Source of the DNA: a virus
Taxonomy: Duplodnaviria > Caudoviricetes
Virus record (IMG/VR): IMGVR_UViG_3300021425_003324
Span: 22,417 to 86,416 of that record
Reading direction: 5' to 3' (one strand)
Length of the DNA: 64,000 bases
This document shows positions 1-64,000 of this stretch, piece after piece (position 1 is the stretch's first letter; the number at the start of each line of letters is the position of its first letter). Both the position numbers and the translations under genes were made by a program. Under the pieces are notes generated by a model. The model did not search any database and was not told the DNA's origin. It was given only the letters and a program-made list of their open reading frames with translations.

Positions 1-2
1 AA

Positions 3-1457
3 TACAGCAGTTTCTCCTTTTGGAAATTGGCCTGTTTCTCTATCATACATGCTTAAAATAAATTCTGTTACTGGTATACTTTGCTTAGGCTTAAGATCAT
101 CTTCCGAAAGAGCATTATCTACCATATCATCTGCCCATTCTTCAAATTCTAAAAATTGAGCGTTTTCTGTTGGAACTTTAGGAGCTTTCTTTTCATTTCT
201 ACTATGTACGTATGTAATATATTTTTTTGTTAGAGGTCCTGCGCTTGAAATTGGTCCACTATATTGTAGATCCCATTCACCTTTCATTTGCTTATAAACA
301 TCCATACCAACTGCATTACCTATCATTTTAGGAACAATTAATGTATTATCTTGAGTATCTAATAATGCATATTTAGAGCCAGCAGTTGTAGTTACTCCTA
401 CCATTTCAAAACCATCTGGTAAAGGTTTTTTGAAATTTTGTAATTTTACAGGTCCTAACATTTCGTCAATAATATTATTAGGGGTAACTTTTTCAGCTTG
501 TTTTTCGCTAATTAATTTGTAAATATAAGGAAACACTTCTTGTAATTCTTCGTTGAATTGCTTGATAGTTAATTGATCAATCCAATTTTCTGCAACATCT
601 TGTGGAACTTCTTGTAGATCTTCATTAGTGAAATTTTCTACCATTTCTCGATATCTATTTTCTTTTTGGATGCTTTCGATAGTTTTCTTTACAGTTGTAA
701 TACGATCATTTACAATGTCTGCATATTCAGACAAGCCTTCTGCCATAACACTTGATCGACTTACATAATTTTTAAACTTCTTAAGTTTACCTAATTCTTC
801 GCTAAGACTTACAATATGCTTGCCAAAATCGTCGTGCATTGTACCACCTTCTGATACGTGTCTAGCCATTGCCCGTGCGCCATTTAAATGCTTGATAGGG
901 TATTTAAACCTTTCGCCTTCGGCATTTTCTACATATATATTTTCTATATGTTGTGTTCGGCCACTTGCTAGATTATTATTAACTGGTTGTGAATGTTTGA
1001 TGCTTAATCTAGCAGCACCTATATCTTGATAACTAGTTTTACTAGTTCCATAAAGTCGTGATTCTGTCATTGCTCCTTCTCCGGCGTTTTTAGCTAAAAA
1101 TTGATAGTCTCTTCTATTTAAATTACTTTTTGTTATGTCTCTTACATCAAAAGTTAATAATCTCTTTTTTGAAAAGTTTCTTAATTCTCTTAAAAATGCA
1201 TACCAATTTTTCTTTGTAGTTGCATCTTGCCCTTCTACAAAATTTTGTGCATACATAATGTTCAAACTTTTTTCGTCAAGAGCTATACTTACTTTGCCCA
1301 AACTGTCACCATTTTCTGTAAAATCAAAATCAAAAAATCTAGCTTCTTTTGGTTCGTTGGTTACATTTCCTTTTTCGTCACCTAGTGTAACACTGGGAAA
1401 TTTTCCTCTAACTTTGTTAAATAACTCTTCGCCTATAAAATTAATATTCTTTTCCAT
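3..1457 (-). CDS. Conserved hypothetical phage protein, truncated by the window edge (possible virion/internal protein)
   Basis: Not in the ORF track because it has no stop in the window. ATG at 1457 reads MEKNINFIGEELFNKVRGKFPSVTLGD..., and the same frame reads ...ILSMYDRETGQFPKGETAV at the edge. GATAAATA lies 5 nt upstream. Confidence 0.8.
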   Translation of the reverse strand, partial: MEKNINFIGEELFNKVRGKFPSVTLGDEKGNVTNEPKEARFFDFDFTENGDSLGKVSIALDEKSLNIMYAQNFVEGQDATTKKNWYAFLRELRNFSKKRLLTFDVRDITKSNLNRRDYQFLAKNAGEGAMTESRLYGTSKTSYQDIGAARLSIKHSQPVNNNLASGRTQHIENIYVENAEGERFKYPIKHLNGARAMARHVSEGGTMHDDFGKHIVSLSEELGKLKKFKNYVSRSSVMAEGLSEYADIVNDRITTVKKTIESIQKENRYREMVENFTNEDLQEVPQDVAENWIDQLTIKQFNEELQEVFPYIYKLISEKQAEKVTPNNIIDEMLGPVKLQNFKKPLPDGFEMVGVTTTAGSKYALLDTQDNTLIVPKMIGNAVGMDVYKQMKGEWDLQYSGPISSAGPLTKKYITYVHSRNEKKAPKVPTENAQFLEFEEWADDMVDNALSEDDLKPKQSIPVTEFILSMYDRETGQFPKGETAV

Positions 1458-1462
1458 AATTG

Positions 1463-1470
1463 TATTTATC
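1463..1470 (-). promoter_or_regulatory. T4 late-type promoter GATAAATA overlapping the terminase stop
   Basis: tatttatc on +; 5 nt before ATG 1457; resembles the T4 gp55 consensus TATAAATA. Confidence 0.65.
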
Positions 1471-3049
1471 AATAGTTGGTGCTTACAAAGATAGGCATCG
1501 GTGCCTGATAATCTTCCTCTTCGTCCATGGTTTTGAATGAATTATATATACGTGGATCCCAATCTCGTAATATACTAATAATACGTAGACATAACAACAA
1601 TGCACTTACTAAATCGTCTGTTTCTTCTAATTTTCCTCTATAAGTGGTCCCTACAGCAACAAAGTTTTTTAACTCGCTGATTAACGGAGCACTTGTAATT
1701 TGCAATTTATTATTTTCAATCATTACTTTTAATTTACTACACGCTGTTAATTTACTGCTATGTGTTGTATTAAATCCTTTCCTAAACTTCCTTACATGAC
1801 CTTTCCGTATAGGCTCACTTATAAATAGTCCAGGAATGTTTTCTTCTCCAAAATCATTAATTACCAATAATGCAGCTTCTCCAATAGCGTTGTTTTCAAC
1901 GCTCCAGTATATATTTGTTGCACTTTTTGTATGACTTGCAATGTAGTCACAAATATCTTTTAATACACGGATCTGTCCTGGTATTGCAGTTGTATTATGC
2001 CGCCATTCGCCTACTTGTTTATATGTAGGTAATTCTATAATTTGGATAGCTGCATAATCTCCGCCCGTTCCCATACAAGGATCTAAGCCTACTACATATG
2101 TTGCATCAGGTTTTATTTTATCATACCAACGAGTCTGACCCATATTAACAACAACCTTAGATGCCTCCATTGTAGCAAGTGTCATGCTATTAATAAGTGT
2201 TTCGTCATAAACTAAAAATTCACAACCGTATTCTCTGCGGAAACGTTCTTCACCGATCCTACCCATTTCAGCTTCGCGCCATTCTTCGTCCCGATCAGGG
2301 TGTTCATCCCAATGTACTGTAAAGCTATGGAAACCATTTAATCCTAATTCTTGCTCATTTCCATGGTCGTCATATTTTTGTTCTGCTTGTTTCCATATTG
2401 TTGCAAAAGTATCTTCGTCTGAATTTGGTGTACTAGTTATGATTGCACGACCACCAGTGGCAAGTGTTGGTGATATACTAGTCCAAAATTCTTCTGCAAT
2501 GTTTGGGGCAACAAACGCAAACTCATCACAATAAAGTAAAGATATACTCATACCTCTACCAGTGTTATCTGTTGTAGTAGCACTTACGATGCGAGATCCA
2601 TTTTCAAATTCGATGCTACCTTTATTATAACTAGTAACCCCTGCTCTAATATAATCCGGACACATTTCATAAACATATCTAACCCTTTGCATAATTTCTT
2701 GTGCGCCTGTATACTTGTGGGCAGCAATTAAAATCGTTTGGTCAGGGTTAAACATTGCAAACCAAGTTAGATAAATTGCTGCACAAGTAGTTTTACCTGT
2801 TTGCCTGGGCAACATGTTGATATTAAATCGATATTTGTGATATGTAGCAAAAAGTCTGACTTGGTATTCAAAAGGATCAAATTTTAATTTGCCTTTTACA
2901 GGATGTTGAATATATGCAAAATTTTTAGAGAAGTACAGGTATCCATCTTGAGGATCCATACATTTCATAAGATCCTCAATTTGTTCATTTGTAAAAGTTT
3001 CTGTTTGGTTTGCTTTTTTAGTTATTACACCGTCTAAGGATTTACTCAT
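1469..3049 (-). CDS. terL: Terminase large subunit, T4 gp17-like
   Basis: Walker A PRQTGKTT, Walker B LLYCDEFAF, coupling motif ITSTP, nuclease motifs VVGLDP and DDLV. Confidence 0.96.
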   Translation of the reverse strand: MSKSLDGVITKKANQTETFTNEQIEDLMKCMDPQDGYLYFSKNFAYIQHPVKGKLKFDPFEYQVRLFATYHKYRFNINMLPRQTGKTTCAAIYLTWFAMFNPDQTILIAAHKYTGAQEIMQRVRYVYEMCPDYIRAGVTSYNKGSIEFENGSRIVSATTTDNTGRGMSISLLYCDEFAFVAPNIAEEFWTSISPTLATGGRAIITSTPNSDEDTFATIWKQAEQKYDDHGNEQELGLNGFHSFTVHWDEHPDRDEEWREAEMGRIGEERFRREYGCEFLVYDETLINSMTLATMEASKVVVNMGQTRWYDKIKPDATYVVGLDPCMGTGGDYAAIQIIELPTYKQVGEWRHNTTAIPGQIRVLKDICDYIASHTKSATNIYWSVENNAIGEAALLVINDFGEENIPGLFISEPIRKGHVRKFRKGFNTTHSSKLTACSKLKVMIENNKLQITSAPLISELKNFVAVGTTYRGKLEETDDLVSALLLCLRIISILRDWDPRIYNSFKTMDEEEDYQAPMPIFVSTNY

Positions 3050-3052
3050 TTT

Positions 3053-4756
3053 TTATTTAGCGAAACTTGAAATCAAATTTATGATATTGCCAGCGGACAT
3101 TCCATGTTTTTGCAAAGCATCTATAGCTTGTTTTGTAACATTCATAACTTCTTGAGGTACATTTTGAGCAGCATTACCTTGATTTCCTGCAGCATTAATT
3201 GCGGCTGCGGCAGCTTTTCCTCTATCCGCTGCTTTATTTCCTGCTGCTTGTCCTGCTTGTGCTTTAGGTGCTGCTTTGGTAGCTCTTAGTCGTGCCTGTT
3301 GTCGTGCTTGGCTAACATTCTTTGGCCTTGGTTGTCCGCCTGCTTGTGCATTAGGTCGAAACCCTTGCGCTCTATCTCCAGCTTGAGCTTGTTGTTGCAT
3401 TTGCTGATTGCCTGCTGATTGTCCTGGGCTGTCTGCGGTAGTAGCCATTGCCTGTGCTGTGTTTGCTGGACCTTTAGGTGCTGCTCCACCTGAACGTTGC
3501 TGTTGGAAATAATTTGCTTGATCATTTGTTGCTGGCTTGGCTGCTGGCTTGGCTGCTCCACCTGAACGTTGCTGTTGGAAATAATTTGCTTGATCATTTG
3601 TTGCTGGCTTGGCTGCTCCACCCTTTTTCTCTGCTCCTGTAGGTTGTGTTTGTGAAATATCTGGTTGAGTTGCCGGTTCTGCTGTTGGCTCTTGTCCTTT
3701 TGGCGGAGTAGGAGGCGGACCTGCTTGGGGATTAGTTGTACCTCCACTTAATTCTTGGTCCCCAGTAGCTGCTTGTGTATTATCTGCTGGTGGTGCTTGT
3801 TGATCGTTTGCTGGTGGTGCTTGTTGATCGTTTGCTGGTGGTGCTTGTTGATCGTTTGCTGGTGGTGCTTGTTGATCGTTTGCTGGTGGTGCTTGTTGAG
3901 CATTATCGTCTGTAGCAGAAACCTTCTGCGCTTGGGTCTGATCTTGTTTTTCTGCATCTTTATCCCCTTTGTTTGCAGATCCAACACTTTGAGCATTTTT
4001 TATAAATTCATTCTCTTTGTCTATTAAGCCAAATTGATCGCCGCCACTTTTATAATGATCTCTCTTTTGCTCTAAATATTTTATCATTTGTTCTTTATTA
4101 AACGTAACTGTGCTACCAGTTCCATAAGTCTGTGTTGATTTATAAGTATCAGGCTGCTTTTTTATATTTGCAATCTCTGCATCAAGCTGTGCTGCAGGGT
4201 CCTGTTTCTGTTTGTTCTTATTAGCCGCAGGTTTCTTTGCAGGTTTTGTTGTTGTTGTTTGGGTTTTTTTCGTAGTTTGCGGTTGTGTATCATCTCCACC
4301 ATTGAACCAGCCAGAAACAGTATCTATACCTTTCTTCAGCCAATCAACTTCATCTAATTTTTCGTATTTTTCATATAAGTTTTTTTTTAACTGTGCTTTT
4401 AATTTTTCCTCATAGGTTATAGCAGGATCTTTAGCTCGTAACGCACCTTTGTCTTTTTTCCTATTTAAGCCACCAGATAAATCCTGTAGCATGTATGAAT
4501 CATCTTGATATTCTTCGTCTGGAGAATTAGCATATTCTTCTTCTACTGCTTCTCCACATGGTGTATCCATGCTGTGGGCGGCAGCACAAGCAGGACACAT
4601 ATGCTCTCCTTCGTCAGGCATAGGTTGATTAATGTCCATGTCTGTGACTAGATGTGCAGTGTCTAATCCTGCGTTTTTTAGAATTGCCATTAATTCTAAG
4701 ACTTCGCTGCTGGTGTTTCCAGTCATTGATATATTCATACTTGCTTCTTTTAACAT
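3053..4756 (-). CDS. Low-complexity Gln/Ala/Pro-rich protein, putative internal head protein
   Basis: 567-aa ORF; acidic N-terminal region with LMAILKNAGL, CPACAAAH and YANSPDEEY; long disordered Q/A/P tail. Confidence 0.6.
   Translation of the reverse strand: MLKEASMNISMTGNTSSEVLELMAILKNAGLDTAHLVTDMDINQPMPDEGEHMCPACAAAHSMDTPCGEAVEEEYANSPDEEYQDDSYMLQDLSGGLNRKKDKGALRAKDPAITYEEKLKAQLKKNLYEKYEKLDEVDWLKKGIDTVSGWFNGGDDTQPQTTKKTQTTTTKPAKKPAANKNKQKQDPAAQLDAEIANIKKQPDTYKSTQTYGTGSTVTFNKEQMIKYLEQKRDHYKSGGDQFGLIDKENEFIKNAQSVGSANKGDKDAEKQDQTQAQKVSATDDNAQQAPPANDQQAPPANDQQAPPANDQQAPPANDQQAPPADNTQAATGDQELSGGTTNPQAGPPPTPPKGQEPTAEPATQPDISQTQPTGAEKKGGAAKPATNDQANYFQQQRSGGAAKPAAKPATNDQANYFQQQRSGGAAPKGPANTAQAMATTADSPGQSAGNQQMQQQAQAGDRAQGFRPNAQAGGQPRPKNVSQARQQARLRATKAAPKAQAGQAAGNKAADRGKAAAAAINAAGNQGNAAQNVPQEVMNVTKQAIDALQKHGMSAGNIINLISSFAK
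3054..3061 (-). promoter_or_regulatory. Late-type promoter GCTAAATA, 4 nt before the terL ATG
   Basis: Minus strand reads GCTAAATA-aaaa-ATG; no SD sequence. Confidence 0.6.
3480..3622. repeat. 72-bp-period in-frame tandem duplication (KPATNDQANYFQQQRSGGAA x2)
   Basis: gctgctccacctgaacgttgctgttggaaataatttgcttgatcatttgttgctggcttggctgct at 3480 and 3552. Confidence 0.9.
3785..3899. repeat. 24-bp coding tandem repeat, about 4.8 copies (QQAPPAND)
   Basis: Unit tgctggtggtgcttgttgatcgtt repeated exactly. Confidence 0.95.
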
Positions 4757-4767
4757 TATTTTTCCTC

Positions 4768-7700
4768 TTAATAAAACTCTTTTAATAAACCTGCGTTTTT
4801 TAATAATCTTCTAAAATCTGTGCTGTCTCTTACTTGAACATTAGCAGTAGCAGCCTCTTTATTTTTCTGTGCTGCTGCAGTGTTGGCCTCTGCTTCTGTA
4901 TCATAATATGTTATATCTAATGCATTTTCTTTATTGTATACACGGTATTGTGTTTTTCTGTCTTTCGTAACGGTATCTACTACATATTTCGCAGGTACAT
5001 CTCCGGTTTGTACCGGATTCGTGATCTCTCCTGGATTTGGTGCTTGGTTTAGATTGTTGACATTTGAAGGCTGACCAGCATTGGCAGTCGATCCGTATAA
5101 TTGCTTATACTTATCAATAACATTTTTTTGTCTTAGTAACGAATCGTTGATCGCTGTTTTTAATACGTCACTTGTTTTAGGATACTTTAGCATCGCAGTT
5201 AGGTCTTGATACTCATCATCATATGTGTTAAACCAATTATTATAAGCTGTCTTTTTATCTGTATCGTTCATTTTCTGATCATTAAGTATTTTTAACATAT
5301 TTTGTGCTGATGCGTTCAGTTGTTGAATATCTTTTAAATCACTTTCATCAGTTTTACCATTACCTGTAATTGGAGTTGTAACTGACGGTCTTGGATCTGG
5401 TATGATCTCGCTAGCTCTACCTCTGGCAAATTCTTTTGCTGCTTCTTCTGTCTTAAATGGTCCTCCTTTTACTTTTGCAACACCTTCAGGTCTTTGTACA
5501 TATACATCATATCCAAGATCTGTTTGTCTAATAAAATGTGGATATTTCCTTTCCCTACCTTGATAATTACTTGTATCTGTACCCCAGCTTCCTACTGATT
5601 GGTCATTTACATCTGGTCCTTGTAACTCGCTTGGTTTTTGATCACTCTGTTTATTGCCAAAGTCTACCCTCTGTGGGCTAGTGTCTATATAGGATCCATC
5701 TTTCCTTTTTGTTTTCCAACGATCATTAGGAGCATTAAGGATATCTCCACCTCCAGGACCATCGCCAGCCATATCATTCCATTTTTTAAGTTTTGCCCAT
5801 TCGGCTTGATCAATGAATTCCAAATTCCTACTTTTCAGCATATCAATAATTGCTTTATAAGCGGCTTGGCTCATATCTTTTGATATTTGACGTGCAATTT
5901 TGTAAGATCCACCATTGGCAGTGTCTTGATTAACAATATTTAAAGTATCACTTAGATTTGCTCCAGCATTACTTTCACTATCTCTTATTCTATCAACATA
6001 ATATGTCCTTGATTGCGGCAGCCTTAGCAAATTGTTAATTTCTGTTGGCAACGGTATAAATCTTTCATAATGTAATTTATCTGTTTTGCGTTGTTGTACA
6101 AACTTTTGTCCAACCTTTTTACCAAACTCACTACCTACTTTCCTTGCTGCTGCCCCGCCATCAGCTGTAGTTTGTCCAGATTGTAGAGCTTCTATAGATT
6201 GGAAAACTCCGTTTATGTCTCGCACCATTTTTGATGCAAATTGTTTGTCAAAATTAATTAACCCATCTACTTCCGGACCGTTTATATATACATTCAATAT
6301 GCTAGCCAATGCTTCTAATCTAGCCCGATCATTTGCAAGTTCTTTTACATCTATGTCAGCTTCAAACAACCTTTTACCTATTATTTTTTTTGCTTCAGTT
6401 TTTTTAGCAGATTGGGGATATTTTTTTAGATAATAATGAATAGCATCTTTAATGATAGTGTAATTATCTTTTGTTACCCTTAATTTCCTAATGTCTCTTG
6501 GCGACATTTTTAGAATTGAATCAACAGTTAGACCTTTAGAGGATTGTTCTGGTGGTTGATTTGCTGATGCATCGTCTGATGTAACACCATACATTTTATT
6601 AAGTTCATCTTGACTCTTCATTGGCTTTGTTGAATCATCAGCAGTTTTTGTAATGTCAAATTCTTCTTGCGGATTAACTTTTTGTTGTTGATAGGTTATA
6701 GAAGCAGGTAATAAATTTTTGTTCAACTGAGCTTGAGCTATCTTACGGTGTTTTGGATCTGAAAAGTCTACGTTATCACTTTCAAATTCACCTCTTGGCA
6801 TTTTATCACCAAGTTTTTTGCTTAACTCGGTTTGTTTAGCACGAGAATAAAATACTTGAGGAGGATTTGTTGCTGTATCTACATGCGATATTAATCCTTC
6901 TAAACCTAGTTCCTGGGCAATTATACCATAAAAATTATTCATCGCATTCCATCTTGTATCAAAGAAACCTACTTCTCCTAATACTTTATTCGCTTGGGTA
7001 ACAAGATTGTCTGCTGTTGGATTCGAAAGGACTGCATTTATATAGTCAGCATAATATCCTAGATCTCCCTTAGATTTAGCATATTGAGTGCCATCTGTTT
7101 TATCCTGCTTAAACTTATCTAATCTATCATTAGCATTGGCTTGTGTTTTAAGTCTTGCATCTGCTGCATCTCTTTCAGCATCTCTTTCAACATCGTCTGC
7201 ATTACCTTTAAACGTTCCTGAAGATTTTGTGCCAGGATCAAATCCACTTGATCCTCCTAATGCAGGATCGTCAGTATCTGCTTGGGCTCGTTGTTTAGCT
7301 TTTGCGTAGACATCACCTTTTCTTTTTTGCCAGTCTATTTCTTCCCATGCATTTGTTGCTTCATCTGGTAACATATCTACCATTCTTGAAAACATATTTT
7401 TTATTGTGTTCCAATCTCTTTCGTCGTCAGCAGACATTATTTCAATTTTGCTCCAGTCGATATTTTCTCCTTTTTCAACCAGTCGAATATAATATCTTAA
7501 TTCTTCATGGATAGATTCTGTTTTTTTCTTACTGCCATATGTGTAAGCATATTTCGCTAATAATCTTTGCGCTCTATTAATCCATTCTTTCCAATTTCCC
7601 CTGTTTAATTCTTCTACTTCTTTTCCTTGGTACTGAACCATTTTAGTACTTTTCTTGCTACTTGGATCTAATTCATCATACCATTTAGAACCTGCTCTTG

Positions 7701-9312
7701 CTGTAGCAGTTTTTTTAGATTGAACTAATTTTTGATTAATAGTTTCCCATTCTCTTGCAAATTTATCAGGTAATGCAGTTTGCGAAAACATATCGCTTAA
7801 TCTAACCCATTCTTTTTGGTCTTCAGGCCTCATAAAAGTTGGCTCAATCTCTTCTACATTTGGCAACCTTTCTTTTGATTGAACTTCTGGTTGTTCCTTA
7901 CTATCCCCAGAAAGAGCGCTTACACCTTTGTCCCACAATCCTTTAAGTGTGTCACCAAAACCTTCTTCATTTATCCTAGATTCATTTTTAGAAGTATTAA
8001 ATAAGTCAGGATATTTTGCAAGTAACTGATTTGCTCGTTTTAGCCATAATTCTGCATTATATCTATCTAATGCCTGGACGTTTTTTCCTTGCCATTTGAC
8101 TAGATTATGATCAGGAACCATTTTATCTAATTCATCGCCTGAATCGTCAGACATCATTTTAGCAATTTCTGGCCATACCTCTTCAATTCCTCCATGTTTG
8201 TAAATAGATATAATTCCGTTTTCATCTTCTCCAGTTTGTGCATTAAAATTTTTCCTCAAAGCGCCTAAAGCACTCATTAGCGTAGGGTTGTCTTTTGCAT
8301 TATACGGAGGCGTAAAAGCTCGGTCTAAATTTCCAGTTGTTATATATTGTTGCAATGCTTTATCTATTATTGGTAAGAAATTTTTTCTATCAGACCAATC
8401 AAGATTTGTTGTAGCATTTTTATCTGCCGGACTATCAATGTCCATTGTATCATCAACAGAAAATTTTAAATCATATTTTGTTTTTCTTTTTTGTAAATTA
8501 TCAAAAGCAGATTTTGCTTCCGGAGGTAAAGATTTTCCAAACATAGAAAACTGCTGTAGTAATACTTTCCAGTTTTCTTTATCTTGATCAGACATTTCTT
8601 CTTGTTCAAACAATTGCTGTAGGGTCAATCGAATACTTTCAGTTAAAGTGAAAGATTTTCCTAGTTCTACCGACTCTACATATCTGTTTAATAATTCATT
8701 GCCTAATTTAATCCAATCCTGCCAATTGTCTTTACTCAGCTGTGGTACATCAGTTCCATTCCATTTAACTTTAACTTGACCTCCGCCGCTAAAAAAATCT
8801 TGTTTACCGTGATTTTTATAATCTGGAGATGATGATTTATCATCTTTTTCTGGTTCTTTTTCTGGTTCTTTTTCTGGTTCAATTTCTTTAAACTTATCGT
8901 TCCATTTCAAATTATATTTTTTTGCAATTTTTTGATCTAACCATCCAAGTTCATTTTGTTTACGTGCAGATGTTAAATCACCTTTTTTAAATTCTTTAAA
9001 CGTTCCGTCTGTTTGCAATGCAGTACTAACAGTTGTACCATCCGGTGCCGTGAATGCACGTAATTTTAAAGTTTGAGCTAATCTGCCATAGAATCTATTT
9101 TTAATATAATCATCATTTACGACCTTAAAAAATCCTGCATGATCGTTAATTAACCACTCGAGTTTTTGCTCTAACTTTTGAGGAGTATAATCTCGTGAAA
9201 TTCCTCTTGGAGCAACAGCATTATCAATGTCTTTATCTATTTCAGTCGTGTCACCAACTTTTTTAATAGAATATTCAGATATAGAATCTATTTTTTCTAA
9301 CAAATCTCTCAT
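4768..9312 (-). CDS. 1514-aa hypothetical protein with three internal ~100-aa repeats; putative internal head/ejection protein
   Basis: Long ORF; repeats VKWxG..V..L...N...W......LL.KY; C-terminal FRRLLKNAGL; EPEK x3 near 8845-8880. Confidence 0.6.
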   Translation of the reverse strand: MRDLLEKIDSISEYSIKKVGDTTEIDKDIDNAVAPRGISRDYTPQKLEQKLEWLINDHAGFFKVVNDDYIKNRFYGRLAQTLKLRAFTAPDGTTVSTALQTDGTFKEFKKGDLTSARKQNELGWLDQKIAKKYNLKWNDKFKEIEPEKEPEKEPEKDDKSSSPDYKNHGKQDFFSGGGQVKVKWNGTDVPQLSKDNWQDWIKLGNELLNRYVESVELGKSFTLTESIRLTLQQLFEQEEMSDQDKENWKVLLQQFSMFGKSLPPEAKSAFDNLQKRKTKYDLKFSVDDTMDIDSPADKNATTNLDWSDRKNFLPIIDKALQQYITTGNLDRAFTPPYNAKDNPTLMSALGALRKNFNAQTGEDENGIISIYKHGGIEEVWPEIAKMMSDDSGDELDKMVPDHNLVKWQGKNVQALDRYNAELWLKRANQLLAKYPDLFNTSKNESRINEEGFGDTLKGLWDKGVSALSGDSKEQPEVQSKERLPNVEEIEPTFMRPEDQKEWVRLSDMFSQTALPDKFAREWETINQKLVQSKKTATARAGSKWYDELDPSSKKSTKMVQYQGKEVEELNRGNWKEWINRAQRLLAKYAYTYGSKKKTESIHEELRYYIRLVEKGENIDWSKIEIMSADDERDWNTIKNMFSRMVDMLPDEATNAWEEIDWQKRKGDVYAKAKQRAQADTDDPALGGSSGFDPGTKSSGTFKGNADDVERDAERDAADARLKTQANANDRLDKFKQDKTDGTQYAKSKGDLGYYADYINAVLSNPTADNLVTQANKVLGEVGFFDTRWNAMNNFYGIIAQELGLEGLISHVDTATNPPQVFYSRAKQTELSKKLGDKMPRGEFESDNVDFSDPKHRKIAQAQLNKNLLPASITYQQQKVNPQEEFDITKTADDSTKPMKSQDELNKMYGVTSDDASANQPPEQSSKGLTVDSILKMSPRDIRKLRVTKDNYTIIKDAIHYYLKKYPQSAKKTEAKKIIGKRLFEADIDVKELANDRARLEALASILNVYINGPEVDGLINFDKQFASKMVRDINGVFQSIEALQSGQTTADGGAAARKVGSEFGKKVGQKFVQQRKTDKLHYERFIPLPTEINNLLRLPQSRTYYVDRIRDSESNAGANLSDTLNIVNQDTANGGSYKIARQISKDMSQAAYKAIIDMLKSRNLEFIDQAEWAKLKKWNDMAGDGPGGGDILNAPNDRWKTKRKDGSYIDTSPQRVDFGNKQSDQKPSELQGPDVNDQSVGSWGTDTSNYQGRERKYPHFIRQTDLGYDVYVQRPEGVAKVKGGPFKTEEAAKEFARGRASEIIPDPRPSVTTPITGNGKTDESDLKDIQQLNASAQNMLKILNDQKMNDTDKKTAYNNWFNTYDDEYQDLTAMLKYPKTSDVLKTAINDSLLRQKNVIDKYKQLYGSTANAGQPSNVNNLNQAPNPGEITNPVQTGDVPAKYVVDTVTKDRKTQYRVYNKENALDITYYDTEAEANTAAAQKNKEAATANVQVRDSTDFRRLLKNAGLLKEFY

Positions 9313-9821
9313 TATTTTTCCTTAGCAATGCCTTTAGTTGGATCATATTCGTTTTCTTTTTTTGCAGTTTCTAATTCTTTTAATAGATCCATAACCCTAT
9401 TTTGTCCAACTTGATCCTGTGCAGATTCTCCGCCAAGTTCTTCTTTGGTAAGCAGTGTTTCGTATTGTGTAGGTTCTTTTTCTTCTTGATACTTTTCTGT
9501 TTCATCATTTTCTCCACGTACTCGCAAATGACTAGCAGGATAATCAGTATTAAGTGTTAGATAACTTTCTAAAACATGACTTGTAGTTGGATAACTTACT
9601 TCAGCATCAAAAGTAGTAACTTCACAGTTAGTTAATTGAGGAAAGTCTAATGGTCTTTCAGTAATAGGAGTTGTTTTGCCTTTTGAGAAACTAACAACTT
9701 CATACTTGTTAAGAGCGGTTTCAAGTCTATCAACAAAGCCTTCTGGTAATTCTCCAGCAGCTCTAATTTTAAATTTATAAGTTTTTTTCGATTCGGTTAA
9801 AAATTCTTTAAGTGATTTCAT
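9312..9821 (-). CDS. Hypothetical protein with capsid-targeting-like N-terminus
   Basis: 169 aa; starts MKSLKEFLTE; SD-like AGGA upstream. Confidence 0.7.
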   Translation of the reverse strand: MKSLKEFLTESKKTYKFKIRAAGELPEGFVDRLETALNKYEVVSFSKGKTTPITERPLDFPQLTNCEVTTFDAEVSYPTTSHVLESYLTLNTDYPASHLRVRGENDETEKYQEEKEPTQYETLLTKEELGGESAQDQVGQNRVMDLLKELETAKKENEYDPTKGIAKEK

Positions 9822-9841
9822 TGCAATAATCCTAGTTTTAT

Positions 9842-10330
9842 CTATTTATCCATATTTTTTAGTTTTTCTAACAGGCTGTTACGATCTGTAACTAAGACTC
9901 CTTCGCCTTGAATAATATTTTGCTCTGGATTAGCTTCTTTATCTAATTTTTCTTTCTTTAATTGTAACTCGACCATTTTTAACTTTTTATCTAATTTTGC
10001 TACTTTGCTATCTAGATTAACTTTTAACATTTGGCCAGCAACTTCGAAAATTCGACCACTAAATCTTGCTTCTACGTTCATACCTAAATCCATTAAGTCA
10101 TCATATGCTGCCATAGATTTTTCACTAACTTCATCTAGTTCTGCATCTCCTATATCTCCTAAACCTTTTACACTAGGTAATGCTGCTGCAATCTTATCAT
10201 ATTCTTGTAACTGTTCTAGGGTTTCAGTTGGAATATGGGTTTTTTTTGGTTTTTTTTGTTGCTTGTCGTCTTGGTTAATTATATCTTTTGATTCTGGTAA
10301 GTTAAGCAAATCTTCTAATTTTTTTGTCAT
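9842..10330 (-). CDS. terS: Terminase small subunit, T4 gp16-like
   Basis: Size, helical core DLMDLGMNVEARFSGRIFEVAGQML, C-terminal VLVTDRNSLLEKL, position upstream of terL. Confidence 0.65.
   Translation of the reverse strand: MTKKLEDLLNLPESKDIINQDDKQQKKPKKTHIPTETLEQLQEYDKIAAALPSVKGLGDIGDAELDEVSEKSMAAYDDLMDLGMNVEARFSGRIFEVAGQMLKVNLDSKVAKLDKKLKMVELQLKKEKLDKEANPEQNIIQGEGVLVTDRNSLLEKLKNMDK
9843..9850 (-). promoter_or_regulatory. Late-type promoter GATAAATA
   Basis: tatttatc on +, overlapping the terS stop, 21 nt before ATG 9821. Confidence 0.55.
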
Positions 10331-10351
10331 GACAAATTCTCTAATAATTAC

Positions 10352-10359
10352 TATTTATT
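10352..10359 (-). promoter_or_regulatory. Late-type promoter AATAAATA
   Basis: In the 30-bp gap before ATG 10330. Confidence 0.5.
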
Positions 10360-10360
10360 A

Positions 10361-10798
10361 TTACCTCCTTGCGCCATAATGAAAAATGTCATTTTCAGTA
10401 ATTACTCTAAAAATAATTCCTTGCTTTTTGCACCACATTTTTGCAGCGGCCCATTTAGCCTGATTTAAAATATAGTGTGCTTGATTATTCCTACTACGCC
10501 CAGTTTTTTCCTTAAGAGTTTGACTCGCAGGTTTAATTTCTATAAGTTCTGTTCTAACTTTGCCAGTCTTGTCGCTAAATTGGATTAAAAAATCAGGAAC
10601 ATAAATTGTAGGCTTGCCAGTTAATGGATTGATATAGGGAATTTTAATACCTTCTGATACCCATTGTGTTATACTAGGATGTTCGTCACAGAAGCGCATC
10701 ATAGTAAATTCCCAACTACTCCTATACAAAGGTGTACTACCACCTATGTATTTTTCTGGATTTTTACAGCGGAATCTACCTTGTGCAAAACGTGCCAT
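10361..10798 (-). CDS. Head completion nuclease, T4 gp4-like (TnsA-like PD-(D/E)xK)
   Basis: KNPEKYIG, YRSSWE, YVPDF...IEIKP, NQAKWAAA, FRVITE motifs. Confidence 0.92.
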   Translation of the reverse strand: MARFAQGRFRCKNPEKYIGGSTPLYRSSWEFTMMRFCDEHPSITQWVSEGIKIPYINPLTGKPTIYVPDFLIQFSDKTGKVRTELIEIKPASQTLKEKTGRSRNNQAHYILNQAKWAAAKMWCKKQGIIFRVITENDIFHYGARR

Positions 10799-10799
10799 T

Positions 10800-13700
10800 T
10801 TAAGATATTGTTATTGTATTCCACATACCAAAGTGAATAGAACATTGATATCCATATGTTCCCGGTCCATCAGTTGCTGTTGTCCAATCTAAATCACCCA
10901 TAGTTGCTCCTTGACCTGTTGCTCCAGATACTTGATTACCTGTGCCTGTGCTTTGTGAGGTTTTAATATAAAATGGATGACTTGATGCGCTTACGGAAAA
11001 TCTTACTTTATCACCGTTATTAAAACTTAATGTAGGTTGCGATGCGTTTGAATAACTACCTGATCTGTCATTACCTGTAAACAAATAGTTATTGCCACTG
11101 TTTGTGACTGTGATTGTATAATCGGGATTAAATGCAGGAGTTTGGCTTGTGTCATTTATAGTTACACTTGTGCTGGTGTCTACTATTGTTCCACTTGTAC
11201 TACCTGTCCTTATTTGTGCTTGGAATGTTTCTGCACCTTCTGTAGTTGTATCTGCAGTCGGTGTAACTGAAAAAGAACCTGCATCTGAGTTTATAGTAAA
11301 ACTTCCGCTTGAAGTACCAAAGTCTCCAGCATTTGTTACTGTCCAGTATAGTGTTGTACCGTTTGAAACATTTGTAGTTGTTACATTAAATGTTAAACTA
11401 CTACCTTCGTTAACGTTATTTGCAGCAGGTGATACATCATACGTAGGAGTTTGTGCTTGGCTTGTATCAATAATAGTAACTGATCTATTTAAACTCCCTG
11501 TAGCTGTGCTTGCACTATCTGTTGCTGCTAAGGTCAAAGTTAAAGTTTCGTTACCTTCTGTTGTAACATCATTGTCTAATGTAAATGATACAGAGCCTGT
11601 ATCGCTATTTATAGTGATATCTCCTGTTAATGAACCGCTGCTTAGATCACTTGCACTTATACCAGAGACTGTATACCCTATCGTTGTTCCGTTAATTACA
11701 TTTGATGTAGATACTGTAAATGTTACTGTATCTCCTTCGTTGATTGAACTTGCAGAAGATGTTAACGAATCATAACTAGGCCCAGGTGTTTGACTTGTAT
11801 CATTTACTGTTACACTATCACTTAATCCACCAGTGCTTGTACCTGCACTATCTGTTGCATCTAGTGTTACTGTTAGTGTTTCACTACCTTCTGTAGTAAG
11901 ATCATTTTCCAGCGTAATTGCTAATGACCCTGTATTGTTGTTAATCGTAATATTGCCTGTTAATGATGCTGCAGTAATATCATTTACATCTACGCCTGAA
12001 ATTGTGTATCCTATTGTAGTTCCATTTACTATATTTGATGTGTTGACTGTAAAGGTAACAGTTCCTCCTTCATTTACATCACTTAAATTTGCAGTAAATG
12101 AATCGTATGACAATACTGGAGCTTGACTTGTATCATTTATAGTTACACTACCTGATTCTGCAACCTGAGTACCACCTACACTGTCATTGTAAATTACAGC
12201 ATAAAACGTTTCTGCACCTTCAGTAGTCGTGTCTGCAGTAGGAGTAACTGTAAATGATCCTGCATTTGATGTTATTGTAAAATTACCGCTCGAAACTACA
12301 AAATCATTAGTTGGTATAACTTGCCAATAAAGAGTTGTTAAATCTGAAATATTAGTAGTTGTTACATTAAATGTTAAACTACTACCTTCATCTACATTAT
12401 TTGCAACCGGAACAACTAAATAGGTAGGTCCATCAGGTGTAAATGTAGTATTACCTAATGTAAATTTACTATTTGTAGTTACGTTTAATGGTTGTCGCCC
12501 GTAGCGGGAGAAAGCATGTCTATTAGGTGCGCCTACAAGACTTGTGGTGTAATTGCCATAATCTGTTGTACTGCCTGTATCTTGAATCACTGATTTGGAG
12601 TCGTTAATAAGTTTTTGTAGTATTTGTTCCGGAGTTAAACTTGGGTCAGCTTCTAAATGTAAAGCACACAGACCTGCTATTTGAGGACTTGCCATACTAG
12701 TGCCGCCAATGCTCATTATTTTATAATTTGTGTTTGCTGGATAATTATAAACTACATATCTATTTGAGTCATAAGTTGTAGGTGCAGAAGCCATAATGTC
12801 AGTTCCGGGCGCAAATATATTTACTGCAGGACCTCGCGCAGAGCTTGTTGCTGTTTGATCTAGATAAGTGGTATTAAAATATTGACTAGAACTCAAATTA
12901 CCTACAAAAAATGCTCTTGCATCATACGGGCTGCTAGGTCGATGGTAATAACGGGTTGTTGTAACTACACAAGAATTGTCATAGTCTAAACCTCCTACTA
13001 CGTCTGATTTATGACAATGATTACCTGCGGCTATACAAACTGTTACACCAGCATCAATTAATTCTTCTACTTCAACATCTGTAGGGGCATCTTGTCCTGG
13101 AAAGATTCTAAAAGGTGTACCACTACCAAATATTCTTTCACAAATTCCGTAATTATTCACAAGATCACTGTCTGTTTCGGTACTGTATGTCCATGCAGTA
13201 CCTCTATAATTTCCAGATGTAGGTTGACTAGTAAGATATGCACTAAAACCAAAACTCATATTAACAACCGTAGGTCTACCAGTGTAGGCAGGATCTAATG
13301 GGTCATTCTTTTTTGTGTGCCATAAACGAACAACATCATACACATCTGAGTAAGATATGCCGGTACCGCCGTCTCCACTGCCTTCTAGCCCATTGACTTT
13401 TACAGAGTAAATTGCGGCTTCTTTTGCCCAACCGTATGTTTTACCTGCTGCTATACCAGCACAATGTGTTCCGTGACCGTCAAAGTCTCTGTAGTGGTTT
13501 GCGCTTTGAGTTCCGGATAACCCGCTTGCTGTATACCAATCTATCTCAACTAATCTTGTATTTCCTTCTGAATCTTCCCATTCCGGATGTCCTGGTTCGA
13601 TTCCAGAATCCATAATCACTACATCTACACCTTTACCAGTTAAAGCATATTGATAACCGCCGGTAATTGTTGTTCCGTTGTTCCACGTATTTATTTCTTC

Positions 13701-14030
13701 TATCATCCGACGTAATCCCCAGTTTACGTCTGTATTATTATTTTCACCTCTGTAAAACGACCCTTCCTGTGTTTCAGCAAAGCCGATTTGAATGTCGTCT
13801 CTATCCTGTGCAGGAATTTCAACTGCATACACTCTTGGATCAGCCCTTAGATCATTTGCTTCTTGATCTGTAAGCATCCAATGGGTCATTCTTCTTGAAC
13901 CTAATCGTGGATTTGCTATAGCGACTGTACGATTAGGTATTGGTCCTTCCCCAGACGATGCTGCAAGTTCCGCATCAAATGCTTCTAAATCAACACCCTT
14001 TTTAACAATTACTACGTATTCTTTTTCCAT
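10800..14030 (-). CDS. Subtilisin-family (S8) serine protease with four Calx-beta/Ig-like repeats and a C-terminal cupredoxin-like domain
   Basis: Catalytic triad motifs VVIMDSG, DGHGTHCAG, GTSMASP; oxyanion AAGN; repeats VxEG...TTEGxET...INDTS; terminal SHPF...YQCSIHFGM. Confidence 0.9.
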   Translation of the reverse strand: MEKEYVVIVKKGVDLEAFDAELAASSGEGPIPNRTVAIANPRLGSRRMTHWMLTDQEANDLRADPRVYAVEIPAQDRDDIQIGFAETQEGSFYRGENNNTDVNWGLRRMIEEINTWNNGTTITGGYQYALTGKGVDVVIMDSGIEPGHPEWEDSEGNTRLVEIDWYTASGLSGTQSANHYRDFDGHGTHCAGIAAGKTYGWAKEAAIYSVKVNGLEGSGDGGTGISYSDVYDVVRLWHTKKNDPLDPAYTGRPTVVNMSFGFSAYLTSQPTSGNYRGTAWTYSTETDSDLVNNYGICERIFGSGTPFRIFPGQDAPTDVEVEELIDAGVTVCIAAGNHCHKSDVVGGLDYDNSCVVTTTRYYHRPSSPYDARAFFVGNLSSSQYFNTTYLDQTATSSARGPAVNIFAPGTDIMASAPTTYDSNRYVVYNYPANTNYKIMSIGGTSMASPQIAGLCALHLEADPSLTPEQILQKLINDSKSVIQDTGSTTDYGNYTTSLVGAPNRHAFSRYGRQPLNVTTNSKFTLGNTTFTPDGPTYLVVPVANNVDEGSSLTFNVTTTNISDLTTLYWQVIPTNDFVVSSGNFTITSNAGSFTVTPTADTTTEGAETFYAVIYNDSVGGTQVAESGSVTINDTSQAPVLSYDSFTANLSDVNEGGTVTFTVNTSNIVNGTTIGYTISGVDVNDITAASLTGNITINNNTGSLAITLENDLTTEGSETLTVTLDATDSAGTSTGGLSDSVTVNDTSQTPGPSYDSLTSSASSINEGDTVTFTVSTSNVINGTTIGYTVSGISASDLSSGSLTGDITINSDTGSVSFTLDNDVTTEGNETLTLTLAATDSASTATGSLNRSVTIIDTSQAQTPTYDVSPAANNVNEGSSLTFNVTTTNVSNGTTLYWTVTNAGDFGTSSGSFTINSDAGSFSVTPTADTTTEGAETFQAQIRTGSTSGTIVDTSTSVTINDTSQTPAFNPDYTITVTNSGNNYLFTGNDRSGSYSNASQPTLSFNNGDKVRFSVSASSHPFYIKTSQSTGTGNQVSGATGQGATMGDLDWTTATDGPGTYGYQCSIHFGMWNTITIS

Positions 14031-14037
14031 AATTTTC

Positions 14038-14868
14038 TTATATTAAGTTTACCCAAGCACCATTTTCGTAACCTTGGAATTTGTTGTCGGTTACATTGTA
14101 TATAATATCACCATTGCCTGCAGTTAAAGCATTTCTTTCTGTAGTAGTTAAAACAGGTGGTCTAAAAGCACCGCCAATTACTCTAGTTCCGTCTGCAGAA
14201 TTCAATGTTAAGGTACTTGCACTATCTAAAGTTATAGTACCAGTTCCTGAAGTTTCTAAGGCACTAAAACTTAGTGTTCCTGATGTTGAAAAGTCATCGT
14301 TTATCCATTGTGTACCACTCCATTTTAGGAATTGTCCACTTTGAACTGTAGTAATATTTGTATCAGACAAGTCGTTTAATACTGCATCAATATCTAGTAT
14401 TTGTTTCCAGTTGCCGCTATGAGCAAAATATGCATGACCTTCTGTGTGAGCGTGGGCAAACATTCCATGATAGGTGCTTGCATTTACTGTCGTATCTAAG
14501 GTGTTAAAATCTGCAAAGACGTTTGAATACCATAATTGGCCAGTTGTTACTAGATTACCAGTATCGTCGATTGTTATAGCAGAATTTTGCAGTGTATCAC
14601 CAGTTGTGCCATCAAACCGTACAATAGCATTATCAGTTGAACTTGCTGCTTTTGTAACATCTCCGGTTGCGGTTGCACTTATTACACCATCTACATCTAT
14701 TGTTATATTTGTACCTTGCTTTACACCACCTAAAACAGTATTAGTTGCAATAGGTAAAGTATATGGAGTTGCTGCGGAAGTCCAAGTAGTTCCGTCCCAT
14801 GTCCAAGTTATATCACCTACTGTAAGAGTATCGTTAAGTACTGGTGAATTTGGAAAATTAATTGCCAT
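14038..14868 (-). CDS. Tail fibre-like protein
   Basis: MAINFPNSP...WTWDGTTW start, YTLPIAT..LGGVK, STDNAIVRFDGTTG, C-terminal LTTTERNAL...GDIIYN...FQGY. Confidence 0.75.
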   Translation of the reverse strand: MAINFPNSPVLNDTLTVGDITWTWDGTTWTSAATPYTLPIATNTVLGGVKQGTNITIDVDGVISATATGDVTKAASSTDNAIVRFDGTTGDTLQNSAITIDDTGNLVTTGQLWYSNVFADFNTLDTTVNASTYHGMFAHAHTEGHAYFAHSGNWKQILDIDAVLNDLSDTNITTVQSGQFLKWSGTQWINDDFSTSGTLSFSALETSGTGTITLDSASTLTLNSADGTRVIGGAFRPPVLTTTERNALTAGNGDIIYNVTDNKFQGYENGAWVNLI

Positions 14869-14886
14869 GTTTATCTATTCCTTTTC

Positions 14887-15897
14887 TCATAAATCATGAA
14901 TAATTATCATGATTTCGCCTAAATCTAATGGAGTTTCATTCCAACGTCTAATTATAAATTCAACTCTGTCAACAAATCTTGTTGTGCTAATTTGTACTCC
15001 ATTTCCTGCTGTCCAGTTAGTACCATCATAAGACGCATTTACAATGTAATCTGTTCTAGCAGAGTAAGGAGATGGAAATGTAAGGGTATATACAACATCT
15101 AAACCTTGAGCTGATCCGTCACCGCCGGACTTTGATACAGTATAACCGGTTGTGCCCATCCATGTTGGATTGTTACCATTCATATTAATACAACCGATTG
15201 CAGTTGGTGAACTTTGTGAAGGACTGGAACCACCTTGTGGTGTGGCATCAACCCATTGCAAACTTGTACCGTCATTGTAATAAATTTTTAGTAAGCCGTT
15301 GCTTGAATTCCACCAAAGATCCCCATTAGCAGCAGTCACGGGAGCTGTATCAGAAATAGATACAGCAGTACCTGTCGTTAAATATCCAGCAGTTGAGTGA
15401 TCTCCCCAACTGTAAGCTGTATTCCAATTAGAAATTTCAGTATTTCCAATTCCTGCTGCAGGGCTTTGGGTAAAAACTGGATCAGTTTCTGTGTAGGCAA
15501 ATGTAGATGCTACCCAAGCTGTTCCATTCCATTTTAACAATTGGTTGGTGTCAGGACTATCTGTAAGATCAACATCTTGTAATGATCCTAAACTTATATC
15601 AGGTAAGGTAGTAAGATAGCCTGCATTGGCATGATTACCCCAGTTGTAAGCTGTTGACCAATTATTAATATTTTGTGTCGATATTTCACTTGCTGCGCTT
15701 GCTTCAAAAACAGGATCTGTTTCTTGGTAAAAAGTTAAGTAACCAGCCAAAGCATGATTACCCCAAGTATAAGCAGTGTTCCAATTGTTTTGTGAATTTT
15801 CTAAAGCAACTGTGCGAGAATTTAAGTCGGTAAAATTTCCATCAAGTTCTTCAAAAGTAAGTGCTTCGCTTTTGTTTAATCTTAGTATTATAGCCAT
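14887..15897 (-). CDS. Tail fibre-like protein with NWNTAYxWGxH repeats
   Basis: LRLNKSEALTFEELDGNF start; three NWxTAYxWGxHxxAGYLT repeats; GDLWWNS...QWV module. Confidence 0.75.
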   Translation of the reverse strand: MAIILRLNKSEALTFEELDGNFTDLNSRTVALENSQNNWNTAYTWGNHALAGYLTFYQETDPVFEASAASEISTQNINNWSTAYNWGNHANAGYLTTLPDISLGSLQDVDLTDSPDTNQLLKWNGTAWVASTFAYTETDPVFTQSPAAGIGNTEISNWNTAYSWGDHSTAGYLTTGTAVSISDTAPVTAANGDLWWNSSNGLLKIYYNDGTSLQWVDATPQGGSSPSQSSPTAIGCINMNGNNPTWMGTTGYTVSKSGGDGSAQGLDVVYTLTFPSPYSARTDYIVNASYDGTNWTAGNGVQISTTRFVDRVEFIIRRWNETPLDLGEIMIIIHDL

Positions 15898-16361
15898 TAT
15901 TCTACATATCCTGGTTCTACGTAATCAAAATTCATGTAATTTGTATCTGTAGTTTCTTCTTCGTCTAGTACGATAAATTCAGCTATGCCTGCAGTAATAG
16001 GATCATTTATATTTCGTAATTCAAATAATTTATCAGTTACAGGAGATCGATAACCCAATTGTGATGTCCTATCTCTGCTGCTGTTCAATATCTTTGTTAT
16101 AATAAAACTTAGTCGATTATTAGGTAAAATTTTTAACGTGTCTAAAAGTTGAAATATTTTTATTCCTTCTAATTTTGCTTGATTAAGAAGAACTTGGCTA
16201 ATAGTTTTAGCTGCACTTATTTCAAAATTCCGTTGAGTAAAAAATCCTACGGTTGCATCAAAATCACTCGCAGAAAATTCTAACGGTTTTGTAAAATAAT
16301 TGTCAAAAAATTGCACTATTTTATGATCATCCGTTATTGTTTTTGTAGGTAAATTAGACAT
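15897..16361 (-). CDS. Hypothetical protein, probably baseplate/tail
   Basis: 154-aa ORF coupled to the next gene; C-terminal DYVEPGYVE. Confidence 0.65.
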   Translation of the reverse strand: MSNLPTKTITDDHKIVQFFDNYFTKPLEFSASDFDATVGFFTQRNFEISAAKTISQVLLNQAKLEGIKIFQLLDTLKILPNNRLSFIITKILNSSRDRTSQLGYRSPVTDKLFELRNINDPITAGIAEFIVLDEEETTDTNYMNFDYVEPGYVE

Positions 16362-16375
16362 TTGTAACCTTTTTA

Positions 16376-17401
16376 CTATGGAAATTGTGCATTAGGTACA
16401 CCGCTTACTGAATTTTCAATAAAATCTGCTGCTTTTCCTTCTGCGAAACCTTGTAGTTCTTGTCCTAAAGAACTAGGGTCTAAATTTTGTATATTTCGTG
16501 CTAAATTTATACCTGCTAAAGCAGCTTGCACTGGATTTTTAAATCCTTGTCCTGTTGTAGCATAATCAAATAAATCTACTCCTCCGGATAAAACAGCTCC
16601 AAAACTTGCAGTTCCTCCTCCTGCTAGAGACAATGGACTTGGTAAGTAATCGTAATGACCCACTTGTGCAAATCCTTTTGGTATTTGTCCTTCATTTACT
16701 CCACCTCTATCCATCCATACCGTTTCATATGAAACAGTTATACTTAATTCATTAGTTTCTCCACCAGCAGATGCATCGACAGAACCGTAGCCTAATTCAG
16801 TTATTATAGGATTAACGAGTGTAAAAGTTGTATAAGTTTGTCTAGTAAGTTGACTCATTTGAATGTTAATAAAAAAAGGATTTGTAACTCCTCTATGATA
16901 TCCAAATAAGTCTGTATTTCGCTTGCTATTTTGATAAGTGCTATCTCTTGCTCCATACAGTTTATTGTAAGCTTCTGGCTTAACGTCATAATTACCATCT
17001 AGAAAGTAATAACGATAGTATGCTTCGAGCATTCCGCTTATTATCCCTTGATTATCATCATGGAAATTAATTGTAACTGGATTATAGGTTATCCCTGTTT
17101 GAATGTGTTTTGTCCTATTATACTTTTTTTTTGTTTCTACATTTGATGTAAAAGTAGGCAATTGGGCATTTTTAACTAACAATCCACTTTCTAAATCATG
17201 TTTTTTAGCATCCCAAGTAGGAAGTGTTTCTCTCAATGCAGGAGAGAAAGTAAAAGCTACATGATATAGGAATTTGGTTTTGGGAGCAAGCCTATAAGTA
17301 TTCTTTACAAACGTCTTATCAGCATGACGTGCGTCGCCTAAGTTTCCTTTAGGATTTAACGCACTTTCTGCTACTCCCTGTAAATAACCTAATACGTCCA
17401 T
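16376..17401 (-). CDS. Tail tube-fold baseplate protein (gp48/gp54-like)
   Basis: LVKNAQLPTF...YNPVTINFHDD...LSITVSYE pattern parallels the adjacent tube proteins. Confidence 0.6.
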   Translation of the reverse strand: MDVLGYLQGVAESALNPKGNLGDARHADKTFVKNTYRLAPKTKFLYHVAFTFSPALRETLPTWDAKKHDLESGLLVKNAQLPTFTSNVETKKKYNRTKHIQTGITYNPVTINFHDDNQGIISGMLEAYYRYYFLDGNYDVKPEAYNKLYGARDSTYQNSKRNTDLFGYHRGVTNPFFINIQMSQLTRQTYTTFTLVNPIITELGYGSVDASAGGETNELSITVSYETVWMDRGGVNEGQIPKGFAQVGHYDYLPSPLSLAGGGTASFGAVLSGGVDLFDYATTGQGFKNPVQAALAGINLARNIQNLDPSSLGQELQGFAEGKAADFIENSVSGVPNAQFP

Positions 17402-17415
17402 ATTATCCTTTTAGG

Positions 17416-18063
17416 TTACCCTGTTGAAGTAGTAGTGTTTGTTGTTGGTGTAGAAAGTTTCTTACCTACACCCGGATTATCAGTATGCGCGGATTGCAAT
17501 GCATTGTCATATCTGATGGTCAAAGAAATAGTATTTGCTGCTGACTCGGCATAGTTCAATGAATTGTAGTTTACACTTTGAATGTAGCATCCCATTAACG
17601 TAAAGGTTTCTATTACATATACATCATGGTATCCCCCTGACGCTGAATTTCCTCCGTCTAAAATTTCTATCCTCATAGTAAACTTATAATCACTTCCAGT
17701 TGCAGCACTAGATTGTTCGAAAAAATCAAATTGCTTTTGTAATTGTTCTCCCACTGCATTTTGGACTTTATTAGATATATCATCTCTAACATTTAAGGTA
17801 ATTGGCTCCCATGTAGTTTTTCCAGCTAAATAAATCCTTGAATTATAAGTATCTAATGTAATATCATCAAAACTTACATTAGGTTTTGATACATCAATTA
17901 CTTGTTGGGTTAGATAAGTTGAATCTCCAGTACCGTCGCTGTCGGATCCAAATTTAGTCAATATTACCCTGTATCTGTATTGGAGTTTAGGCATAAGTAA
18001 TGCGCCGTCCGTATCCTCATTATTTCCTACAACTCCAAAATTGTTCAAACTTGCTGTTGGCAT
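17416..18063 (-). CDS. Tail tube protein, T4 gp19-like (copy 2)
   Basis: LLMPKLQYRYRV, YLAGKTTWEPITLNVRDD, LTIRYDNA; SD AAGGAG. Confidence 0.88.
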   Translation of the reverse strand: MPTASLNNFGVVGNNEDTDGALLMPKLQYRYRVILTKFGSDSDGTGDSTYLTQQVIDVSKPNVSFDDITLDTYNSRIYLAGKTTWEPITLNVRDDISNKVQNAVGEQLQKQFDFFEQSSAATGSDYKFTMRIEILDGGNSASGGYHDVYVIETFTLMGCYIQSVNYNSLNYAESAANTISLTIRYDNALQSAHTDNPGVGKKLSTPTTNTTTSTG

Positions 18064-18146
18064 TTTTTTATCTCCTTAATAAATTTTACCCTATTCTGTT
18101 TTAGCCAGGAGTGATTACATCTTCTCCGGCAAGTTCAGGATCATTA

Positions 18147-18851
18147 TTATCCTGCTGAAACACCTGTGCTTAGTCCGGTACTTGAAGTTGAAAAGGTTGT
18201 TTGCTGGGTAGTGGGGTCAGTTGTATAGGTATTAATCGCAGAACTTAAAGCACTGCCTATTCCTGCACCCTTCCGTACGCTATCTGTTTGTACAGCATTA
18301 TCGTAACATATCGTTAGGCTAATAGTTTGTGGTCCGGACTCAGCATAATTCAAAGAATTATAACTGGCACTTTCTATCCAACATCCCAATAACGTAAAGG
18401 CTTCTAACTCCTCTGGTTTATGATAAGCATTTTTACCATTACCTTTTCCACCGTCTAATACATTTAAAACGAGCGTAAACTTGTAATCTCCTCCTGCTGC
18501 AGCACTAGATTGTTCGAAAAAATCAAATTGCTTTTGTAATTGTTCTCCTACTACCTTTTGTATATTTTTTTGTGCATCATCTAGTAAATTAATTGTTATA
18601 GGTTCCCAATTATGCTTTCCTGCAAGATGAACTCTAGAATTATATATATCAAGTGTAATTTTGTCAAAATTTACAGTGGGTTTTTGTGCATCAATTACCT
18701 GTTTAGTAAATTCTTGACTTAGGGACGTAGTAGAACCAAATCCCGTTACTACGACCCTAAAACGATATTGTAATTTTGGCATTAATAAGGCACTAACCCC
18801 TGCGTCATCACCCGTGCCTACTATAACACCAAAATTATTTAAACTAGACAT
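18147..18851 (-). CDS. Tail tube protein, T4 gp19-like (copy 1)
   Basis: LLMPKLQYRFRV, HLAGKHNWEPITINLLDD; directly after the sheath gene; SD AGGAG. Confidence 0.88.
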   Translation of the reverse strand: MSSLNNFGVIVGTGDDAGVSALLMPKLQYRFRVVVTGFGSTTSLSQEFTKQVIDAQKPTVNFDKITLDIYNSRVHLAGKHNWEPITINLLDDAQKNIQKVVGEQLQKQFDFFEQSSAAAGGDYKFTLVLNVLDGGKGNGKNAYHKPEELEAFTLLGCWIESASYNSLNYAESGPQTISLTICYDNAVQTDSVRKGAGIGSALSSAINTYTTDPTTQQTTFSTSSTGLSTGVSAG

Positions 18852-18869
18852 AAAATCTCCTATTTGTAA

Positions 18870-18877
18870 TATTTATC
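18870..18877 (-). promoter_or_regulatory. Late-type promoter GATAAATA
   Basis: GATAAATA-ttacaaat-AGGAG-atttt-ATG. Confidence 0.7.
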
Positions 18878-18880
18878 TTA

Positions 18881-21800
18881 TTATAAACCTGAAATTTCGC
18901 CAGTATTTTTAATCCTTAAAGGAATATATATAAATTCTAAAGCTTTTACGGGTTCGATTGCTATATCAATGTGCAACTCACCTCGGTCAATTCTAGCAGG
19001 TGTATTATTACTAGTATCACAAACAATTAAGTAATCATATATACCTCTAAGCGCAACAAGTTCTATAAAGATAGTTTCAATAATCGCTTTAACTTCATCT
19101 CTTGTTTGTTGATCATTTGGCTCAAATAGATAAGGTTTAGTTGCAATTTTTAGCACTCCTCTTAAATATATGATTAACCTAGCAACATTTATTCTATCTA
19201 AAGCACTTGCAGTTAATTGTCTAGTTTTTTGGCCATAAGTAATAAGCCCCGCTCCAGTTACAAATGTTATCGGATTAATGTTATTTGTATACAATATGTC
19301 TCGTAAACCTTCATTAAGTGCAATTGCCTTAAACTCACCTTCATCAGTTATGTAACCTGTTGAGCTAGCGTTTGTTATTGTTCCTCGTCTTACACCAGCA
19401 GGTGCAAACCACGGATAAGATACTTGATCGCTAAGGGCTATGGTGCGCAACATCATATGACTAGGAGGTACAACAACATTATTTCCGAAATTGTCACTTG
19501 TAAATCCACTTGGGTAGTACATTCCAACGTATGGATCAGCAGTTACAACTCCGTTTATGTTGTCTTCTAATGCTAAATTTACATTTGTAGCCCAATTATT
19601 TAACACAGTACCATTAGGTTGTAATCTAAACGGTGTATCAGCAATTATAAATGCGGACAAATTTCTATCATAGTTTAGTGACACTAATTCATTAGTAAGC
19701 TCAGGATAACCTGGACAACTTAATAAATTAAATAATCTAGATTCATCGTCTCTTATATCTTGGTTGCTGTTAACTTCAGCTTGTAATCTTTGGACAACTA
19801 CTTTTCTTTGAGCATGGCGACCAAAAGTTCCTGATCCGTCCTCTTGATTTCCTGACTCTGTTGTCCATCTAGCAGGAGCATAGTTACTCATTGATTCATC
19901 ATTATATCTAATATTTTTTTCTGCAGTATCAATATAAGATTTTTGATATTTTTTCACATTAAATCCGCTACGTCTTGTGTTAACCAATAACATTCCTTTT
20001 GGATATAATGCCGGATCTGGACTGTCTGGATCAACAAAATCACTTGATAATAAATCTTTTATATCTCCTGGTTCGTCGCTATTGCTCCCTGCAGTATTAT
20101 ATCTTGCGTCAGCAAATAATACACCTTCTTCAGTTGTTTGATCTGAAGTGTCTAATTCAAACCATCTTTTTACCAAAGGTAGATCTGTTCTTGCTGCATT
20201 AAATTTATAAAGTTTAGGATAATTATCAATATCCGAAGTGTCAACCCAAAGGTCTCCAGTAACAAGTGCTGTATTGTCACTTTGTAACAATGGCATAGTT
20301 GCTGAAACAATAGGTCCTGCTGGATCTGTTTGCAAAGCAGTATCTACATTATAATAAGGACTTGCAGCACCTACAGCACCTCCGTTATACAATAGTCCTA
20401 CAAACTCAGAACCATTATGGACTAAGATATCTATTTCGTCTACAGTTGAGCTATACCATAGTTGCCCTTCTTCTGTATCTCCTAATGGTTGATCATCTGA
20501 TGCTACATAAGTTAGTACATTCCATAAGCTTGCTTGCAAATACATAGCATTACTGTAACCTTGTTGGTAATATAAATTTGGTGTACCATTAGCAGCATCA
20601 ACATAAACAGTAAATCCTGCTGATGCTAAAACACTGTCAGTATCTACAAATTTAATTTCTCCACCTAGCGCATGACTTATCACTACACGATTAGTATTAG
20701 TTACAGAAGCTGTAACATTAGGAACATTTGCATCGTTTATTGCACCAGCCAATAGTGTTGAATCTGTTGATAATCCGTTATATGTTGCAGTTACTGTAAT
20801 TATATCGCTATAATTAGCAGTTGCTTTTTCAGTTCCTTGGATAGTAAATGATTTTGAACCAGCTCCAATTGACCCATCTATTATAATACTGCCTGTAATC
20901 GTTGTAGGACCTGTGTCCATTCTTTTCATTAATTTATGTATAGCTGTTGGCAACGCTCCAGCTGATACATCGGTTTGCATATAGACGTCAGTCATTTGCA
21001 GATTTGACCCACCTCCTGCAATGTCTAAATTATACAATGCTTCGGCGTTTGATTTGTAAACATTTACTGTGTTTGTGTCCCATAATTTAACCGCATCATT
21101 CCAAGTTTTTAAATCTATTTTAATTCCTTGATTAGGTTCTGTTATTTTGATCCATACACTACCGGAAGGACGAGGTTGCGTAGCGGAAAGTTTATAATCT
21201 GGAATATCTGTATGCTTAGAAATTTGCAGTTTAGGCGGATAATAAGTGCCATCTGTAAAACCAATATCTGATTCCGGATCTATGTCAGCAGATGCAGTAC
21301 TTGCTATTGCCATGGTCGTCCATTCTTGGTTATTCCAATAGCTATTAACATAAATTTCTAATTTACCGTTTACAGCAGCAGCCGATACAACTGGAGTTAA
21401 TGAAAAAACGGTGTTAATGGTGTCAGCAACGTCTGAAGCTGTATCCCCACTAGTAACATTAATAACCTGCGGGTCTCCTGATAATGCATGACCCTCTGCA
21501 CTTATAACAGTAATAGTAAATGATGCTGCCTGGACTCCTGATATTGTAAATACTTCGCTACCTTGTAGTGTAGGCCAGCTTTTACTCCATGCTCCACTTC
21601 CTACTAGTACCCATGTTCCTGTATTATTCCTATAAAATGTTTTATTTAGTGTAGAGGTTGCAACAACAGCATATGAGCCCACGTTGCCAACACTTTTAGA
21701 AGGTATTACGCCTGAGAACCCGTTTGTTTCAACAGATCCTGTATTTGAAGTTAAAGAATCGTCAGTAATAACGATTGCTTTTTTGTATGTAAAATTTTGT

Positions 21801-22273
21801 CCTCCATTTAATATACTAGCTCCGTTCCATTCTTGCACACCCCAAATTGTAGTACTAGTGTCCAGCCAATAAGCACCATCGGTTGGATCAGATCCAGGTG
21901 CTGTAGAACTTGCCTCAATCTGATTTAGATCAATGTCTGCTCTTACTACCCATGCGCTGTTGGCTATTCCTAGATATGAATATGCTGCTTGCAGCCCATA
22001 TTCGTTTAATTCGCTTGCATGTATCGGGTTGTTGTTGGCATCAATTTGGAATATCGGATCTCCAAATGTGTCAACTAAATCTCGTTGTGATGTAATCAAA
22101 TAAGGTATTCCTGCATTTGCATTTAATGTTCCTCTTGCAATTCCTGTACCTGCACCATTAGGCTTGTTACTTGCCGTTGCAATAAACAGTGCCGGAACTG
22201 TTCCTTGTTGTGCTGGTATATAAAAACTCTCGTCAACAACTTTTACTTCTACTCCTGGTGATACTAGTGCCAT
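18881..22273 (-). CDS. Tail sheath protein, T4 gp18-like, with a large central insertion
   Basis: LVSPGVEV start, PWFAPAGVRRG, INPI, SALDRINVARL, LFEPND, IEPVKALEFIYI. Confidence 0.96.
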   Translation of the reverse strand: MALVSPGVEVKVVDESFYIPAQQGTVPALFIATASNKPNGAGTGIARGTLNANAGIPYLITSQRDLVDTFGDPIFQIDANNNPIHASELNEYGLQAAYSYLGIANSAWVVRADIDLNQIEASSTAPGSDPTDGAYWLDTSTTIWGVQEWNGASILNGGQNFTYKKAIVITDDSLTSNTGSVETNGFSGVIPSKSVGNVGSYAVVATSTLNKTFYRNNTGTWVLVGSGAWSKSWPTLQGSEVFTISGVQAASFTITVISAEGHALSGDPQVINVTSGDTASDVADTINTVFSLTPVVSAAAVNGKLEIYVNSYWNNQEWTTMAIASTASADIDPESDIGFTDGTYYPPKLQISKHTDIPDYKLSATQPRPSGSVWIKITEPNQGIKIDLKTWNDAVKLWDTNTVNVYKSNAEALYNLDIAGGGSNLQMTDVYMQTDVSAGALPTAIHKLMKRMDTGPTTITGSIIIDGSIGAGSKSFTIQGTEKATANYSDIITVTATYNGLSTDSTLLAGAINDANVPNVTASVTNTNRVVISHALGGEIKFVDTDSVLASAGFTVYVDAANGTPNLYYQQGYSNAMYLQASLWNVLTYVASDDQPLGDTEEGQLWYSSTVDEIDILVHNGSEFVGLLYNGGAVGAASPYYNVDTALQTDPAGPIVSATMPLLQSDNTALVTGDLWVDTSDIDNYPKLYKFNAARTDLPLVKRWFELDTSDQTTEEGVLFADARYNTAGSNSDEPGDIKDLLSSDFVDPDSPDPALYPKGMLLVNTRRSGFNVKKYQKSYIDTAEKNIRYNDESMSNYAPARWTTESGNQEDGSGTFGRHAQRKVVVQRLQAEVNSNQDIRDDESRLFNLLSCPGYPELTNELVSLNYDRNLSAFIIADTPFRLQPNGTVLNNWATNVNLALEDNINGVVTADPYVGMYYPSGFTSDNFGNNVVVPPSHMMLRTIALSDQVSYPWFAPAGVRRGTITNASSTGYITDEGEFKAIALNEGLRDILYTNNINPITFVTGAGLITYGQKTRQLTASALDRINVARLIIYLRGVLKIATKPYLFEPNDQQTRDEVKAIIETIFIELVALRGIYDYLIVCDTSNNTPARIDRGELHIDIAIEPVKALEFIYIPLRIKNTGEISGL

Positions 22274-22306
22274 GTTATTCTCCTATTAGGCTAATTCTAT
22301 TAATAG

Positions 22307-22314
22307 TATTTAGT
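22307..22314 (-). promoter_or_regulatory. Late-type promoter ACTAAATA for the sheath gene
   Basis: tatttagt on +, 33 nt before ATG 22273, which has an AGGAG SD. Confidence 0.5.
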
Positions 22315-22370
22315 TGGATTTAAGAAAAATTGAGTTGGATAACCAGTATAAAAAGGTATACAAAAGGTAT

Positions 22371-22378
22371 GGTAAATA
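22371..22378 (+). promoter_or_regulatory. Late-type promoter GGTAAATA, 4 nt before ATG 22383
   Basis: GGTAAATA-ttat-ATG. Confidence 0.55.
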
Positions 22379-22382
22379 TTAT

Positions 22383-22721
22383 ATGAGACCTTTATGTATT
22401 TGTGGTTTTAGACCTGCAGCAATCAACTATAAAAAAAATAATAAAATATATTATAGGAAGAAATGCGATACTTGCTTGAAATCATCAAGTCTAGGCGTAG
22501 GAATACCTAAGTGGAAATTTAGCGGATACACAAAAAAAAATTTTTGTGAAAAATGTAAATTTACTAGTCCGTATCCAGAACAATTTAATGTCTATCATAT
22601 AGATGGAAATTTACAAAATTGTAGATTTTCTAACTTAAAAACAATTTGTGCAAATTGTCAACGTATTTTACACAAAGAAGGAGTAAAATGGAAGCAAGGA
22701 GATTTAATACCAGATTTCTAG
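22383..22721 (+). CDS. Zinc-binding HNH-like protein
   Basis: Start moved from 22314 to the in-frame ATG 22383 (MRPLCICG); CxC, CxxC, CxxC, HIDGN..N...NL.TICANC. Confidence 0.8.
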   Translation: MRPLCICGFRPAAINYKKNNKIYYRKKCDTCLKSSSLGVGIPKWKFSGYTKKNFCEKCKFTSPYPEQFNVYHIDGNLQNCRFSNLKTICANCQRILHKEGVKWKQGDLIPDF

Positions 22722-23476
22722 CCTATAATAAATCCATATCCTGTACCGCCTGCAACTGCTGTAGAAATTTCTTGTTCTAATTTTTCCATTTCTGCTTGTG
22801 CTTCGGCTTTTAATGCATCACCATTCAGTTGTCCACCGCCTTGTGGTCCGGCTATTGTAGCAAATTTAGATCGTGCTTCGCCAAGCATCATTTTACACAT
22901 TGCTAAAGCATAGTCTTTTATCCAAACATTACCCATATAATCACTTAATAATTGATCGTCTGGTCTGTAGTTATAACACTCTAGTAATAACGTTTCTTCT
23001 GCTCTAGGTCGTTGTAGTATTGTTAAGACATGACGTGTCCTATTCCAATTGAATTCTATAAAAGATCCAAACATCCTTCCTACAAGTTCTTGGAATTGAC
23101 TAAAAAAATCATAGGTTGCTAAACCGCCTAAATTAGAACTTGCAAGTAAATAGGTATTTGTATATGCTAAGTTAAATGGCTCAAATATACTACCACCGTC
23201 ACCGCCGCCTGTTCTAGATCCTATACTTCGTCTAAATATGCGTCTTACCTCTAAAATTTCTTTTGGAAGTGTATAGGTGTTTTGATCTACAATAGTTGGC
23301 ATAAAAAAATAACTTTCTTCTGTACTATTTTCATTCCGTTGCCTATATCTTGATAAAGCTTTGTCTAATGCAGTTTCATAATGTACAGGGTCAAGTTCTA
23401 CATCTACCATTCCTCCACCTAACATGTTGTGAATGTAATCGTAAACTTCTTGTCTTAACGTAGCTATTTCAGTCAT
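22718..23476 (-). CDS. Neck protein, T4 gp13-like
   Basis: LGGGMVDVEL, WIKDYALA..K..LGEARSKF, PQGGGQLNG. Confidence 0.88.
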   Translation of the reverse strand: MTEIATLRQEVYDYIHNMLGGGMVDVELDPVHYETALDKALSRYRQRNENSTEESYFFMPTIVDQNTYTLPKEILEVRRIFRRSIGSRTGGGDGGSIFEPFNLAYTNTYLLASSNLGGLATYDFFSQFQELVGRMFGSFIEFNWNRTRHVLTILQRPRAEETLLLECYNYRPDDQLLSDYMGNVWIKDYALAMCKMMLGEARSKFATIAGPQGGGQLNGDALKAEAQAEMEKLEQEISTAVAGGTGYGFIIG

Positions 23477-23490
23477 ATTTTTAGGTCTCC

Positions 23491-23519
23491 TATTGTATTT
23501 ATCGACGATAAATACAATA
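23491..23519. promoter_or_regulatory. Perfect 14-bp inverted repeat forming back-to-back late promoters
   Basis: tattgtatttatcg-a-cgataaatacaata; GATAAATA at 23496-23503 (-) and 23507-23514 (+). Confidence 0.8.
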
Positions 23520-24685
23520 TGCCTAGAATATCTTTATACAAACCTACAAAAGGTAATGATTACAATTTTATAGATGCAAGAATTTTAGAAATGTTTACAG
23601 TTGGGGGGACCGATTTACATTTACACAAATATCTTGGTCCAAAAAATCCAAGCTTAGAAGAAAGTACAAATGATGTGCCGCATTACGATGCTGTAAGAGA
23701 AACAAATATACAAGATTTGTTATTTTTAGAAAATCGTGATAGAAAATACGATGAAAACATCTATAGAATTCGCGGTATTTATAATGTACAAGATATAGAT
23801 TTTAATCTAAGTCAATTTGGATTATTCCTTAGTAATGATACAATATTTTTAACAGTTCATATAAACAGTGTGGTAAAAACCATTGGTAGGAAAATTATGA
23901 GCGGAGATGTGATTGAATTACCACATATGAAAGATGAGTATGCTGCAAATGACTTTCAAATTGCTTTAAAAAGTTACTATGTTGTTGAAGAAATAAGTAG
24001 AGCAGCAGAAGGATATAGTCCTACATGGTATCCTCATCTATATAGATTAAAATGTAAACAAATTGTTGATAGTCAAGAATTTAAAGATATATTAGATCTT
24101 CCAATGGATGAAGAAGCTCCTGCAGCAGGTAGTTTGAGAGACTTGTTATCAACATATGAAACGGACATGCAAATAAACGACGCTGTTGTTGCTCAAGCAG
24201 AAGTTAATGCTAAATTGTCTGGATATGATGTATCGCATTTATTTACTGTTGCAAGGAAAGAAGACGGCAGTGTAAATATTGTTACTGCTGACATAACAAC
24301 ATTAGATGCAAGCACAATTAATGAATTAGCTGATCGTGTAATGCAAACCCCAGAAAGAAATGGATATATTGGATATTTAACTGGTGATGGTATACCACCA
24401 AATGGAGAATATTTCGGATATGGTATTGAATTTCCGGATGGAAGTATAGAAGGTGATTATTATTTACGTACAGATACAAAACCACAACGATTGTTTAGAT
24501 TTGATGGTTACCAGTGGAGAAAAATAGAAGATGTAAGTAGAATGACACTAAGTAATACAGATGATAGGCAAACGCACAGAACAAGTTTTGTGAATAATAC
24601 AAATCAGACAACAATAGGAGATGAGACATTTGATGAACGGCAAAGCCTCAGTCAAGCTTTACGTGCAAAACCTGATAATGTCTAA
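23519..24685 (+). CDS. Neck/head closure protein, T4 gp14-like
   Basis: LSQFGLFL..D, GDVIELP, LYRLKC; lies between gp13-like and gp15-like genes. Confidence 0.75.
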   Translation: MPRISLYKPTKGNDYNFIDARILEMFTVGGTDLHLHKYLGPKNPSLEESTNDVPHYDAVRETNIQDLLFLENRDRKYDENIYRIRGIYNVQDIDFNLSQFGLFLSNDTIFLTVHINSVVKTIGRKIMSGDVIELPHMKDEYAANDFQIALKSYYVVEEISRAAEGYSPTWYPHLYRLKCKQIVDSQEFKDILDLPMDEEAPAAGSLRDLLSTYETDMQINDAVVAQAEVNAKLSGYDVSHLFTVARKEDGSVNIVTADITTLDASTINELADRVMQTPERNGYIGYLTGDGIPPNGEYFGYGIEFPDGSIEGDYYLRTDTKPQRLFRFDGYQWRKIEDVSRMTLSNTDDRQTHRTSFVNNTNQTTIGDETFDERQSLSQALRAKPDNV

Positions 24686-24696
24686 GGATAGTAAGT

Positions 24697-26163
24697 ATGT
24701 TACATTTTTATGATGGTCAAATAAGAAGATATATTACACAGATTGTTAGGGTCTTTAGTAATTTTTCTCACAAAGATATAGATGGAAATATAAAGAAAAT
24801 TCCTGTAGTTTATGGAGATTTGGCTAGGCAAGTAGGAAGTATTCTAAAAGATAATTCAGAATTAAAAATTTTAAGTGTTCCTAAAATGTCTGTTTACATA
24901 ACGAACTTAGAAATGGATAGGCAAAGAACTGGTGACAGTACATTTGTTAGAAAAACAAATTTAGTCGAAAGAGAATACAATTCTATAACAAAAGAATACA
25001 ATAATAAAAAAGGCAAAGGCTATACTGTAGAAAAATTAATGCCAAGTCCCTACACGTTATCTGTGAATGTAGATATTTGGTCTAGTAATACAGATCAAAA
25101 ATTACAAATACTTGAACAAATTTTAATGCTGTTCAATCCTAGTTTAGAAATCCAAACTACAGATAATTTTATTGATTGGACAAGTTTATCTGTTCTAAAT
25201 TTAGATCAAATAAACTTTAGCAGTAGAAGTATAGGCGCTAGTACAGAAAGTGAAATAGATATTGCATCTTTAACATTGTCTACACCTATCTATATTTCTA
25301 TGCCTGTTAAGGTAAAAAAGCTTGGAATAATTCATCAAATAATCACAAGTATATTTAATGAGAGTGCAAATAATGTAGATTTAAATTTAACTATGCCTGA
25401 ATTATTAGCATATTCAGAAAATCGATTTAAGTCTGACGCAGTACATAAAATTGTTATAGATGAAAATGGAAATGAAATTGTAGAATATGGAGACCTAACT
25501 GCATCTAAGGACTTAGTTGATTCGGTTGTAGCAACTACTGTAGGGAATTTGGATTTACTTGTCCTTGGCACTACAATAAAATTATTAGATAAAACAAAAC
25601 CTAATAGTAGTTTTAGTTGGATAGAATATTTTTTAAATTATCCAGAACAATATGTAGATAATATTACGGAAATTAGGTTATATCAAACTGTATACGAAAA
25701 TGATATTATCGGTACCGTGTCGATAAATCCAAAAAATGCAGAAGAACTTTTTGTCGTGTGGGATATTGATTCTTTGCCAACAGATTCAATTATATCTGGT
25801 CCAACAGGTAATAAAACTAAAATAGATTTTATAATTGATCCTACAAAAACAAATCCAGAAAATCTAAAATTTGTTGGGTTACGATTAATACTTTTAGATA
25901 GTCCTTTAGGAGATTTAAATAATATTGACGGCCCCAACGGTTGGAAAAATAATGATAATTCAGATTTTTATGCTGATATTAATGATATAGTCGAATGGGA
26001 CGGAAGCAAATGGGTAATTGTTTTTGATGCAAGTGAGCATGTTGGAGATCCTGTTTACACTACAAACCTAAATACAAATGTCCAATACAAATTTATAAAC
26101 AACGCATGGGTATTGTCATACGAAGGTGAGTATCCAAATGGCAGTTGGCGTATCCAATTTTGA
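24697..26163 (+). CDS. Tail terminator/sheath stabiliser, T4 gp15-like, with C-terminal extension
   Basis: HFYDGQIRRYI..F..FSN, IPVVYG, PKMS, PSPYTL, QILEQIL..FNP. Confidence 0.85.
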   Translation: MLHFYDGQIRRYITQIVRVFSNFSHKDIDGNIKKIPVVYGDLARQVGSILKDNSELKILSVPKMSVYITNLEMDRQRTGDSTFVRKTNLVEREYNSITKEYNNKKGKGYTVEKLMPSPYTLSVNVDIWSSNTDQKLQILEQILMLFNPSLEIQTTDNFIDWTSLSVLNLDQINFSSRSIGASTESEIDIASLTLSTPIYISMPVKVKKLGIIHQIITSIFNESANNVDLNLTMPELLAYSENRFKSDAVHKIVIDENGNEIVEYGDLTASKDLVDSVVATTVGNLDLLVLGTTIKLLDKTKPNSSFSWIEYFLNYPEQYVDNITEIRLYQTVYENDIIGTVSINPKNAEELFVVWDIDSLPTDSIISGPTGNKTKIDFIIDPTKTNPENLKFVGLRLILLDSPLGDLNNIDGPNGWKNNDNSDFYADINDIVEWDGSKWVIVFDASEHVGDPVYTTNLNTNVQYKFINNAWVLSYEGEYPNGSWRIQF

Positions 26164-26171
26164 TATAACTA
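26164..26171 (+). promoter_or_regulatory. Late-type promoter variant TATAACTA, 4 nt before ATG 26176
   Basis: TATAACTA-ctgt-ATG; one mismatch to TATAAATA. Confidence 0.45.
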
Positions 26172-26175
26172 CTGT

Positions 26176-26628
26176 ATGAAGAAAATTGTTTGTAGTGGGG
26201 CATTATTATATGCAAAAAATAGCCAAAGATTTTTATTCCTCCATAGAGCACAAGGTAAGAATGGTAATTTATGGGGACTTGCAGGCGGAACTAATGAGGC
26301 TAGTGAAACACCGTGGACAGGGCTTGTTAGAGAAATAAAAGAAGAAATAGGCTGCATTGATATTATTAAATCTATACCTTTAGAAACATTTGTTAGTAAT
26401 GATGATTATTTTTTGTTCCATACATATTTGTGTATAGTTGAGAATGAATTTTTACCTATTTTAAATCAAGAACATGATGGATATGCTTGGGTAAAACTTT
26501 CTATGTGGCCAAAGCCTTTACATCCTGGGTTACGAAACACATTAAATACAAAAATTAATCAAGCAAAATTACAAACAGTAATAAATTTAATACAATTATT
26601 AGAAAAAAACAATGACGAACTCTGTTAA
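26176..26628 (+). CDS. Nudix hydrolase
   Basis: Nudix box WGLAGGTNEASETPWTGLVREIKEEIG; EHDGYAW. Confidence 0.92.
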   Translation: MKKIVCSGALLYAKNSQRFLFLHRAQGKNGNLWGLAGGTNEASETPWTGLVREIKEEIGCIDIIKSIPLETFVSNDDYFLFHTYLCIVENEFLPILNQEHDGYAWVKLSMWPKPLHPGLRNTLNTKINQAKLQTVINLIQLLEKNNDELC

Positions 26629-26968
26629 AAAAACTGCATGGGGGTATGAACTACATTGGGCAATGCAAAAAACTTACACTGGAAAAATTTTTGTTTTTGA
26701 TAAAATTAGTAATACAGATATGATTTTTCATAAGCATAAAAACAAAAGTTTTTTTGTAAATAGTGGTAAATTTAAAGTTAGATTTGTTGATTTATCAAAC
26801 GGAGATTTTAAAGAAACATCTTTAGACGAAGGCGGAACTATTGATATACCTGCATTCACACCGCATCAAATTTGTTGCACTACAAGCAATGGATCTATCA
26901 ACGAAGTAAGCGATAGTAATAACGAAGAAGATATTTACATATTATTACAAGAAAAATTTATTAAATAA
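26612..26968 (+). CDS. Cupin-fold protein
   Basis: KTAWGYE, FHKHKNKSFFVNSG, IPAFTPHQ, EVS; resembles MPI-type cupins with partly lost ligands. Confidence 0.75.
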   Translation: MTNSVKKTAWGYELHWAMQKTYTGKIFVFDKISNTDMIFHKHKNKSFFVNSGKFKVRFVDLSNGDFKETSLDEGGTIDIPAFTPHQICCTTSNGSINEVSDSNNEEDIYILLQEKFIK

Positions 26969-27234
26969 TGTTACCTATACTACTAAAAACTAATAGGATA
27001 ATCCAAGATTTAAATTTTTATAAAATAAAAATTAGACAAATAAAAAATGATAAAGCTAGAGATAAAGCTGATCTTTTGTTAAAAAAATTAAAAGAATATA
27101 TTGCTGATTTAGATCAAGCGCACAGAATTAGAACAGTAGGCGATTTACGACCAAATTTATTTACATATCATAGAGAACAAATTTATAAAACGAGGATGTC
27201 ATTAGATACTATAATTAAAGAAAATAACAAATGA
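26968..27234 (+). CDS. Hypothetical basic helical protein
   Basis: 88-aa ORF overlapping both neighbours. Confidence 0.65.
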   Translation: MLPILLKTNRIIQDLNFYKIKIRQIKNDKARDKADLLLKKLKEYIADLDQAHRIRTVGDLRPNLFTYHREQIYKTRMSLDTIIKENNK

Positions 27235-27566
27235 GTTTTCCGAGAGTTAGATGCAGTCATATTTTATTAAGTCATGCAGATGCTATTGAATCTACCCATT
27301 CAAGAGATCTAGCATATGCAGTCATAGATGCAAAACGTATTATCCATGACTTACAAACTGGTGGAATATCATGGGCTACTGCCGTTAAGGAAAATAGTGC
27401 GTGTAATCGAAGTTGGTATAAAGATGGTGATTTAGGTTGGTTTGATTTAACAGATGGCGTATGCGAGGAGCTTTATTTTGCTGTAAATGCAGCGCCAAAA
27501 GACATATTACTAGACGAGCCTATTCAAACACCATATGGTATCCATATTATCGTAAGGACAGGGTAA
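27231..27566 (+). CDS. Parvulin-type peptidyl-prolyl isomerase
   Basis: VRCSHILL, SAC..S...GDLGWF, PIQTPYGIHII. Confidence 0.9.
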   Translation: MSFPRVRCSHILLSHADAIESTHSRDLAYAVIDAKRIIHDLQTGGISWATAVKENSACNRSWYKDGDLGWFDLTDGVCEELYFAVNAAPKDILLDEPIQTPYGIHIIVRTG

Positions 27567-28195
27567 TGTCTTTTGCTGATAACGTTATAAGTGTTCCTTT
27601 TTTTTCTCAAGACGAATGTAAAGAAATAGCAGCTTGGGGTTATCAGTTAGAAAATAGTCTAATAGAGAATAATTTACAAGATTACAATAAAAGTCCTGAT
27701 ATCATTCAAAGTATTACTACTGCAAATTATCAACACTATAACTTTTTCTCTTTTTTTCCTGCTTTTGCTGACAGATTTGCTGATTGCCTAACCCAATTAA
27801 AAATTGAATTAGAATGGCCTATAATTTGTCAAAGTTGGATAAACATCTATAGAAAAAATCAAGGTATTGATTGGCATACCCATCTAGGAAGGATGGGCAG
27901 GAGCTTTTCAGCAAATATATTTATTGCTGGAAAAAATACTCCTACTGTGATTTACAAACCATTTAACACGAAATCTGTAAAAGCAGAAAATATAATAGGT
28001 CAACTTCACATATTTCCATGTGAATTGTTTCATATGGTTCCGAAAAATAAATCAGATACAGATAGAATCACCATTGGAATTACCTGTCATAGTTACATGG
28101 ATATTACACGGGATTCGTTAAATCAATGGGCATTTAATTCTCAAATGTATCAAGATTCTATCATCTTAACCAATAAACATTTTTTACCTAGTTAA
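27566..28195 (+). CDS. 2OG-Fe(II) oxygenase, HxH type (TIGR02466-like)
   Basis: Start reassigned to ATG 27566 (TAATG coupling); WINIY, WHTH, IFPC.LFHMV, RITIG. Confidence 0.8.
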   Translation: MSFADNVISVPFFSQDECKEIAAWGYQLENSLIENNLQDYNKSPDIIQSITTANYQHYNFFSFFPAFADRFADCLTQLKIELEWPIICQSWINIYRKNQGIDWHTHLGRMGRSFSANIFIAGKNTPTVIYKPFNTKSVKAENIIGQLHIFPCELFHMVPKNKSDTDRITIGITCHSYMDITRDSLNQWAFNSQMYQDSIILTNKHFLPS

Positions 28196-28485
28196 TCTTC
28201 AATATCGCCTAATGGTGTAAAATTGGTTAAGACACCGCCATTAATGTTTGGATCGTTTTGCTTAATCTCTTTTTGTGCAATTTCGTTTTCGTCTTGACCT
28301 GCTTCGTATCCTATTTCTACAATTTCACAATTTTTATTAGGATGATTTTCTGCTACCCATTTTTCTGCGTTAGCTCTTGTAACCCATTTTCTAACTTCCT
28401 CATACCCGTCTAAATCTGGATCCCATGTATGCCAAACTTTTACATTTGGATGTTGTGGATGTGGTTTTTTTACTGCGAATGGCAT
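28192..28485 (-). CDS. Hypothetical protein
   Basis: 97 aa, strong SD AAGGAG, end of the minus-strand run. Confidence 0.7.
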   Translation of the reverse strand: MPFAVKKPHPQHPNVKVWHTWDPDLDGYEEVRKWVTRANAEKWVAENHPNKNCEIVEIGYEAGQDENEIAQKEIKQNDPNINGGVLTNFTPLGDIED

Positions 28486-28509
28486 TTTTTTGTTCTCCTT
28501 CTATAAAGA

Positions 28510-29088
28510 TTATTTATCAAAAGTATACCAACCTGTTATTATGTATTTTTCTCCTGTGTAAATAGGATTTCCCCTATGTGGATACATAAAATTAGTTGGA
28601 AATATTAATAATTTTCCTAGTTCTGGTTTAATTTTTTTTCCTTGGTATAAAAATTCAGTCTCTCCGCCTTTGTCTACATCGTTCAAATACAACATATAAT
28701 TTACAACCCTTACACTGCTTCCTATATTTTCAATTTCATTGTGCCACGGATGATATCCTTCATGTGGTAATGTTTTTTGTACACTCATTCCTTTTGCAGA
28801 ATGATCTTGGGCTTGTTTTAGGATAGAATACTTTTCTATGTACTCGTCAAAATAAATTTTATTTAAATTTTCGTAAAAATATCCACACAAATTGTAATCA
28901 TAATGATACATATTTTGGGTATGAGCCCAATCAAAAACAATTCGTTCATCTTGGTTTCGTCGTATGTCATTCAATTTATTTGTAATATTATTTTGCGACA
29001 TTATATTAAAATGTCTAATTATTTCTTCACAATATTCTTGACTATATGCATTTTTATATTCTTCTATTCCGTCATAATTGTCTATCAT
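28510..29088 (-). CDS. 2OG-Fe(II) oxygenase, prolyl-4-hydroxylase-like
   Basis: GYHPWHNE, YLNDVDKGGETEF, IFP...YPHRG, KYIITGW. Confidence 0.9.
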   Translation of the reverse strand: MIDNYDGIEEYKNAYSQEYCEEIIRHFNIMSQNNITNKLNDIRRNQDERIVFDWAHTQNMYHYDYNLCGYFYENLNKIYFDEYIEKYSILKQAQDHSAKGMSVQKTLPHEGYHPWHNEIENIGSSVRVVNYMLYLNDVDKGGETEFLYQGKKIKPELGKLLIFPTNFMYPHRGNPIYTGEKYIITGWYTFDK

Positions 29089-29896
29089 GTATTTCTCTTA
29101 TATATGGTATATACTTTTCTGCTATCAACTCATGCGCACGATAATTGTAGTGTTCATAATCTACTTTTTCTTTTTTTATATTTTTGTATCCGATACTTTC
29201 CAAATAAGTTTCACAATCAAACTTAGCTATGTATGTTTTAGATAGTTTAGTAAAAAAATTTAATGTTTCTTTTGGAATAAAACATTTGTTATTAATATTC
29301 CAAACGTACATAGGCACGTTATTATTGGCGCAAATCATATCGCATACAGCGATATCTTTCATATAATCTTCTTGTTCTAAATGGGTATTTTGATAATGCC
29401 ACATTTGAAAATAAAGATAAGAACTACGTCTAGGATCAGGTTCGGCAATCCAAGGTGCGGTATCTCGTATGTATGGAAACATTGCCCAATCTTCAGGCCC
29501 TGCCTTTATAAAATGTTCCAAATACTTGTTTTTGACACTTAATGAAATACTCCAACGATCAATTAGATCACTGCTTGGATCTTTTTGCAAGAAAAAATCT
29601 ATTGGAAATATTTTTTTGTAATCTAAGTCAGGATTTATCACAACAGGAAATCTACCCCAATATGTGCTCTGTAAAAAAACTTCATCTATATCGTCGTATG
29701 TGTTGAAAGCATGCGCTAGGAACCTAGGGTATGCTCTATTACCTACGCCTGCACTTGCCATAATAACACATTTTTTATTATGTATTTTACTGTAAATTTC
29801 TGCATAATTATTTTTTTGCCATACATTTACAGGTTGATTTAAGTTTGTATTATTATAACCCATTGTATGACTGCAACCAACAAACAGTGTTCTCAT
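29072..29896 (-). CDS. SGNH hydrolase/acyltransferase-like protein
   Basis: FVGCSHTMG at the N-terminus, AGVGN, C-terminal DYEHYN..AH. Confidence 0.6.
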   Translation of the reverse strand: MRTLFVGCSHTMGYNNTNLNQPVNVWQKNNYAEIYSKIHNKKCVIMASAGVGNRAYPRFLAHAFNTYDDIDEVFLQSTYWGRFPVVINPDLDYKKIFPIDFFLQKDPSSDLIDRWSISLSVKNKYLEHFIKAGPEDWAMFPYIRDTAPWIAEPDPRRSSYLYFQMWHYQNTHLEQEDYMKDIAVCDMICANNNVPMYVWNINNKCFIPKETLNFFTKLSKTYIAKFDCETYLESIGYKNIKKEKVDYEHYNYRAHELIAEKYIPYIREIHDRQL

Positions 29897-30441
29897 AAAT
29901 GTTCTATACTAAAATCAATAACTAAAACTTTTCTATTATTTAATGTAGGATAAGCGCCATGCCATACTTTAGAATCCATTACTAATAATAATCCTGGAAA
30001 AGGTGTCCAATACTTAACTTCTATATCTCCTACGTTATTATAACAAAATGCAAAAAAACTTCCTTCATTATTACCTTTTTGTACAGTTTTATCAAAGTAT
30101 AAAACTGTTGTTACTCCAGTTAAACCTTTATTATGATTGTGAATTCCTTTCCAACCATTAACATAATATTCTATACTCCAAGCCATAATAGGATTATTTA
30201 TTAAGTAACTATATTTTTTTATTGTTAAAATATTGTTTACTTCTTTTTTAATAATATTTGTTAATTCTGATATATTAGATAATTCTTGTCCTATTTGATA
30301 TCCATTTACAGTTGTGCTTACACTTGGCGTAACTTTATTTGGTTCATTACTATTAAATAAATTTAAATATTTTTCATAATCAACCCATTTACTTTCTAAA
30401 ATCCAAGAATTATAAAATTCATAAAATATTTTGTTTTCCAT
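29893..30441 (-). CDS. 2OG-Fe(II) oxygenase, HxH type
   Basis: WSIEY, IHNH, TVLYF, VWHGAYP, RKVLV. Confidence 0.75.
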   Translation of the reverse strand: MENKIFYEFYNSWILESKWVDYEKYLNLFNSNEPNKVTPSVSTTVNGYQIGQELSNISELTNIIKKEVNNILTIKKYSYLINNPIMAWSIEYYVNGWKGIHNHNKGLTGVTTVLYFDKTVQKGNNEGSFFAFCYNNVGDIEVKYWTPFPGLLLVMDSKVWHGAYPTLNNRKVLVIDFSIEHL

Positions 30442-31027
30442 TTATTTTTTTTTCTTTGATTGTAAGATTAGCTGATAAAGTAATTCTTGGAACATTTTTA
30501 ACAGGTAGTACATAATGGTTAATCCAACTTGGAAAAACAAGTAGTAAACCTTGTGTTTGATAAGGTGTTATATGATGATATTCCCACCGTTTGAATATCC
30601 TATTTAACCCGCTAGCCTTAATTAAATTAAAATTAGGACATTCGAATACTAATTCGCTTACACCTTCTTTACACTGTAAAAAATATATTAAACTTAGGCT
30701 CCTACCTGGAAAAGTATGATCATGAGGTTCTTGAAATTCATCTTTGTTATAGATATTTGCCCAAAATTCATCACAAATTATTTCAAAATTTGTAATAGGC
30801 TCTAATTGATTTAGAAAATCATGCAATACAGGATTTATAGACTCAAACCATATGTTCCATGGTAGTAAATCATTTTTTTTATTTCTTATAGAAGTCTTGC
30901 TTGTGCCGTAAGACCAACTCGCATCAAAATATGTTTGATCATTGATATAAGGTTTCCATATTTCTAAAATTTCTTCATGATTTTCTATTTGTTTTTCAAA
31001 AAAATAAGATGGAAAAAATGAATGCAT
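30419..31027 (-). CDS. 2OG-Fe(II) oxygenase, HxH type (TIGR02466-like)
   Basis: WANIY, QEPHDH, VFPSWINHYV, RITLSAN. Confidence 0.88.
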   Translation of the reverse strand: MHSFFPSYFFEKQIENHEEILEIWKPYINDQTYFDASWSYGTSKTSIRNKKNDLLPWNIWFESINPVLHDFLNQLEPITNFEIICDEFWANIYNKDEFQEPHDHTFPGRSLSLIYFLQCKEGVSELVFECPNFNLIKASGLNRIFKRWEYHHITPYQTQGLLLVFPSWINHYVLPVKNVPRITLSANLTIKEKKINGKQNIL

Positions 31028-31503
31028 TATTTTACATTAAAAAAGAATACTTGTGTTAATCTACCAGTATTTGCAGAATCGCCAAAACCGGACAAATTAC
31101 TCGAATGCAGTTGATTTGCTTTGTAAAAAATAGCACGGTTAAATTTATTACCTATAGAATCGATTAAATTATTATTCTCAAAGAAATTAGTTCCGCTTTC
31201 AACAGGTGCATTAGGTGTAAGATACAACACACCTGCATAATCGCAGTTATCTGAATGTATCCAACTTTTACTTCCTTCTAGACATAACTGGAAACAAAAA
31301 CTATCCATAACCCATTCTATAATATTAATTCTTAAATTATTTTCTATCTTAAGTTTTATAAACTCTCTATACTGGTAATCAGCTGCTAAACTTCTTTTAC
31401 CCGGAAATGATCCTTCTACAAAAAAATCCAAGTTTAAGGCCTGTTGTCTTACTAGTTCTGGTTTTGGCAAAAAATTATCTATAACAGCAATACTTAATTC
31501 CAT
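31027..31503 (-). CDS. 2OG-Fe(II) oxygenase-like protein (DUF6445-like)
   Basis: VIDNFL..P..VR, FPGKRS, WIHSD, AGVLYL, SGT.F, NKFNR, LHS, RLTQVFF. Confidence 0.8.
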   Translation of the reverse strand: MELSIAVIDNFLPKPELVRQQALNLDFFVEGSFPGKRSLAADYQYREFIKLKIENNLRINIIEWVMDSFCFQLCLEGSKSWIHSDNCDYAGVLYLTPNAPVESGTNFFENNNLIDSIGNKFNRAIFYKANQLHSSNLSGFGDSANTGRLTQVFFFNVK

Positions 31504-32021
31504 TAATTATAATCCATGTAAACATTACCAGATATTGTAGTTCCTTTACCACCAGGTTTTACATAGTGTTCTAAAAAACTTGGAAAAATTATAATTGATC
31601 CTGCCGGCAAATTAGGTCTAAAATCTAATGGAAATTCTAAACAGTTTGTTCCTATATGATTTTGTATATCTTTATAACAGGGATTCATAAAAACTGTATT
31701 AGACACATCTACAGTTTCGTATATTATAAAACTCCAAGCTGCTTTTGGATGAATATGTATATCTTGCCAGTCATTCTCATCATACTTATTCCTCCATATT
31801 TGCCCAAAACTTGGATTCTGTCCTATAAATTTTTCACCTAAATTTTTGACAAAAATTTCTATAAGATATTCAAAAGTTTCATTTGTAATATTGTGTTTTT
31901 CAGTAAAAGTAGTAGGAGTTTCACTTAACCATATCTTTGAAAATTCTTGTTCATCTATTTGAATTTTTTCCAAATCTATTTCGTCTATAAAAATAGGTAT
32001 TGGAAAAATATTATGTACCAT
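31503..32021 (-). CDS. 2OG-Fe(II) oxygenase, HxH type (TIGR02466-like)
   Basis: Start reassigned to in-frame ATG 32021 (MVHNIFPIPIF); QDIHIH, IFPSFLEHYV, TISGN. Confidence 0.85.
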   Translation of the reverse strand: MVHNIFPIPIFIDEIDLEKIQIDEQEFSKIWLSETPTTFTEKHNITNETFEYLIEIFVKNLGEKFIGQNPSFGQIWRNKYDENDWQDIHIHPKAAWSFIIYETVDVSNTVFMNPCYKDIQNHIGTNCLEFPLDFRPNLPAGSIIIFPSFLEHYVKPGGKGTTISGNVYMDYN

Positions 32022-32025
32022 GATA

Positions 32026-32655
32026 TTATTTAGGAGAAGGTAGCGGAATTTTCCGCATGGTTTTGAATACCAGTGTTGCTCGCAAACCTTTATAGTTTTC
32101 ATTTGGTGGTAATCCGTGATGTGGAATATTACCTTTAAATAAAAAAATTCTACCTGGAACTGGTGTGATTTTTTGCCAAGTATTATCTATTTTTATAAGT
32201 GTTTCTCCTCCCCAATGGGTATTCCAATTTTTATTTACATAATATATCCAGCTTATTCCATTATCACATGAACAATCTGTGTGCGGAACAGTGTTGTGTA
32301 TGTATTGTTGCCCATTAATTAATATTTCACCTAACTCTAACTCAAAAGGAATTAAATGTGTAATTGCATTGTAAATCATTTGAAAACAAGAATCATTCGC
32401 AATTGCACTAATTGGAGGATAAATTTGCTGTTTCAAACATGCAACTTCTAGCCACGATTCGTCAGCTCCTATATCATAATTTTTATCTATTGGATAGTTG
32501 CTAGTATGACCATAAAACCAACTGTAAGAATTAAATACTAAATCATGCACATGATTTATAAAATAATTAGGAAATAGATCATCTATAATAATAATTTGAT
32601 CTTGTGATAAATCATAATCATATAAATTTATCATTTCTTGATTGTTAATTATCAT
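32026..32655 (-). CDS. 2OG-Fe(II) oxygenase, prolyl-hydroxylase-like
   Basis: PHTD, YYVN..W...WGGET, PVPGR...F....PHHG, RATLVFK. Confidence 0.88.
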   Translation of the reverse strand: MIINNQEMINLYDYDLSQDQIIIIDDLFPNYFINHVHDLVFNSYSWFYGHTSNYPIDKNYDIGADESWLEVACLKQQIYPPISAIANDSCFQMIYNAITHLIPFELELGEILINGQQYIHNTVPHTDCSCDNGISWIYYVNKNWNTHWGGETLIKIDNTWQKITPVPGRIFLFKGNIPHHGLPPNENYKGLRATLVFKTMRKIPLPSPK

Positions 32656-34435
32656 TTTTTACAGTAATTAATTTTTCATATTCTGGCAAATATAAGTATT
32701 CTATATCACTCTTAGACAATGTAGCTAATGCATCGTCTAAAGTTTCAACTAATGGTTCGCCTGCTAAGTTAAAACTTGTGTTAAATAATATTGGCACTTT
32801 TGTTTCATTATAAAAACATTTTATTAAAGAATAGTAATGAGGATTTTGATCTTCTGTAACAGTTTGTATCCTACAGGTATTATCTACATGTACTATAGAA
32901 GGAATTTGATCTTTTGCATGATCTAAAACATCTACCGCAAACATCATGTGCGGACTTTCTGATAAACTTTTCATATCAAACCAATTAGAGGCGTGTTCTT
33001 TAAGGACTGTTCCAGCAAATGGTCTAAAATATTCTCTTTTTTTGACTTTATTAACAAAATCTTTACCATCTTTAAATCTAGGATCAAAAAGTAAAGATCT
33101 ATTTCCAAGTGCTCTTGGACCGTTTTCACTCCTACCCTGGAAAATAGCAACAATATTTTTTTGTATTAGTAAATTTACAATTTCTAATTCGTTGCAATCA
33201 CTTATTTTTGCACTATATTTTTTTGCAAGTTTTGCAATATTATCTTGTGTATAATTAGTGGGCAACCCGAGATATAAATTGTTACTTACTGTTTTGTTAT
33301 TTGAATTAGTTTTAAGATAATGTATAAAAGCTGCTGCACCAATAGCTGTTCCTGCATCGCTTGATATAGGTTCTACAAACAAAGAAATATCATGTTTTTT
33401 CAACTTATCTAAATAATAATAATTTGCAACACAATTTAATCCATAACCGCCACTTAATACAACATTTTTGTTTCCAGTTAATTCAACTGCATATAGGATT
33501 AATTCTAAAACTTTTTGTTGTGTTTCTTTTTGAACTGCAAATGCTAAATCTTTTCTATTTTGTAACTTTGTTAATTCGTGTAATTCGATATAATTTTCAT
33601 CATATAAAAAAGAGTACGGTTGTGTGTTAATTAAAGCACTGTTAGGATAAGTAGGTATAAATAAATCTTTATTAGCAGTTGGATACAAATCGTTTACAGT
33701 AAAAAAACTAGGAATATTAGGATTTTCAGCTCCATAAGAAGACAAGCCCATTGTTTTTCCAGCTTCAATTGCTTGGAATCCACAATAATTAGTTACTGCT
33801 TCATACATTTTTACTAAGCCGCAAGCAGATTCTATAATGCAAATGTGATTACCTTCTTCTTGGAATTTTGCACTGGACATATCCTCTATATATCGTGTTA
33901 CAAAAGGACCATTTCCGCCTACATGCTTCCATAAAGTTTTAAAATTATTTGGATATTCACATGAAAAGATAGTTTCCAATTCAAATAATAATTCAGACCT
34001 ACCTGTGCCTAAATCAGCTTCTAGGAATGTTCCTGCACCGTCAACTATTACAGCAGTTGCAGATTCAAATCCTGATCTATAGAAAGCACAAGCAGCATGC
34101 AATTTATGATGCATGTTGCTTAAATCTATTACTTGTGGATGCGGTCTACTTTCTGGATAGGTTTCTATTAATCTAAGTTTTCTAGCTAACCCTGTGTACA
34201 CATCATCTCCGGTATAGTCAACCATACCGGCAGTTTCTGAAAGAGGTTGGGTGTGAGCTATTACTAAAAAATCTAAATGATCAGTATAATCTAATATTTT
34301 GGTCATTGCAGCAAAAGGACCGCCGTCGTATTTTTGGCGAGATAATCTTTCTTCTTCAATTGCAAATACAATTTGTCCATTGTGCATTAGACATACACCG
34401 CCGTTATGACCTCTTGTTATTCCTGCTATCCACAT
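32645..34435 (-). CDS. Carbamoyltransferase, CmcH/NodU/TobZ family
   Basis: EEERLSRQK, HHKLHA, VDGAG, AGKTMGLSSYG, SGGYGLNC, DAGTAIGAA, ENGPRALGNRS, KKREYFRPFA, HVDNTCRIQTV, NTSFN. Confidence 0.96.
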   Translation of the reverse strand: MWIAGITRGHNGGVCLMHNGQIVFAIEEERLSRQKYDGGPFAAMTKILDYTDHLDFLVIAHTQPLSETAGMVDYTGDDVYTGLARKLRLIETYPESRPHPQVIDLSNMHHKLHAACAFYRSGFESATAVIVDGAGTFLEADLGTGRSELLFELETIFSCEYPNNFKTLWKHVGGNGPFVTRYIEDMSSAKFQEEGNHICIIESACGLVKMYEAVTNYCGFQAIEAGKTMGLSSYGAENPNIPSFFTVNDLYPTANKDLFIPTYPNSALINTQPYSFLYDENYIELHELTKLQNRKDLAFAVQKETQQKVLELILYAVELTGNKNVVLSGGYGLNCVANYYYLDKLKKHDISLFVEPISSDAGTAIGAAAFIHYLKTNSNNKTVSNNLYLGLPTNYTQDNIAKLAKKYSAKISDCNELEIVNLLIQKNIVAIFQGRSENGPRALGNRSLLFDPRFKDGKDFVNKVKKREYFRPFAGTVLKEHASNWFDMKSLSESPHMMFAVDVLDHAKDQIPSIVHVDNTCRIQTVTEDQNPHYYSLIKCFYNETKVPILFNTSFNLAGEPLVETLDDALATLSKSDIEYLYLPEYEKLITVKNDN

Positions 34436-35440
34436 TTATCTACCTTTAAATGTAAGTTTTGGCAAATCTTTTTTTTGAGTTATTTCTGGTTTTTTTGAAC
34501 TTTTTCCTAGTCTTTTCCTTACACTTGACAAAATATCCTCTATTTGTTTTTTAGATAGCTCCATTGATTCGTCATTAAATCTTTCAATTTCTTCATCGAT
34601 TGAAATTCGAATTGGAGAATATTTGCGTTTATCTTGTCCTACGTCTATAATATCAAAATTTTTGTCGTTTGGATAACTTATGTTAATAGGATACGTAGAT
34701 CCAAGTACAACTGTTGCCGTTTTACCTAATGATTTTACTATATGCTGTCCTAGGCTATCACAGCCTAGGAAGTGATCAGCAATTTCAAGGATAGCTGCCC
34801 AAATTCTAATATCTGGTATTTGAGGTTTTGCAACTGGATATTTTTGTTCTATGTCTTGATTAAAAGAGATAGGAATTTCTGACATTATAATAACAGCATA
34901 TTCTTTCCTAAGTTGATTAATTATATCAACAATATTATCTAATTGAAAACTTCTACTAGTTGAATCTATTATGTAATCTTTTCCTACTGTTTCAACTGAC
35001 CTCCCAAATGGTTGAACGACTAACACTTTATCAAAACCTGTAACTTCTTTCACTTCGTCAATTACACTTGCTGCAGATGTTATTTCCTGCTTGTTAAAAT
35101 AAATTTTAGGTACATGTAAGTCTCGTAGCCCTTTTTTGTTGATTTCTATGTCAAATGCTTGTGCAATATTACATTTTTGGTTGTAATATTCCCAAACTCT
35201 ATATGGCTCTGGGCTCACACAAATGCGATCTTTAATAAAATTTTCAAAAAGTCCTTTGTGCCATACATCGTAAGCTTTGTTGTGTAGGATAGGATGACCT
35301 TTAAAAAAATCAGTGCCAGATTCACAAACTATGATAAAATTGTCTTCAGGATTGTCTTTATAATAATTTTCAAAAGCAGGAATACTTGCTAAGGTCCTTC
35401 CTGCTCCTCCGTTGATAAAAAATGCTGTAGATTTACTCAA
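34436..35440 (-). CDS. Glycosyltransferase, GT9/heptosyltransferase-like GT-B fold
   Basis: INGGAGR..ASIPA, VVQPFG, ADHFLGCDSLGQH.......ATVVLGST; TTG start with GAGG SD. Confidence 0.7.
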   Translation of the reverse strand: MSKSTAFFINGGAGRTLASIPAFENYYKDNPEDNFIIVCESGTDFFKGHPILHNKAYDVWHKGLFENFIKDRICVSPEPYRVWEYYNQKCNIAQAFDIEINKKGLRDLHVPKIYFNKQEITSAASVIDEVKEVTGFDKVLVVQPFGRSVETVGKDYIIDSTSRSFQLDNIVDIINQLRKEYAVIIMSEIPISFNQDIEQKYPVAKPQIPDIRIWAAILEIADHFLGCDSLGQHIVKSLGKTATVVLGSTYPINISYPNDKNFDIIDVGQDKRKYSPIRISIDEEIERFNDESMELSKKQIEDILSSVRKRLGKSSKKPEITQKKDLPKLTFKGR

Positions 35441-35462
35441 ATTACCTCTTATAATTAAAAAT

Positions 35463-35470
35463 TATTTATA
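35463..35470 (-). promoter_or_regulatory. Canonical T4 late promoter TATAAATA heading the enzyme cluster
   Basis: tatttata on +, 22 nt before the GT start. Confidence 0.65.
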
Positions 35471-35493
35471 ATTTTGTAATTTGATAGCAACTA

Positions 35494-36210
35494 TTATAGA
35501 ATTATTGGTCCTTCACCATCCGGTGGTATTTCAGATGCTGGATCAATTGGTTCCATTTTATAAGCAAATTTTACAGGTATACCGGCTGCTTGCATTACAT
35601 TTGGCCAGTCTCTCAATCGCTGACGATAAACTGTAAATTTGTCTTTTAAGCTCTGCGGCATATCATCAGTTACTTCAGCATCACTATTTTTTAATAAACT
35701 TGCTCGTTTAGCTCTAAGATCGTCCCATGTTAGTTCTCTATCAAGCTCAGTTCCAAAGATTGCCCAATCTGTTGATCTTACTTGGAATGTAACATTATCG
35801 TTTTCGTCTACATGCAGAGTCTGTGGATCCCATATATCTCTAGCTACCAATGGAGTTTGATATGTAAAAGTACGGTACCCAGGCACTTCAACCACTCCAG
35901 GAGGTATAACTTCACTTGTATAATCTTCCTCAGCTTCATCAATAACAGGTCCCATTAATTGTCCTATCATTGGATTAGCTATGCAATCTACTTCTACATA
36001 TCTACAATTTAGAGGTAACGGTCTTCCGTCATTTTTCTCTAACTGGGTTAATGGTCCTGCTCCTTGTTTTCCTGTATCATTATCTATTATTAAGAACAAT
36101 TTATCAGGTCCATCATAGGTACATGTTCTTGTTTTACCTTGGCTAAAAGAATGATCAATACAATATTCATTTGGTAATGCTAATTCCCAATCTAGTTCAA
36201 CCATTGCCAT
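35494..36210 (-). CDS. Tail fibre assembly chaperone-like protein
   Basis: C-terminal WDDLRAKRASLLKNSD...YRQRLRDWP, typical of Tfa/tail-assembly chaperones. Confidence 0.75.
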   Translation of the reverse strand: MAMVELDWELALPNEYCIDHSFSQGKTRTCTYDGPDKLFLIIDNDTGKQGAGPLTQLEKNDGRPLPLNCRYVEVDCIANPMIGQLMGPVIDEAEEDYTSEVIPPGVVEVPGYRTFTYQTPLVARDIWDPQTLHVDENDNVTFQVRSTDWAIFGTELDRELTWDDLRAKRASLLKNSDAEVTDDMPQSLKDKFTVYRQRLRDWPNVMQAAGIPVKFAYKMEPIDPASEIPPDGEGPIIL

Positions 36211-36223
36211 AAAATTTTCTCCA

Positions 36224-37036
36224 TTAAAAATATGTTACTTTAACTAAACCGCCACCGCCGGTGCCACCTTGACCACAACAACGGCCACAATAGTTTGAAG
36301 TTGCACTTTGTCCACCAGCTCCATAAGGAACAGTCCAACAACCACATCTTATCCAACAGTAATTTGAATTTTGTTCGTACAATCCATTACTTAAATTCGG
36401 TGCACCTGTGCTATGTCCAATATGTTTCCAGCAATGACAAGTACCGCCAGGATACTGAAAAGCAGCTTGTCCTTGAAAATTACCTTCATGTGTGTACATT
36501 GCCCAATCACCATCTGCACTAGTTCCTACACACCCAGGTCTAATACAATAAGGCATGGTCGAAAAACACCCATCTGTCCAATCTGTATTTGCATATCCTT
36601 GTCCTCCTCCACATGCACACAAATTACTTAAATTATATCCATTTACATAACTTGTACACCCATTACAGGCTGTGCATTCTCTACTAAGACAGCGATAAAC
36701 TCCTGCAGCACAAACTGTGTATGTACAACCTGGAGTTGACCTAATACTCTTGCTCACATATGATCCACCACCAGATGGCTTTGTATGATGACATCTATCA
36801 CAACTACAGGCTCCGTTACCGTTGCCTCCTGCTCCCCACAACTCCCAATTTAATTGACAAACACTGCCTGGAACTGTCCATAGACAACAACAGCCCGGAC
36901 TACACCTATCCGGAGTTCCATAAAACCATTTTGTTGAGTATGTAGATCTAACTCCACTTGATAAGTGTGATGTATCAATAGATTTATCTAAAACTTGATC
37001 ACCATGTAAACGTTTGTAACTCCTGTATGATGCCAT
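36224..37036 (-). CDS. Cys-rich glycine-rich-domain protein 3 (putative fibre tip)
   Basis: 27 Cys in 270 aa by count; CSPGCCCLWTVP, WELWGAGG, CSCDRCHH, CCGQGGTGGGGLVKVTY. Confidence 0.75.
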   Translation of the reverse strand: MASYRSYKRLHGDQVLDKSIDTSHLSSGVRSTYSTKWFYGTPDRCSPGCCCLWTVPGSVCQLNWELWGAGGNGNGACSCDRCHHTKPSGGGSYVSKSIRSTPGCTYTVCAAGVYRCLSRECTACNGCTSYVNGYNLSNLCACGGGQGYANTDWTDGCFSTMPYCIRPGCVGTSADGDWAMYTHEGNFQGQAAFQYPGGTCHCWKHIGHSTGAPNLSNGLYEQNSNYCWIRCGCWTVPYGAGGQSATSNYCGRCCGQGGTGGGGLVKVTYF

Positions 37037-37046
37037 AATATATATC

Positions 37047-37832
37047 CTAAATGTACATTACTTTTACTAATCCACCACCGCCAGTGCCGCCTTGCCCACA
37101 ACAACTACTGCCGCAAAAAGTATTCAAGGCACGCTGACCACCAGTTCCATATGGTACTGCAAAATAACCACATCTAATCCAGCATTGTCTTACTCCTCCA
37201 GAAGAATAACCACCAATTTTTGGAGCTTGGCCTTGATGTATTTCTTGTGGATGACAATGACAATAATCGCTTGCAGTAGACCAGCCTGGTCGGTGTGTAG
37301 CTATGGTCATGTCATTACCATTATGAGTTGGTCCAAAACAATAATTATTTACTCCAAAACATCCAGCATTCCACGCTGTGTTAGCCCTTGCTCTATCACC
37401 GCCGCAAGCACAAAAATTACTAAGGTTGTATCCGTTTACATAAGTTGTGCATCCGTTGTAGTATGCTTCGCATTCTCTACTAAGACAGCGATATACTCCA
37501 GCAGCACATACTGAGTATTGACACCCTTGTACTGTGCTAATTGTTTTTGCAGAGTATGTACCTCCCATTGCAGCCTGGAAATGATGACATCTATTACAAC
37601 TGCATGCACCAGCACCATTACCACCTGCACCCCATAATTCCCACTGTAATCTTTGTACCTGTGTAGGTACAGTCCATAAACAGCAGCAACCTGGAGAACA
37701 AAAACCTAATAAACCATAAAACCATTTTACACCAAATGTGTGTAATGTAGTGTCATTAAATTTATTATCTGCTATAGTTTCATCGTAAAATTGATCACCA
37801 TTTACTTTTTTATAACTTGCATATGTTGCCAT
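37047..37832 (-). CDS. Cys-rich glycine-rich-domain protein 2
   Basis: Full-length paralogue with the same Cys/His motifs. Confidence 0.75.
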   Translation of the reverse strand: MATYASYKKVNGDQFYDETIADNKFNDTTLHTFGVKWFYGLLGFCSPGCCCLWTVPTQVQRLQWELWGAGGNGAGACSCNRCHHFQAAMGGTYSAKTISTVQGCQYSVCAAGVYRCLSRECEAYYNGCTTYVNGYNLSNFCACGGDRARANTAWNAGCFGVNNYCFGPTHNGNDMTIATHRPGWSTASDYCHCHPQEIHQGQAPKIGGYSSGGVRQCWIRCGYFAVPYGTGGQRALNTFCGSSCCGQGGTGGGGLVKVMYI

Positions 37833-37839
37833 AATATCC

Positions 37840-38622
37840 TCATGTAAAAGTAATTTTTACTGCTCCTGGCCCACCTGTTCCGCCTTGACCACAACAACTA
37901 GAACCACAGTATGTTGATTGAGCATTCTGACCTCCATGTCCTGGAGGTGCGATCCAACAACCGCATCTAATCCAACACACTGCAAGGGCGTGTGCAACTG
38001 TACCTCCTAAGAACGGTGCCGGGGTTGGTCTAGTATATTGATGATGGCAATGACAATTAAAAATTCCGCCAAACATACCTACATGATTTCCAAATCCAAA
38101 ATCACCTCCATTATTTCCCGGACTCAAACAACAGCTCCAGCAGCTAAGACAATAATTTGTCCAATCTGTGTTAGCTATTGCATAGTGACCTCCTATAGCA
38201 CAAAAATTACTAAGATTGTAACCGTTTACATAAGTTGTGCATCCGTTAGCAAGTCCTGTACATTCTCTGCTAAGACATCTGTAAACACCGCCTGCGCATA
38301 CAGTGTATTGGCATCCTGGCACTGTGTCTATCATTTTTGTGTTAAAATATCCACCACCGGCTCCGTGATAATGATGACATCTATCACAACTACAGGCACC
38401 AGTTCCGTTTCCACCTGCTCCCCACATTTCCCAGTAAACACGACGGGTACAGCCAGGAACAGTCCATAAACAGCAGCATCCAGGACTGCATCTACAATGA
38501 TTTCCTGTAACCCATTTTACACAATATCTGTGTCTAGCATCAGGTCCTAATTTTTCATTTGTAACAGTTCCGTCTATAAATTGTTCGGTTTTAATTTTTT
38601 TATAGCTCTCGTAAGTTGCCAT
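37840..38622 (-). CDS. Cys-rich glycine-rich-domain protein 1
   Basis: Full-length paralogue; coupled by TAATG to the upstream fibre adaptor. Confidence 0.75.
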   Translation of the reverse strand: MATYESYKKIKTEQFIDGTVTNEKLGPDARHRYCVKWVTGNHCRCSPGCCCLWTVPGCTRRVYWEMWGAGGNGTGACSCDRCHHYHGAGGGYFNTKMIDTVPGCQYTVCAGGVYRCLSRECTGLANGCTTYVNGYNLSNFCAIGGHYAIANTDWTNYCLSCWSCCLSPGNNGGDFGFGNHVGMFGGIFNCHCHHQYTRPTPAPFLGGTVAHALAVCWIRCGCWIAPPGHGGQNAQSTYCGSSCCGQGGTGGPGAVKITFT

Positions 38623-39248
38623 TATACTGTTATAATCCTCCAGCCGTAGGTAGAATTGCTGTAAACAATGTCAAATGCTGCATTTACAGTATCTACTTGC
38701 ATGTCTGCATTGTCTCCCATTATAACTTCTCCGTTCCGCACTAAAACTAAAGGATTTGTATCAAAAGTACCAGCTACATCAAAAAATCTTATAGTGTCTC
38801 CCATTGCAGGACTTAATGGAAGTGTTGCAGCAATAAATCCTGCCGTTGTATTTACAAAATATGCTTGCCAGGATTCTGCAGTAAATCCACCCACTTTAAC
38901 TGAATAAAGATATTTAACGCTTTCCCATCTTAAATTTGTAGAACCATCAGTAACTATTGCTTGCGTGTCTGTACCATCTTGTGGCGGTAAAATATATGTT
39001 GTATCTTGTGCAGTCTCACTTGGTTGGAATGCTGTAAAACCGCCACTAGTTGCATTAAATTTTAATGCCAAATTATCATTAATATTAAATTCCGAGTCTG
39101 TTGACACAGTCCCTGCTGAATCACCTACTACTAATCCAAGTGATGTAAACTCAATTTTAGTTGGAGAATCTGGAACGCTCATTATCCTTTGCGACATATG
39201 AACTAGTGAGTTGTTAATAGGATATTTTCCAACTGTAATTCTTCTCAT
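38622..39248 (-). CDS. Fibre adaptor with T4 gp9/gp10-like C-terminal domain
   Basis: YFVNTT....TLP.SP..GDTIRFFD..GTF.TNPL...RNG..IMG...VYS....GW. Confidence 0.65.
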   Translation of the reverse strand: MRRITVGKYPINNSLVHMSQRIMSVPDSPTKIEFTSLGLVVGDSAGTVSTDSEFNINDNLALKFNATSGGFTAFQPSETAQDTTYILPPQDGTDTQAIVTDGSTNLRWESVKYLYSVKVGGFTAESWQAYFVNTTAGFIAATLPLSPAMGDTIRFFDVAGTFDTNPLVLVRNGEVIMGDNADMQVDTVNAAFDIVYSNSTYGWRIITV

Positions 39249-39260
39249 TAATCTTCCTTT

Positions 39261-39581
39261 TTATAGCGTTGTTGTCTCTATTCCATAAACAAATGCTGTA
39301 ACATTTGCTGCATCTGCTCTAACAATAATTTGTTTGTCTGCATTAACTACAATTCCTGTTCTTTCTATGCTACCTGATGGTAATAATTCTACATTAAATT
39401 CTAAGTATTCAGCAGTCGTAGGACTTGCTGTATCTGAAATTGCAATGTTACAAAACACACTTGCAGATCCTCTGTTACATAAGTTTACAGTTATAACTGA
39501 AAATGTTGTTTCTGGTACAACATACAATGATGTGTCTACACCTGCAGTTAACTCTGCATTTCCTAAAATTCCTGTTGCCAT
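39261..39581 (-). CDS. Small beta-rich virion protein
   Basis: 106 aa; LYVVP..T...VNLCN pattern; resembles 53544-53864. Confidence 0.7.
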   Translation of the reverse strand: MATGILGNAELTAGVDTSLYVVPETTFSVITVNLCNRGSASVFCNIAISDTASPTTAEYLEFNVELLPSGSIERTGIVVNADKQIIVRADAANVTAFVYGIETTTL

Positions 39582-39597
39582 TAATATTTCTCCAATG

Positions 39598-39605
39598 TAT
39601 TTATC
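39598..39605 (-). promoter_or_regulatory. Late-type promoter GATAAATA overlapping a stop codon
   Basis: GATAAATA-catt-GGAG-aaatatta-ATG. Confidence 0.65.
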
Positions 39606-42600
39606 TTAAAAAGTAATTGAGCGCTAATGGTATACCTGTCACACCTCCAAGGAAGTTTGCAGTTGCGTTAAATTGTATACTTGCACCAGTTACTGTTGAA
39701 ATTAAATTTGTACTTATAAATATGTCACCTGCAGTTAACGAGTTAACATTAAGTGAAGCACCACCTCCACCAATTTGAGCTTCGATATAAGCTTTTATTG
39801 CTCTTTGCGTTGGTATCACTGAATCACTATCTGCAGTCATAAACGGATCTGTTGAAAATTCACTTACTGTTGCAGAACTTCCACCGAGAGTAACTTCACC
39901 TAAACTTAATTCTTGTAATCCTGCAATATTAAATGCGTCTGCATTTAGAGTAGCAATACCTGTTGATTGTTCTACATTAAATAGATTACCTACCCTAAAG
40001 TTTCCATCTTGATCAGTGGCAGTAAAAAATACTCTACCGCCAGCAGATTCAACAGTTTCGTATTGTTGATTTGGATCTTGGAAAGGTACTCCTGGATAAT
40101 TTGTACTCGCAAAATTACCAGTTCCTATATCTAAGAAGTCATGTCCTGTTAGACGCACCTGTGAATATCTTATTCTCATATTCAAAGCGGTTTTATCTGG
40201 GGGAGGACTAGTACTAGGCATTCCTGGTGATAAGTTTAAAAATCCAGTATAACCTCCATCATTTGCTCCTAGGAATGTTACAACATTTACTAATTTAAAC
40301 ACATCATTTGGTAAATGATCAAACACTACGTTTGAACCTGCTACTGGCACATCAGACATTCTTCTAACAGCAACAAAAATTCCACTTTGATCAAATTCTG
40401 CATATCCATTTGATTCAGTTGCGCTGATATTTCCACTAGCTGCTTCATACCCTATACCTCTGTTTGTGAATGTTGGATTAGCTAAAACTCCGCTACCTGT
40501 TTTAACGGTATAAGTTACGTCATAGATATTGTTAGGATCTGTTACGGTTAAAGTCGGTACGCTTGTGTACCCACTTCCAGGTTCTACTATTCTTATTGCA
40601 AATATTTTTTCATTTGCAATACTAGGGCGAGCAAATGCTTGCATGCCTAATGTCATCCTAACTACATGAGTTTGTACATCTGATCCTTTTAATATCCACA
40701 CAGGCTCTAAATCTGGATTACCAAAACCTAAAGCATTATATCCATTATTGCCTGCTTGTGCAACAACTGAACGTAATTCCCAATTTGCACAATCTATAGA
40801 AGTTCTAATATTTTCGCCTTGCAAGTTATCTATTACAACAAATTGTCCTTGGGCATATTTTATGTCCTTAGAAACTCCTAAAGTAGAACCATCTGCTGGC
40901 AAATCTACAAGCGTCCAACTTTCTCCTCTATCTAATGAATAAATTAGATCATTTTGATCTTGCGATACAACTGCAAATCTGTTTGCGCCAAATGTAATAG
41001 CACTCCAATTCCTTACAATTGGAGCTAATAATTCATCTGTAAGTAAGACTTTTGTCCATAAACTTGGATTTTGATATTCTGCATATGCAATTGTATTACT
41101 GTCGTCTAAAGCAACTACTAAGCGATTGGCTCCAAACGTAATTCCTACCCAACCGGTCTGATCAGGCAAAGCATTTGCATATTGGGTCCAAGTATTACCT
41201 TCGTCGTCTGAGACTAAAACATCTCTTGATCCTTTAAACATTAAGTAAAACTTGCCTTGACCGTATGTAATGTATGGTTCGCTATCGTAAGCATTTGGTA
41301 ATGCTACAGCACCCCAATTAACATTATCATATGATTGGAATACTTGATTTTGAGATGTGCTCTGAGTTACAATCACAGTTGAACTTACTGCAATATCGCT
41401 AGATCCGTCATATAAAATAGCATTCGCAATTTTTGCTGGTCCTGATTGTCCACTTCCTCCAACAGATAAATTTGTCCATGTTGTACCGTCTGTGCTTTTT
41501 TCTATGCTTGTGCTTGAGTTACCGACTGCGATAAAATCTCCGCTGCAACCAAACCCTTCTTGATCAAATTCTAAAATTGCACCAGTAGTGCTATCACATG
41601 CAGAAGCAATTATTTCTAAATCATTCAGTGGTGTCATTCCGCCTAATTGATCCCCTGGGATAGTTATACTGTCACCTGTTACATAGTTTGCACCACCATT
41701 AGTTACTGCGACTATATACTTACTACCTACCCTGTTAACTGTAAAAGTTGCTCCTGCTCCTATGTCTGAAACAACTAATCCTTGGGTTGGGTTTACATAT
41801 TCTATGCTCGTGTAACACCATGTAATGTCTGTTGTATCCTGCGATGCGCTTAAAGCTGTTGCAGTTGTACTAAACGGAGGTGCTGAAATTGTTATTTTAG
41901 GTTCAATCTGATATACCGAACTTGCATTAGGTGCGGCAATAGGTGTACCTGGATTTAAATGTTCCCAACCAGGTGTTGTTTCATCATTTTTAACCACAGT
42001 TGCAGTTTTGCTTCCCGAATTATATGTATCAATGATAGCATATTGGCCTACACCTGTTCCTCCAGTAATAAAAATTCTCATTTGTTTGCCGGAATATGCT
42101 GTATCAGGATTACCGTCTGTCGCTGCTAGCGTTAAACTTGTTAATGTTCCAGTTTGAGCGGTATTTGAAACAATTAAGTAACCACTACCGCCAAATTGTT
42201 CTTCGTCACCTGTTAAATCAGTAATCTCTACCCTATTGACAGCCCTGTCTCTAAATTCATCTGTATATGTAGATGCATTTATGCCTGCACCAAAAACATT
42301 TATCACAGCTTCTGTATAAGCTTCTCCTGCATGTGAAAATTCTACATTAATTATTTCGTCACCTGTTACGTTGACATTTGAAATGTCAGCGTTAAATTGA
42401 AATCTATTGTCAACTACAGCAGTTACGGGTGTTTCATCAGGGTCTACACCTTCTGCAACAGATCCAAACTTGCCATAACTGTTGTTACCATTAGTAGCTC
42501 TAATTCTGCCACCGTTTTCTGCCAAGTATCCTATGTGTGAATAGTATGTAAACACAGATACAAGCTCTGCCCTACCATTATTTGTTATCCAAGCTCCAAT

Positions 42601-45600
42601 ACCGTCACTAATAACCTGGGTAAAATCATTTGAAACGATTGAATCATTACCGCCGTTATGTAATGCACCATCTATCTTTTGTCCTATTGCAGCATGTCCA
42701 AATGTTGTTAAATTTTGCACATACGGTGATCTAGTTGTTATCCATACAGATTCGTCATCTGGTCCCCAACCTGGGTCTAAAGATGCATAAGCTCCTGCTG
42801 TTGGTCTCTGTGTTCCTAATAAATTTCCAGCATCAAGATCTCCGTCTAATCCGTCTACAGTCTGTAAGCGTAATCCGGTTGCATTCCTTAGATAGTACAT
42901 ATCTTCTTCTTTAGAACCTAACACACTGTTCACATAATATCTTGCACTTAATTTTGATTTGTAGTATGCAGGTAAATTAAATGTAAAATCGTACTGACGT
43001 AAAACACTGTTTGTAGCAAATCTTCTCTCCCATTGTTGCGGATACACTAAATCCCATCTCATGCCATGGATTATACTTTTTAAATCTCTTGTACATAGTG
43101 TTCTGTTGTATTCGTAAGCAGTTCGGATCGCTAAATTTAAACCTGTGTAATCATTAGCAAATTCTACAGGACTATTAGTAGGATCAATAAGCCTAATTTT
43201 AGTTGCACTTACAATTCTACCAATAGTGTATGTAGCTGAAAAATCAAAGGTAAATGTGTCTGGAAACACAAATTCATCAGTATTAGTTATAATAACTTCC
43301 ATTCCTACTTCTAACCATTGCGTAGTAGCTAATGTCATTGTGTTGTCTGATGCGGTTATGTCAGTAATTACATCTGCATGATAATTATCAACTTTGTTTA
43401 AAACGTCTGCAACAATAAATTCTTTATTTAAATCTAATATCCTACTATTTGCATACAAATCTTTTTCAGCAGTTTGTCGGTTGTTTCCTTCTGGGTTAAA
43501 ACCAAAAATTATATCATTAACAAAGTCTATAGTGTAATCTATTTGATCTTTCGCTGCTTGTTCAGAAACTATGTTTTTTGCCAAAATTCTAACATATTCA
43601 TTTGCAGCAATAGTAGCTTCTTTTTGATATCCGGATACTTTTGCTGAAGGTAGTCTTGCATAACTGTAAGCTGCAACTATTGAAGCAAAATTTGTATCTA
43701 AACACCAATCATATATAGCAGCATCTAATATCAAACCTATGTCTCTTGAACATTTTGCATGGTTAAAATCAAATCCACTGTATACAGTTGTAATATCTTG
43801 TAAAGCAGTGTTGATATGAGCAGTTTTTAGTGTACCATTAATGGTATTTACTGCTGTTACAAGATCGGTACTCAACCAATTAGTGTCTGGTTGTAGTGCT
43901 GCAGGAACTGTTGTCGGATCATTTGCAGTTATAGAGTCAGTAATTATAGCTCGTAGTACATCAATTTTACTATCTTCTGTTGCGCCTGCAACTGAACCAG
44001 TGTAAGGTTGATTTCCACCGCCTAGTGTATTTTGGAAAGCTTGTTTGACATTTGTAGCTAAACTTGTATATAATTGTACACTTGCTGCTCGTTCTGCTGA
44101 TGTGCCGTATACTGATTCACCAGTTATATTGTTATATAATGCTCTAACAACATTTAAAGTTGCAATATTACATCCGCCTCCGTCTGGTGTTTGATCATAA
44201 TTTATGTCAAATGCCCAAGATTCTAATGTTCTTGCTAAATCTTGTTTACATTTTGTTTGTAATGCAGTACTTAGTTGTTGCCAATACGAGTTTGCATTTG
44301 CAGTAAAATCTACAATATAATCTCGATTATTTATAATTTGAAGTCTAGCGTATTCTCGGGTTGTTACTCCGCCTGGAATGCTATAATAGGATACAGCAGG
44401 AGCACTAGCATCGCCATTATTAAATATAGTAGTTAAATTATTTTGACTAGCAGTAACTAGAACGGTTGCTCCGTATGAATCTGGATTGTTTTGGGCCACA
44501 TAATCTGCATTTATTTCACTAGCAATTACTCCTACGCCAAATAGTTCCTGTTGGGCTTGTTCTTGCTTTACAACACTTGATTGTGCTCTGTTGTATGCAT
44601 ATCCAGTGTATATACCCCAAAAATTTGTTTGAAGAGATGAGTCTAACATGAATGCCTCATGTATATATCCTAAATCTCTTCTACAATATTCTCCTCTATA
44701 TGTAAAACTTCCAAATTTACTGATTATAAAATCAATAGTTTGTTCTTGGATACTAATATAATTGCTTTCTAAATTATAAGCATCTGTTTGTAATGCGGAT
44801 GCTGCAGCACTATAATCTGGATAAGTGATAGCAGGTAAATTATTTTTGTCAGTAACAATAGTAATGAAAGTATTCATCAATGTAAAAATTGTATTACTTA
44901 CAGTACCATTAGCTGAATTTATAGTAATAATTTGTGATATTTCAGTTTGATACGGATTTATAATTGTATTGTTTATAGCTACATTTTGTAAAACTGATTG
45001 TAAATAGCTGTAGGCATCTAATGTAGCAGTCAACTCACTTGTATTAATTTGCAAAGCATTACCTGTTACTCCGCCATAATATGCTAAGGCTGCATTTATC
45101 GTTTGCCAATTTCCACCGTAAACTAAATCATAGCAAACTGCATCAATTACGTAACCAACATCTTGTAAACACTTTGTTCTGCTATAGGCTAATCCAGGAT
45201 ATTGAGCATCTATAAAACCTCTAATTTCTCTTTTAATGAAATCTCTATTTAAGAAAAGATTTTCTTTTGCGTATCCATAAACAGGCTCAGCTAGCAAATA
45301 TGTAGCAGGAAAAACTGCCTCAGTTTTTCTTCCAATTCCGTGATCAATAAATCTTTTAATTACTCTTGCTAGTTTTGTAGTTGCTAAAGCTGTACTAGGA
45401 CTACCTATTGGCCAATCTATTAATTGAGATTCATTATTTCCTAATTCTGCATTAACTGTTATCCCTTGACTAATATCTCCTAAAATATTTTCTAAATGAT
45501 CTAAAGCAGCATATGTATATTTTATATCAGTTACCGGCGTTAATCCATTTTCAACTTTCCTTGGATACACAGTAACTGACCTTAATTCGTCTCCCATAAC

Positions 45601-47676
45601 ACAACACTGAGCCGGAACAATTATAGGTAAAACTTCATAATATTTTCCGGTAGCTACTCTAATCAATGTATTAGTCTCTATCCTAGTTGGAATTCCGGTT
45701 TCATCACCTGCTGCTATCGCAGTTGTAATTATATTTGTTAATTCAGTTATTCTCGGATATACCTGTTCTACATCTAAGTTTATGTTTTTATATTGTGGAA
45801 CAACTGCTGTAGAATTATCTCCATTGAAAACTTGCCAACTATTTGTTCCTGATGTTTCTATTTCTAAAGGATCGGTTTGATTAACAACATTTTCCATTAA
45901 TGCTAGTGCAAAATTAATGCTTGCATTTGTTTCAGCAGCTTGATTTAAAAGATAAAAATTGCCTCTTTGCCTTATATAACTTAGTCCAACGTCTCTTACT
46001 TTTACATTTCCGCCATGTGTTAAATCATGAATAATTGCATCAACTATAAAACCAATATCTCTTTCACATTTTTCTCTATTATAATTAAAATTCGCCGTAA
46101 AAGGTGTATTACCTTGTGTAATTTGATAATCTGTCCACTCTACAGTTTCTCTTTGTATGTAAATTCTATTTAGGTCTAATATCTGTCTTGCAGCAGGATA
46201 TTTTGTTCCGTCTAAAATTTGTTGGGCAGCATATCTTATACTTGCCCAAGGAGATTCTATCGTTGTCCCTCTAATAGGCGCAGGTTGATCAACACCTGTA
46301 GTTGACACATAATAAACATCTGGATTTTGTCCAAAAAATGTCCATTCAGGTGTAGCATCTGCAGATACTCTTAAAACTTGACCTTCTTTTCCTATAGGAA
46401 GACGTGTAGGACCAGCACCACCGTAATATACTAAATCTCCCAACTGTTCTAGTGCATCTGTTTCTGAACCTATTGCAAGTACATTCCAGTATCTACCAGT
46501 TATATCTAAATCTGGTCTACTATTTTCTGCTCCTCCTCCTGGAGGTGTTTTTGTTTCTGTTGAAAAATCATCATCATCACTTACGTGAGATTCTATACAC
46601 ACATATGACGATTTATCATATCTAACAACATCACCTACAACATAATATCCATCATCTACCCATTGTCCTCTCCAGCGTAGACCTGTTGACATTAAGTCCC
46701 AATAGTTCTCCCAACCTGTAACTTCCCCAGGTTCAATAGCACTGTTATCAGCAGTAGCAACATAAACAGAACTTCCTACAGTTACAACATTTCCAGTTCT
46801 ATATTCTTGAGCACTGTCTAATGCACCCCATTCTCCACTAAATGCAAAACCTTTTGCAAAAACTTTCCAGGTTACAGCAGAGCTTGTTGGCTGTGTATTA
46901 ATATTTTGAATAAGAGCTATGTATTGATAACCGCCCCAAACCACAATATCGCCTGCTTGATATGTAGTTGTTGAATCCCACTCGTCTTCGAAGCTTACTC
47001 CTTCTACAAATGTGTCCCATTTAAAATTATCGCTTCCAAATTCAGTAGCTGATGTATGATATTCATTACATAGATATAATCCAGCTCCGTATTTTACTAC
47101 ATCATTGACTTTGTATCTAGTAGACGGCGTCCATAATCCTTTCCAGTCTATACCTGAAGTAAATCTATCCCATTTTGATAGATCATTTTCTAAACCAGAA
47201 GCATTACTTGCTGCAGATAAATGTTCAGTGTTACATACCCAAGTCCCGCTACCATATTTTACAATTTCATTTGGTCTGTATGTGGTATTGATATCCCAAT
47301 TACCTTTCCACTCTAATCCTGTAGCAAATACATCCCAATTTTGTATTTCGTCACCTAAATTTTGTTCTAAGTCGCTAGTAGATGTATGTACTATTTTACA
47401 AATGTACAAACCAGCACCAAATTTAACTATATCGTTGTAAACATAATAAGTAGAATTTTGCCATTCACCTTTCCAGGTTTGCCCGTCAGCCATCAGTTGC
47501 CACTTTGGAGGAGCACTGTCTAAATCGTCATAAAATGACGGTAAACTTGTGTGTCCTAAAACACAAATATATAATCTACCTCCGATTTGAACAACATCAT
47601 CTCTATAATAAGTTGTGCCAGTAGTCCATGTATTTTTCCATACAAACCTAATTCTACCAAGTTTAAACTCTGCCAT
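39601..47676 (-). CDS. 2691-aa virion structural protein: Trp-rich CBM5/12-like repeats, pectin-lyase-like segments, six helical CxxD repeats, Asp-box-like propeller
   Basis: WKGxW....Y...DxVxYG..YxC...H repeats; MGDELRS; SPYVQN..GGNDSIVSNDFTQ; STDGTTW and SLDRGESW; TGHDFLDIGTGNF. Confidence 0.8.
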   Translation of the reverse strand: MAEFKLGRIRFVWKNTWTTGTTYYRDDVVQIGGRLYICVLGHTSLPSFYDDLDSAPPKWQLMADGQTWKGEWQNSTYYVYNDIVKFGAGLYICKIVHTSTSDLEQNLGDEIQNWDVFATGLEWKGNWDINTTYRPNEIVKYGSGTWVCNTEHLSAASNASGLENDLSKWDRFTSGIDWKGLWTPSTRYKVNDVVKYGAGLYLCNEYHTSATEFGSDNFKWDTFVEGVSFEDEWDSTTTYQAGDIVVWGGYQYIALIQNINTQPTSSAVTWKVFAKGFAFSGEWGALDSAQEYRTGNVVTVGSSVYVATADNSAIEPGEVTGWENYWDLMSTGLRWRGQWVDDGYYVVGDVVRYDKSSYVCIESHVSDDDDFSTETKTPPGGGAENSRPDLDITGRYWNVLAIGSETDALEQLGDLVYYGGAGPTRLPIGKEGQVLRVSADATPEWTFFGQNPDVYYVSTTGVDQPAPIRGTTIESPWASIRYAAQQILDGTKYPAARQILDLNRIYIQRETVEWTDYQITQGNTPFTANFNYNREKCERDIGFIVDAIIHDLTHGGNVKVRDVGLSYIRQRGNFYLLNQAAETNASINFALALMENVVNQTDPLEIETSGTNSWQVFNGDNSTAVVPQYKNINLDVEQVYPRITELTNIITTAIAAGDETGIPTRIETNTLIRVATGKYYEVLPIIVPAQCCVMGDELRSVTVYPRKVENGLTPVTDIKYTYAALDHLENILGDISQGITVNAELGNNESQLIDWPIGSPSTALATTKLARVIKRFIDHGIGRKTEAVFPATYLLAEPVYGYAKENLFLNRDFIKREIRGFIDAQYPGLAYSRTKCLQDVGYVIDAVCYDLVYGGNWQTINAALAYYGGVTGNALQINTSELTATLDAYSYLQSVLQNVAINNTIINPYQTEISQIITINSANGTVSNTIFTLMNTFITIVTDKNNLPAITYPDYSAAASALQTDAYNLESNYISIQEQTIDFIISKFGSFTYRGEYCRRDLGYIHEAFMLDSSLQTNFWGIYTGYAYNRAQSSVVKQEQAQQELFGVGVIASEINADYVAQNNPDSYGATVLVTASQNNLTTIFNNGDASAPAVSYYSIPGGVTTREYARLQIINNRDYIVDFTANANSYWQQLSTALQTKCKQDLARTLESWAFDINYDQTPDGGGCNIATLNVVRALYNNITGESVYGTSAERAASVQLYTSLATNVKQAFQNTLGGGNQPYTGSVAGATEDSKIDVLRAIITDSITANDPTTVPAALQPDTNWLSTDLVTAVNTINGTLKTAHINTALQDITTVYSGFDFNHAKCSRDIGLILDAAIYDWCLDTNFASIVAAYSYARLPSAKVSGYQKEATIAANEYVRILAKNIVSEQAAKDQIDYTIDFVNDIIFGFNPEGNNRQTAEKDLYANSRILDLNKEFIVADVLNKVDNYHADVITDITASDNTMTLATTQWLEVGMEVIITNTDEFVFPDTFTFDFSATYTIGRIVSATKIRLIDPTNSPVEFANDYTGLNLAIRTAYEYNRTLCTRDLKSIIHGMRWDLVYPQQWERRFATNSVLRQYDFTFNLPAYYKSKLSARYYVNSVLGSKEEDMYYLRNATGLRLQTVDGLDGDLDAGNLLGTQRPTAGAYASLDPGWGPDDESVWITTRSPYVQNLTTFGHAAIGQKIDGALHNGGNDSIVSNDFTQVISDGIGAWITNNGRAELVSVFTYYSHIGYLAENGGRIRATNGNNSYGKFGSVAEGVDPDETPVTAVVDNRFQFNADISNVNVTGDEIINVEFSHAGEAYTEAVINVFGAGINASTYTDEFRDRAVNRVEITDLTGDEEQFGGSGYLIVSNTAQTGTLTSLTLAATDGNPDTAYSGKQMRIFITGGTGVGQYAIIDTYNSGSKTATVVKNDETTPGWEHLNPGTPIAAPNASSVYQIEPKITISAPPFSTTATALSASQDTTDITWCYTSIEYVNPTQGLVVSDIGAGATFTVNRVGSKYIVAVTNGGANYVTGDSITIPGDQLGGMTPLNDLEIIASACDSTTGAILEFDQEGFGCSGDFIAVGNSSTSIEKSTDGTTWTNLSVGGSGQSGPAKIANAILYDGSSDIAVSSTVIVTQSTSQNQVFQSYDNVNWGAVALPNAYDSEPYITYGQGKFYLMFKGSRDVLVSDDEGNTWTQYANALPDQTGWVGITFGANRLVVALDDSNTIAYAEYQNPSLWTKVLLTDELLAPIVRNWSAITFGANRFAVVSQDQNDLIYSLDRGESWTLVDLPADGSTLGVSKDIKYAQGQFVVIDNLQGENIRTSIDCANWELRSVVAQAGNNGYNALGFGNPDLEPVWILKGSDVQTHVVRMTLGMQAFARPSIANEKIFAIRIVEPGSGYTSVPTLTVTDPNNIYDVTYTVKTGSGVLANPTFTNRGIGYEAASGNISATESNGYAEFDQSGIFVAVRRMSDVPVAGSNVVFDHLPNDVFKLVNVVTFLGANDGGYTGFLNLSPGMPSTSPPPDKTALNMRIRYSQVRLTGHDFLDIGTGNFASTNYPGVPFQDPNQQYETVESAGGRVFFTATDQDGNFRVGNLFNVEQSTGIATLNADAFNIAGLQELSLGEVTLGGSSATVSEFSTDPFMTADSDSVIPTQRAIKAYIEAQIGGGGASLNVNSLTAGDIFISTNLISTVTGASIQFNATANFLGGVTGIPLALNYFLR

Positions 47677-47698
47677 TAAAAATCTCCAATATTACTTA

Positions 47699-47706
47699 TA
47701 TTTAGC
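47699..47706 (-). promoter_or_regulatory. Late-type promoter GCTAAATA
   Basis: In the 37-bp gap before the GGAG SD and ATG 47676. Confidence 0.55.
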
Positions 47707-47713
47707 TTAATTG

Positions 47714-50700
47714 TTAGGTATCAAAATTTCTCAAGTAATATGATAATGCTAACGGTGTTCCTTTAACACCTTTATTAGATACACCATAAAAATCCATTCT
47801 TTTATCAAAATTCACTTTGAAACCTGTTGTAGTACTAATTATATTTTCAGTTGTTCCAACACGTACTTGGCCTGCTATAAGTTCGTTAGTTAAAACTTCT
47901 CCGCCTCCTGCACTAATCCTTTCTTGGATAAACTGTATGATAGCCCTTTGAGTAGGAACAACGTTGTCAGAATCTGCAAAGAATACTGGATCAGTTGAAA
48001 ATTCTCTAATTACAGTTCCTGATCCTCCTAGTCTTACGCCGCCTAAGCTTAATTCAGATAATCCATCTAATGAAAAGAAATCAGCACTGATTGTTACAAT
48101 ACCTGTAGCTTGCTCTACCGCAAATAATTCGCCAGTTCTAAAATTACCGTCTTGGTCGGTACTAACATAAAAAACTCTACCTCCACCTAATTCTATAACT
48201 TCTTGCTCTGGCTTTGCTATAAAGAAAGCGCCACCGGCGTATAGTTCAGGATAATTTGTCTGTTCGAAATTACCAGTTCCTATATCTAGGAAATCATGTC
48301 CGGTCACTCTACACTGCGAATATCTTTCTCTTATTTCTACAGACCTACCATGAGTTAAAAAGTCTTTATTTTGAATTTTTGGACTTACCCTAATTTGAGC
48401 TCTAAATGTACCTGCTAGGGTTCCGTCAGAGCCAAGAGGTGTAATTGTTACTAAAGTTAGAATCCTTAGAATTTCATCTTCTGGATCTTCATCTTCGTCT
48501 AAAATTCCAGCTATCCTCAACTGTGCTCCAGGTCCTGGATAACGTACTAAACCATCTATAACAAGGTCAACAGCATTTGATGGAATTATATCTGCAAATC
48601 CATCACCTTCAATTGTAACTCTTGTGGTACTACTTCTATAACCTATACCTCTATTAATAAAAGACGGTTGACTAAGAACATTTAGTCCAAATCTTAAGGT
48701 AACAAATGCCTGCGTAACCCATTGATTATCATAAAATATTTCTGTGCTATAGTTAACATTATCTTTGTAACCACTTCCAGGATCCCAAATCACTACTTCT
48801 TCTATTGTATTACTTGCTATTTTTGTTCTTGCAAGAGCTCGCTTTCCTGTGTCTATCAATACCAAATCACTGTCATTGTAAGAAATACAACAATATGTGT
48901 ATGATGTATTTCCTGTGTAACCAAAAGATATTGCATTCCATCTGTTGGTACCTAAAGGTAGTTCTTCTGTTCTCCAATTTATGCCGTCCTCAGATATTCC
49001 AATTAAATTTCCTTCGTAAGTTGTAGTTAAAAAATAAAGGCCATTGCCTTGTGATATTTTAGTCCAGTTACCTAAAGGTAAATTATCATAAACTGTCCAT
49101 GTTTCTAGAGTTTCTGTAATACATGTAACAATCAAATTATCGATTGTTAATGCTGAAATGTGCCCAGCTGAATAAATCATGTTTCTAAATTCACAAGGAT
49201 TAGATGTGTTAGGATTAACTGGTATTATATTGCCAGTAACTGTCCATGTTAAAACACCATTTTCATACACACCTGTTGCAATTGCTTCTGCATCAGATAA
49301 TGCAATAAATTTATCATAACCGTAAGTAATTACTGTCCAGTCTGTAGTTATTGCATTTGTTAACAGGCTTGTTGACCATGTAGAACCATTAGTGCTATAA
49401 TAAGAAGTATTAGAATTTGTTAGAATTACAAAAACACCATCTCCATACGCAATGTCTTTTATATTTACTGTTGAAGGTAAAACAACACTACTCCAAGCAG
49501 TTGCAGTTGTCGATCTTGCTATAATACTTGATTGTCCTGTTGGAATAGCTAAAAATATTCCGTCACCGTTTATTACTTTATTCCATGTCTGTATAGTTGG
49601 TAGTGTATACTCTGACCAATTTACTCCATCTACAGATACACTAACAAAATTTCCATCCGAAATAACTACAAATTTTCCTGGTAAACCTAAGCCGTCAAAA
49701 TCAAACGCAACAATACTTGCCGTACTATCATCTGTAACTTCTGTTATTTTAATATTGAGATCATTTTCTTCATCATTTCCGCCTATTGATGATCCAACAA
49801 TTGTATATGTTTCTCCAACTGCATAACCTGCACCAGGATCATCTATAGCAACTGAGTAGACAGATCCTGTTTTTGTAATTGTTAAAGCAGCTCTGGCAGC
49901 AACAACACCATCAGTTTCACCTTCTCCAAAATCTAAAGATATTAAAAATTGTTCGGTAGTAATTCCCCATGTAATATCTGTCCATAATTTTGATTGACCG
50001 ATAGATGATAACGTAGTATCATATCCTGGGTGTGGTATTGTAACACGAGGTTCTATAGAATATGTAGTGCTTGCTGTTAATAATGGTTCTATAACTGTTC
50101 CTGGTACTATGTGATCAAAACCTGCTGTGTCATCGCTTTCTTTGTAAATAGTAGCAGTCCTATAATCATTACTATTTTCATCGTCATCGTATGCTTGAAT
50201 ATAGCCATATTGACCTGTTCCTGGTCCAGATGTAATAACTAATCTTTGTCCAACATAATCTTCTGCTGTACGCAAATCAGTTGCTGAAAGTAAAATGGTT
50301 GAATCAGTACCTTCTTGTGCATTATTTTTAACATTTGTATAACCTAATCCTCCAATACGTGTACTATCTTGCGGTTCTAATAATCTAATTTGTTTAATGC
50401 CACCTTGCCTAAAATTATCATATTTAGTATTAACAAAATTACCAGATCCTACTACAGTTGCTGTAGCATTTAAATAATTTTCTCCACAATGACTATATTC
50501 AAATATAAGTAACCGATCTAATTCTCCGGTATCGTCTGAAATTTCTCCTGCAAAAGCAGAGTATACTGAAGCTTGTGTAGTTCGATTATTTACTGTTGCA
50601 GTTTGTGGTATTTCAGCATCATCTATTCCTATAGCTACACTGCCATACTCTCCATAACTGTTATTTCCATTTGTGGCTCGTATTGTTCCACCATTTTCTG

Positions 50701-53155
50701 CCATGTACCCTACAAAGCAATAATATGTAAATACCGATACTAGTTCTACCCTTCCTCTGTTGAGTATGTAAGCTCCTATTCCATCGCTAATCACTTGGGT
50801 AAAATCATTTGCTACAAGTGATCGATTACCGCCATTGTGTAAGTCTCCGTCTATATGAGCACCAATACAACCTACCCCTATAGTAGTTACGCCCTGGATA
50901 TATGGAGAACGATTTTGAATCCATACAGATTGATCATCTGGTCCCCATCCAGGATCTAAACTAACAAAAGCACCTCCTGAAACCCGTGTGGTTTGAATTT
51001 GGGAAGGCTCGCCTGTAAGTGTTCCTGTTAATCCTTCTGTTGTACAATTTCTTACTCCAGTAATATCTCTAACTAGGAACATGTTTTCTTTTTCTGACCC
51101 AATAATACCATTTACATACAATTTTGAGTATCTTTGAGTTTTGTAATTGCCTTCGTATCTAAAATCATATTCGTATCCTTCTAAGAAAAGCAACATGTCG
51201 TTTATTAACTTGTCTTCATTAATAACTGTCAATGAAATTGATTTACTATAAATCATACATTCAGTAGCTAAGAAATTTGCATTATCTTTTATTAAGTTTG
51301 CTGCAATTATAAATTCAGCTGCTGATAAATTGTTACTTCCTGTAATTGTAATATTTGTGTTTTCACCTTGTAATAATAATTCTATAGCATCCGTAATTTC
51401 ATCTGTCAAATTAGCATAATAATCAACTAACGGTTGTGGATTATCTAATACGTCTGATAACGGTACTGGGGTAAAAGGATTTTCATTGTGTACATCTGGT
51501 AAATCTCCTGCTATTAATGTTGTAAATAACGATCGTCCAAATGCAAGACTATTATATATAACAGCTGAATTATTTTCTCCTGCACCTTTTGCAACTATGT
51601 TAGTAGCTCTTAATTCATCTCCCATTACTACTGTCATTTTAGGCACAACAATTGGTAATATTTCTTCATATCGACCAGTACTAACAGAAATTTTACAAGG
51701 CATTATGTTCCTTGTTTCTACAAATCTACATGCATAATTGATTGTTCTAAAAGGATGATAAGGATCTAAACCTCTATCCGAACTATCAACACCAGTAGGT
51801 GTTACATAAACAACTGTGGTTTCTGTTTGGTGTAAAGTCCTCCAAAAAACACTCGATTCTTGATTTATAGATAATAATTGATCGTAGTCTCCAATATTAA
51901 CTGCAGTAGGTCCAATTGAACTTGTGTCGCCTACAAATTCTCTTTGGAAATCATATGTTAATAAATCGCCAGGATTGTTCATACCAGCTTCGCTACCGCT
52001 TTGAACAACTAAATCCCAATAAAAAAATCCTTTACCATTATCGCCAGGAATATTTACTATTGCTGAAATATGTGTTGTATTGCATCTCCATGTTTCACCT
52101 AAAAAATAAACTAAATCATTAATCACATATCTAGTTTGATTTTTCCAAAAATTTGTCCATTTTTGACCCGGTATAAACAGTTTCCAAAAATTTATATCTT
52201 CTAGATCGTCATACGAAGGATCTGCACCTGTAACTTGAACTGCTCTATAAATTTGGCCGCCTGCTTTAGCTAAATCTCCAGGTTTGTAAGCCTGTTCAAC
52301 ACTGAATTCTCCAGTAAATGCTACTGATGCGAGTAAAATTTCCCAATAAGATATACTATCATCATTAGACGCCGGTGAAACAGCATAGTTTTCAACTAAA
52401 CATATATACAACGTACCACCAAAATTAACAATATCTCCTACACCATAATATACAGTTTCGTCCCAAACATCTGCAAAAACATAACCAGGTACAACTAATT
52501 CAAATTTATGTCGGTCAATTTCATTACCACTAATGTGAGATTCTAGTACTACATATATACTACCGCCAAAATTTACATAGTCATTTTTCTTATAAAAAGT
52601 GCTAGCTGAAAAATCTCCTACAAACATGTTACTATCTGTAAACAATGTCCAGTCATTAATATTATTTTCTAAAAAATTGCTCGATGTATGAGAAATTACA
52701 CATTTATAATTAAGTCCATTATATTTTACAATAGCTCCGGCACCGTATTCTTTATTAGGAATCCAATTTTTTACATATTCTTGTCCATTAACAAAAAGCT
52801 GCCAATTATCGTTATCATTAACAAACGTAGTAGAATAATGTCCTGATATAGCAAGCCATAAAGATCCGTCAAATAATACAATGTCTCCTTCTTCATACTG
52901 TTGATTATTAGTCCATCTTCCTACAAATGACTGACCGCCAGTCATTAAAATCCAATATGGATCTGGAACTGGTGGAGAACTTTGTGGAATCGTTGCTTTT
53001 AGATCAATGTTAAAATCTGCATTAGAAACATGCTGTTTGATACATATATAACTTTTACTGTTTACATTAACAACATCGTCTCTATTGTAAGCAGTAGCCG
53101 GTAACCATGGACCTGTCCAATTATACTTAAATCTTTCTAGTTTAAATTCTGACAT
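47714..53155 (-). CDS. 1813-aa virion structural protein, paralogue of 39601-47676
   Basis: Shared MxEFKL start, MGDELR, SLDPGWGPDD, NDFTQVISDGIGA, IRATNGNNSYG, TGHDFLDIGTGNF, TDQDGNFR, PTQRAI, PLALxY. Confidence 0.8.
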   Translation of the reverse strand: MSEFKLERFKYNWTGPWLPATAYNRDDVVNVNSKSYICIKQHVSNADFNIDLKATIPQSSPPVPDPYWILMTGGQSFVGRWTNNQQYEEGDIVLFDGSLWLAISGHYSTTFVNDNDNWQLFVNGQEYVKNWIPNKEYGAGAIVKYNGLNYKCVISHTSSNFLENNINDWTLFTDSNMFVGDFSASTFYKKNDYVNFGGSIYVVLESHISGNEIDRHKFELVVPGYVFADVWDETVYYGVGDIVNFGGTLYICLVENYAVSPASNDDSISYWEILLASVAFTGEFSVEQAYKPGDLAKAGGQIYRAVQVTGADPSYDDLEDINFWKLFIPGQKWTNFWKNQTRYVINDLVYFLGETWRCNTTHISAIVNIPGDNGKGFFYWDLVVQSGSEAGMNNPGDLLTYDFQREFVGDTSSIGPTAVNIGDYDQLLSINQESSVFWRTLHQTETTVVYVTPTGVDSSDRGLDPYHPFRTINYACRFVETRNIMPCKISVSTGRYEEILPIVVPKMTVVMGDELRATNIVAKGAGENNSAVIYNSLAFGRSLFTTLIAGDLPDVHNENPFTPVPLSDVLDNPQPLVDYYANLTDEITDAIELLLQGENTNITITGSNNLSAAEFIIAANLIKDNANFLATECMIYSKSISLTVINEDKLINDMLLFLEGYEYDFRYEGNYKTQRYSKLYVNGIIGSEKENMFLVRDITGVRNCTTEGLTGTLTGEPSQIQTTRVSGGAFVSLDPGWGPDDQSVWIQNRSPYIQGVTTIGVGCIGAHIDGDLHNGGNRSLVANDFTQVISDGIGAYILNRGRVELVSVFTYYCFVGYMAENGGTIRATNGNNSYGEYGSVAIGIDDAEIPQTATVNNRTTQASVYSAFAGEISDDTGELDRLLIFEYSHCGENYLNATATVVGSGNFVNTKYDNFRQGGIKQIRLLEPQDSTRIGGLGYTNVKNNAQEGTDSTILLSATDLRTAEDYVGQRLVITSGPGTGQYGYIQAYDDDENSNDYRTATIYKESDDTAGFDHIVPGTVIEPLLTASTTYSIEPRVTIPHPGYDTTLSSIGQSKLWTDITWGITTEQFLISLDFGEGETDGVVAARAALTITKTGSVYSVAIDDPGAGYAVGETYTIVGSSIGGNDEENDLNIKITEVTDDSTASIVAFDFDGLGLPGKFVVISDGNFVSVSVDGVNWSEYTLPTIQTWNKVINGDGIFLAIPTGQSSIIARSTTATAWSSVVLPSTVNIKDIAYGDGVFVILTNSNTSYYSTNGSTWSTSLLTNAITTDWTVITYGYDKFIALSDAEAIATGVYENGVLTWTVTGNIIPVNPNTSNPCEFRNMIYSAGHISALTIDNLIVTCITETLETWTVYDNLPLGNWTKISQGNGLYFLTTTYEGNLIGISEDGINWRTEELPLGTNRWNAISFGYTGNTSYTYCCISYNDSDLVLIDTGKRALARTKIASNTIEEVVIWDPGSGYKDNVNYSTEIFYDNQWVTQAFVTLRFGLNVLSQPSFINRGIGYRSSTTRVTIEGDGFADIIPSNAVDLVIDGLVRYPGPGAQLRIAGILDEDEDPEDEILRILTLVTITPLGSDGTLAGTFRAQIRVSPKIQNKDFLTHGRSVEIRERYSQCRVTGHDFLDIGTGNFEQTNYPELYAGGAFFIAKPEQEVIELGGGRVFYVSTDQDGNFRTGELFAVEQATGIVTISADFFSLDGLSELSLGGVRLGGSGTVIREFSTDPVFFADSDNVVPTQRAIIQFIQERISAGGGEVLTNELIAGQVRVGTTENIISTTTGFKVNFDKRMDFYGVSNKGVKGTPLALSYYLRNFDT

Positions 53156-53158
53156 CTG

Positions 53159-53533
53159 TTAATAACCTTCTGTAGATACACCTTCTTCATATGTGTGAGT
53201 AGCATTAATTTTAATAGATAATCTACCATTGTCGTCAACATAATAGCTTAAAAAACGATTATCCCATTTAAACTGAGGATATCGTAAATTTGCATATTCT
53301 ATTTCATGATTGATAGTTACTCCTTCTAAATAATCAATCCCTTCCTCAAAGAAAGGATAATTATCTTCACCTGCACCTATTTCATTTATAATTAGTGCAT
53401 CATCGTCTGTCCCTAATTGATCAACAATAATAAAATACAGCTCTCCGTCTTGATTTCTACGCAACCCATAAAAATATCTTTTTATAAAACTTTGATTAAT
53501 ATCTGACGGTGTAATTCCAATAAAATATGACAT
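53159..53533 (-). CDS. Hypothetical protein, probably structural
   Basis: 124-aa ORF within the late operon; SD AAGGA. Confidence 0.7.
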   Translation of the reverse strand: MSYFIGITPSDINQSFIKRYFYGLRRNQDGELYFIIVDQLGTDDDALIINEIGAGEDNYPFFEEGIDYLEGVTINHEIEYANLRYPQFKWDNRFLSYYVDDNGRLSIKINATHTYEEGVSTEGY

Positions 53534-53543
53534 AAAAATCCTT

Positions 53544-53864
53544 TTAAACAGTTACATAACTTACAAGTACATCTAAAGATTGTTCAACACTTGATTGAAC
53601 ATAGATTGTATTTGACGGAACTAAAACTAATTTTTCTCCAGTAGAAATTAATCTTAAACTAGTTCCTGATGCAATTATAGTATTTTTTAAATAATGAACT
53701 GTTACATTATTCTCATTCTCTAATAAAACTGTCGCACTTACTGCGGTATTTGATACATTTGTAATAGCAAGGCCTATTACAGTTGTTTTTTTTGTAGATT
53801 GTAAAACATTTACTGGTGTTTTTCCTATAAGTTCAACACTATTATTTTTAATGTCTAAAGCCAT
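53544..53864 (-). CDS. Small beta-rich virion protein
   Basis: TTVIGLAITN...YLKN..I..G.SL....GEKLVL...LDVLVSY. Confidence 0.7.
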   Translation of the reverse strand: MALDIKNNSVELIGKTPVNVLQSTKKTTVIGLAITNVSNTAVSATVLLENENNVTVHYLKNTIIASGTSLRLISTGEKLVLVPSNTIYVQSSVEQSLDVLVSYVTV

Positions 53865-53895
53865 GAATATCTTTCATTAAAAAGCAATTATGTAT

Positions 53896-53903
53896 TATTT
53901 ATC
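53896..53903 (-). promoter_or_regulatory. Late-type promoter GATAAATA
   Basis: tatttatc on + in the 84-bp gap before ATG 53864. Confidence 0.6.
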
Positions 53904-53948
53904 TAAAGATTTTTATATACAATTTTGTATATTTAATGTGCCTATCTT

Positions 53949-54698
53949 TTATATACCTAAACGGGTTTTGTTATCTTTATACAAATCTTTATGAATTTGA
54001 TACATTTCTTCTAAGAAATTGTGTAAATGTTTAACATTAGGAGTTTTTCCTTGCTGTAGTAATTCGTCGCAACTTTTAATATAATTAAAAACATAAAATT
54101 TAGCAGTCATTGGATGAATACCCCATTGTTCCAAATGTCCAAATGTTCCTCGAGTAATGACTCCGTGTTGGCTAACATCTTGGACAGCCTGTTTGAATGC
54201 TGTTTTTATATGATCTTCTATACTAGCTTTGTCCATGTCATCATCAGTTATCTCATCAGGTATGTTAAATGTTTCTTTCATTCTAATTGCTGCATTATTA
54301 TAATGCGATATTTCAGACATTGCATTTTGAACATATCCTTCTAATTTTACATAATCAGTTTGATGTTTTAATAGTTTTACTTCTTCTAATTTTGTTAAAC
54401 TATTTTTTGCAGATAATTTATCAATTTTAATTTTAAGTTTTTGTAGATTAAAAAAACTGTCTAAAGCTCCTTCTAAACGACTGTTCATTTGACTAAAACA
54501 TTGTTTATACCAAATTAATACACTGTCTCCGCTAAAAAGTAAATTTCCTATTTCTAATTCATGTTTGGTTTGCGGTGTGCCTATAGTCCTTTTCATTAGT
54601 TCAACTTTGTTGAGCATTGGAGCTAATGATTCTTGTAACTGTGCTAAATTTTTTTCTAAATTTTCTAGTTGAAATTTTTTCTTTTCGATTAAATCCAT
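53949..54698 (-). CDS. Coiled-coil hypothetical protein (possible fibre-associated chaperone)
   Basis: Start reassigned to in-frame ATG 54698 (MDLIEKK), preceded by AAGGG, which removes the overlap with the upstream gene. Confidence 0.65.
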   Translation of the reverse strand: MDLIEKKKFQLENLEKNLAQLQESLAPMLNKVELMKRTIGTPQTKHELEIGNLLFSGDSVLIWYKQCFSQMNSRLEGALDSFFNLQKLKIKIDKLSAKNSLTKLEEVKLLKHQTDYVKLEGYVQNAMSEISHYNNAAIRMKETFNIPDEITDDDMDKASIEDHIKTAFKQAVQDVSQHGVITRGTFGHLEQWGIHPMTAKFYVFNYIKSCDELLQQGKTPNVKHLHNFLEEMYQIHKDLYKDNKTRLGI

Positions 54699-54705
54699 GT
54701 GTCCC

Positions 54706-56379
54706 TTATACGCCTGGTCCTCTTGCTTTCGCTCCTGAAGTAACACTTGTTGATCCAAAATAAACAACCGATCCTCCAGAGCTTATGCTAAATTTTTGCC
54801 ATCCGGATGTAGATCCGCCATGAAAACACTGATCATCTCTATCTGAAATATTTACTCCGCTGTCTATGCCAGTAATAGCTAACCAATTGTTTGTTTGACT
54901 ATTGGTTGCAAAAGCATACCTGTTAATCTGGTTTAAAGGGGTATAAGGATTATTACCGCGATTGCCACTTATGCAATTGTATGTGTCATTGCCAGCTGCT
55001 TGCATCACATACATCACACTCGGGAGTCCAGGACCGCCAGTAACACTACAAGAACTCATCGTCGTCCTCCATGTTGCGCTTGTTCTAAAACTATTATTAT
55101 CTCCTGCTCCTGCTTGTATGTAATCAATAAAATCACTTGAACAAAAACTGTGCCTTGTTCCTGTTACTGTACCTTGTCCGCATAATGCTGAGCTGGCACT
55201 TGCGTAATCCTGCTTAGATTGTTGTCTAGTATTACTGCTACCGTTCCAACCTCCGTAATACATTAGTTGAGTCTCGTTGCCGTCTGCCATTCCATAATTA
55301 TGAGTATATGTTGTGTTACCCCAGGTAACCGCATTAGATGTAGTAGATAAATCTTTTTTATCACTGTTAGTTGTATTTGCTCCAGTATAACATGAAACTA
55401 TCATGTAGTACCCGTTAGTTCCGCCACAACCTCCACCGCTGTTTGTTGTTGTTAATGCTCCTGCTGTGACTTCATTGCTCATTGTCGAAAATGATCTCTT
55501 ATGGAAATCTTGAGTGTAAAATCCTCCTTGCAACCATGCATTTGCAGTTGTGTTAGGCATAATTGACGTATCGTTGATTAATACCGATACAGTATTCACA
55601 CCCCAAGCGGGCTGAACTCCAGTTTCATCTACTGATCCAAGTGTTACATTAAATGTTTCTGTGTTTTCGTCAGTTTGATCTGCTCGTATTCTTAGAATTA
55701 TTTTTGCTTTGTAAGTAGTAGGATGGAATTGTAAATAAAATGTATCTAATGTGTATACACCTCCAGCAACTACTCCTTGCGTTCCTGATTCAGCATAAGC
55801 TCTATATTTATAATTTACAGCATCTATGGCAACTGGGCCGCCTGTTGCGTAATTCCAAGCAATTGCGCCAGCAGAAAACAAAGGCCAATTGTCATAAATT
55901 ATACTATCTGTAGCAGTCAATGTTTCAACTGTTGTACCAGCACTACTAACTAAACGCCATTCATAAATATTATTACCTAAATCAACCAATTGAATATATG
56001 TTCCTCCACTTTCTGTTAAATCATAATAAACACCAGGAGAAGCTTCAAAATCGTCATAAACCAATCCATCTGCTGTGTTACCAGTTCCGGGAGCATTTTG
56101 AACCCAAGATCCTGATATTTGAAATTTATTCTTTCCGGATCCGGTTGTATTGTGAGGAAATGTGCCTGTAATTTCTATTGCAGAACCTTCGTCTACGTTA
56201 CCAGTAGTTATACTTACTGATGCTCCTTCTTTTCCGTAGAATGAACTTGCCAATTGCAGGCGTGTTCCAGGGGTTTGGAATATATATTGGGCAATAGATG
56301 TTGCAGAATATGGCGGTGTTGCTCCAAATGATGTTGCTATATCAGCAAAGCTTATCCTTCCGGATGTAGGTAATGCCAA
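54706..56379 (-). CDS. Putative fibre-tip adhesin: short attachment N-terminus, interrupted Calx-like domain, C-terminal propeller-like repeats
   Basis: MALPTSGRISFADI..SFG start; NVDEG...ADQTDENTETF...INDTS; ~45-aa Gly/Ser/Thr repeats. Confidence 0.6.
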   Translation of the reverse strand: MALPTSGRISFADIATSFGATPPYSATSIAQYIFQTPGTRLQLASSFYGKEGASVSITTGNVDEGSAIEITGTFPHNTTGSGKNKFQISGSWVQNAPGTGNTADGLVYDDFEASPGVYYDLTESGGTYIQLVDLGNNIYEWRLVSSAGTTVETLTATDSIIYDNWPLFSAGAIAWNYATGGPVAIDAVNYKYRAYAESGTQGVVAGGVYTLDTFYLQFHPTTYKAKIILRIRADQTDENTETFNVTLGSVDETGVQPAWGVNTVSVLINDTSIMPNTTANAWLQGGFYTQDFHKRSFSTMSNEVTAGALTTTNSGGGCGGTNGYYMIVSCYTGANTTNSDKKDLSTTSNAVTWGNTTYTHNYGMADGNETQLMYYGGWNGSSNTRQQSKQDYASASSALCGQGTVTGTRHSFCSSDFIDYIQAGAGDNNSFRTSATWRTTMSSCSVTGGPGLPSVMYVMQAAGNDTYNCISGNRGNNPYTPLNQINRYAFATNSQTNNWLAITGIDSGVNISDRDDQCFHGGSTSGWQKFSISSGGSVVYFGSTSVTSGAKARGPGV

Positions 56380-56389
56380 TTGTTCTTCC

Positions 56390-57064
56390 TTATGTTATTG
56401 GTGCGTTTTCAAATGCAACTACATCATTTAACGCTGAAAATTGTCCATTTGTAGTAAGTCTTGCTACAACTGAACCTTGATAAGAAAACAAAAGATCATT
56501 ATTCCCATTTACAGATAATGTCCAATTTAATGCTGATAAAGGATTTGTTGTAACAGTAATTTGTCCATTTACATCTGATGTCAAAATGCCTTTGGTTGCA
56601 CCAGTTGGAAGGTTAAAAGCGCCTAAGAAACCCTGTAAATTTGCATCATACGCTTGTACTCCATTTGTTGCATTAATATTAGAAGGTGTGAGGTAAGTGC
56701 TTGTTACATCATCAATTGATTTAAATCCAAATTGCCCATTTGTTGTGCTTACTAACACTAAGTCTCCGCTAACAAGTGGAGAATTTGTTGTCGTGTCCAC
56801 ATTACTTAATTCTTGTAATGTATCTATCTGACTGTCAAAAAAGTATGTTCCGGTACCTACTGTTGTACCATCTCCTGCACTCTTTAACACCAAATTTGCA
56901 GTAATGTGGGGACTATTTGTAACATTATCTATACCTCCTAAGACTTGTAATTGGGTAGGATTGTTAGAAATTATGTTCCAACCCGTTCCGTCAAATTCCC
57001 ATAATGTACCAGTTGCCGAATATGTATCACCTGCAGTAGGCGATAAAGGAAAATTCAAAGCCAT
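56390..57064 (-). CDS. Tail fibre-like protein
   Basis: MALNFPLSP..GDTY....WEFDGTGW start; VQAYDANL; C-terminal LLFSYQG....RL...G......DVVAF. Confidence 0.7.
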   Translation of the reverse strand: MALNFPLSPTAGDTYSATGTLWEFDGTGWNIISNNPTQLQVLGGIDNVTNSPHITANLVLKSAGDGTTVGTGTYFFDSQIDTLQELSNVDTTTNSPLVSGDLVLVSTTNGQFGFKSIDDVTSTYLTPSNINATNGVQAYDANLQGFLGAFNLPTGATKGILTSDVNGQITVTTNPLSALNWTLSVNGNNDLLFSYQGSVVARLTTNGQFSALNDVVAFENAPIT

Positions 57065-57067
57065 ATT

Positions 57068-57745
57068 TTATCCTAATGCTATTGTATATGCAATTGCCGC
57101 TGTTTGAGTAACACCTATTCCTGTTATAGTGATTTCGTTGTTGATTTCATTTGGTGAAATAGTTATATTTTCTCCTGCTACAAATGTGACAGTGTCTGAG
57201 CCAACAGCATTTATAACAGTTGCACCAACTTGTACATTGGCAAATACATCAAAATCTCCAACTACACCAATAGATGGTTGTATCCATTGCGAGCTGTCAA
57301 CATCAACTATGTAAACATAAAATCTACCATTATCTGAATTCATCCATATAGAACCGTTCACTGCACCTGTTGGAGGAGTATTTTGTACTAGAATTACGCT
57401 ACCTGTTGCAGTAGTTACTGCGCCAGTTACTTCCATATCTCCATTTACAATCACCCTGTCAAAAGCCGTTGCAGGTGTAAATTCTAAATTACCAACTGTA
57501 GTAGATATAATGTTATCATTAATAGTGACATCATCTATAACTGCTTCTCCTGATCTAACTGTAGTAGATTGGACTGTTCCGTCAATGTCAAACTCATACG
57601 ATGGATTAGTTTTTTTAACACCTATCCTATTGTTTGCCGTATCAAAATGTAAAAGGGTGTTGCTGTTATTAGTAAAGGTAAGGTCAATTCCATCTCGTTC
57701 TAGTGTTGGTGTTAAAAGCTGTCCACTAATCCTTCCTACTGCCAC
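57068..57745 (-). CDS. Tail fibre-like/baseplate-attached protein
   Basis: GTG start with AAGGAG; GRISGQLL...LERDGIDL, NRIGV...P...FDIDG, GSIWMNS...QWI, terminal AIAYTIALG. Confidence 0.7.
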   Translation of the reverse strand: MAVGRISGQLLTPTLERDGIDLTFTNNSNTLLHFDTANNRIGVKKTNPSYEFDIDGTVQSTTVRSGEAVIDDVTINDNIISTTVGNLEFTPATAFDRVIVNGDMEVTGAVTTATGSVILVQNTPPTGAVNGSIWMNSDNGRFYVYIVDVDSSQWIQPSIGVVGDFDVFANVQVGATVINAVGSDTVTFVAGENITISPNEINNEITITGIGVTQTAAIAYTIALG

Positions 57746-57772
57746 TTGTGTTCTCCTTAAGAATTACTACAG

Positions 57773-57780
57773 TATTTAGC
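57773..57780 (-). promoter_or_regulatory. Late-type promoter GCTAAATA
   Basis: tatttagc on +, 27 nt before GTG 57745. Confidence 0.55.
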
Positions 57781-57799
57781 GTGGAAATAATCCTTCTAA

Positions 57800-57835
57800 T
57801 CATGTATAGTCATTCCAAGAAAAATTTGTATCTAA
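57800..57835 (-). pseudogene. Orphaned 3' end of an FG-GAP gene (LDTNFSWNDYT-stop)
   Basis: 32/36 identical to 61058-61093 (LDTNFSWSDYT-stop); 57807-57835 is 26/29 identical to 58604-58632. Confidence 0.75.
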
Positions 57836-59835
57836 ATCGGATATCTTATTATAACTATACCTGATCCACCTGTTCCACCATTACCAATACCACCACCACA
57901 GCCACCGCCACCTCCAGTGTTAGCAGTTCCTCCACCAGCTGTACCACTCTGAGAACCTGCTCCTCCACCCCCTAATCCACCAGGAGAGCCAGGCTGTGTA
58001 GGGTACGATCCGCCACCACCTCCGCCATAGTATACATTTGTTCCATCTCTATAACTATTTTGTATACCGTCTCCACCATGACCTAGTCCATTGCTACCCC
58101 CAGGTTGACCTGCTCCTCCTCCTCCTGACTTACTACTAGAATTTTCTCCATTATTTCCTTGCCCTGCAGTTCCAGATCCTGCTGATCTACTGCCTGTGCC
58201 TCCGCCTCCAGAACCACCAGACCCTGCACTAAATTCCCCCGAACTAGCTCCTGCTCCTCGTCCGCCACCTATTGCTGTTAAACTTAAAGCAGTAGTATCT
58301 TGTCCATTAGAACTTTGTGTAGCAGGATAGTGAACTGCACCAGCACCACCTTGTCCTATAGTTATACTATAAGTACCTACACTAATACTAGTAGAATTAG
58401 CTACTAACACTCCACCTGCTCCGCCTCCTCCTCCACCTTTTGATCCCCCGCCTCCACCTGCTACAAGTAACACATCAGCAATTGTATTTCCGTTTGTTAC
58501 TGTAAAAGTATCAGTACTTAGAAATGTATGAGATTTATATGTAATATTATTTTCTGTATATGTAGTAACTATACCTCCATAAGCTATAAAAAGATTATAT
58601 AAGTAGTCACTCCAGGAGAAATTTGTATCTAAGACTGTGGGATCTCCAAGGTCATAGTATGCACACAAGTCACCAAAGGGAGAAAACCCAGTAGAAAATA
58701 TATAAGCACTACCAGCACCAGTAGCACCTGTGCCTTCATTAGGTGCACCTACTACAATTCGTGTATCAGAAACAGCAACTGACATACCAAAAAAATCACT
58801 GGCTTGTGCATCATTGGCTTGTATTTTAGCTATTTGATTTCCATCGATGTCAAATATGTAAACTGAACCAACACTACTACCATTTGTATCTTCATAAGGT
58901 GCACCTACTACAATTCGTGTATCAGAAACAGCAACTGAGCGACCAAAATTATCATTTTCTTCAACATCATCTGCTTGTATTTTAGCTATGCCGTTGCCAT
59001 TGATGTCAAATATGTAAACTGCACCAGCATCTGTAGCAGTGGTATCTTCTGCCTGTGCACCTACTACAATACGTGTATTGGACACAGCAACTGACATACC
59101 AAAAAGATCACTGGCTTGTGCATCACTGGCTTGTATCTTAGCTAGCTGGTTTCCATTGATGTCAAATATGTAAGCTGAACCAGCAGCACTAGCAGTAGTA
59201 TCTTCTCCCCATGCACCTACTACAATCCTTGTATCAGAAACAGCAACTGCACTACCAAACGCATCATCTGCTTCTGCATCGCTGGCTTGTATTTTAGCTA
59301 GTTGATTTCCATTGATGTCAAATATGTAAGCTGCACCAGCATCTGCATCAGCAGTATCTTCATAAGGTGCACCTACTACAATCCTTGTATCAGAAACAGC
59401 AACTGAGCGACCAAACTCAGAATCATCTGCTTCTGCATCGCTGGCTTGTATTTTAGCTAGCTGATTGCCATTGATGTCAAATATATAAGCTGAACCAGCA
59501 AGATTATTTTCACGACGTGCACCTACTACAATACGTGTATCTGAAACAGCAACTGCACTACCAAAAATATCATCGTCTTCTGCATCACTGGCTTGTATCT
59601 TGGCTAGCTGATTTCCATCGATGTCAAATATATAAGCTGCACCAGCATTAATAGCAGTAGTATCTTCATAAGATGCACCTACTACAATACGTGTATTGGA
59701 CACAGCAACTGCAGCCCCAAATTGATCATATTGTTCAGCATCACTGGTTCCTGGAGGATCAAAGGCTTGTATTTTTTTTAACTGCTGACCTATTGGATAA
59801 TAACCATATTTCCTTTTCAAGTCCGTAGCATTCAT
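57832..59835 (-). CDS. Seven-bladed FG-GAP beta-propeller fused to a glycine-rich domain
   Basis: Seven 52-aa repeats FG.SVAVS.TRIVVGA...AG.AYIF, followed by HTF...TFTV...LLVAGGGGG...GSGIVIIRY. Confidence 0.9.
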   Translation of the reverse strand: MNATDLKRKYGYYPIGQQLKKIQAFDPPGTSDAEQYDQFGAAVAVSNTRIVVGASYEDTTAINAGAAYIFDIDGNQLAKIQASDAEDDDIFGSAVAVSDTRIVVGARRENNLAGSAYIFDINGNQLAKIQASDAEADDSEFGRSVAVSDTRIVVGAPYEDTADADAGAAYIFDINGNQLAKIQASDAEADDAFGSAVAVSDTRIVVGAWGEDTTASAAGSAYIFDINGNQLAKIQASDAQASDLFGMSVAVSNTRIVVGAQAEDTTATDAGAVYIFDINGNGIAKIQADDVEENDNFGRSVAVSDTRIVVGAPYEDTNGSSVGSVYIFDIDGNQIAKIQANDAQASDFFGMSVAVSDTRIVVGAPNEGTGATGAGSAYIFSTGFSPFGDLCAYYDLGDPTVLDTNFSWSDYLYNLFIAYGGIVTTYTENNITYKSHTFLSTDTFTVTNGNTIADVLLVAGGGGGSKGGGGGGAGGVLVANSTSISVGTYSITIGQGGAGAVHYPATQSSNGQDTTALSLTAIGGGRGAGASSGEFSAGSGGSGGGGTGSRSAGSGTAGQGNNGENSSSKSGGGGAGQPGGSNGLGHGGDGIQNSYRDGTNVYYGGGGGGSYPTQPGSPGGLGGGGAGSQSGTAGGGTANTGGGGGCGGGIGNGGTGGSGIVIIRYPI

Positions 59836-61061
59836 TCCACATCTCCAGTATATTTTAGTCTAATTTTTTCCCAAGGTATAGAATCGTAATCGTTATGGAA
59901 ATTCCTAAATATATAAGCTGAACCAGCATTACTAGCAGTAGTATCTTCATTAGGTGCACCTACTACAATCCTTATATCAGAAACAGCAACTAAATAACCA
60001 AAATTATCACTGGATTGTGCATCACTGGCTTGTATTTTAGCTAATTGATTTCCATCTATGTCAAATATGTAAGCTGAACCAGCCATACTGGCAGTTGTAT
60101 CTTCACCATATGCACCTACTACAATCCTTGTATTAGAAACAGCAACTGAATAACCAAAATAATCATTTGCTTGTGCATCACTGGCCTGTATTTTAGCTAA
60201 TTGATTTCCATCTATGTCAAATATATAAGCAGCTCCAGTGTAAGTAGATCTTCCATATGCACCTACTACAATCCGTGTATTGGAAACTGCTACTGACCAA
60301 CCAAACCAATCACTGGCTTGTGCATCACTGGCTTGTATCTTGGCGATTTGATTTCCATCTATGTCAAATATGTAAGCTACACCAGCAGGTGTAGCATTGG
60401 GGATATATTGTTGAGGTGCACCTACTACAATTCGTGTATCAGAAACAGCAACTGAGTAACCAAAAAGATCATCTGCTTCTGCATCACTGGCCTGTATTTT
60501 AGCTAATTGATTCCCATCTATGTCAAATATGTAAGCTGAACCAGCCTTATCAGCAGTAGTATCTTCACCTTCTGCACCTACTACAATTCTGTTATCGGAA
60601 ACAGCAACTGACCTACCAAAATTATCACTGGCTTCAGCATCACTGGCCTGTATTTTAGCTATTTGAGTGCCATTGATGTCAAATATGTAAGCTGAACCAG
60701 CATTACTAGCAGTGGTATCTTCATTAGGTGCACCTACTACAATACGTGCATTGGAAACAGCAACTGACCAACCAAAATTATCACTGTCTTGTGCATCACT
60801 GGCTTGTATTTTAGCTAACTCGTTGCCATTGATGTCAAATATATAAGCTGAACCAGCATTACTAGCAGTGGCATCGTCACCTTCTGCACCTACTACAATT
60901 CTGTTATCGGAAACAGCAACTGCATTACCAAAACTATCAAAGAATCCAGCATCACTGGCTTGTATTTTTTTTAATTCTGTAAAATCATTTGCAATAGATA
61001 AAGTTTTAATAGTCAAAGGGTCACGAAATCTATTTTGAACTACATTTAAAATACCGCTCAT
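59832..61061 (-). CDS. Seven-bladed FG-GAP beta-propeller protein
   Basis: Seven repeats; ATGA overlaps on both sides. Confidence 0.9.
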   Translation of the reverse strand: MSGILNVVQNRFRDPLTIKTLSIANDFTELKKIQASDAGFFDSFGNAVAVSDNRIVVGAEGDDATASNAGSAYIFDINGNELAKIQASDAQDSDNFGWSVAVSNARIVVGAPNEDTTASNAGSAYIFDINGTQIAKIQASDAEASDNFGRSVAVSDNRIVVGAEGEDTTADKAGSAYIFDIDGNQLAKIQASDAEADDLFGYSVAVSDTRIVVGAPQQYIPNATPAGVAYIFDIDGNQIAKIQASDAQASDWFGWSVAVSNTRIVVGAYGRSTYTGAAYIFDIDGNQLAKIQASDAQANDYFGYSVAVSNTRIVVGAYGEDTTASMAGSAYIFDIDGNQLAKIQASDAQSSDNFGYLVAVSDIRIVVGAPNEDTTASNAGSAYIFRNFHNDYDSIPWEKIRLKYTGDVE

Positions 61062-62353
61062 GTGTAGTCACTCCAGGAGAAATTTGTATCTAAGACTGTA
61101 GGATCTCCAAGGGCATAGTATGCACACAAATCTCCAAAGGGAGAAAAACCAGGAGAAAATATATAAGCTGAACCAGCATCTGTAGCAGTAGTATCTTCTT
61201 TATATGCACCTACTACAATCCGTGTATCGGAAACAGCAACTGAATAACCAAAATAATCCTGGGATTGTATATCACTAGCTTGTATCTTGGCGATTTGATT
61301 TCCATTTACGTCAAATATGTAAGCTGCACCAGCATCTGTATTAGGAGTATCTTCTTGATATGCACCTACTACAATCCGTGTATCGGAAACAGCAACTGAA
61401 TAACCAAAAAGATCACCGGCTTGAATATCACTGGCTTGTATCTTGGCTATTTGATTTCCATCAATGTCAAATATGTAAGCTGCACCAGCACTACTACCAC
61501 CTGTGTCTTCTAGATATGCACCTACTACAATCCGTGTATCAGATACAGCAACTGAATAACCAAAATAATCAGTGGCTTGTGCATCACTGGCTTGTATCTT
61601 AGCTATTTGATTTCCATTGATGTCAAATATATAAGCTGAACCAGCATTACTAGCAGTAGTATCTTCTTGATATGCACCTACTACAATACGTGCATTGGAA
61701 ACAGCAACTGACCGACCAAAATTATCACCGGCTTGAATATCACTGGCTTGTATCTTAGCTATTTGATTTCCATCAATGTCAAATATGTAAGCTGCACCAG
61801 CATTTGAACCACCAGTATCTTCTTGATATGCACCTACTACAATACGTGCATTGGAAACAGCAACTGAATAACCAAAACGATCACCGGCTTCAGCATCACT
61901 GGTTCCTGGAGGATCAAATGCTTGTATTTTCTTTATTTCGTTTCCATTGATGTCAAATATATAAGCTGAACCAGCACCTGTAGCACCTGTGTTTTCTAGC
62001 CATGCACCTACTACAATCCTTGTATTAGAAACAGCAACTGACTGACCAAAACGATCATATTGTTCAGCATCACTGGCTTGTATCTTAGCTATTTGATTTC
62101 CATCAATGTCAAATATATAAGCTGAACCAGCGAGTGTAGCAGTAGTATCTTCATTAGGTGCACCTACTACAATCCGTGTATCTGAAACAGCAACTGACGA
62201 ACCAAAATAATCATTTCCTTGTGCATCACTGGTTCCTGGAGGATCAAATGCTTGTAGTTTTTTTAACTGCTGACCTATTGGTTTGTAAGACTGTAAATTG
62301 TCTAACTCAGTAAGCGATAAAGATTTTGTTACATTAGAAAAATTTGTTTGCAC
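61058..62353 (-). CDS. Seven-bladed FG-GAP beta-propeller protein
   Basis: Seven repeats; GTG start overlapping the upstream TAG. Confidence 0.9.
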   Translation of the reverse strand: MQTNFSNVTKSLSLTELDNLQSYKPIGQQLKKLQAFDPPGTSDAQGNDYFGSSVAVSDTRIVVGAPNEDTTATLAGSAYIFDIDGNQIAKIQASDAEQYDRFGQSVAVSNTRIVVGAWLENTGATGAGSAYIFDINGNEIKKIQAFDPPGTSDAEAGDRFGYSVAVSNARIVVGAYQEDTGGSNAGAAYIFDIDGNQIAKIQASDIQAGDNFGRSVAVSNARIVVGAYQEDTTASNAGSAYIFDINGNQIAKIQASDAQATDYFGYSVAVSDTRIVVGAYLEDTGGSSAGAAYIFDIDGNQIAKIQASDIQAGDLFGYSVAVSDTRIVVGAYQEDTPNTDAGAAYIFDVNGNQIAKIQASDIQSQDYFGYSVAVSDTRIVVGAYKEDTTATDAGSAYIFSPGFSPFGDLCAYYALGDPTVLDTNFSWSDYT

Positions 62354-63612
62354 TAGAGTTTTCCTGTAAACCTATATTTTAGTTTATTGAAATTTATATT
62401 ATTAATGTTATTATTATAATCAGATTTATAAACTAGATCGTTTTGAAATATGTAAGCTGAACCAGCCCAAGTAGCAGTAGTATCTTCAAAAGGTGCACCT
62501 ACTACAATTCGTGTATCAGAAACAGCAACTGAATAACCAAAATTATCACTGTCTTCTGCATCACTGGCTTGTTTTTTGGCTAATTGATTTCCATCTATAT
62601 CAAATATGTAAACTGCACCAGCATTTGTAGCAGTAGTATCTTCATAACGTGCACCAACTACAATCCGTGTATCTGAAACTGCAACTTTCTCACCAAATTG
62701 ATCACCGGCTTCTGCATCACTGGCCTGTATTTTAGCTAATTGATTTCCATCTATATCAAATATGTAAGCTGAACCAGCATTATTAGCAGTAGTATCTTCC
62801 CTATCTGCACCTACTACGATATGTGTATCAGAAACAGCAACTGAATAACCAAATCGATCACCGGCTTCTGCATCACTGGCATTTATTTTAGCTATTTCGT
62901 TTCCATCGATGTCAAATATGTAAACTGAACCAGCATTATAAGCACCTACTACAATCCTTGTATCAGAAACAGCAACTGACCAACCAAAACGAGCACTGTT
63001 TGCTGGATCACTGGCTTGTATTTTAGCTAATTGATTTCCATCTATATCAAATATGTAAGCTGCACCAGCATCAGGAGCAGTAGCATATTCTGCGTATGCA
63101 CCTACTACGATATGTGTATCAGAAACAGCAACTGAATAACTAAACCGATCACCGTCTTCTGCATCACTGGCCTGTATTTTAGCTAATTGATTTCCATCTA
63201 TATCAAATATGTAAGCTGCACCAGCGCTATCTGTAGCTATGACTTTCTGGGCTCCTACTACAATACGTGTATTGGAAACAGCAACTGACCAACCAAACCA
63301 ATCAGCGTCATAGGCATCACTGGCTCGTATCTTGGCTATTTGATTTCCATTTATATCAAATATGTAAGCTGCACCAGGCCAATTAATACCTTCTCTAGGT
63401 GCACCTACTACAATTCTGGTATCAGAAACTGCTACTGACCAACCAAAATAATCACCGGCTTCTGCATCACTGGCTTGTATCTTAGCTAATTGTGGAAAAA
63501 CATATGTTTGATAATATGATTCAGGTGTTGGTATTCCATCTATAACAGGATTCCCTTCACCTAAAGGAAATTGATTTATAAAAGTATTGTAAATTTTATT
63601 TTTTACACTCAT
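62353..63612 (-). CDS. Seven-bladed FG-GAP beta-propeller protein
   Basis: Seven repeats; ATGA overlap with the upstream gene. Confidence 0.9.
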   Translation of the reverse strand: MSVKNKIYNTFINQFPLGEGNPVIDGIPTPESYYQTYVFPQLAKIQASDAEAGDYFGWSVAVSDTRIVVGAPREGINWPGAAYIFDINGNQIAKIRASDAYDADWFGWSVAVSNTRIVVGAQKVIATDSAGAAYIFDIDGNQLAKIQASDAEDGDRFSYSVAVSDTHIVVGAYAEYATAPDAGAAYIFDIDGNQLAKIQASDPANSARFGWSVAVSDTRIVVGAYNAGSVYIFDIDGNEIAKINASDAEAGDRFGYSVAVSDTHIVVGADREDTTANNAGSAYIFDIDGNQLAKIQASDAEAGDQFGEKVAVSDTRIVVGARYEDTTATNAGAVYIFDIDGNQLAKKQASDAEDSDNFGYSVAVSDTRIVVGAPFEDTTATWAGSAYIFQNDLVYKSDYNNNINNINFNKLKYRFTGKL

Positions 63613-63998
63613 GGACCATATAGCCTTGATAATGTCATATTAGATATACTAACAGCAAATATTATGTCTCCAGTTACGATTCCTGTACCACTTGTAAGAG
63701 TAATTTCATTATTAGCTGTAATTGTATAATCATTATTAGGACCATAAATTAATCTTGAACCATTCCAGTAAATTTCTAAATGAGAATTAGCTGGTGTCGT
63801 GCTGTTATAACCTTCGAATGCTGTACCAAATGCAAAAACAGTTTGTCCATCTGATGTTGCTATTATCTTATTTTCTTGATATGTAGACTCTGCAGCAGCA
63901 GGTTGGAAACTGTAAGTGCTATCACCATCTGATGTTAATACTAATCCACTTGTAGTAGTTGGTGTATTAGTAGTAAAATCTACATCAGTTAAATCAGC
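63609..63998 (-). CDS. 3' end of a fibre/baseplate-type protein entering from the window edge
   Basis: Open frame ADLTDVDFTTNTP...GQTVFAF...LEIYWNGSRL....DYTI...RLYGP-TGA; not in the ORF track. Confidence 0.8.
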   Translation of the reverse strand, partial: ADLTDVDFTTNTPTTTSGLVLTSDGDSTYSFQPAAAESTYQENKIIATSDGQTVFAFGTAFEGYNSTTPANSHLEIYWNGSRLIYGPNNDYTITANNEITLTSGTGIVTGDIIFAVSISNMTLSRLYGP

Positions 63999-64000
63999 AA

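Follow-up and report, generated by a model that had tools for sequence, protein, structure and literature searches.

A marine cyanophage locus places the genes for Cys-rich tail-fibre tips next to those for a GT9-type transferase and a carbamoyltransferase, a layout that recurs in many marine phages and suggests that these phages may sugar-coat their own fibres. The locus lies in the structural region of a T4-like cyanomyovirus, the 64,000 nt of which are referred to here as the window. Its minus-strand genes follow the order giant fibre, two small fibre proteins, three Cys-rich paralogues, chaperone, the TATAAATA motif, GT9-type transferase, carbamoyltransferase and six 2OG-oxygenase-like genes; a seventh oxygenase is encoded on the plus strand. 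All ORFs that the first-pass annotation had placed in the run from 39581 to 28192 were confirmed at their coordinates, in the same minus-strand orientation and tightly packed, either separated by 0-53 nt or overlapping slightly. The module makes up the fibre-proximal end of a gene set known in the literature as the cyanophage "LPS cluster" (P-SSM2, S-SSM7), the functionality of which was described as unknown (Sullivan 2010); neither this published cluster nor the ADP-heptose pathway found here in relatives had figured in that annotation. The features of the locus are:

39601..47676, minus strand: giant tail fibre protein, 2691 aa, directly preceding the module (PHROG 9851 'tail fiber protein', E 6e-179)
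39261..39581, minus strand: small fibre-associated protein, 106 aa (PHROG 11338 'tail fiber protein', E 2e-11; place kept in relatives)
38622..39248, minus strand: gp9/gp10-like adaptor, 208 aa (T4_gp9_10_N, E 0.0012, 19.4 bits, below the 25-bit cut-off)
37840..38622, minus strand: Cys-rich glycine-rich-domain fibre tip, paralogue 1, 260 aa, 28 Cys (model, pLDDT 77)
37047..37832, minus strand: Cys-rich fibre tip, paralogue 2, 261 aa, 23 Cys (PHROG 4205, E 1e-44; 55% identity to paralogue 1)
36224..37036, minus strand: Cys-rich fibre tip, paralogue 3, 270 aa, 27 Cys (PHROG 4205, E 2e-49; 55% identity to paralogue 1)
35494..36210, minus strand: tail-fibre assembly chaperone-like (Tfa-like) protein, 238 aa (Phage_tail_APC, E 1.8e-5, 24.9 bits against a 26.6-bit cut-off; PHROG 4912 'tail fiber assembly', E 4.5e-7)
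35463..35470, minus strand: T4-type late-promoter-like TATAAATA, inside the 53-nt gap preceding the transferase gene
34436..35440, minus strand: divergent GT9-fold glycosyltransferase, putative heptosyltransferase, 334 aa, TTG start (model, pLDDT 94.8)
32645..34435, minus strand: TobZ/NodU/CmcH-family O-carbamoyltransferase, 596 aa (Carbam_trans_C, E 2e-59; Carbam_trans_N, E 2e-24)
32026..32655, minus strand: 2OG-Fe(II) oxygenase of the prolyl-hydroxylase-like type, 209 aa (2OG-FeII_Oxy_3, 33 against 27 bits)
31503..32102, minus strand: 2OG-FeII_Oxy_5-type oxygenase, 199 aa as listed (PF13759, 29.1 against 27 bits)
31027..31503, minus strand: DUF6445 oxygenase-like protein, 158 aa (PF20043, E 1e-12; HxD...H pattern)
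30419..31027, minus strand: 2OG-FeII_Oxy_5-type oxygenase, 202 aa (PF13759, 38.4 against 27 bits)
29893..30441, minus strand: divergent 2OG-oxygenase-like protein, 182 aa (Oxy_5 and Oxy_3 matches of homologues)
29072..29896, minus strand: protein with SGNH-like motifs, 274 aa (motifs only: GCSH, G50, N202, D246-x-x-H249)
28510..29088, minus strand: 2OG-Fe(II) oxygenase, prolyl-4-hydroxylase-like, 192 aa (2OG-FeII_Oxy_3, E 6e-13)
28192..28485, minus strand: protein of unknown function, 97 aa, last gene of the run (homologues at the same place in relatives)
27461..28195, plus strand: 2OG-FeII_Oxy_5-type oxygenase on the opposite strand, 244 aa as listed (PF13759, 29 against 27 bits)
26612..26968, plus strand: small cupin ('cysteine dioxygenase' PHROG 7851, E 3e-16; WbuC-family cupin, E 0.006)

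The Cys-rich proteins belong to the glycine-rich (TG, Gly_rich_2) class of fibre proteins. Structural matches to the model of paralogue 1 were the fibre of cyanophage Pam3, which is the nearest solved fold (Z 15.3), the tail tip of Bxb1 (Z 11.2) and the TG domains of ALK/LTK (Z 7.4-9.6), followed by the next match at Z 4.0, and homologues exceed the PF21722 cut-off. In the alignment of the tip family, 19 Cys columns are at least 90% conserved; the other structural proteins in the window contain 0-1.3% Cys. The adjacent 208-aa adaptor matched 15 PHROG families, including 8 of the tail category, and segments homologous to the giant fibre precede the module in related loci. Glycine-rich fibres also occur without the transferase of this module, and Pam3 and Bxb1 are not among the 26 phage records that encode it.

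The model of the transferase matched only GT9 members at Z 18.4-22.9, including 3tov (22.9), WaaF (20.4), TibC (19.6) and WaaC (19.0), against Z 11.7 for the best non-GT9 GT-B structure, and PF01075 was matched by 40 of 61 homologues. The nucleotide-sugar motif DSxGxH (D228-S229-x-G-x-H233), which aligns to the donor site of WaaC, is invariant in 61 diverse homologues. Unlike TibC, the protein lacks an N-terminal barrel and an iron finger; furthermore, no acidic residue was found at positions 10-23, the expected place of TibC Asp-110 or the WaaC base, and a nearly invariant G-G-x-G-R is found in the family where the GT9 catalytic base is expected. Catalysis by this transferase therefore stays putative. 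Assignment as a WaaC/WaaF orthologue or a TibC-type enzyme was rejected, despite the GT9 heptosyltransferase fold. The neighbouring carbamoyltransferase has NovN, GdmN and TobZ among its solved relatives (E 1e-41 to 3e-57).

Synteny was assessed in the best 80 of at least 597 related viral contigs, with counts restricted to loci with enough flank. Wherever the flank sufficed in this sample, the order Cys-rich tip, chaperone, GT9-type transferase, carbamoyltransferase was kept: the transferase is preceded by a chaperone homologue in 73/73 loci and followed within 3 kb by a carbamoyltransferase in 69/69, and in 69/69 an ORF of at least 6% Cys runs up to the chaperone gene, eight of these encoding a divergent 287-aa tip with 13-15% Cys. 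The related loci are mostly close kin, with some duplicates, so that the conserved synteny partly reflects descent. Of 17 phage records that encode the Cys-rich family, 16 encode the transferase as well, and the remaining one is a further contig of the same single-cell virus; among cultured phages, S-CAM3 and P-SSM2 encode proteins with 8-12% Cys at the equivalent place. The linkage of the Cys-rich family to the two enzymes, which had been proposed as a check on the original interpretation, is thus strongly positive and extends to unrelated phage families. In the Aeromonas myophage HJ05, a 559-aa fibre with 23 Cys, which has a Gly_rich_2 match below the cut-off (E 0.017) and an end resembling that of the tip family, is encoded directly upstream of a GT9-like gene; in the Vibrio N4-like phage SBP1, a GT9-like gene is directly upstream of that for a 925-aa, 41-Cys tail-tip protein. 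In more distant clades, Gly- or Cys-rich proteins, the carbamoyltransferase (15/19 loci) and oxygenases surround the transferase. S-SM1, S-PM2 and Syn9, whose virion proteomes are cited in Sullivan 2010, were not among the tip or transferase matches.

The conserved core of the module consists of the tips, the chaperone, the GT9-type transferase and the carbamoyltransferase; the oxygenase and 'SGNH' battery is its variable part. The proposal of virion or host-surface tailoring is supported in part, by the strong linkage between tips, transferase and carbamoyltransferase. The oxygenase assignments themselves held up: the 209-, 199-, 202-, 192- and 244-aa proteins exceed the Pfam cut-offs, the 158-aa protein belongs to DUF6445, and the 182-aa protein, which has no family match itself, was placed through its homologues, 8 of 14 of which match 2OG-FeII_Oxy_5 and 5 of 14 2OG-FeII_Oxy_3, with H101, H103, H161 and R170 invariant. 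The listed ORFs of the 199-aa and 244-aa genes overlap upstream genes, so the true starts are probably at internal Met codons. Two oxygenases resemble protein prolyl hydroxylases, namely the 192-aa protein, for which prolyl 4-hydroxylases are the nearest solved relatives (E 1e-5), and the 209-aa protein, which showed an FlmC-family match below the cut-off (E 6e-17) and a match to 4iw3 (E 0.0025). In relatives, oxygenase genes are interleaved among those for the chaperone, transferase and carbamoyltransferase, the 182-aa gene lying between the latter two. The SGNH label given to the 274-aa protein is based on motifs, with GCSH being GDSH in one homologue, and is unproven: only 1 of 11 homologues matches Lipase_GDSL_2 (E 0.058), a PDB sequence search gave no match, and an Atlas search returned viral hypothetical clusters only. 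Profile searches with the 97-aa protein yielded no family match.

Downstream of the carbamoyltransferase, among the 57 loci counted in the best 80 of at least 597 contigs, a halogenase-like gene is present in 34, the 274-aa gene in 11 and ADP-heptose pathway genes in 28; in the flanks of the other 29, no heptose-pathway gene was found. Such genes are likewise present in S-SSM7, P-SSM2 and S-CAM3, but none was found on the 86-kb contig that contains the window. The small cupin travels with the heptose genes, adjoining epimerase, HldE-like and kinase genes in relatives.

The reading that we favour, tentatively and at somewhat less than an even chance, is that the fibre tips are heptosylated and O-carbamoylated in the cytoplasm late in infection. 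Its main rival, which we consider rather unlikely, is modification of the host surface or receptor, whereby the transferase, the carbamoyltransferase and the phage heptose pathway would put carbamoyl-heptose on a host envelope glycan. This would mask the receptor of the tips, resulting in superinfection exclusion or sparing progeny adsorption to debris, and the need to match mask to receptor would keep the enzymes linked to the tip genes; the tip linkage is equally expected under such a function. Host-surface modification is also the published reading of cyanophage 'LPS' or cell-wall gene sets, proposed in a BMC Biol 2025 paper. Characterised GT9 enzymes other than BAHTs have LPS cores as substrates (PDB titles), LPS heptose is carbamoylated by WapO, and GT25 and GT8 'LPS-type' transferases are encoded elsewhere on the same contig. 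However, according to a review, Kdo and heptose are absent from cyanobacterial LPS, and the host would therefore lack the canonical GT9 acceptor. Flippase, ligase and membrane protein genes were not found in the run by Pfam and PHROG profile searches, and in HJ05 and SBP1 the transferase is surrounded by tail genes and unaccompanied by other envelope genes. The position of the module amid virion genes and the late-promoter-like motif also suit pre-lysis remodelling of the whole cell poorly. Of 65 distinct intergenic segments from relatives, 22 contain exact TATAAATA no more than 80 nt from the start of the transferase gene, compared with a background frequency of 0.064 per kb; the late promoter suggested previously is thus backed by a position conserved in relatives, but not by enrichment across the window (8 found versus 13 expected).

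Less probable still is a hyperplastic accessory island, in which auxiliary metabolic genes, namely those for the transferase, carbamoyltransferase and oxygenases together with the sugar genes, merely gathered at a permissive site separating the fibre module from the neck genes, their products possibly making a carbamoylated heptose nucleotide or small metabolite, or drawing down 2-oxoglutarate. The variability of the genes that follow the carbamoyltransferase fits this explanation, as do the carbamoyltransferase homologues in 140 phage records, most of which lack the transferase. Cyanomyoviruses without this module also commonly carry 2OG oxygenases, which were reported in 14 of 16 cyanomyovirus genomes, with 'stuffer DNA' and 2OG drawdown raised as possibilities (Sullivan 2010). 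Yet, in loci of the sample with enough flank, the transferase is never apart from chaperone and tips; it is more conserved than the carbamoyltransferase (62% versus 57% identity to S-SSM7) and, in two further phage families lacking an island of this kind, is again found next to Cys-rich tail proteins.

We regard as improbable that the GT9-like protein has the fold only and serves as a non-catalytic factor in fibre assembly or as a virion component, with the carbamoyltransferase and oxygenases acting elsewhere. The replacement of the expected catalytic base by G-G-x-G-R and the location of the gene directly after that of the chaperone are compatible with such a role, for which chains of the plant NDH-PSI supercomplex, matching the model at Z 19.1, provide structural GT9-fold precedents, but the invariant donor-site motif and the presence of a donor pathway in half of the related loci argue against it. 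DNA hypermodification, that is, carbamoylation or glycosylation of hydroxymethylated bases, is highly improbable and had already been judged less likely: a phage carbamoyltransferase of the same Pfam family makes 5-carbamoyloxymethylcytosine, but 5hmC carbamoyltransferases are accompanied by thymidylate-synthase homologues, dCMP deaminase and related genes, whereas it is the carbamoyltransferases of unmodified contigs that neighbour glycosyltransferases (eLife 2021), the setting here is structural with a late-type promoter motif, and no Thymidylat_synt, ThyX or Tet_JBP match was found on the 86-kb contig, itself a fragment, although a methyltransferase, previously listed as absent, is encoded there outside the window.

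For modification of the fibre tips, the following course can be envisaged. The three Cys-rich paralogues, each comprising a TNF-like and a glycine-rich (TG, Gly_rich_2) domain as in the Pam3 fibre, would be the receptor-binding tips of a distal tail-fibre module completed by the Tfa-like chaperone. Late in infection, in the cytoplasm, the GT9-type transferase may move heptose, the presumed sugar, from ADP-heptose onto the tips or a neighbouring fibre protein, the likely acceptors, and the carbamoyltransferase would then, in the presumed order of steps, O-carbamoylate the sugar, much as WapO, assigned as the Cm-(->7) carbamoyltransferase, is held to modify O7 of HepII in the Pseudomonas LPS core. 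A variable accessory set may tailor the product further, with prolyl-hydroxylase-like and other 2OG oxygenases and the SGNH-motif protein in this phage, and additionally a halogenase-like gene, the ADP-heptose pathway, the cupin and an epimerase in relatives. The phage layout is similar in logic to the E. coli adhesin systems TibA/TibC, in which Ser residues of TibA are heptosylated, and AIDA-I/AAH, where the adhesin gene adjoins that of a dedicated heptosyltransferase, and it suggests that in these phages it may be the fibre that is decorated.

The window derives from an 86,416-bp IMG/VR viral contig to which CheckV assigns a completeness of 21%, a value that, for 86 kb, would imply a very large genome. 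PHROG and Pfam scans identify the window as the structural region of a T4-like cyanomyovirus, with genes for the large terminase, head-closure protein, tail sheath, tail tube proteins, a head-tail adaptor (neck) protein, a gp15-like sheath stabiliser and two giant fibres of 2691 and 1813 aa. All open reading frames that the first-pass annotation placed in one tightly packed late run are present on the minus strand between 39581 and 28192, with spacing of 0-53 nt or short overlaps, and the family labels proposed there are borne out by scan scores, except for one protein called 'SGNH-like'. The genes referred to here are the following:

37840-38622, minus strand: one of three Cys-rich paralogues (260, 261 and 270 aa)
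35494-36210, minus strand: 238-aa Tfa-like, putative chaperone
34436-35440, minus strand: 334-aa transferase
32645-34435, minus strand: 596-aa carbamoyltransferase
32026-32655, minus strand: 209-aa oxygenase
29072-29896, minus strand: 274-aa protein with SGNH-like motifs
27231-27566, plus strand: parvulin-type PPIase (Rotamase, E 9e-9)

The 11.4-kb run has no nucleotide-level match in the phage collection (megablast). At the protein level, the closest cultured relatives are S-SSM7, S-SSM6a and Sf-FS3 (57% identity for the carbamoyltransferase, 59-62% for the transferase), followed by P-SSM2, P-SSM5, S-CAM1 and S-CAM3. The chaperone scores 24.9 bits against the Phage_tail_APC-type Pfam family PF16778 (cut-off 26.6 bits, E 1.8e-5) and matches PHROG 4912 with E 4.5e-7.

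The first-pass annotation made its proposal of a virion-tailoring system depend on the Cys-rich family being linked to the glycosyltransferase and carbamoyltransferase in other genomes; this linkage is present both in cultured phages and in IMG/VR contigs. Among cultured phage records, the Cys-rich family occurs in 17 and the transferase in 26, with 16 of the 17 encoding both; the seventeenth is another contig of the same single-cell virus. The gene order in S-SSM7, P-SSM2 and S-CAM3 is fibre, small proteins, Cys-rich proteins (8-12% Cys), chaperone-like gene, transferase and carbamoyltransferase, and then ADP-heptose kinase/adenylyltransferase, phosphoheptose isomerase, cupin and epimerase. 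Within IMG/VR, 597 of the 602 pattern matches listed encode a relative (at least 597 contigs). Locus counts were taken from the best 80 of these at least 597 contigs, a sample that is biased to close kin and includes some duplicates: a chaperone homologue lies upstream of the transferase in all 73 loci with at least 900 nt of upstream sequence, a carbamoyltransferase lies within 3 kb downstream in all 69 loci with at least 4.5 kb downstream (adjacent in 40), and an ORF with at least 6% Cys ends at the chaperone in all 69 loci with room for it. Tblastn detects 61 of these 69 Cys-rich ORFs; the other eight are of a divergent 287-aa type (13-15% Cys) with the same C-terminal strand.

Beyond the carbamoyltransferase, gene content varies. 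Among the 57 loci with at least 8 kb of flank (within the best 80 of at least 597), 2OG-oxygenase homologues occur in 48, a Trp-halogenase-like gene in 34, heptose-pathway genes in 28 and the 274-aa gene in 11; oxygenase genes in some loci separate the transferase from the chaperone or from the carbamoyltransferase. The halogenase-like (PrnA-type) gene, absent from the window, mostly lies just 3' of the carbamoyltransferase and once between chaperone and transferase. Features of individual related loci are:

L009:13534, L040:14292 and L061:2668: examples of the Trp-halogenase-like gene
L031:13353-14051, minus strand: HAD-type protein with a DxDGV motif, beside cupin, epimerase and HldE-like genes

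The HAD-type protein is probably a GmhB phosphatase, which would complete a phage ADP-heptose pathway.

The association recurs in other phage lineages. Aeromonas phage HJ05, a myophage with sheath and tube, encodes a transferase homologue (family HMM E 2e-37), and directly 5' of it a 559-aa protein with 23 Cys and the C-terminal strand of the Cys-rich family; this protein scores below threshold against Gly_rich_2 (E 0.017), and a tblastn search of phages with its Cys-rich domain finds only the query's own record. The Vibrio N4-like phage SBP1 has its transferase homologue directly 5' of a 925-aa Phage_Tail_Tip protein with 41 Cys, and the homologue is found in about 30 related Vibrio phages. 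Several further transferase clades appear in a quick tree. For two of them 19 loci were recovered, in at least 15 of which a carbamoyltransferase lies beside the transferase; oxygenase genes are present, some loci carry HldE-like and epimerase genes, and Cys-/Gly-rich proteins are encoded near the transferase, for example in loci L090, L092, L095, L105 and L106 (6-12% Cys) and in L099, where a 38%-Gly protein exceeds the Gly_rich_2 cut-off. Partial exceptions are L088 and L089, with an RCC1-repeat protein upstream and no carbamoyltransferase. Single-query searches for related loci with the HJ05 transferase or P0268 returned no relatives; those with P0151 and P0133 did.

Judged by their predicted fold, the Cys-rich paralogues are fibre tips. 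They contain 28, 23 and 27 Cys and 40-44 Gly within 260-270 residues, against a Cys content of 0-1.3% in the other structural proteins of the window. None of the three matches PF21722 (Gly_rich_2) even at E <=10; the homologues P0335 (56% identical, 29.6 bits) and P0281 (69%, 26.2 bits) pass its cut-off of 24.3. The AlphaFold model, with a pLDDT of only 77, aligns with the fibre of cyanophage Pam3 (Foldseek E 4e-6; VIA Z 15.3 and 14.3 over 211-220 residues), the tail-tip protein of mycobacteriophage Bxb1 (VIA Z 11.2) and the TG domains of ALK/LTK (Z 7.4-9.6), the next unrelated structure reaching Z 4.0, and shares a TG-type fold with the solved fibre and ALK/LTK domains. Unlike these proteins, the window tips have about 10% Cys, 19 Cys columns kept at 90% or more in an alignment of 42 sequences, and three tandem copies; unlike the proteins of Pam3 and Bxb1, phages absent among the 26 transferase-holding records, they adjoin a dedicated transferase and carbamoyltransferase. 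The tip family comprises 530 clusters at 90% identity (692 candidates scored). Its 42-sequence alignment has four conserved Pro columns, 14 Ser/Thr columns and N136-x-(S/T)138 (N in 41 of 42, S/T in 37 of 42), all of which are candidate modification sites only. CCC, RCHH, CHCH and similar motifs also occur in the tips, as do three conserved His columns; taken with N136-x-(S/T)138, they suggest that the tips have metal sites or disulfide bonds and perhaps a sequon.

The 334-aa protein has the fold of GT9 enzymes and belongs to a clade of its own. Queried alone, it has no match in Pfam (PF01075 included, E <=0.01) or NCBIfam and nothing meaningful among PDB sequences (phmmer, best E 0.18). Its family comprises 3410 clusters at 90% identity (4773 candidates scored) and, at 50% identity, 406 representatives with E <=0.001; PF01075 (Glyco_transf_9) is matched by 40 of 61 aligned homologues (best E 1.2e-8), and the best PDB matches of the family profile are WaaC and WaaF, via an invariant D-S-x-G-x-H. 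In the C-terminal nucleotide-sugar motif D-(S/T)-x-G-x-x-H, aligned with WaaC 239-287 (E 0.064), D228, S229 and H233 are invariant or nearly so across the 61 sequences. The structural model (pLDDT 94.8) has only GT9 proteins as top matches, aligned over 251-282 residues: Veillonella GT9 3tov (VIA Z 22.9), WaaF (20.4), TibC (19.6, 264-266 residues) and WaaC (19.0), with the best non-GT9 GT-B protein at 11.7. The enzyme is not a BAHT (TibC/AAH family), because it lacks the two features that define TibC. The N-terminal beta-barrel (TibC residues 1-97) is absent, the catalytic domain starting the protein (model residues 1-317 correspond to TibC 92-393), and so is the four-Cys iron-finger insertion, the four Cys (1.2%) being scattered at 39, 74, 90 and 227 with none in a C-terminal insertion. 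With model residue 1 at about TibC 92, residues 10-23, where TibC Asp-110 and the catalytic Asp of WaaC would be expected, contain no Asp or Glu, and the family has a nearly invariant G11 G12 x G14 R15 at that place; we treat the apparently missing catalytic acid as a flag, not a finding. A complex prediction for the transferase and tip paralogue 1, both supplied as alignments, scored 0.00 and counts neither way.

The carbamoyltransferase contains a Kae1-like N domain (87.2 bits, cut-off 24) and a YrdC-like C domain (200.3 bits, cut-off 27), and its solved relatives, including NovN, GdmN and TobZ, are all O-carbamoyltransferases (E 1e-41 to 3e-57). The T4-type late-promoter-like motif TATAAATA lies at 35463-35470 (minus strand) in the run's one gap of appreciable length, 22 nt 5' of the TTG start of the transferase. 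It is not enriched across the window (8 found, 13 expected); in the related loci, 22 of 65 distinct segments between chaperone and transferase carry an exact copy no more than 80 nt upstream of the transferase, against a background of 0.064 per kb. The sequence NATAAATA, which we take to be the cyanomyovirus late-promoter consensus, is found in 48 of the 65. A paper on expression timing in P-SSM2 offers RT-qPCR measurements for marker genes only.

Downstream in the run, the 209-, 199-, 202- and 192-aa proteins and, on the opposite strand, the 244-aa protein exceed the cut-offs of 2OG-Fe(II) oxygenase Pfam families, the 158-aa protein is a DUF6445 member, and the HxH...H or HxD...H metal motif is seen in the oxygenase sequences. 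The 182-aa protein, which has no Pfam match of its own, is rated oxygenase-like because its homologues match 2OG-FeII_Oxy_5 (8 of 14) or 2OG-FeII_Oxy_3 (5 of 14) and H101, H103, H161 and R170 are invariant in its family. The nearest solved relatives of the 192-aa (E 1e-5) and 209-aa (E 0.0025-0.11) oxygenases are protein prolyl hydroxylases. Collagen-like G-x-y runs were considered as oxygenase targets and dropped, the large proteins of the window containing a single run of 6 triplets. The parvulin-type PPIase adjoins the prolyl-hydroxylase-like oxygenases and faces the fibre module, with the same placement in relatives, and could help fibre folding. The 209-aa oxygenase falls in PHROG 274, labelled 'DNA endonuclease V', and its homologues in P-SSM2 and S-SSM7 are annotated denV (T4-GC 100); because Pfam assigns the protein to 2OG-FeII_Oxy_3 and NCBIfam places it near FlmC, the denV label looks like a propagated misannotation.

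The 'SGNH-like' label of the 274-aa protein is tentative, being based on motifs. GCSH (the canonical GDSH in one of 11), G50, N202 and D246xxH249 are invariant in the 11-member family and recall the SGNH blocks I, II, III and V; a search of PDB sequences with the family profile returned no hit, and one homologue of 11 matches Lipase_GDSL_2 (E 0.058). An Atlas search with the protein returned viral hypothetical clusters only, one of them with DUF6071 on 10% of its members.

Several precedents bear on what the transferase and carbamoyltransferase act on. Heptose is suggested as the donor sugar by the GT9 fold and by the ADP-heptose pathway that adjoins in half of the relatives. The contig of the window has no pathway gene (kinase, adenylyltransferase, isomerase or epimerase), only the cupin. 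The Pseudomonas pair of WaaC/WaaF (GT9 fold, Z 19-20) and WapO (PA5005), a NodU-family carbamoyltransferase assigned to O7 of HepII in the LPS core, is encoded in one cluster, as here; its product is 7-O-carbamoyl-heptose, which the ADP-heptose pathway of the phage relatives fits. In contrast to that system, the phage genes belong to a run of late virion genes and not to an envelope operon, the window transferase has no PF01075 match at E <=0.01, and the host LPS is cyanobacterial, reported in a review to be without Kdo and heptose. Such a host would explain why phages bring their own pathway, and it removes the canonical GT9 acceptor. A second precedent is provided by TibC/TibA and AAH/AIDA-I, where an enzyme of GT9-type fold, working in the cytoplasm, modifies a protein with ADP-heptose as donor; in TibA, the residues that TibC modifies are Ser. 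The BAHT gene adjoins the adhesin gene in E. coli. The phage enzyme differs from TibC in the barrel, the iron finger and, apparently, the Asp-110 position and is coupled to a carbamoyltransferase, and its acceptor would be a glycine-rich, Cys-rich fibre tip instead of a beta-helix passenger domain. To our knowledge, mycobacteriophage virion glycosylation involves neither carbamoylation nor a linkage to fibre tips. Mycobacteriophage-encoded glycosyltransferases, in work by Freeman et al. 2023, reportedly act on the phage's own structural proteins, namely capsid and tail tube, with transferase families and sugars that differ from those of the window.

We tentatively favour modification of the fibre tips by the transferase and carbamoyltransferase, a reading to which we give somewhat less than an even chance. 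In its favour, tips, chaperone, transferase and carbamoyltransferase form an unchanging core, three phage families have the transferase next to Cys-rich tail proteins, the promoter-like motif is a late one, and the host is reported to lack the LPS acceptor. The enzymes might instead mask a host receptor matched to the tips; this would yield an identical tip-enzyme linkage and is already the published reading (Sullivan 2010; BMC Biol 2025), and we regard it as unlikely, though the strongest competitor to tip modification. An accessory island unlinked to the fibres, a reading that the variable downstream gene content favours and the constant core next to the tips opposes, is more improbable still. 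Elsewhere on the contig (L005) are:

L005:13417-18928: second glycan-type group, with GT25, GT8, a class-I methyltransferase and several unknown genes
L005:7719-8243: peptide deformylase (Pep_deformylase, E 6e-39), a known cyanophage auxiliary gene
L005:2848-4371, upstream of the window: second carbamoyltransferase, 507 aa, with both Pfam domains

The glycan-type group means that more 'LPS-type' genes lie away from the fibres. Chains of plant NDH-PSI supercomplexes (7wff_a, 7f9o_6 and 9grx_1) match the transferase model with Z 18.8-19.1, equal to WaaC, and a GT9 fold can therefore have a structural role; a non-catalytic GT9-like assembly factor, for which the apparently missing catalytic acid speaks and against which the conserved nucleotide-sugar motif speaks, is nevertheless a distant prospect. 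DNA modification by the fibre-linked enzymes is highly improbable: according to an eLife 2021 study, carbamoyltransferases that act on 5hmC are accompanied by thymidylate-synthase homologues, MazG-like genes and deaminases, and on unmodified contigs glycosyltransferases and similar genes flank carbamoyltransferases, while Thymidylat_synt (PF00303), ThyX (PF02511) and Tet_JBP have no match on the 86-kb contig, itself a genome fragment. The 507-aa carbamoyltransferase shares only 29% identity with its fibre-linked counterpart and is encoded in the replication module, with a DnaB-like helicase gene on one side and a Toprim primase gene on the other; because of this setting, it is the better candidate for a nucleic-acid-related role.

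A broader scheme built on tip modification, doubtful as a whole, would be a dedicated tip-maturation pathway in marine myoviruses and some other phages. P4H-like 2OG oxygenases would first hydroxylate the Cys-rich, glycine-rich tips; the GT9 clade, which apparently lacks the catalytic base, would then heptosylate them, possibly at Ser, at the conserved N-x-S/T site or at Cys thiols; and O-carbamoylation would follow ahead of assembly, with halogenation or acyl editing added in some lineages.

The genes themselves are already in published genomes, partly as the cyanomyovirus 'LPS gene cluster' of P-SSM2, S-SSM7 and S-SM2 (T4-GCs 302-308; Sullivan et al. 2010), where homologous genes stand in the same order, T4-GC 302 being the transferase, 303 the carbamoyltransferase and 307 the cupin; in the published records, transferase and tips are annotated as hypothetical. 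Compared with that cluster, the window has an enlarged oxygenase set in place of genes for the heptose kinase, adenylyltransferase, isomerase and epimerase, none of which it carries. The passages of Sullivan et al. 2010 consulted make no mention of a link between these genes and the fibre; since 2005-2010, the 'LPS genes' of large cyanophages have been recorded as possibly functional or possibly 'stuffer DNA'. In open-access papers and bioRxiv, we found no report that ties a GT9 enzyme or carbamoyltransferase to cyanophage fibres or describes cyanophage virion glycosylation. Here, part of the 'LPS gene' set (GT9-fold transferase plus carbamoyltransferase) emerges as a constant appendage of a Cys-rich fibre tip class, an arrangement that, wherever the flank allows, holds in the best 80 of at least 597 related environmental contigs and recurs in two other phage families. 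Comparative genomics suggests phage-encoded glycan tailoring linked to an adhesin.

This turns a vague 'LPS' annotation into a hypothesis testable in cultured P-SSM2, S-SSM7, S-CAM1 and S-CAM3, with two outcomes: in one, the phage's own adhesin is glycosylated and carbamoylated by the phage; in the other, the phage masks the receptor that matches it. If the maturation pathway exists, it would constitute a widespread virion-glycosylation system tuning host range, resistance to proteases or grazing, or stability in seawater, and would account for the long-puzzling 'LPS genes' of large cyanophages. If the phage does modify its own adhesin, the known range of virion glycosylation would widen to include tail fibres and phages of the Gram-negative type. 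Whichever outcome holds, it matters for host range and adsorption in the most abundant marine phototroph-virus system.
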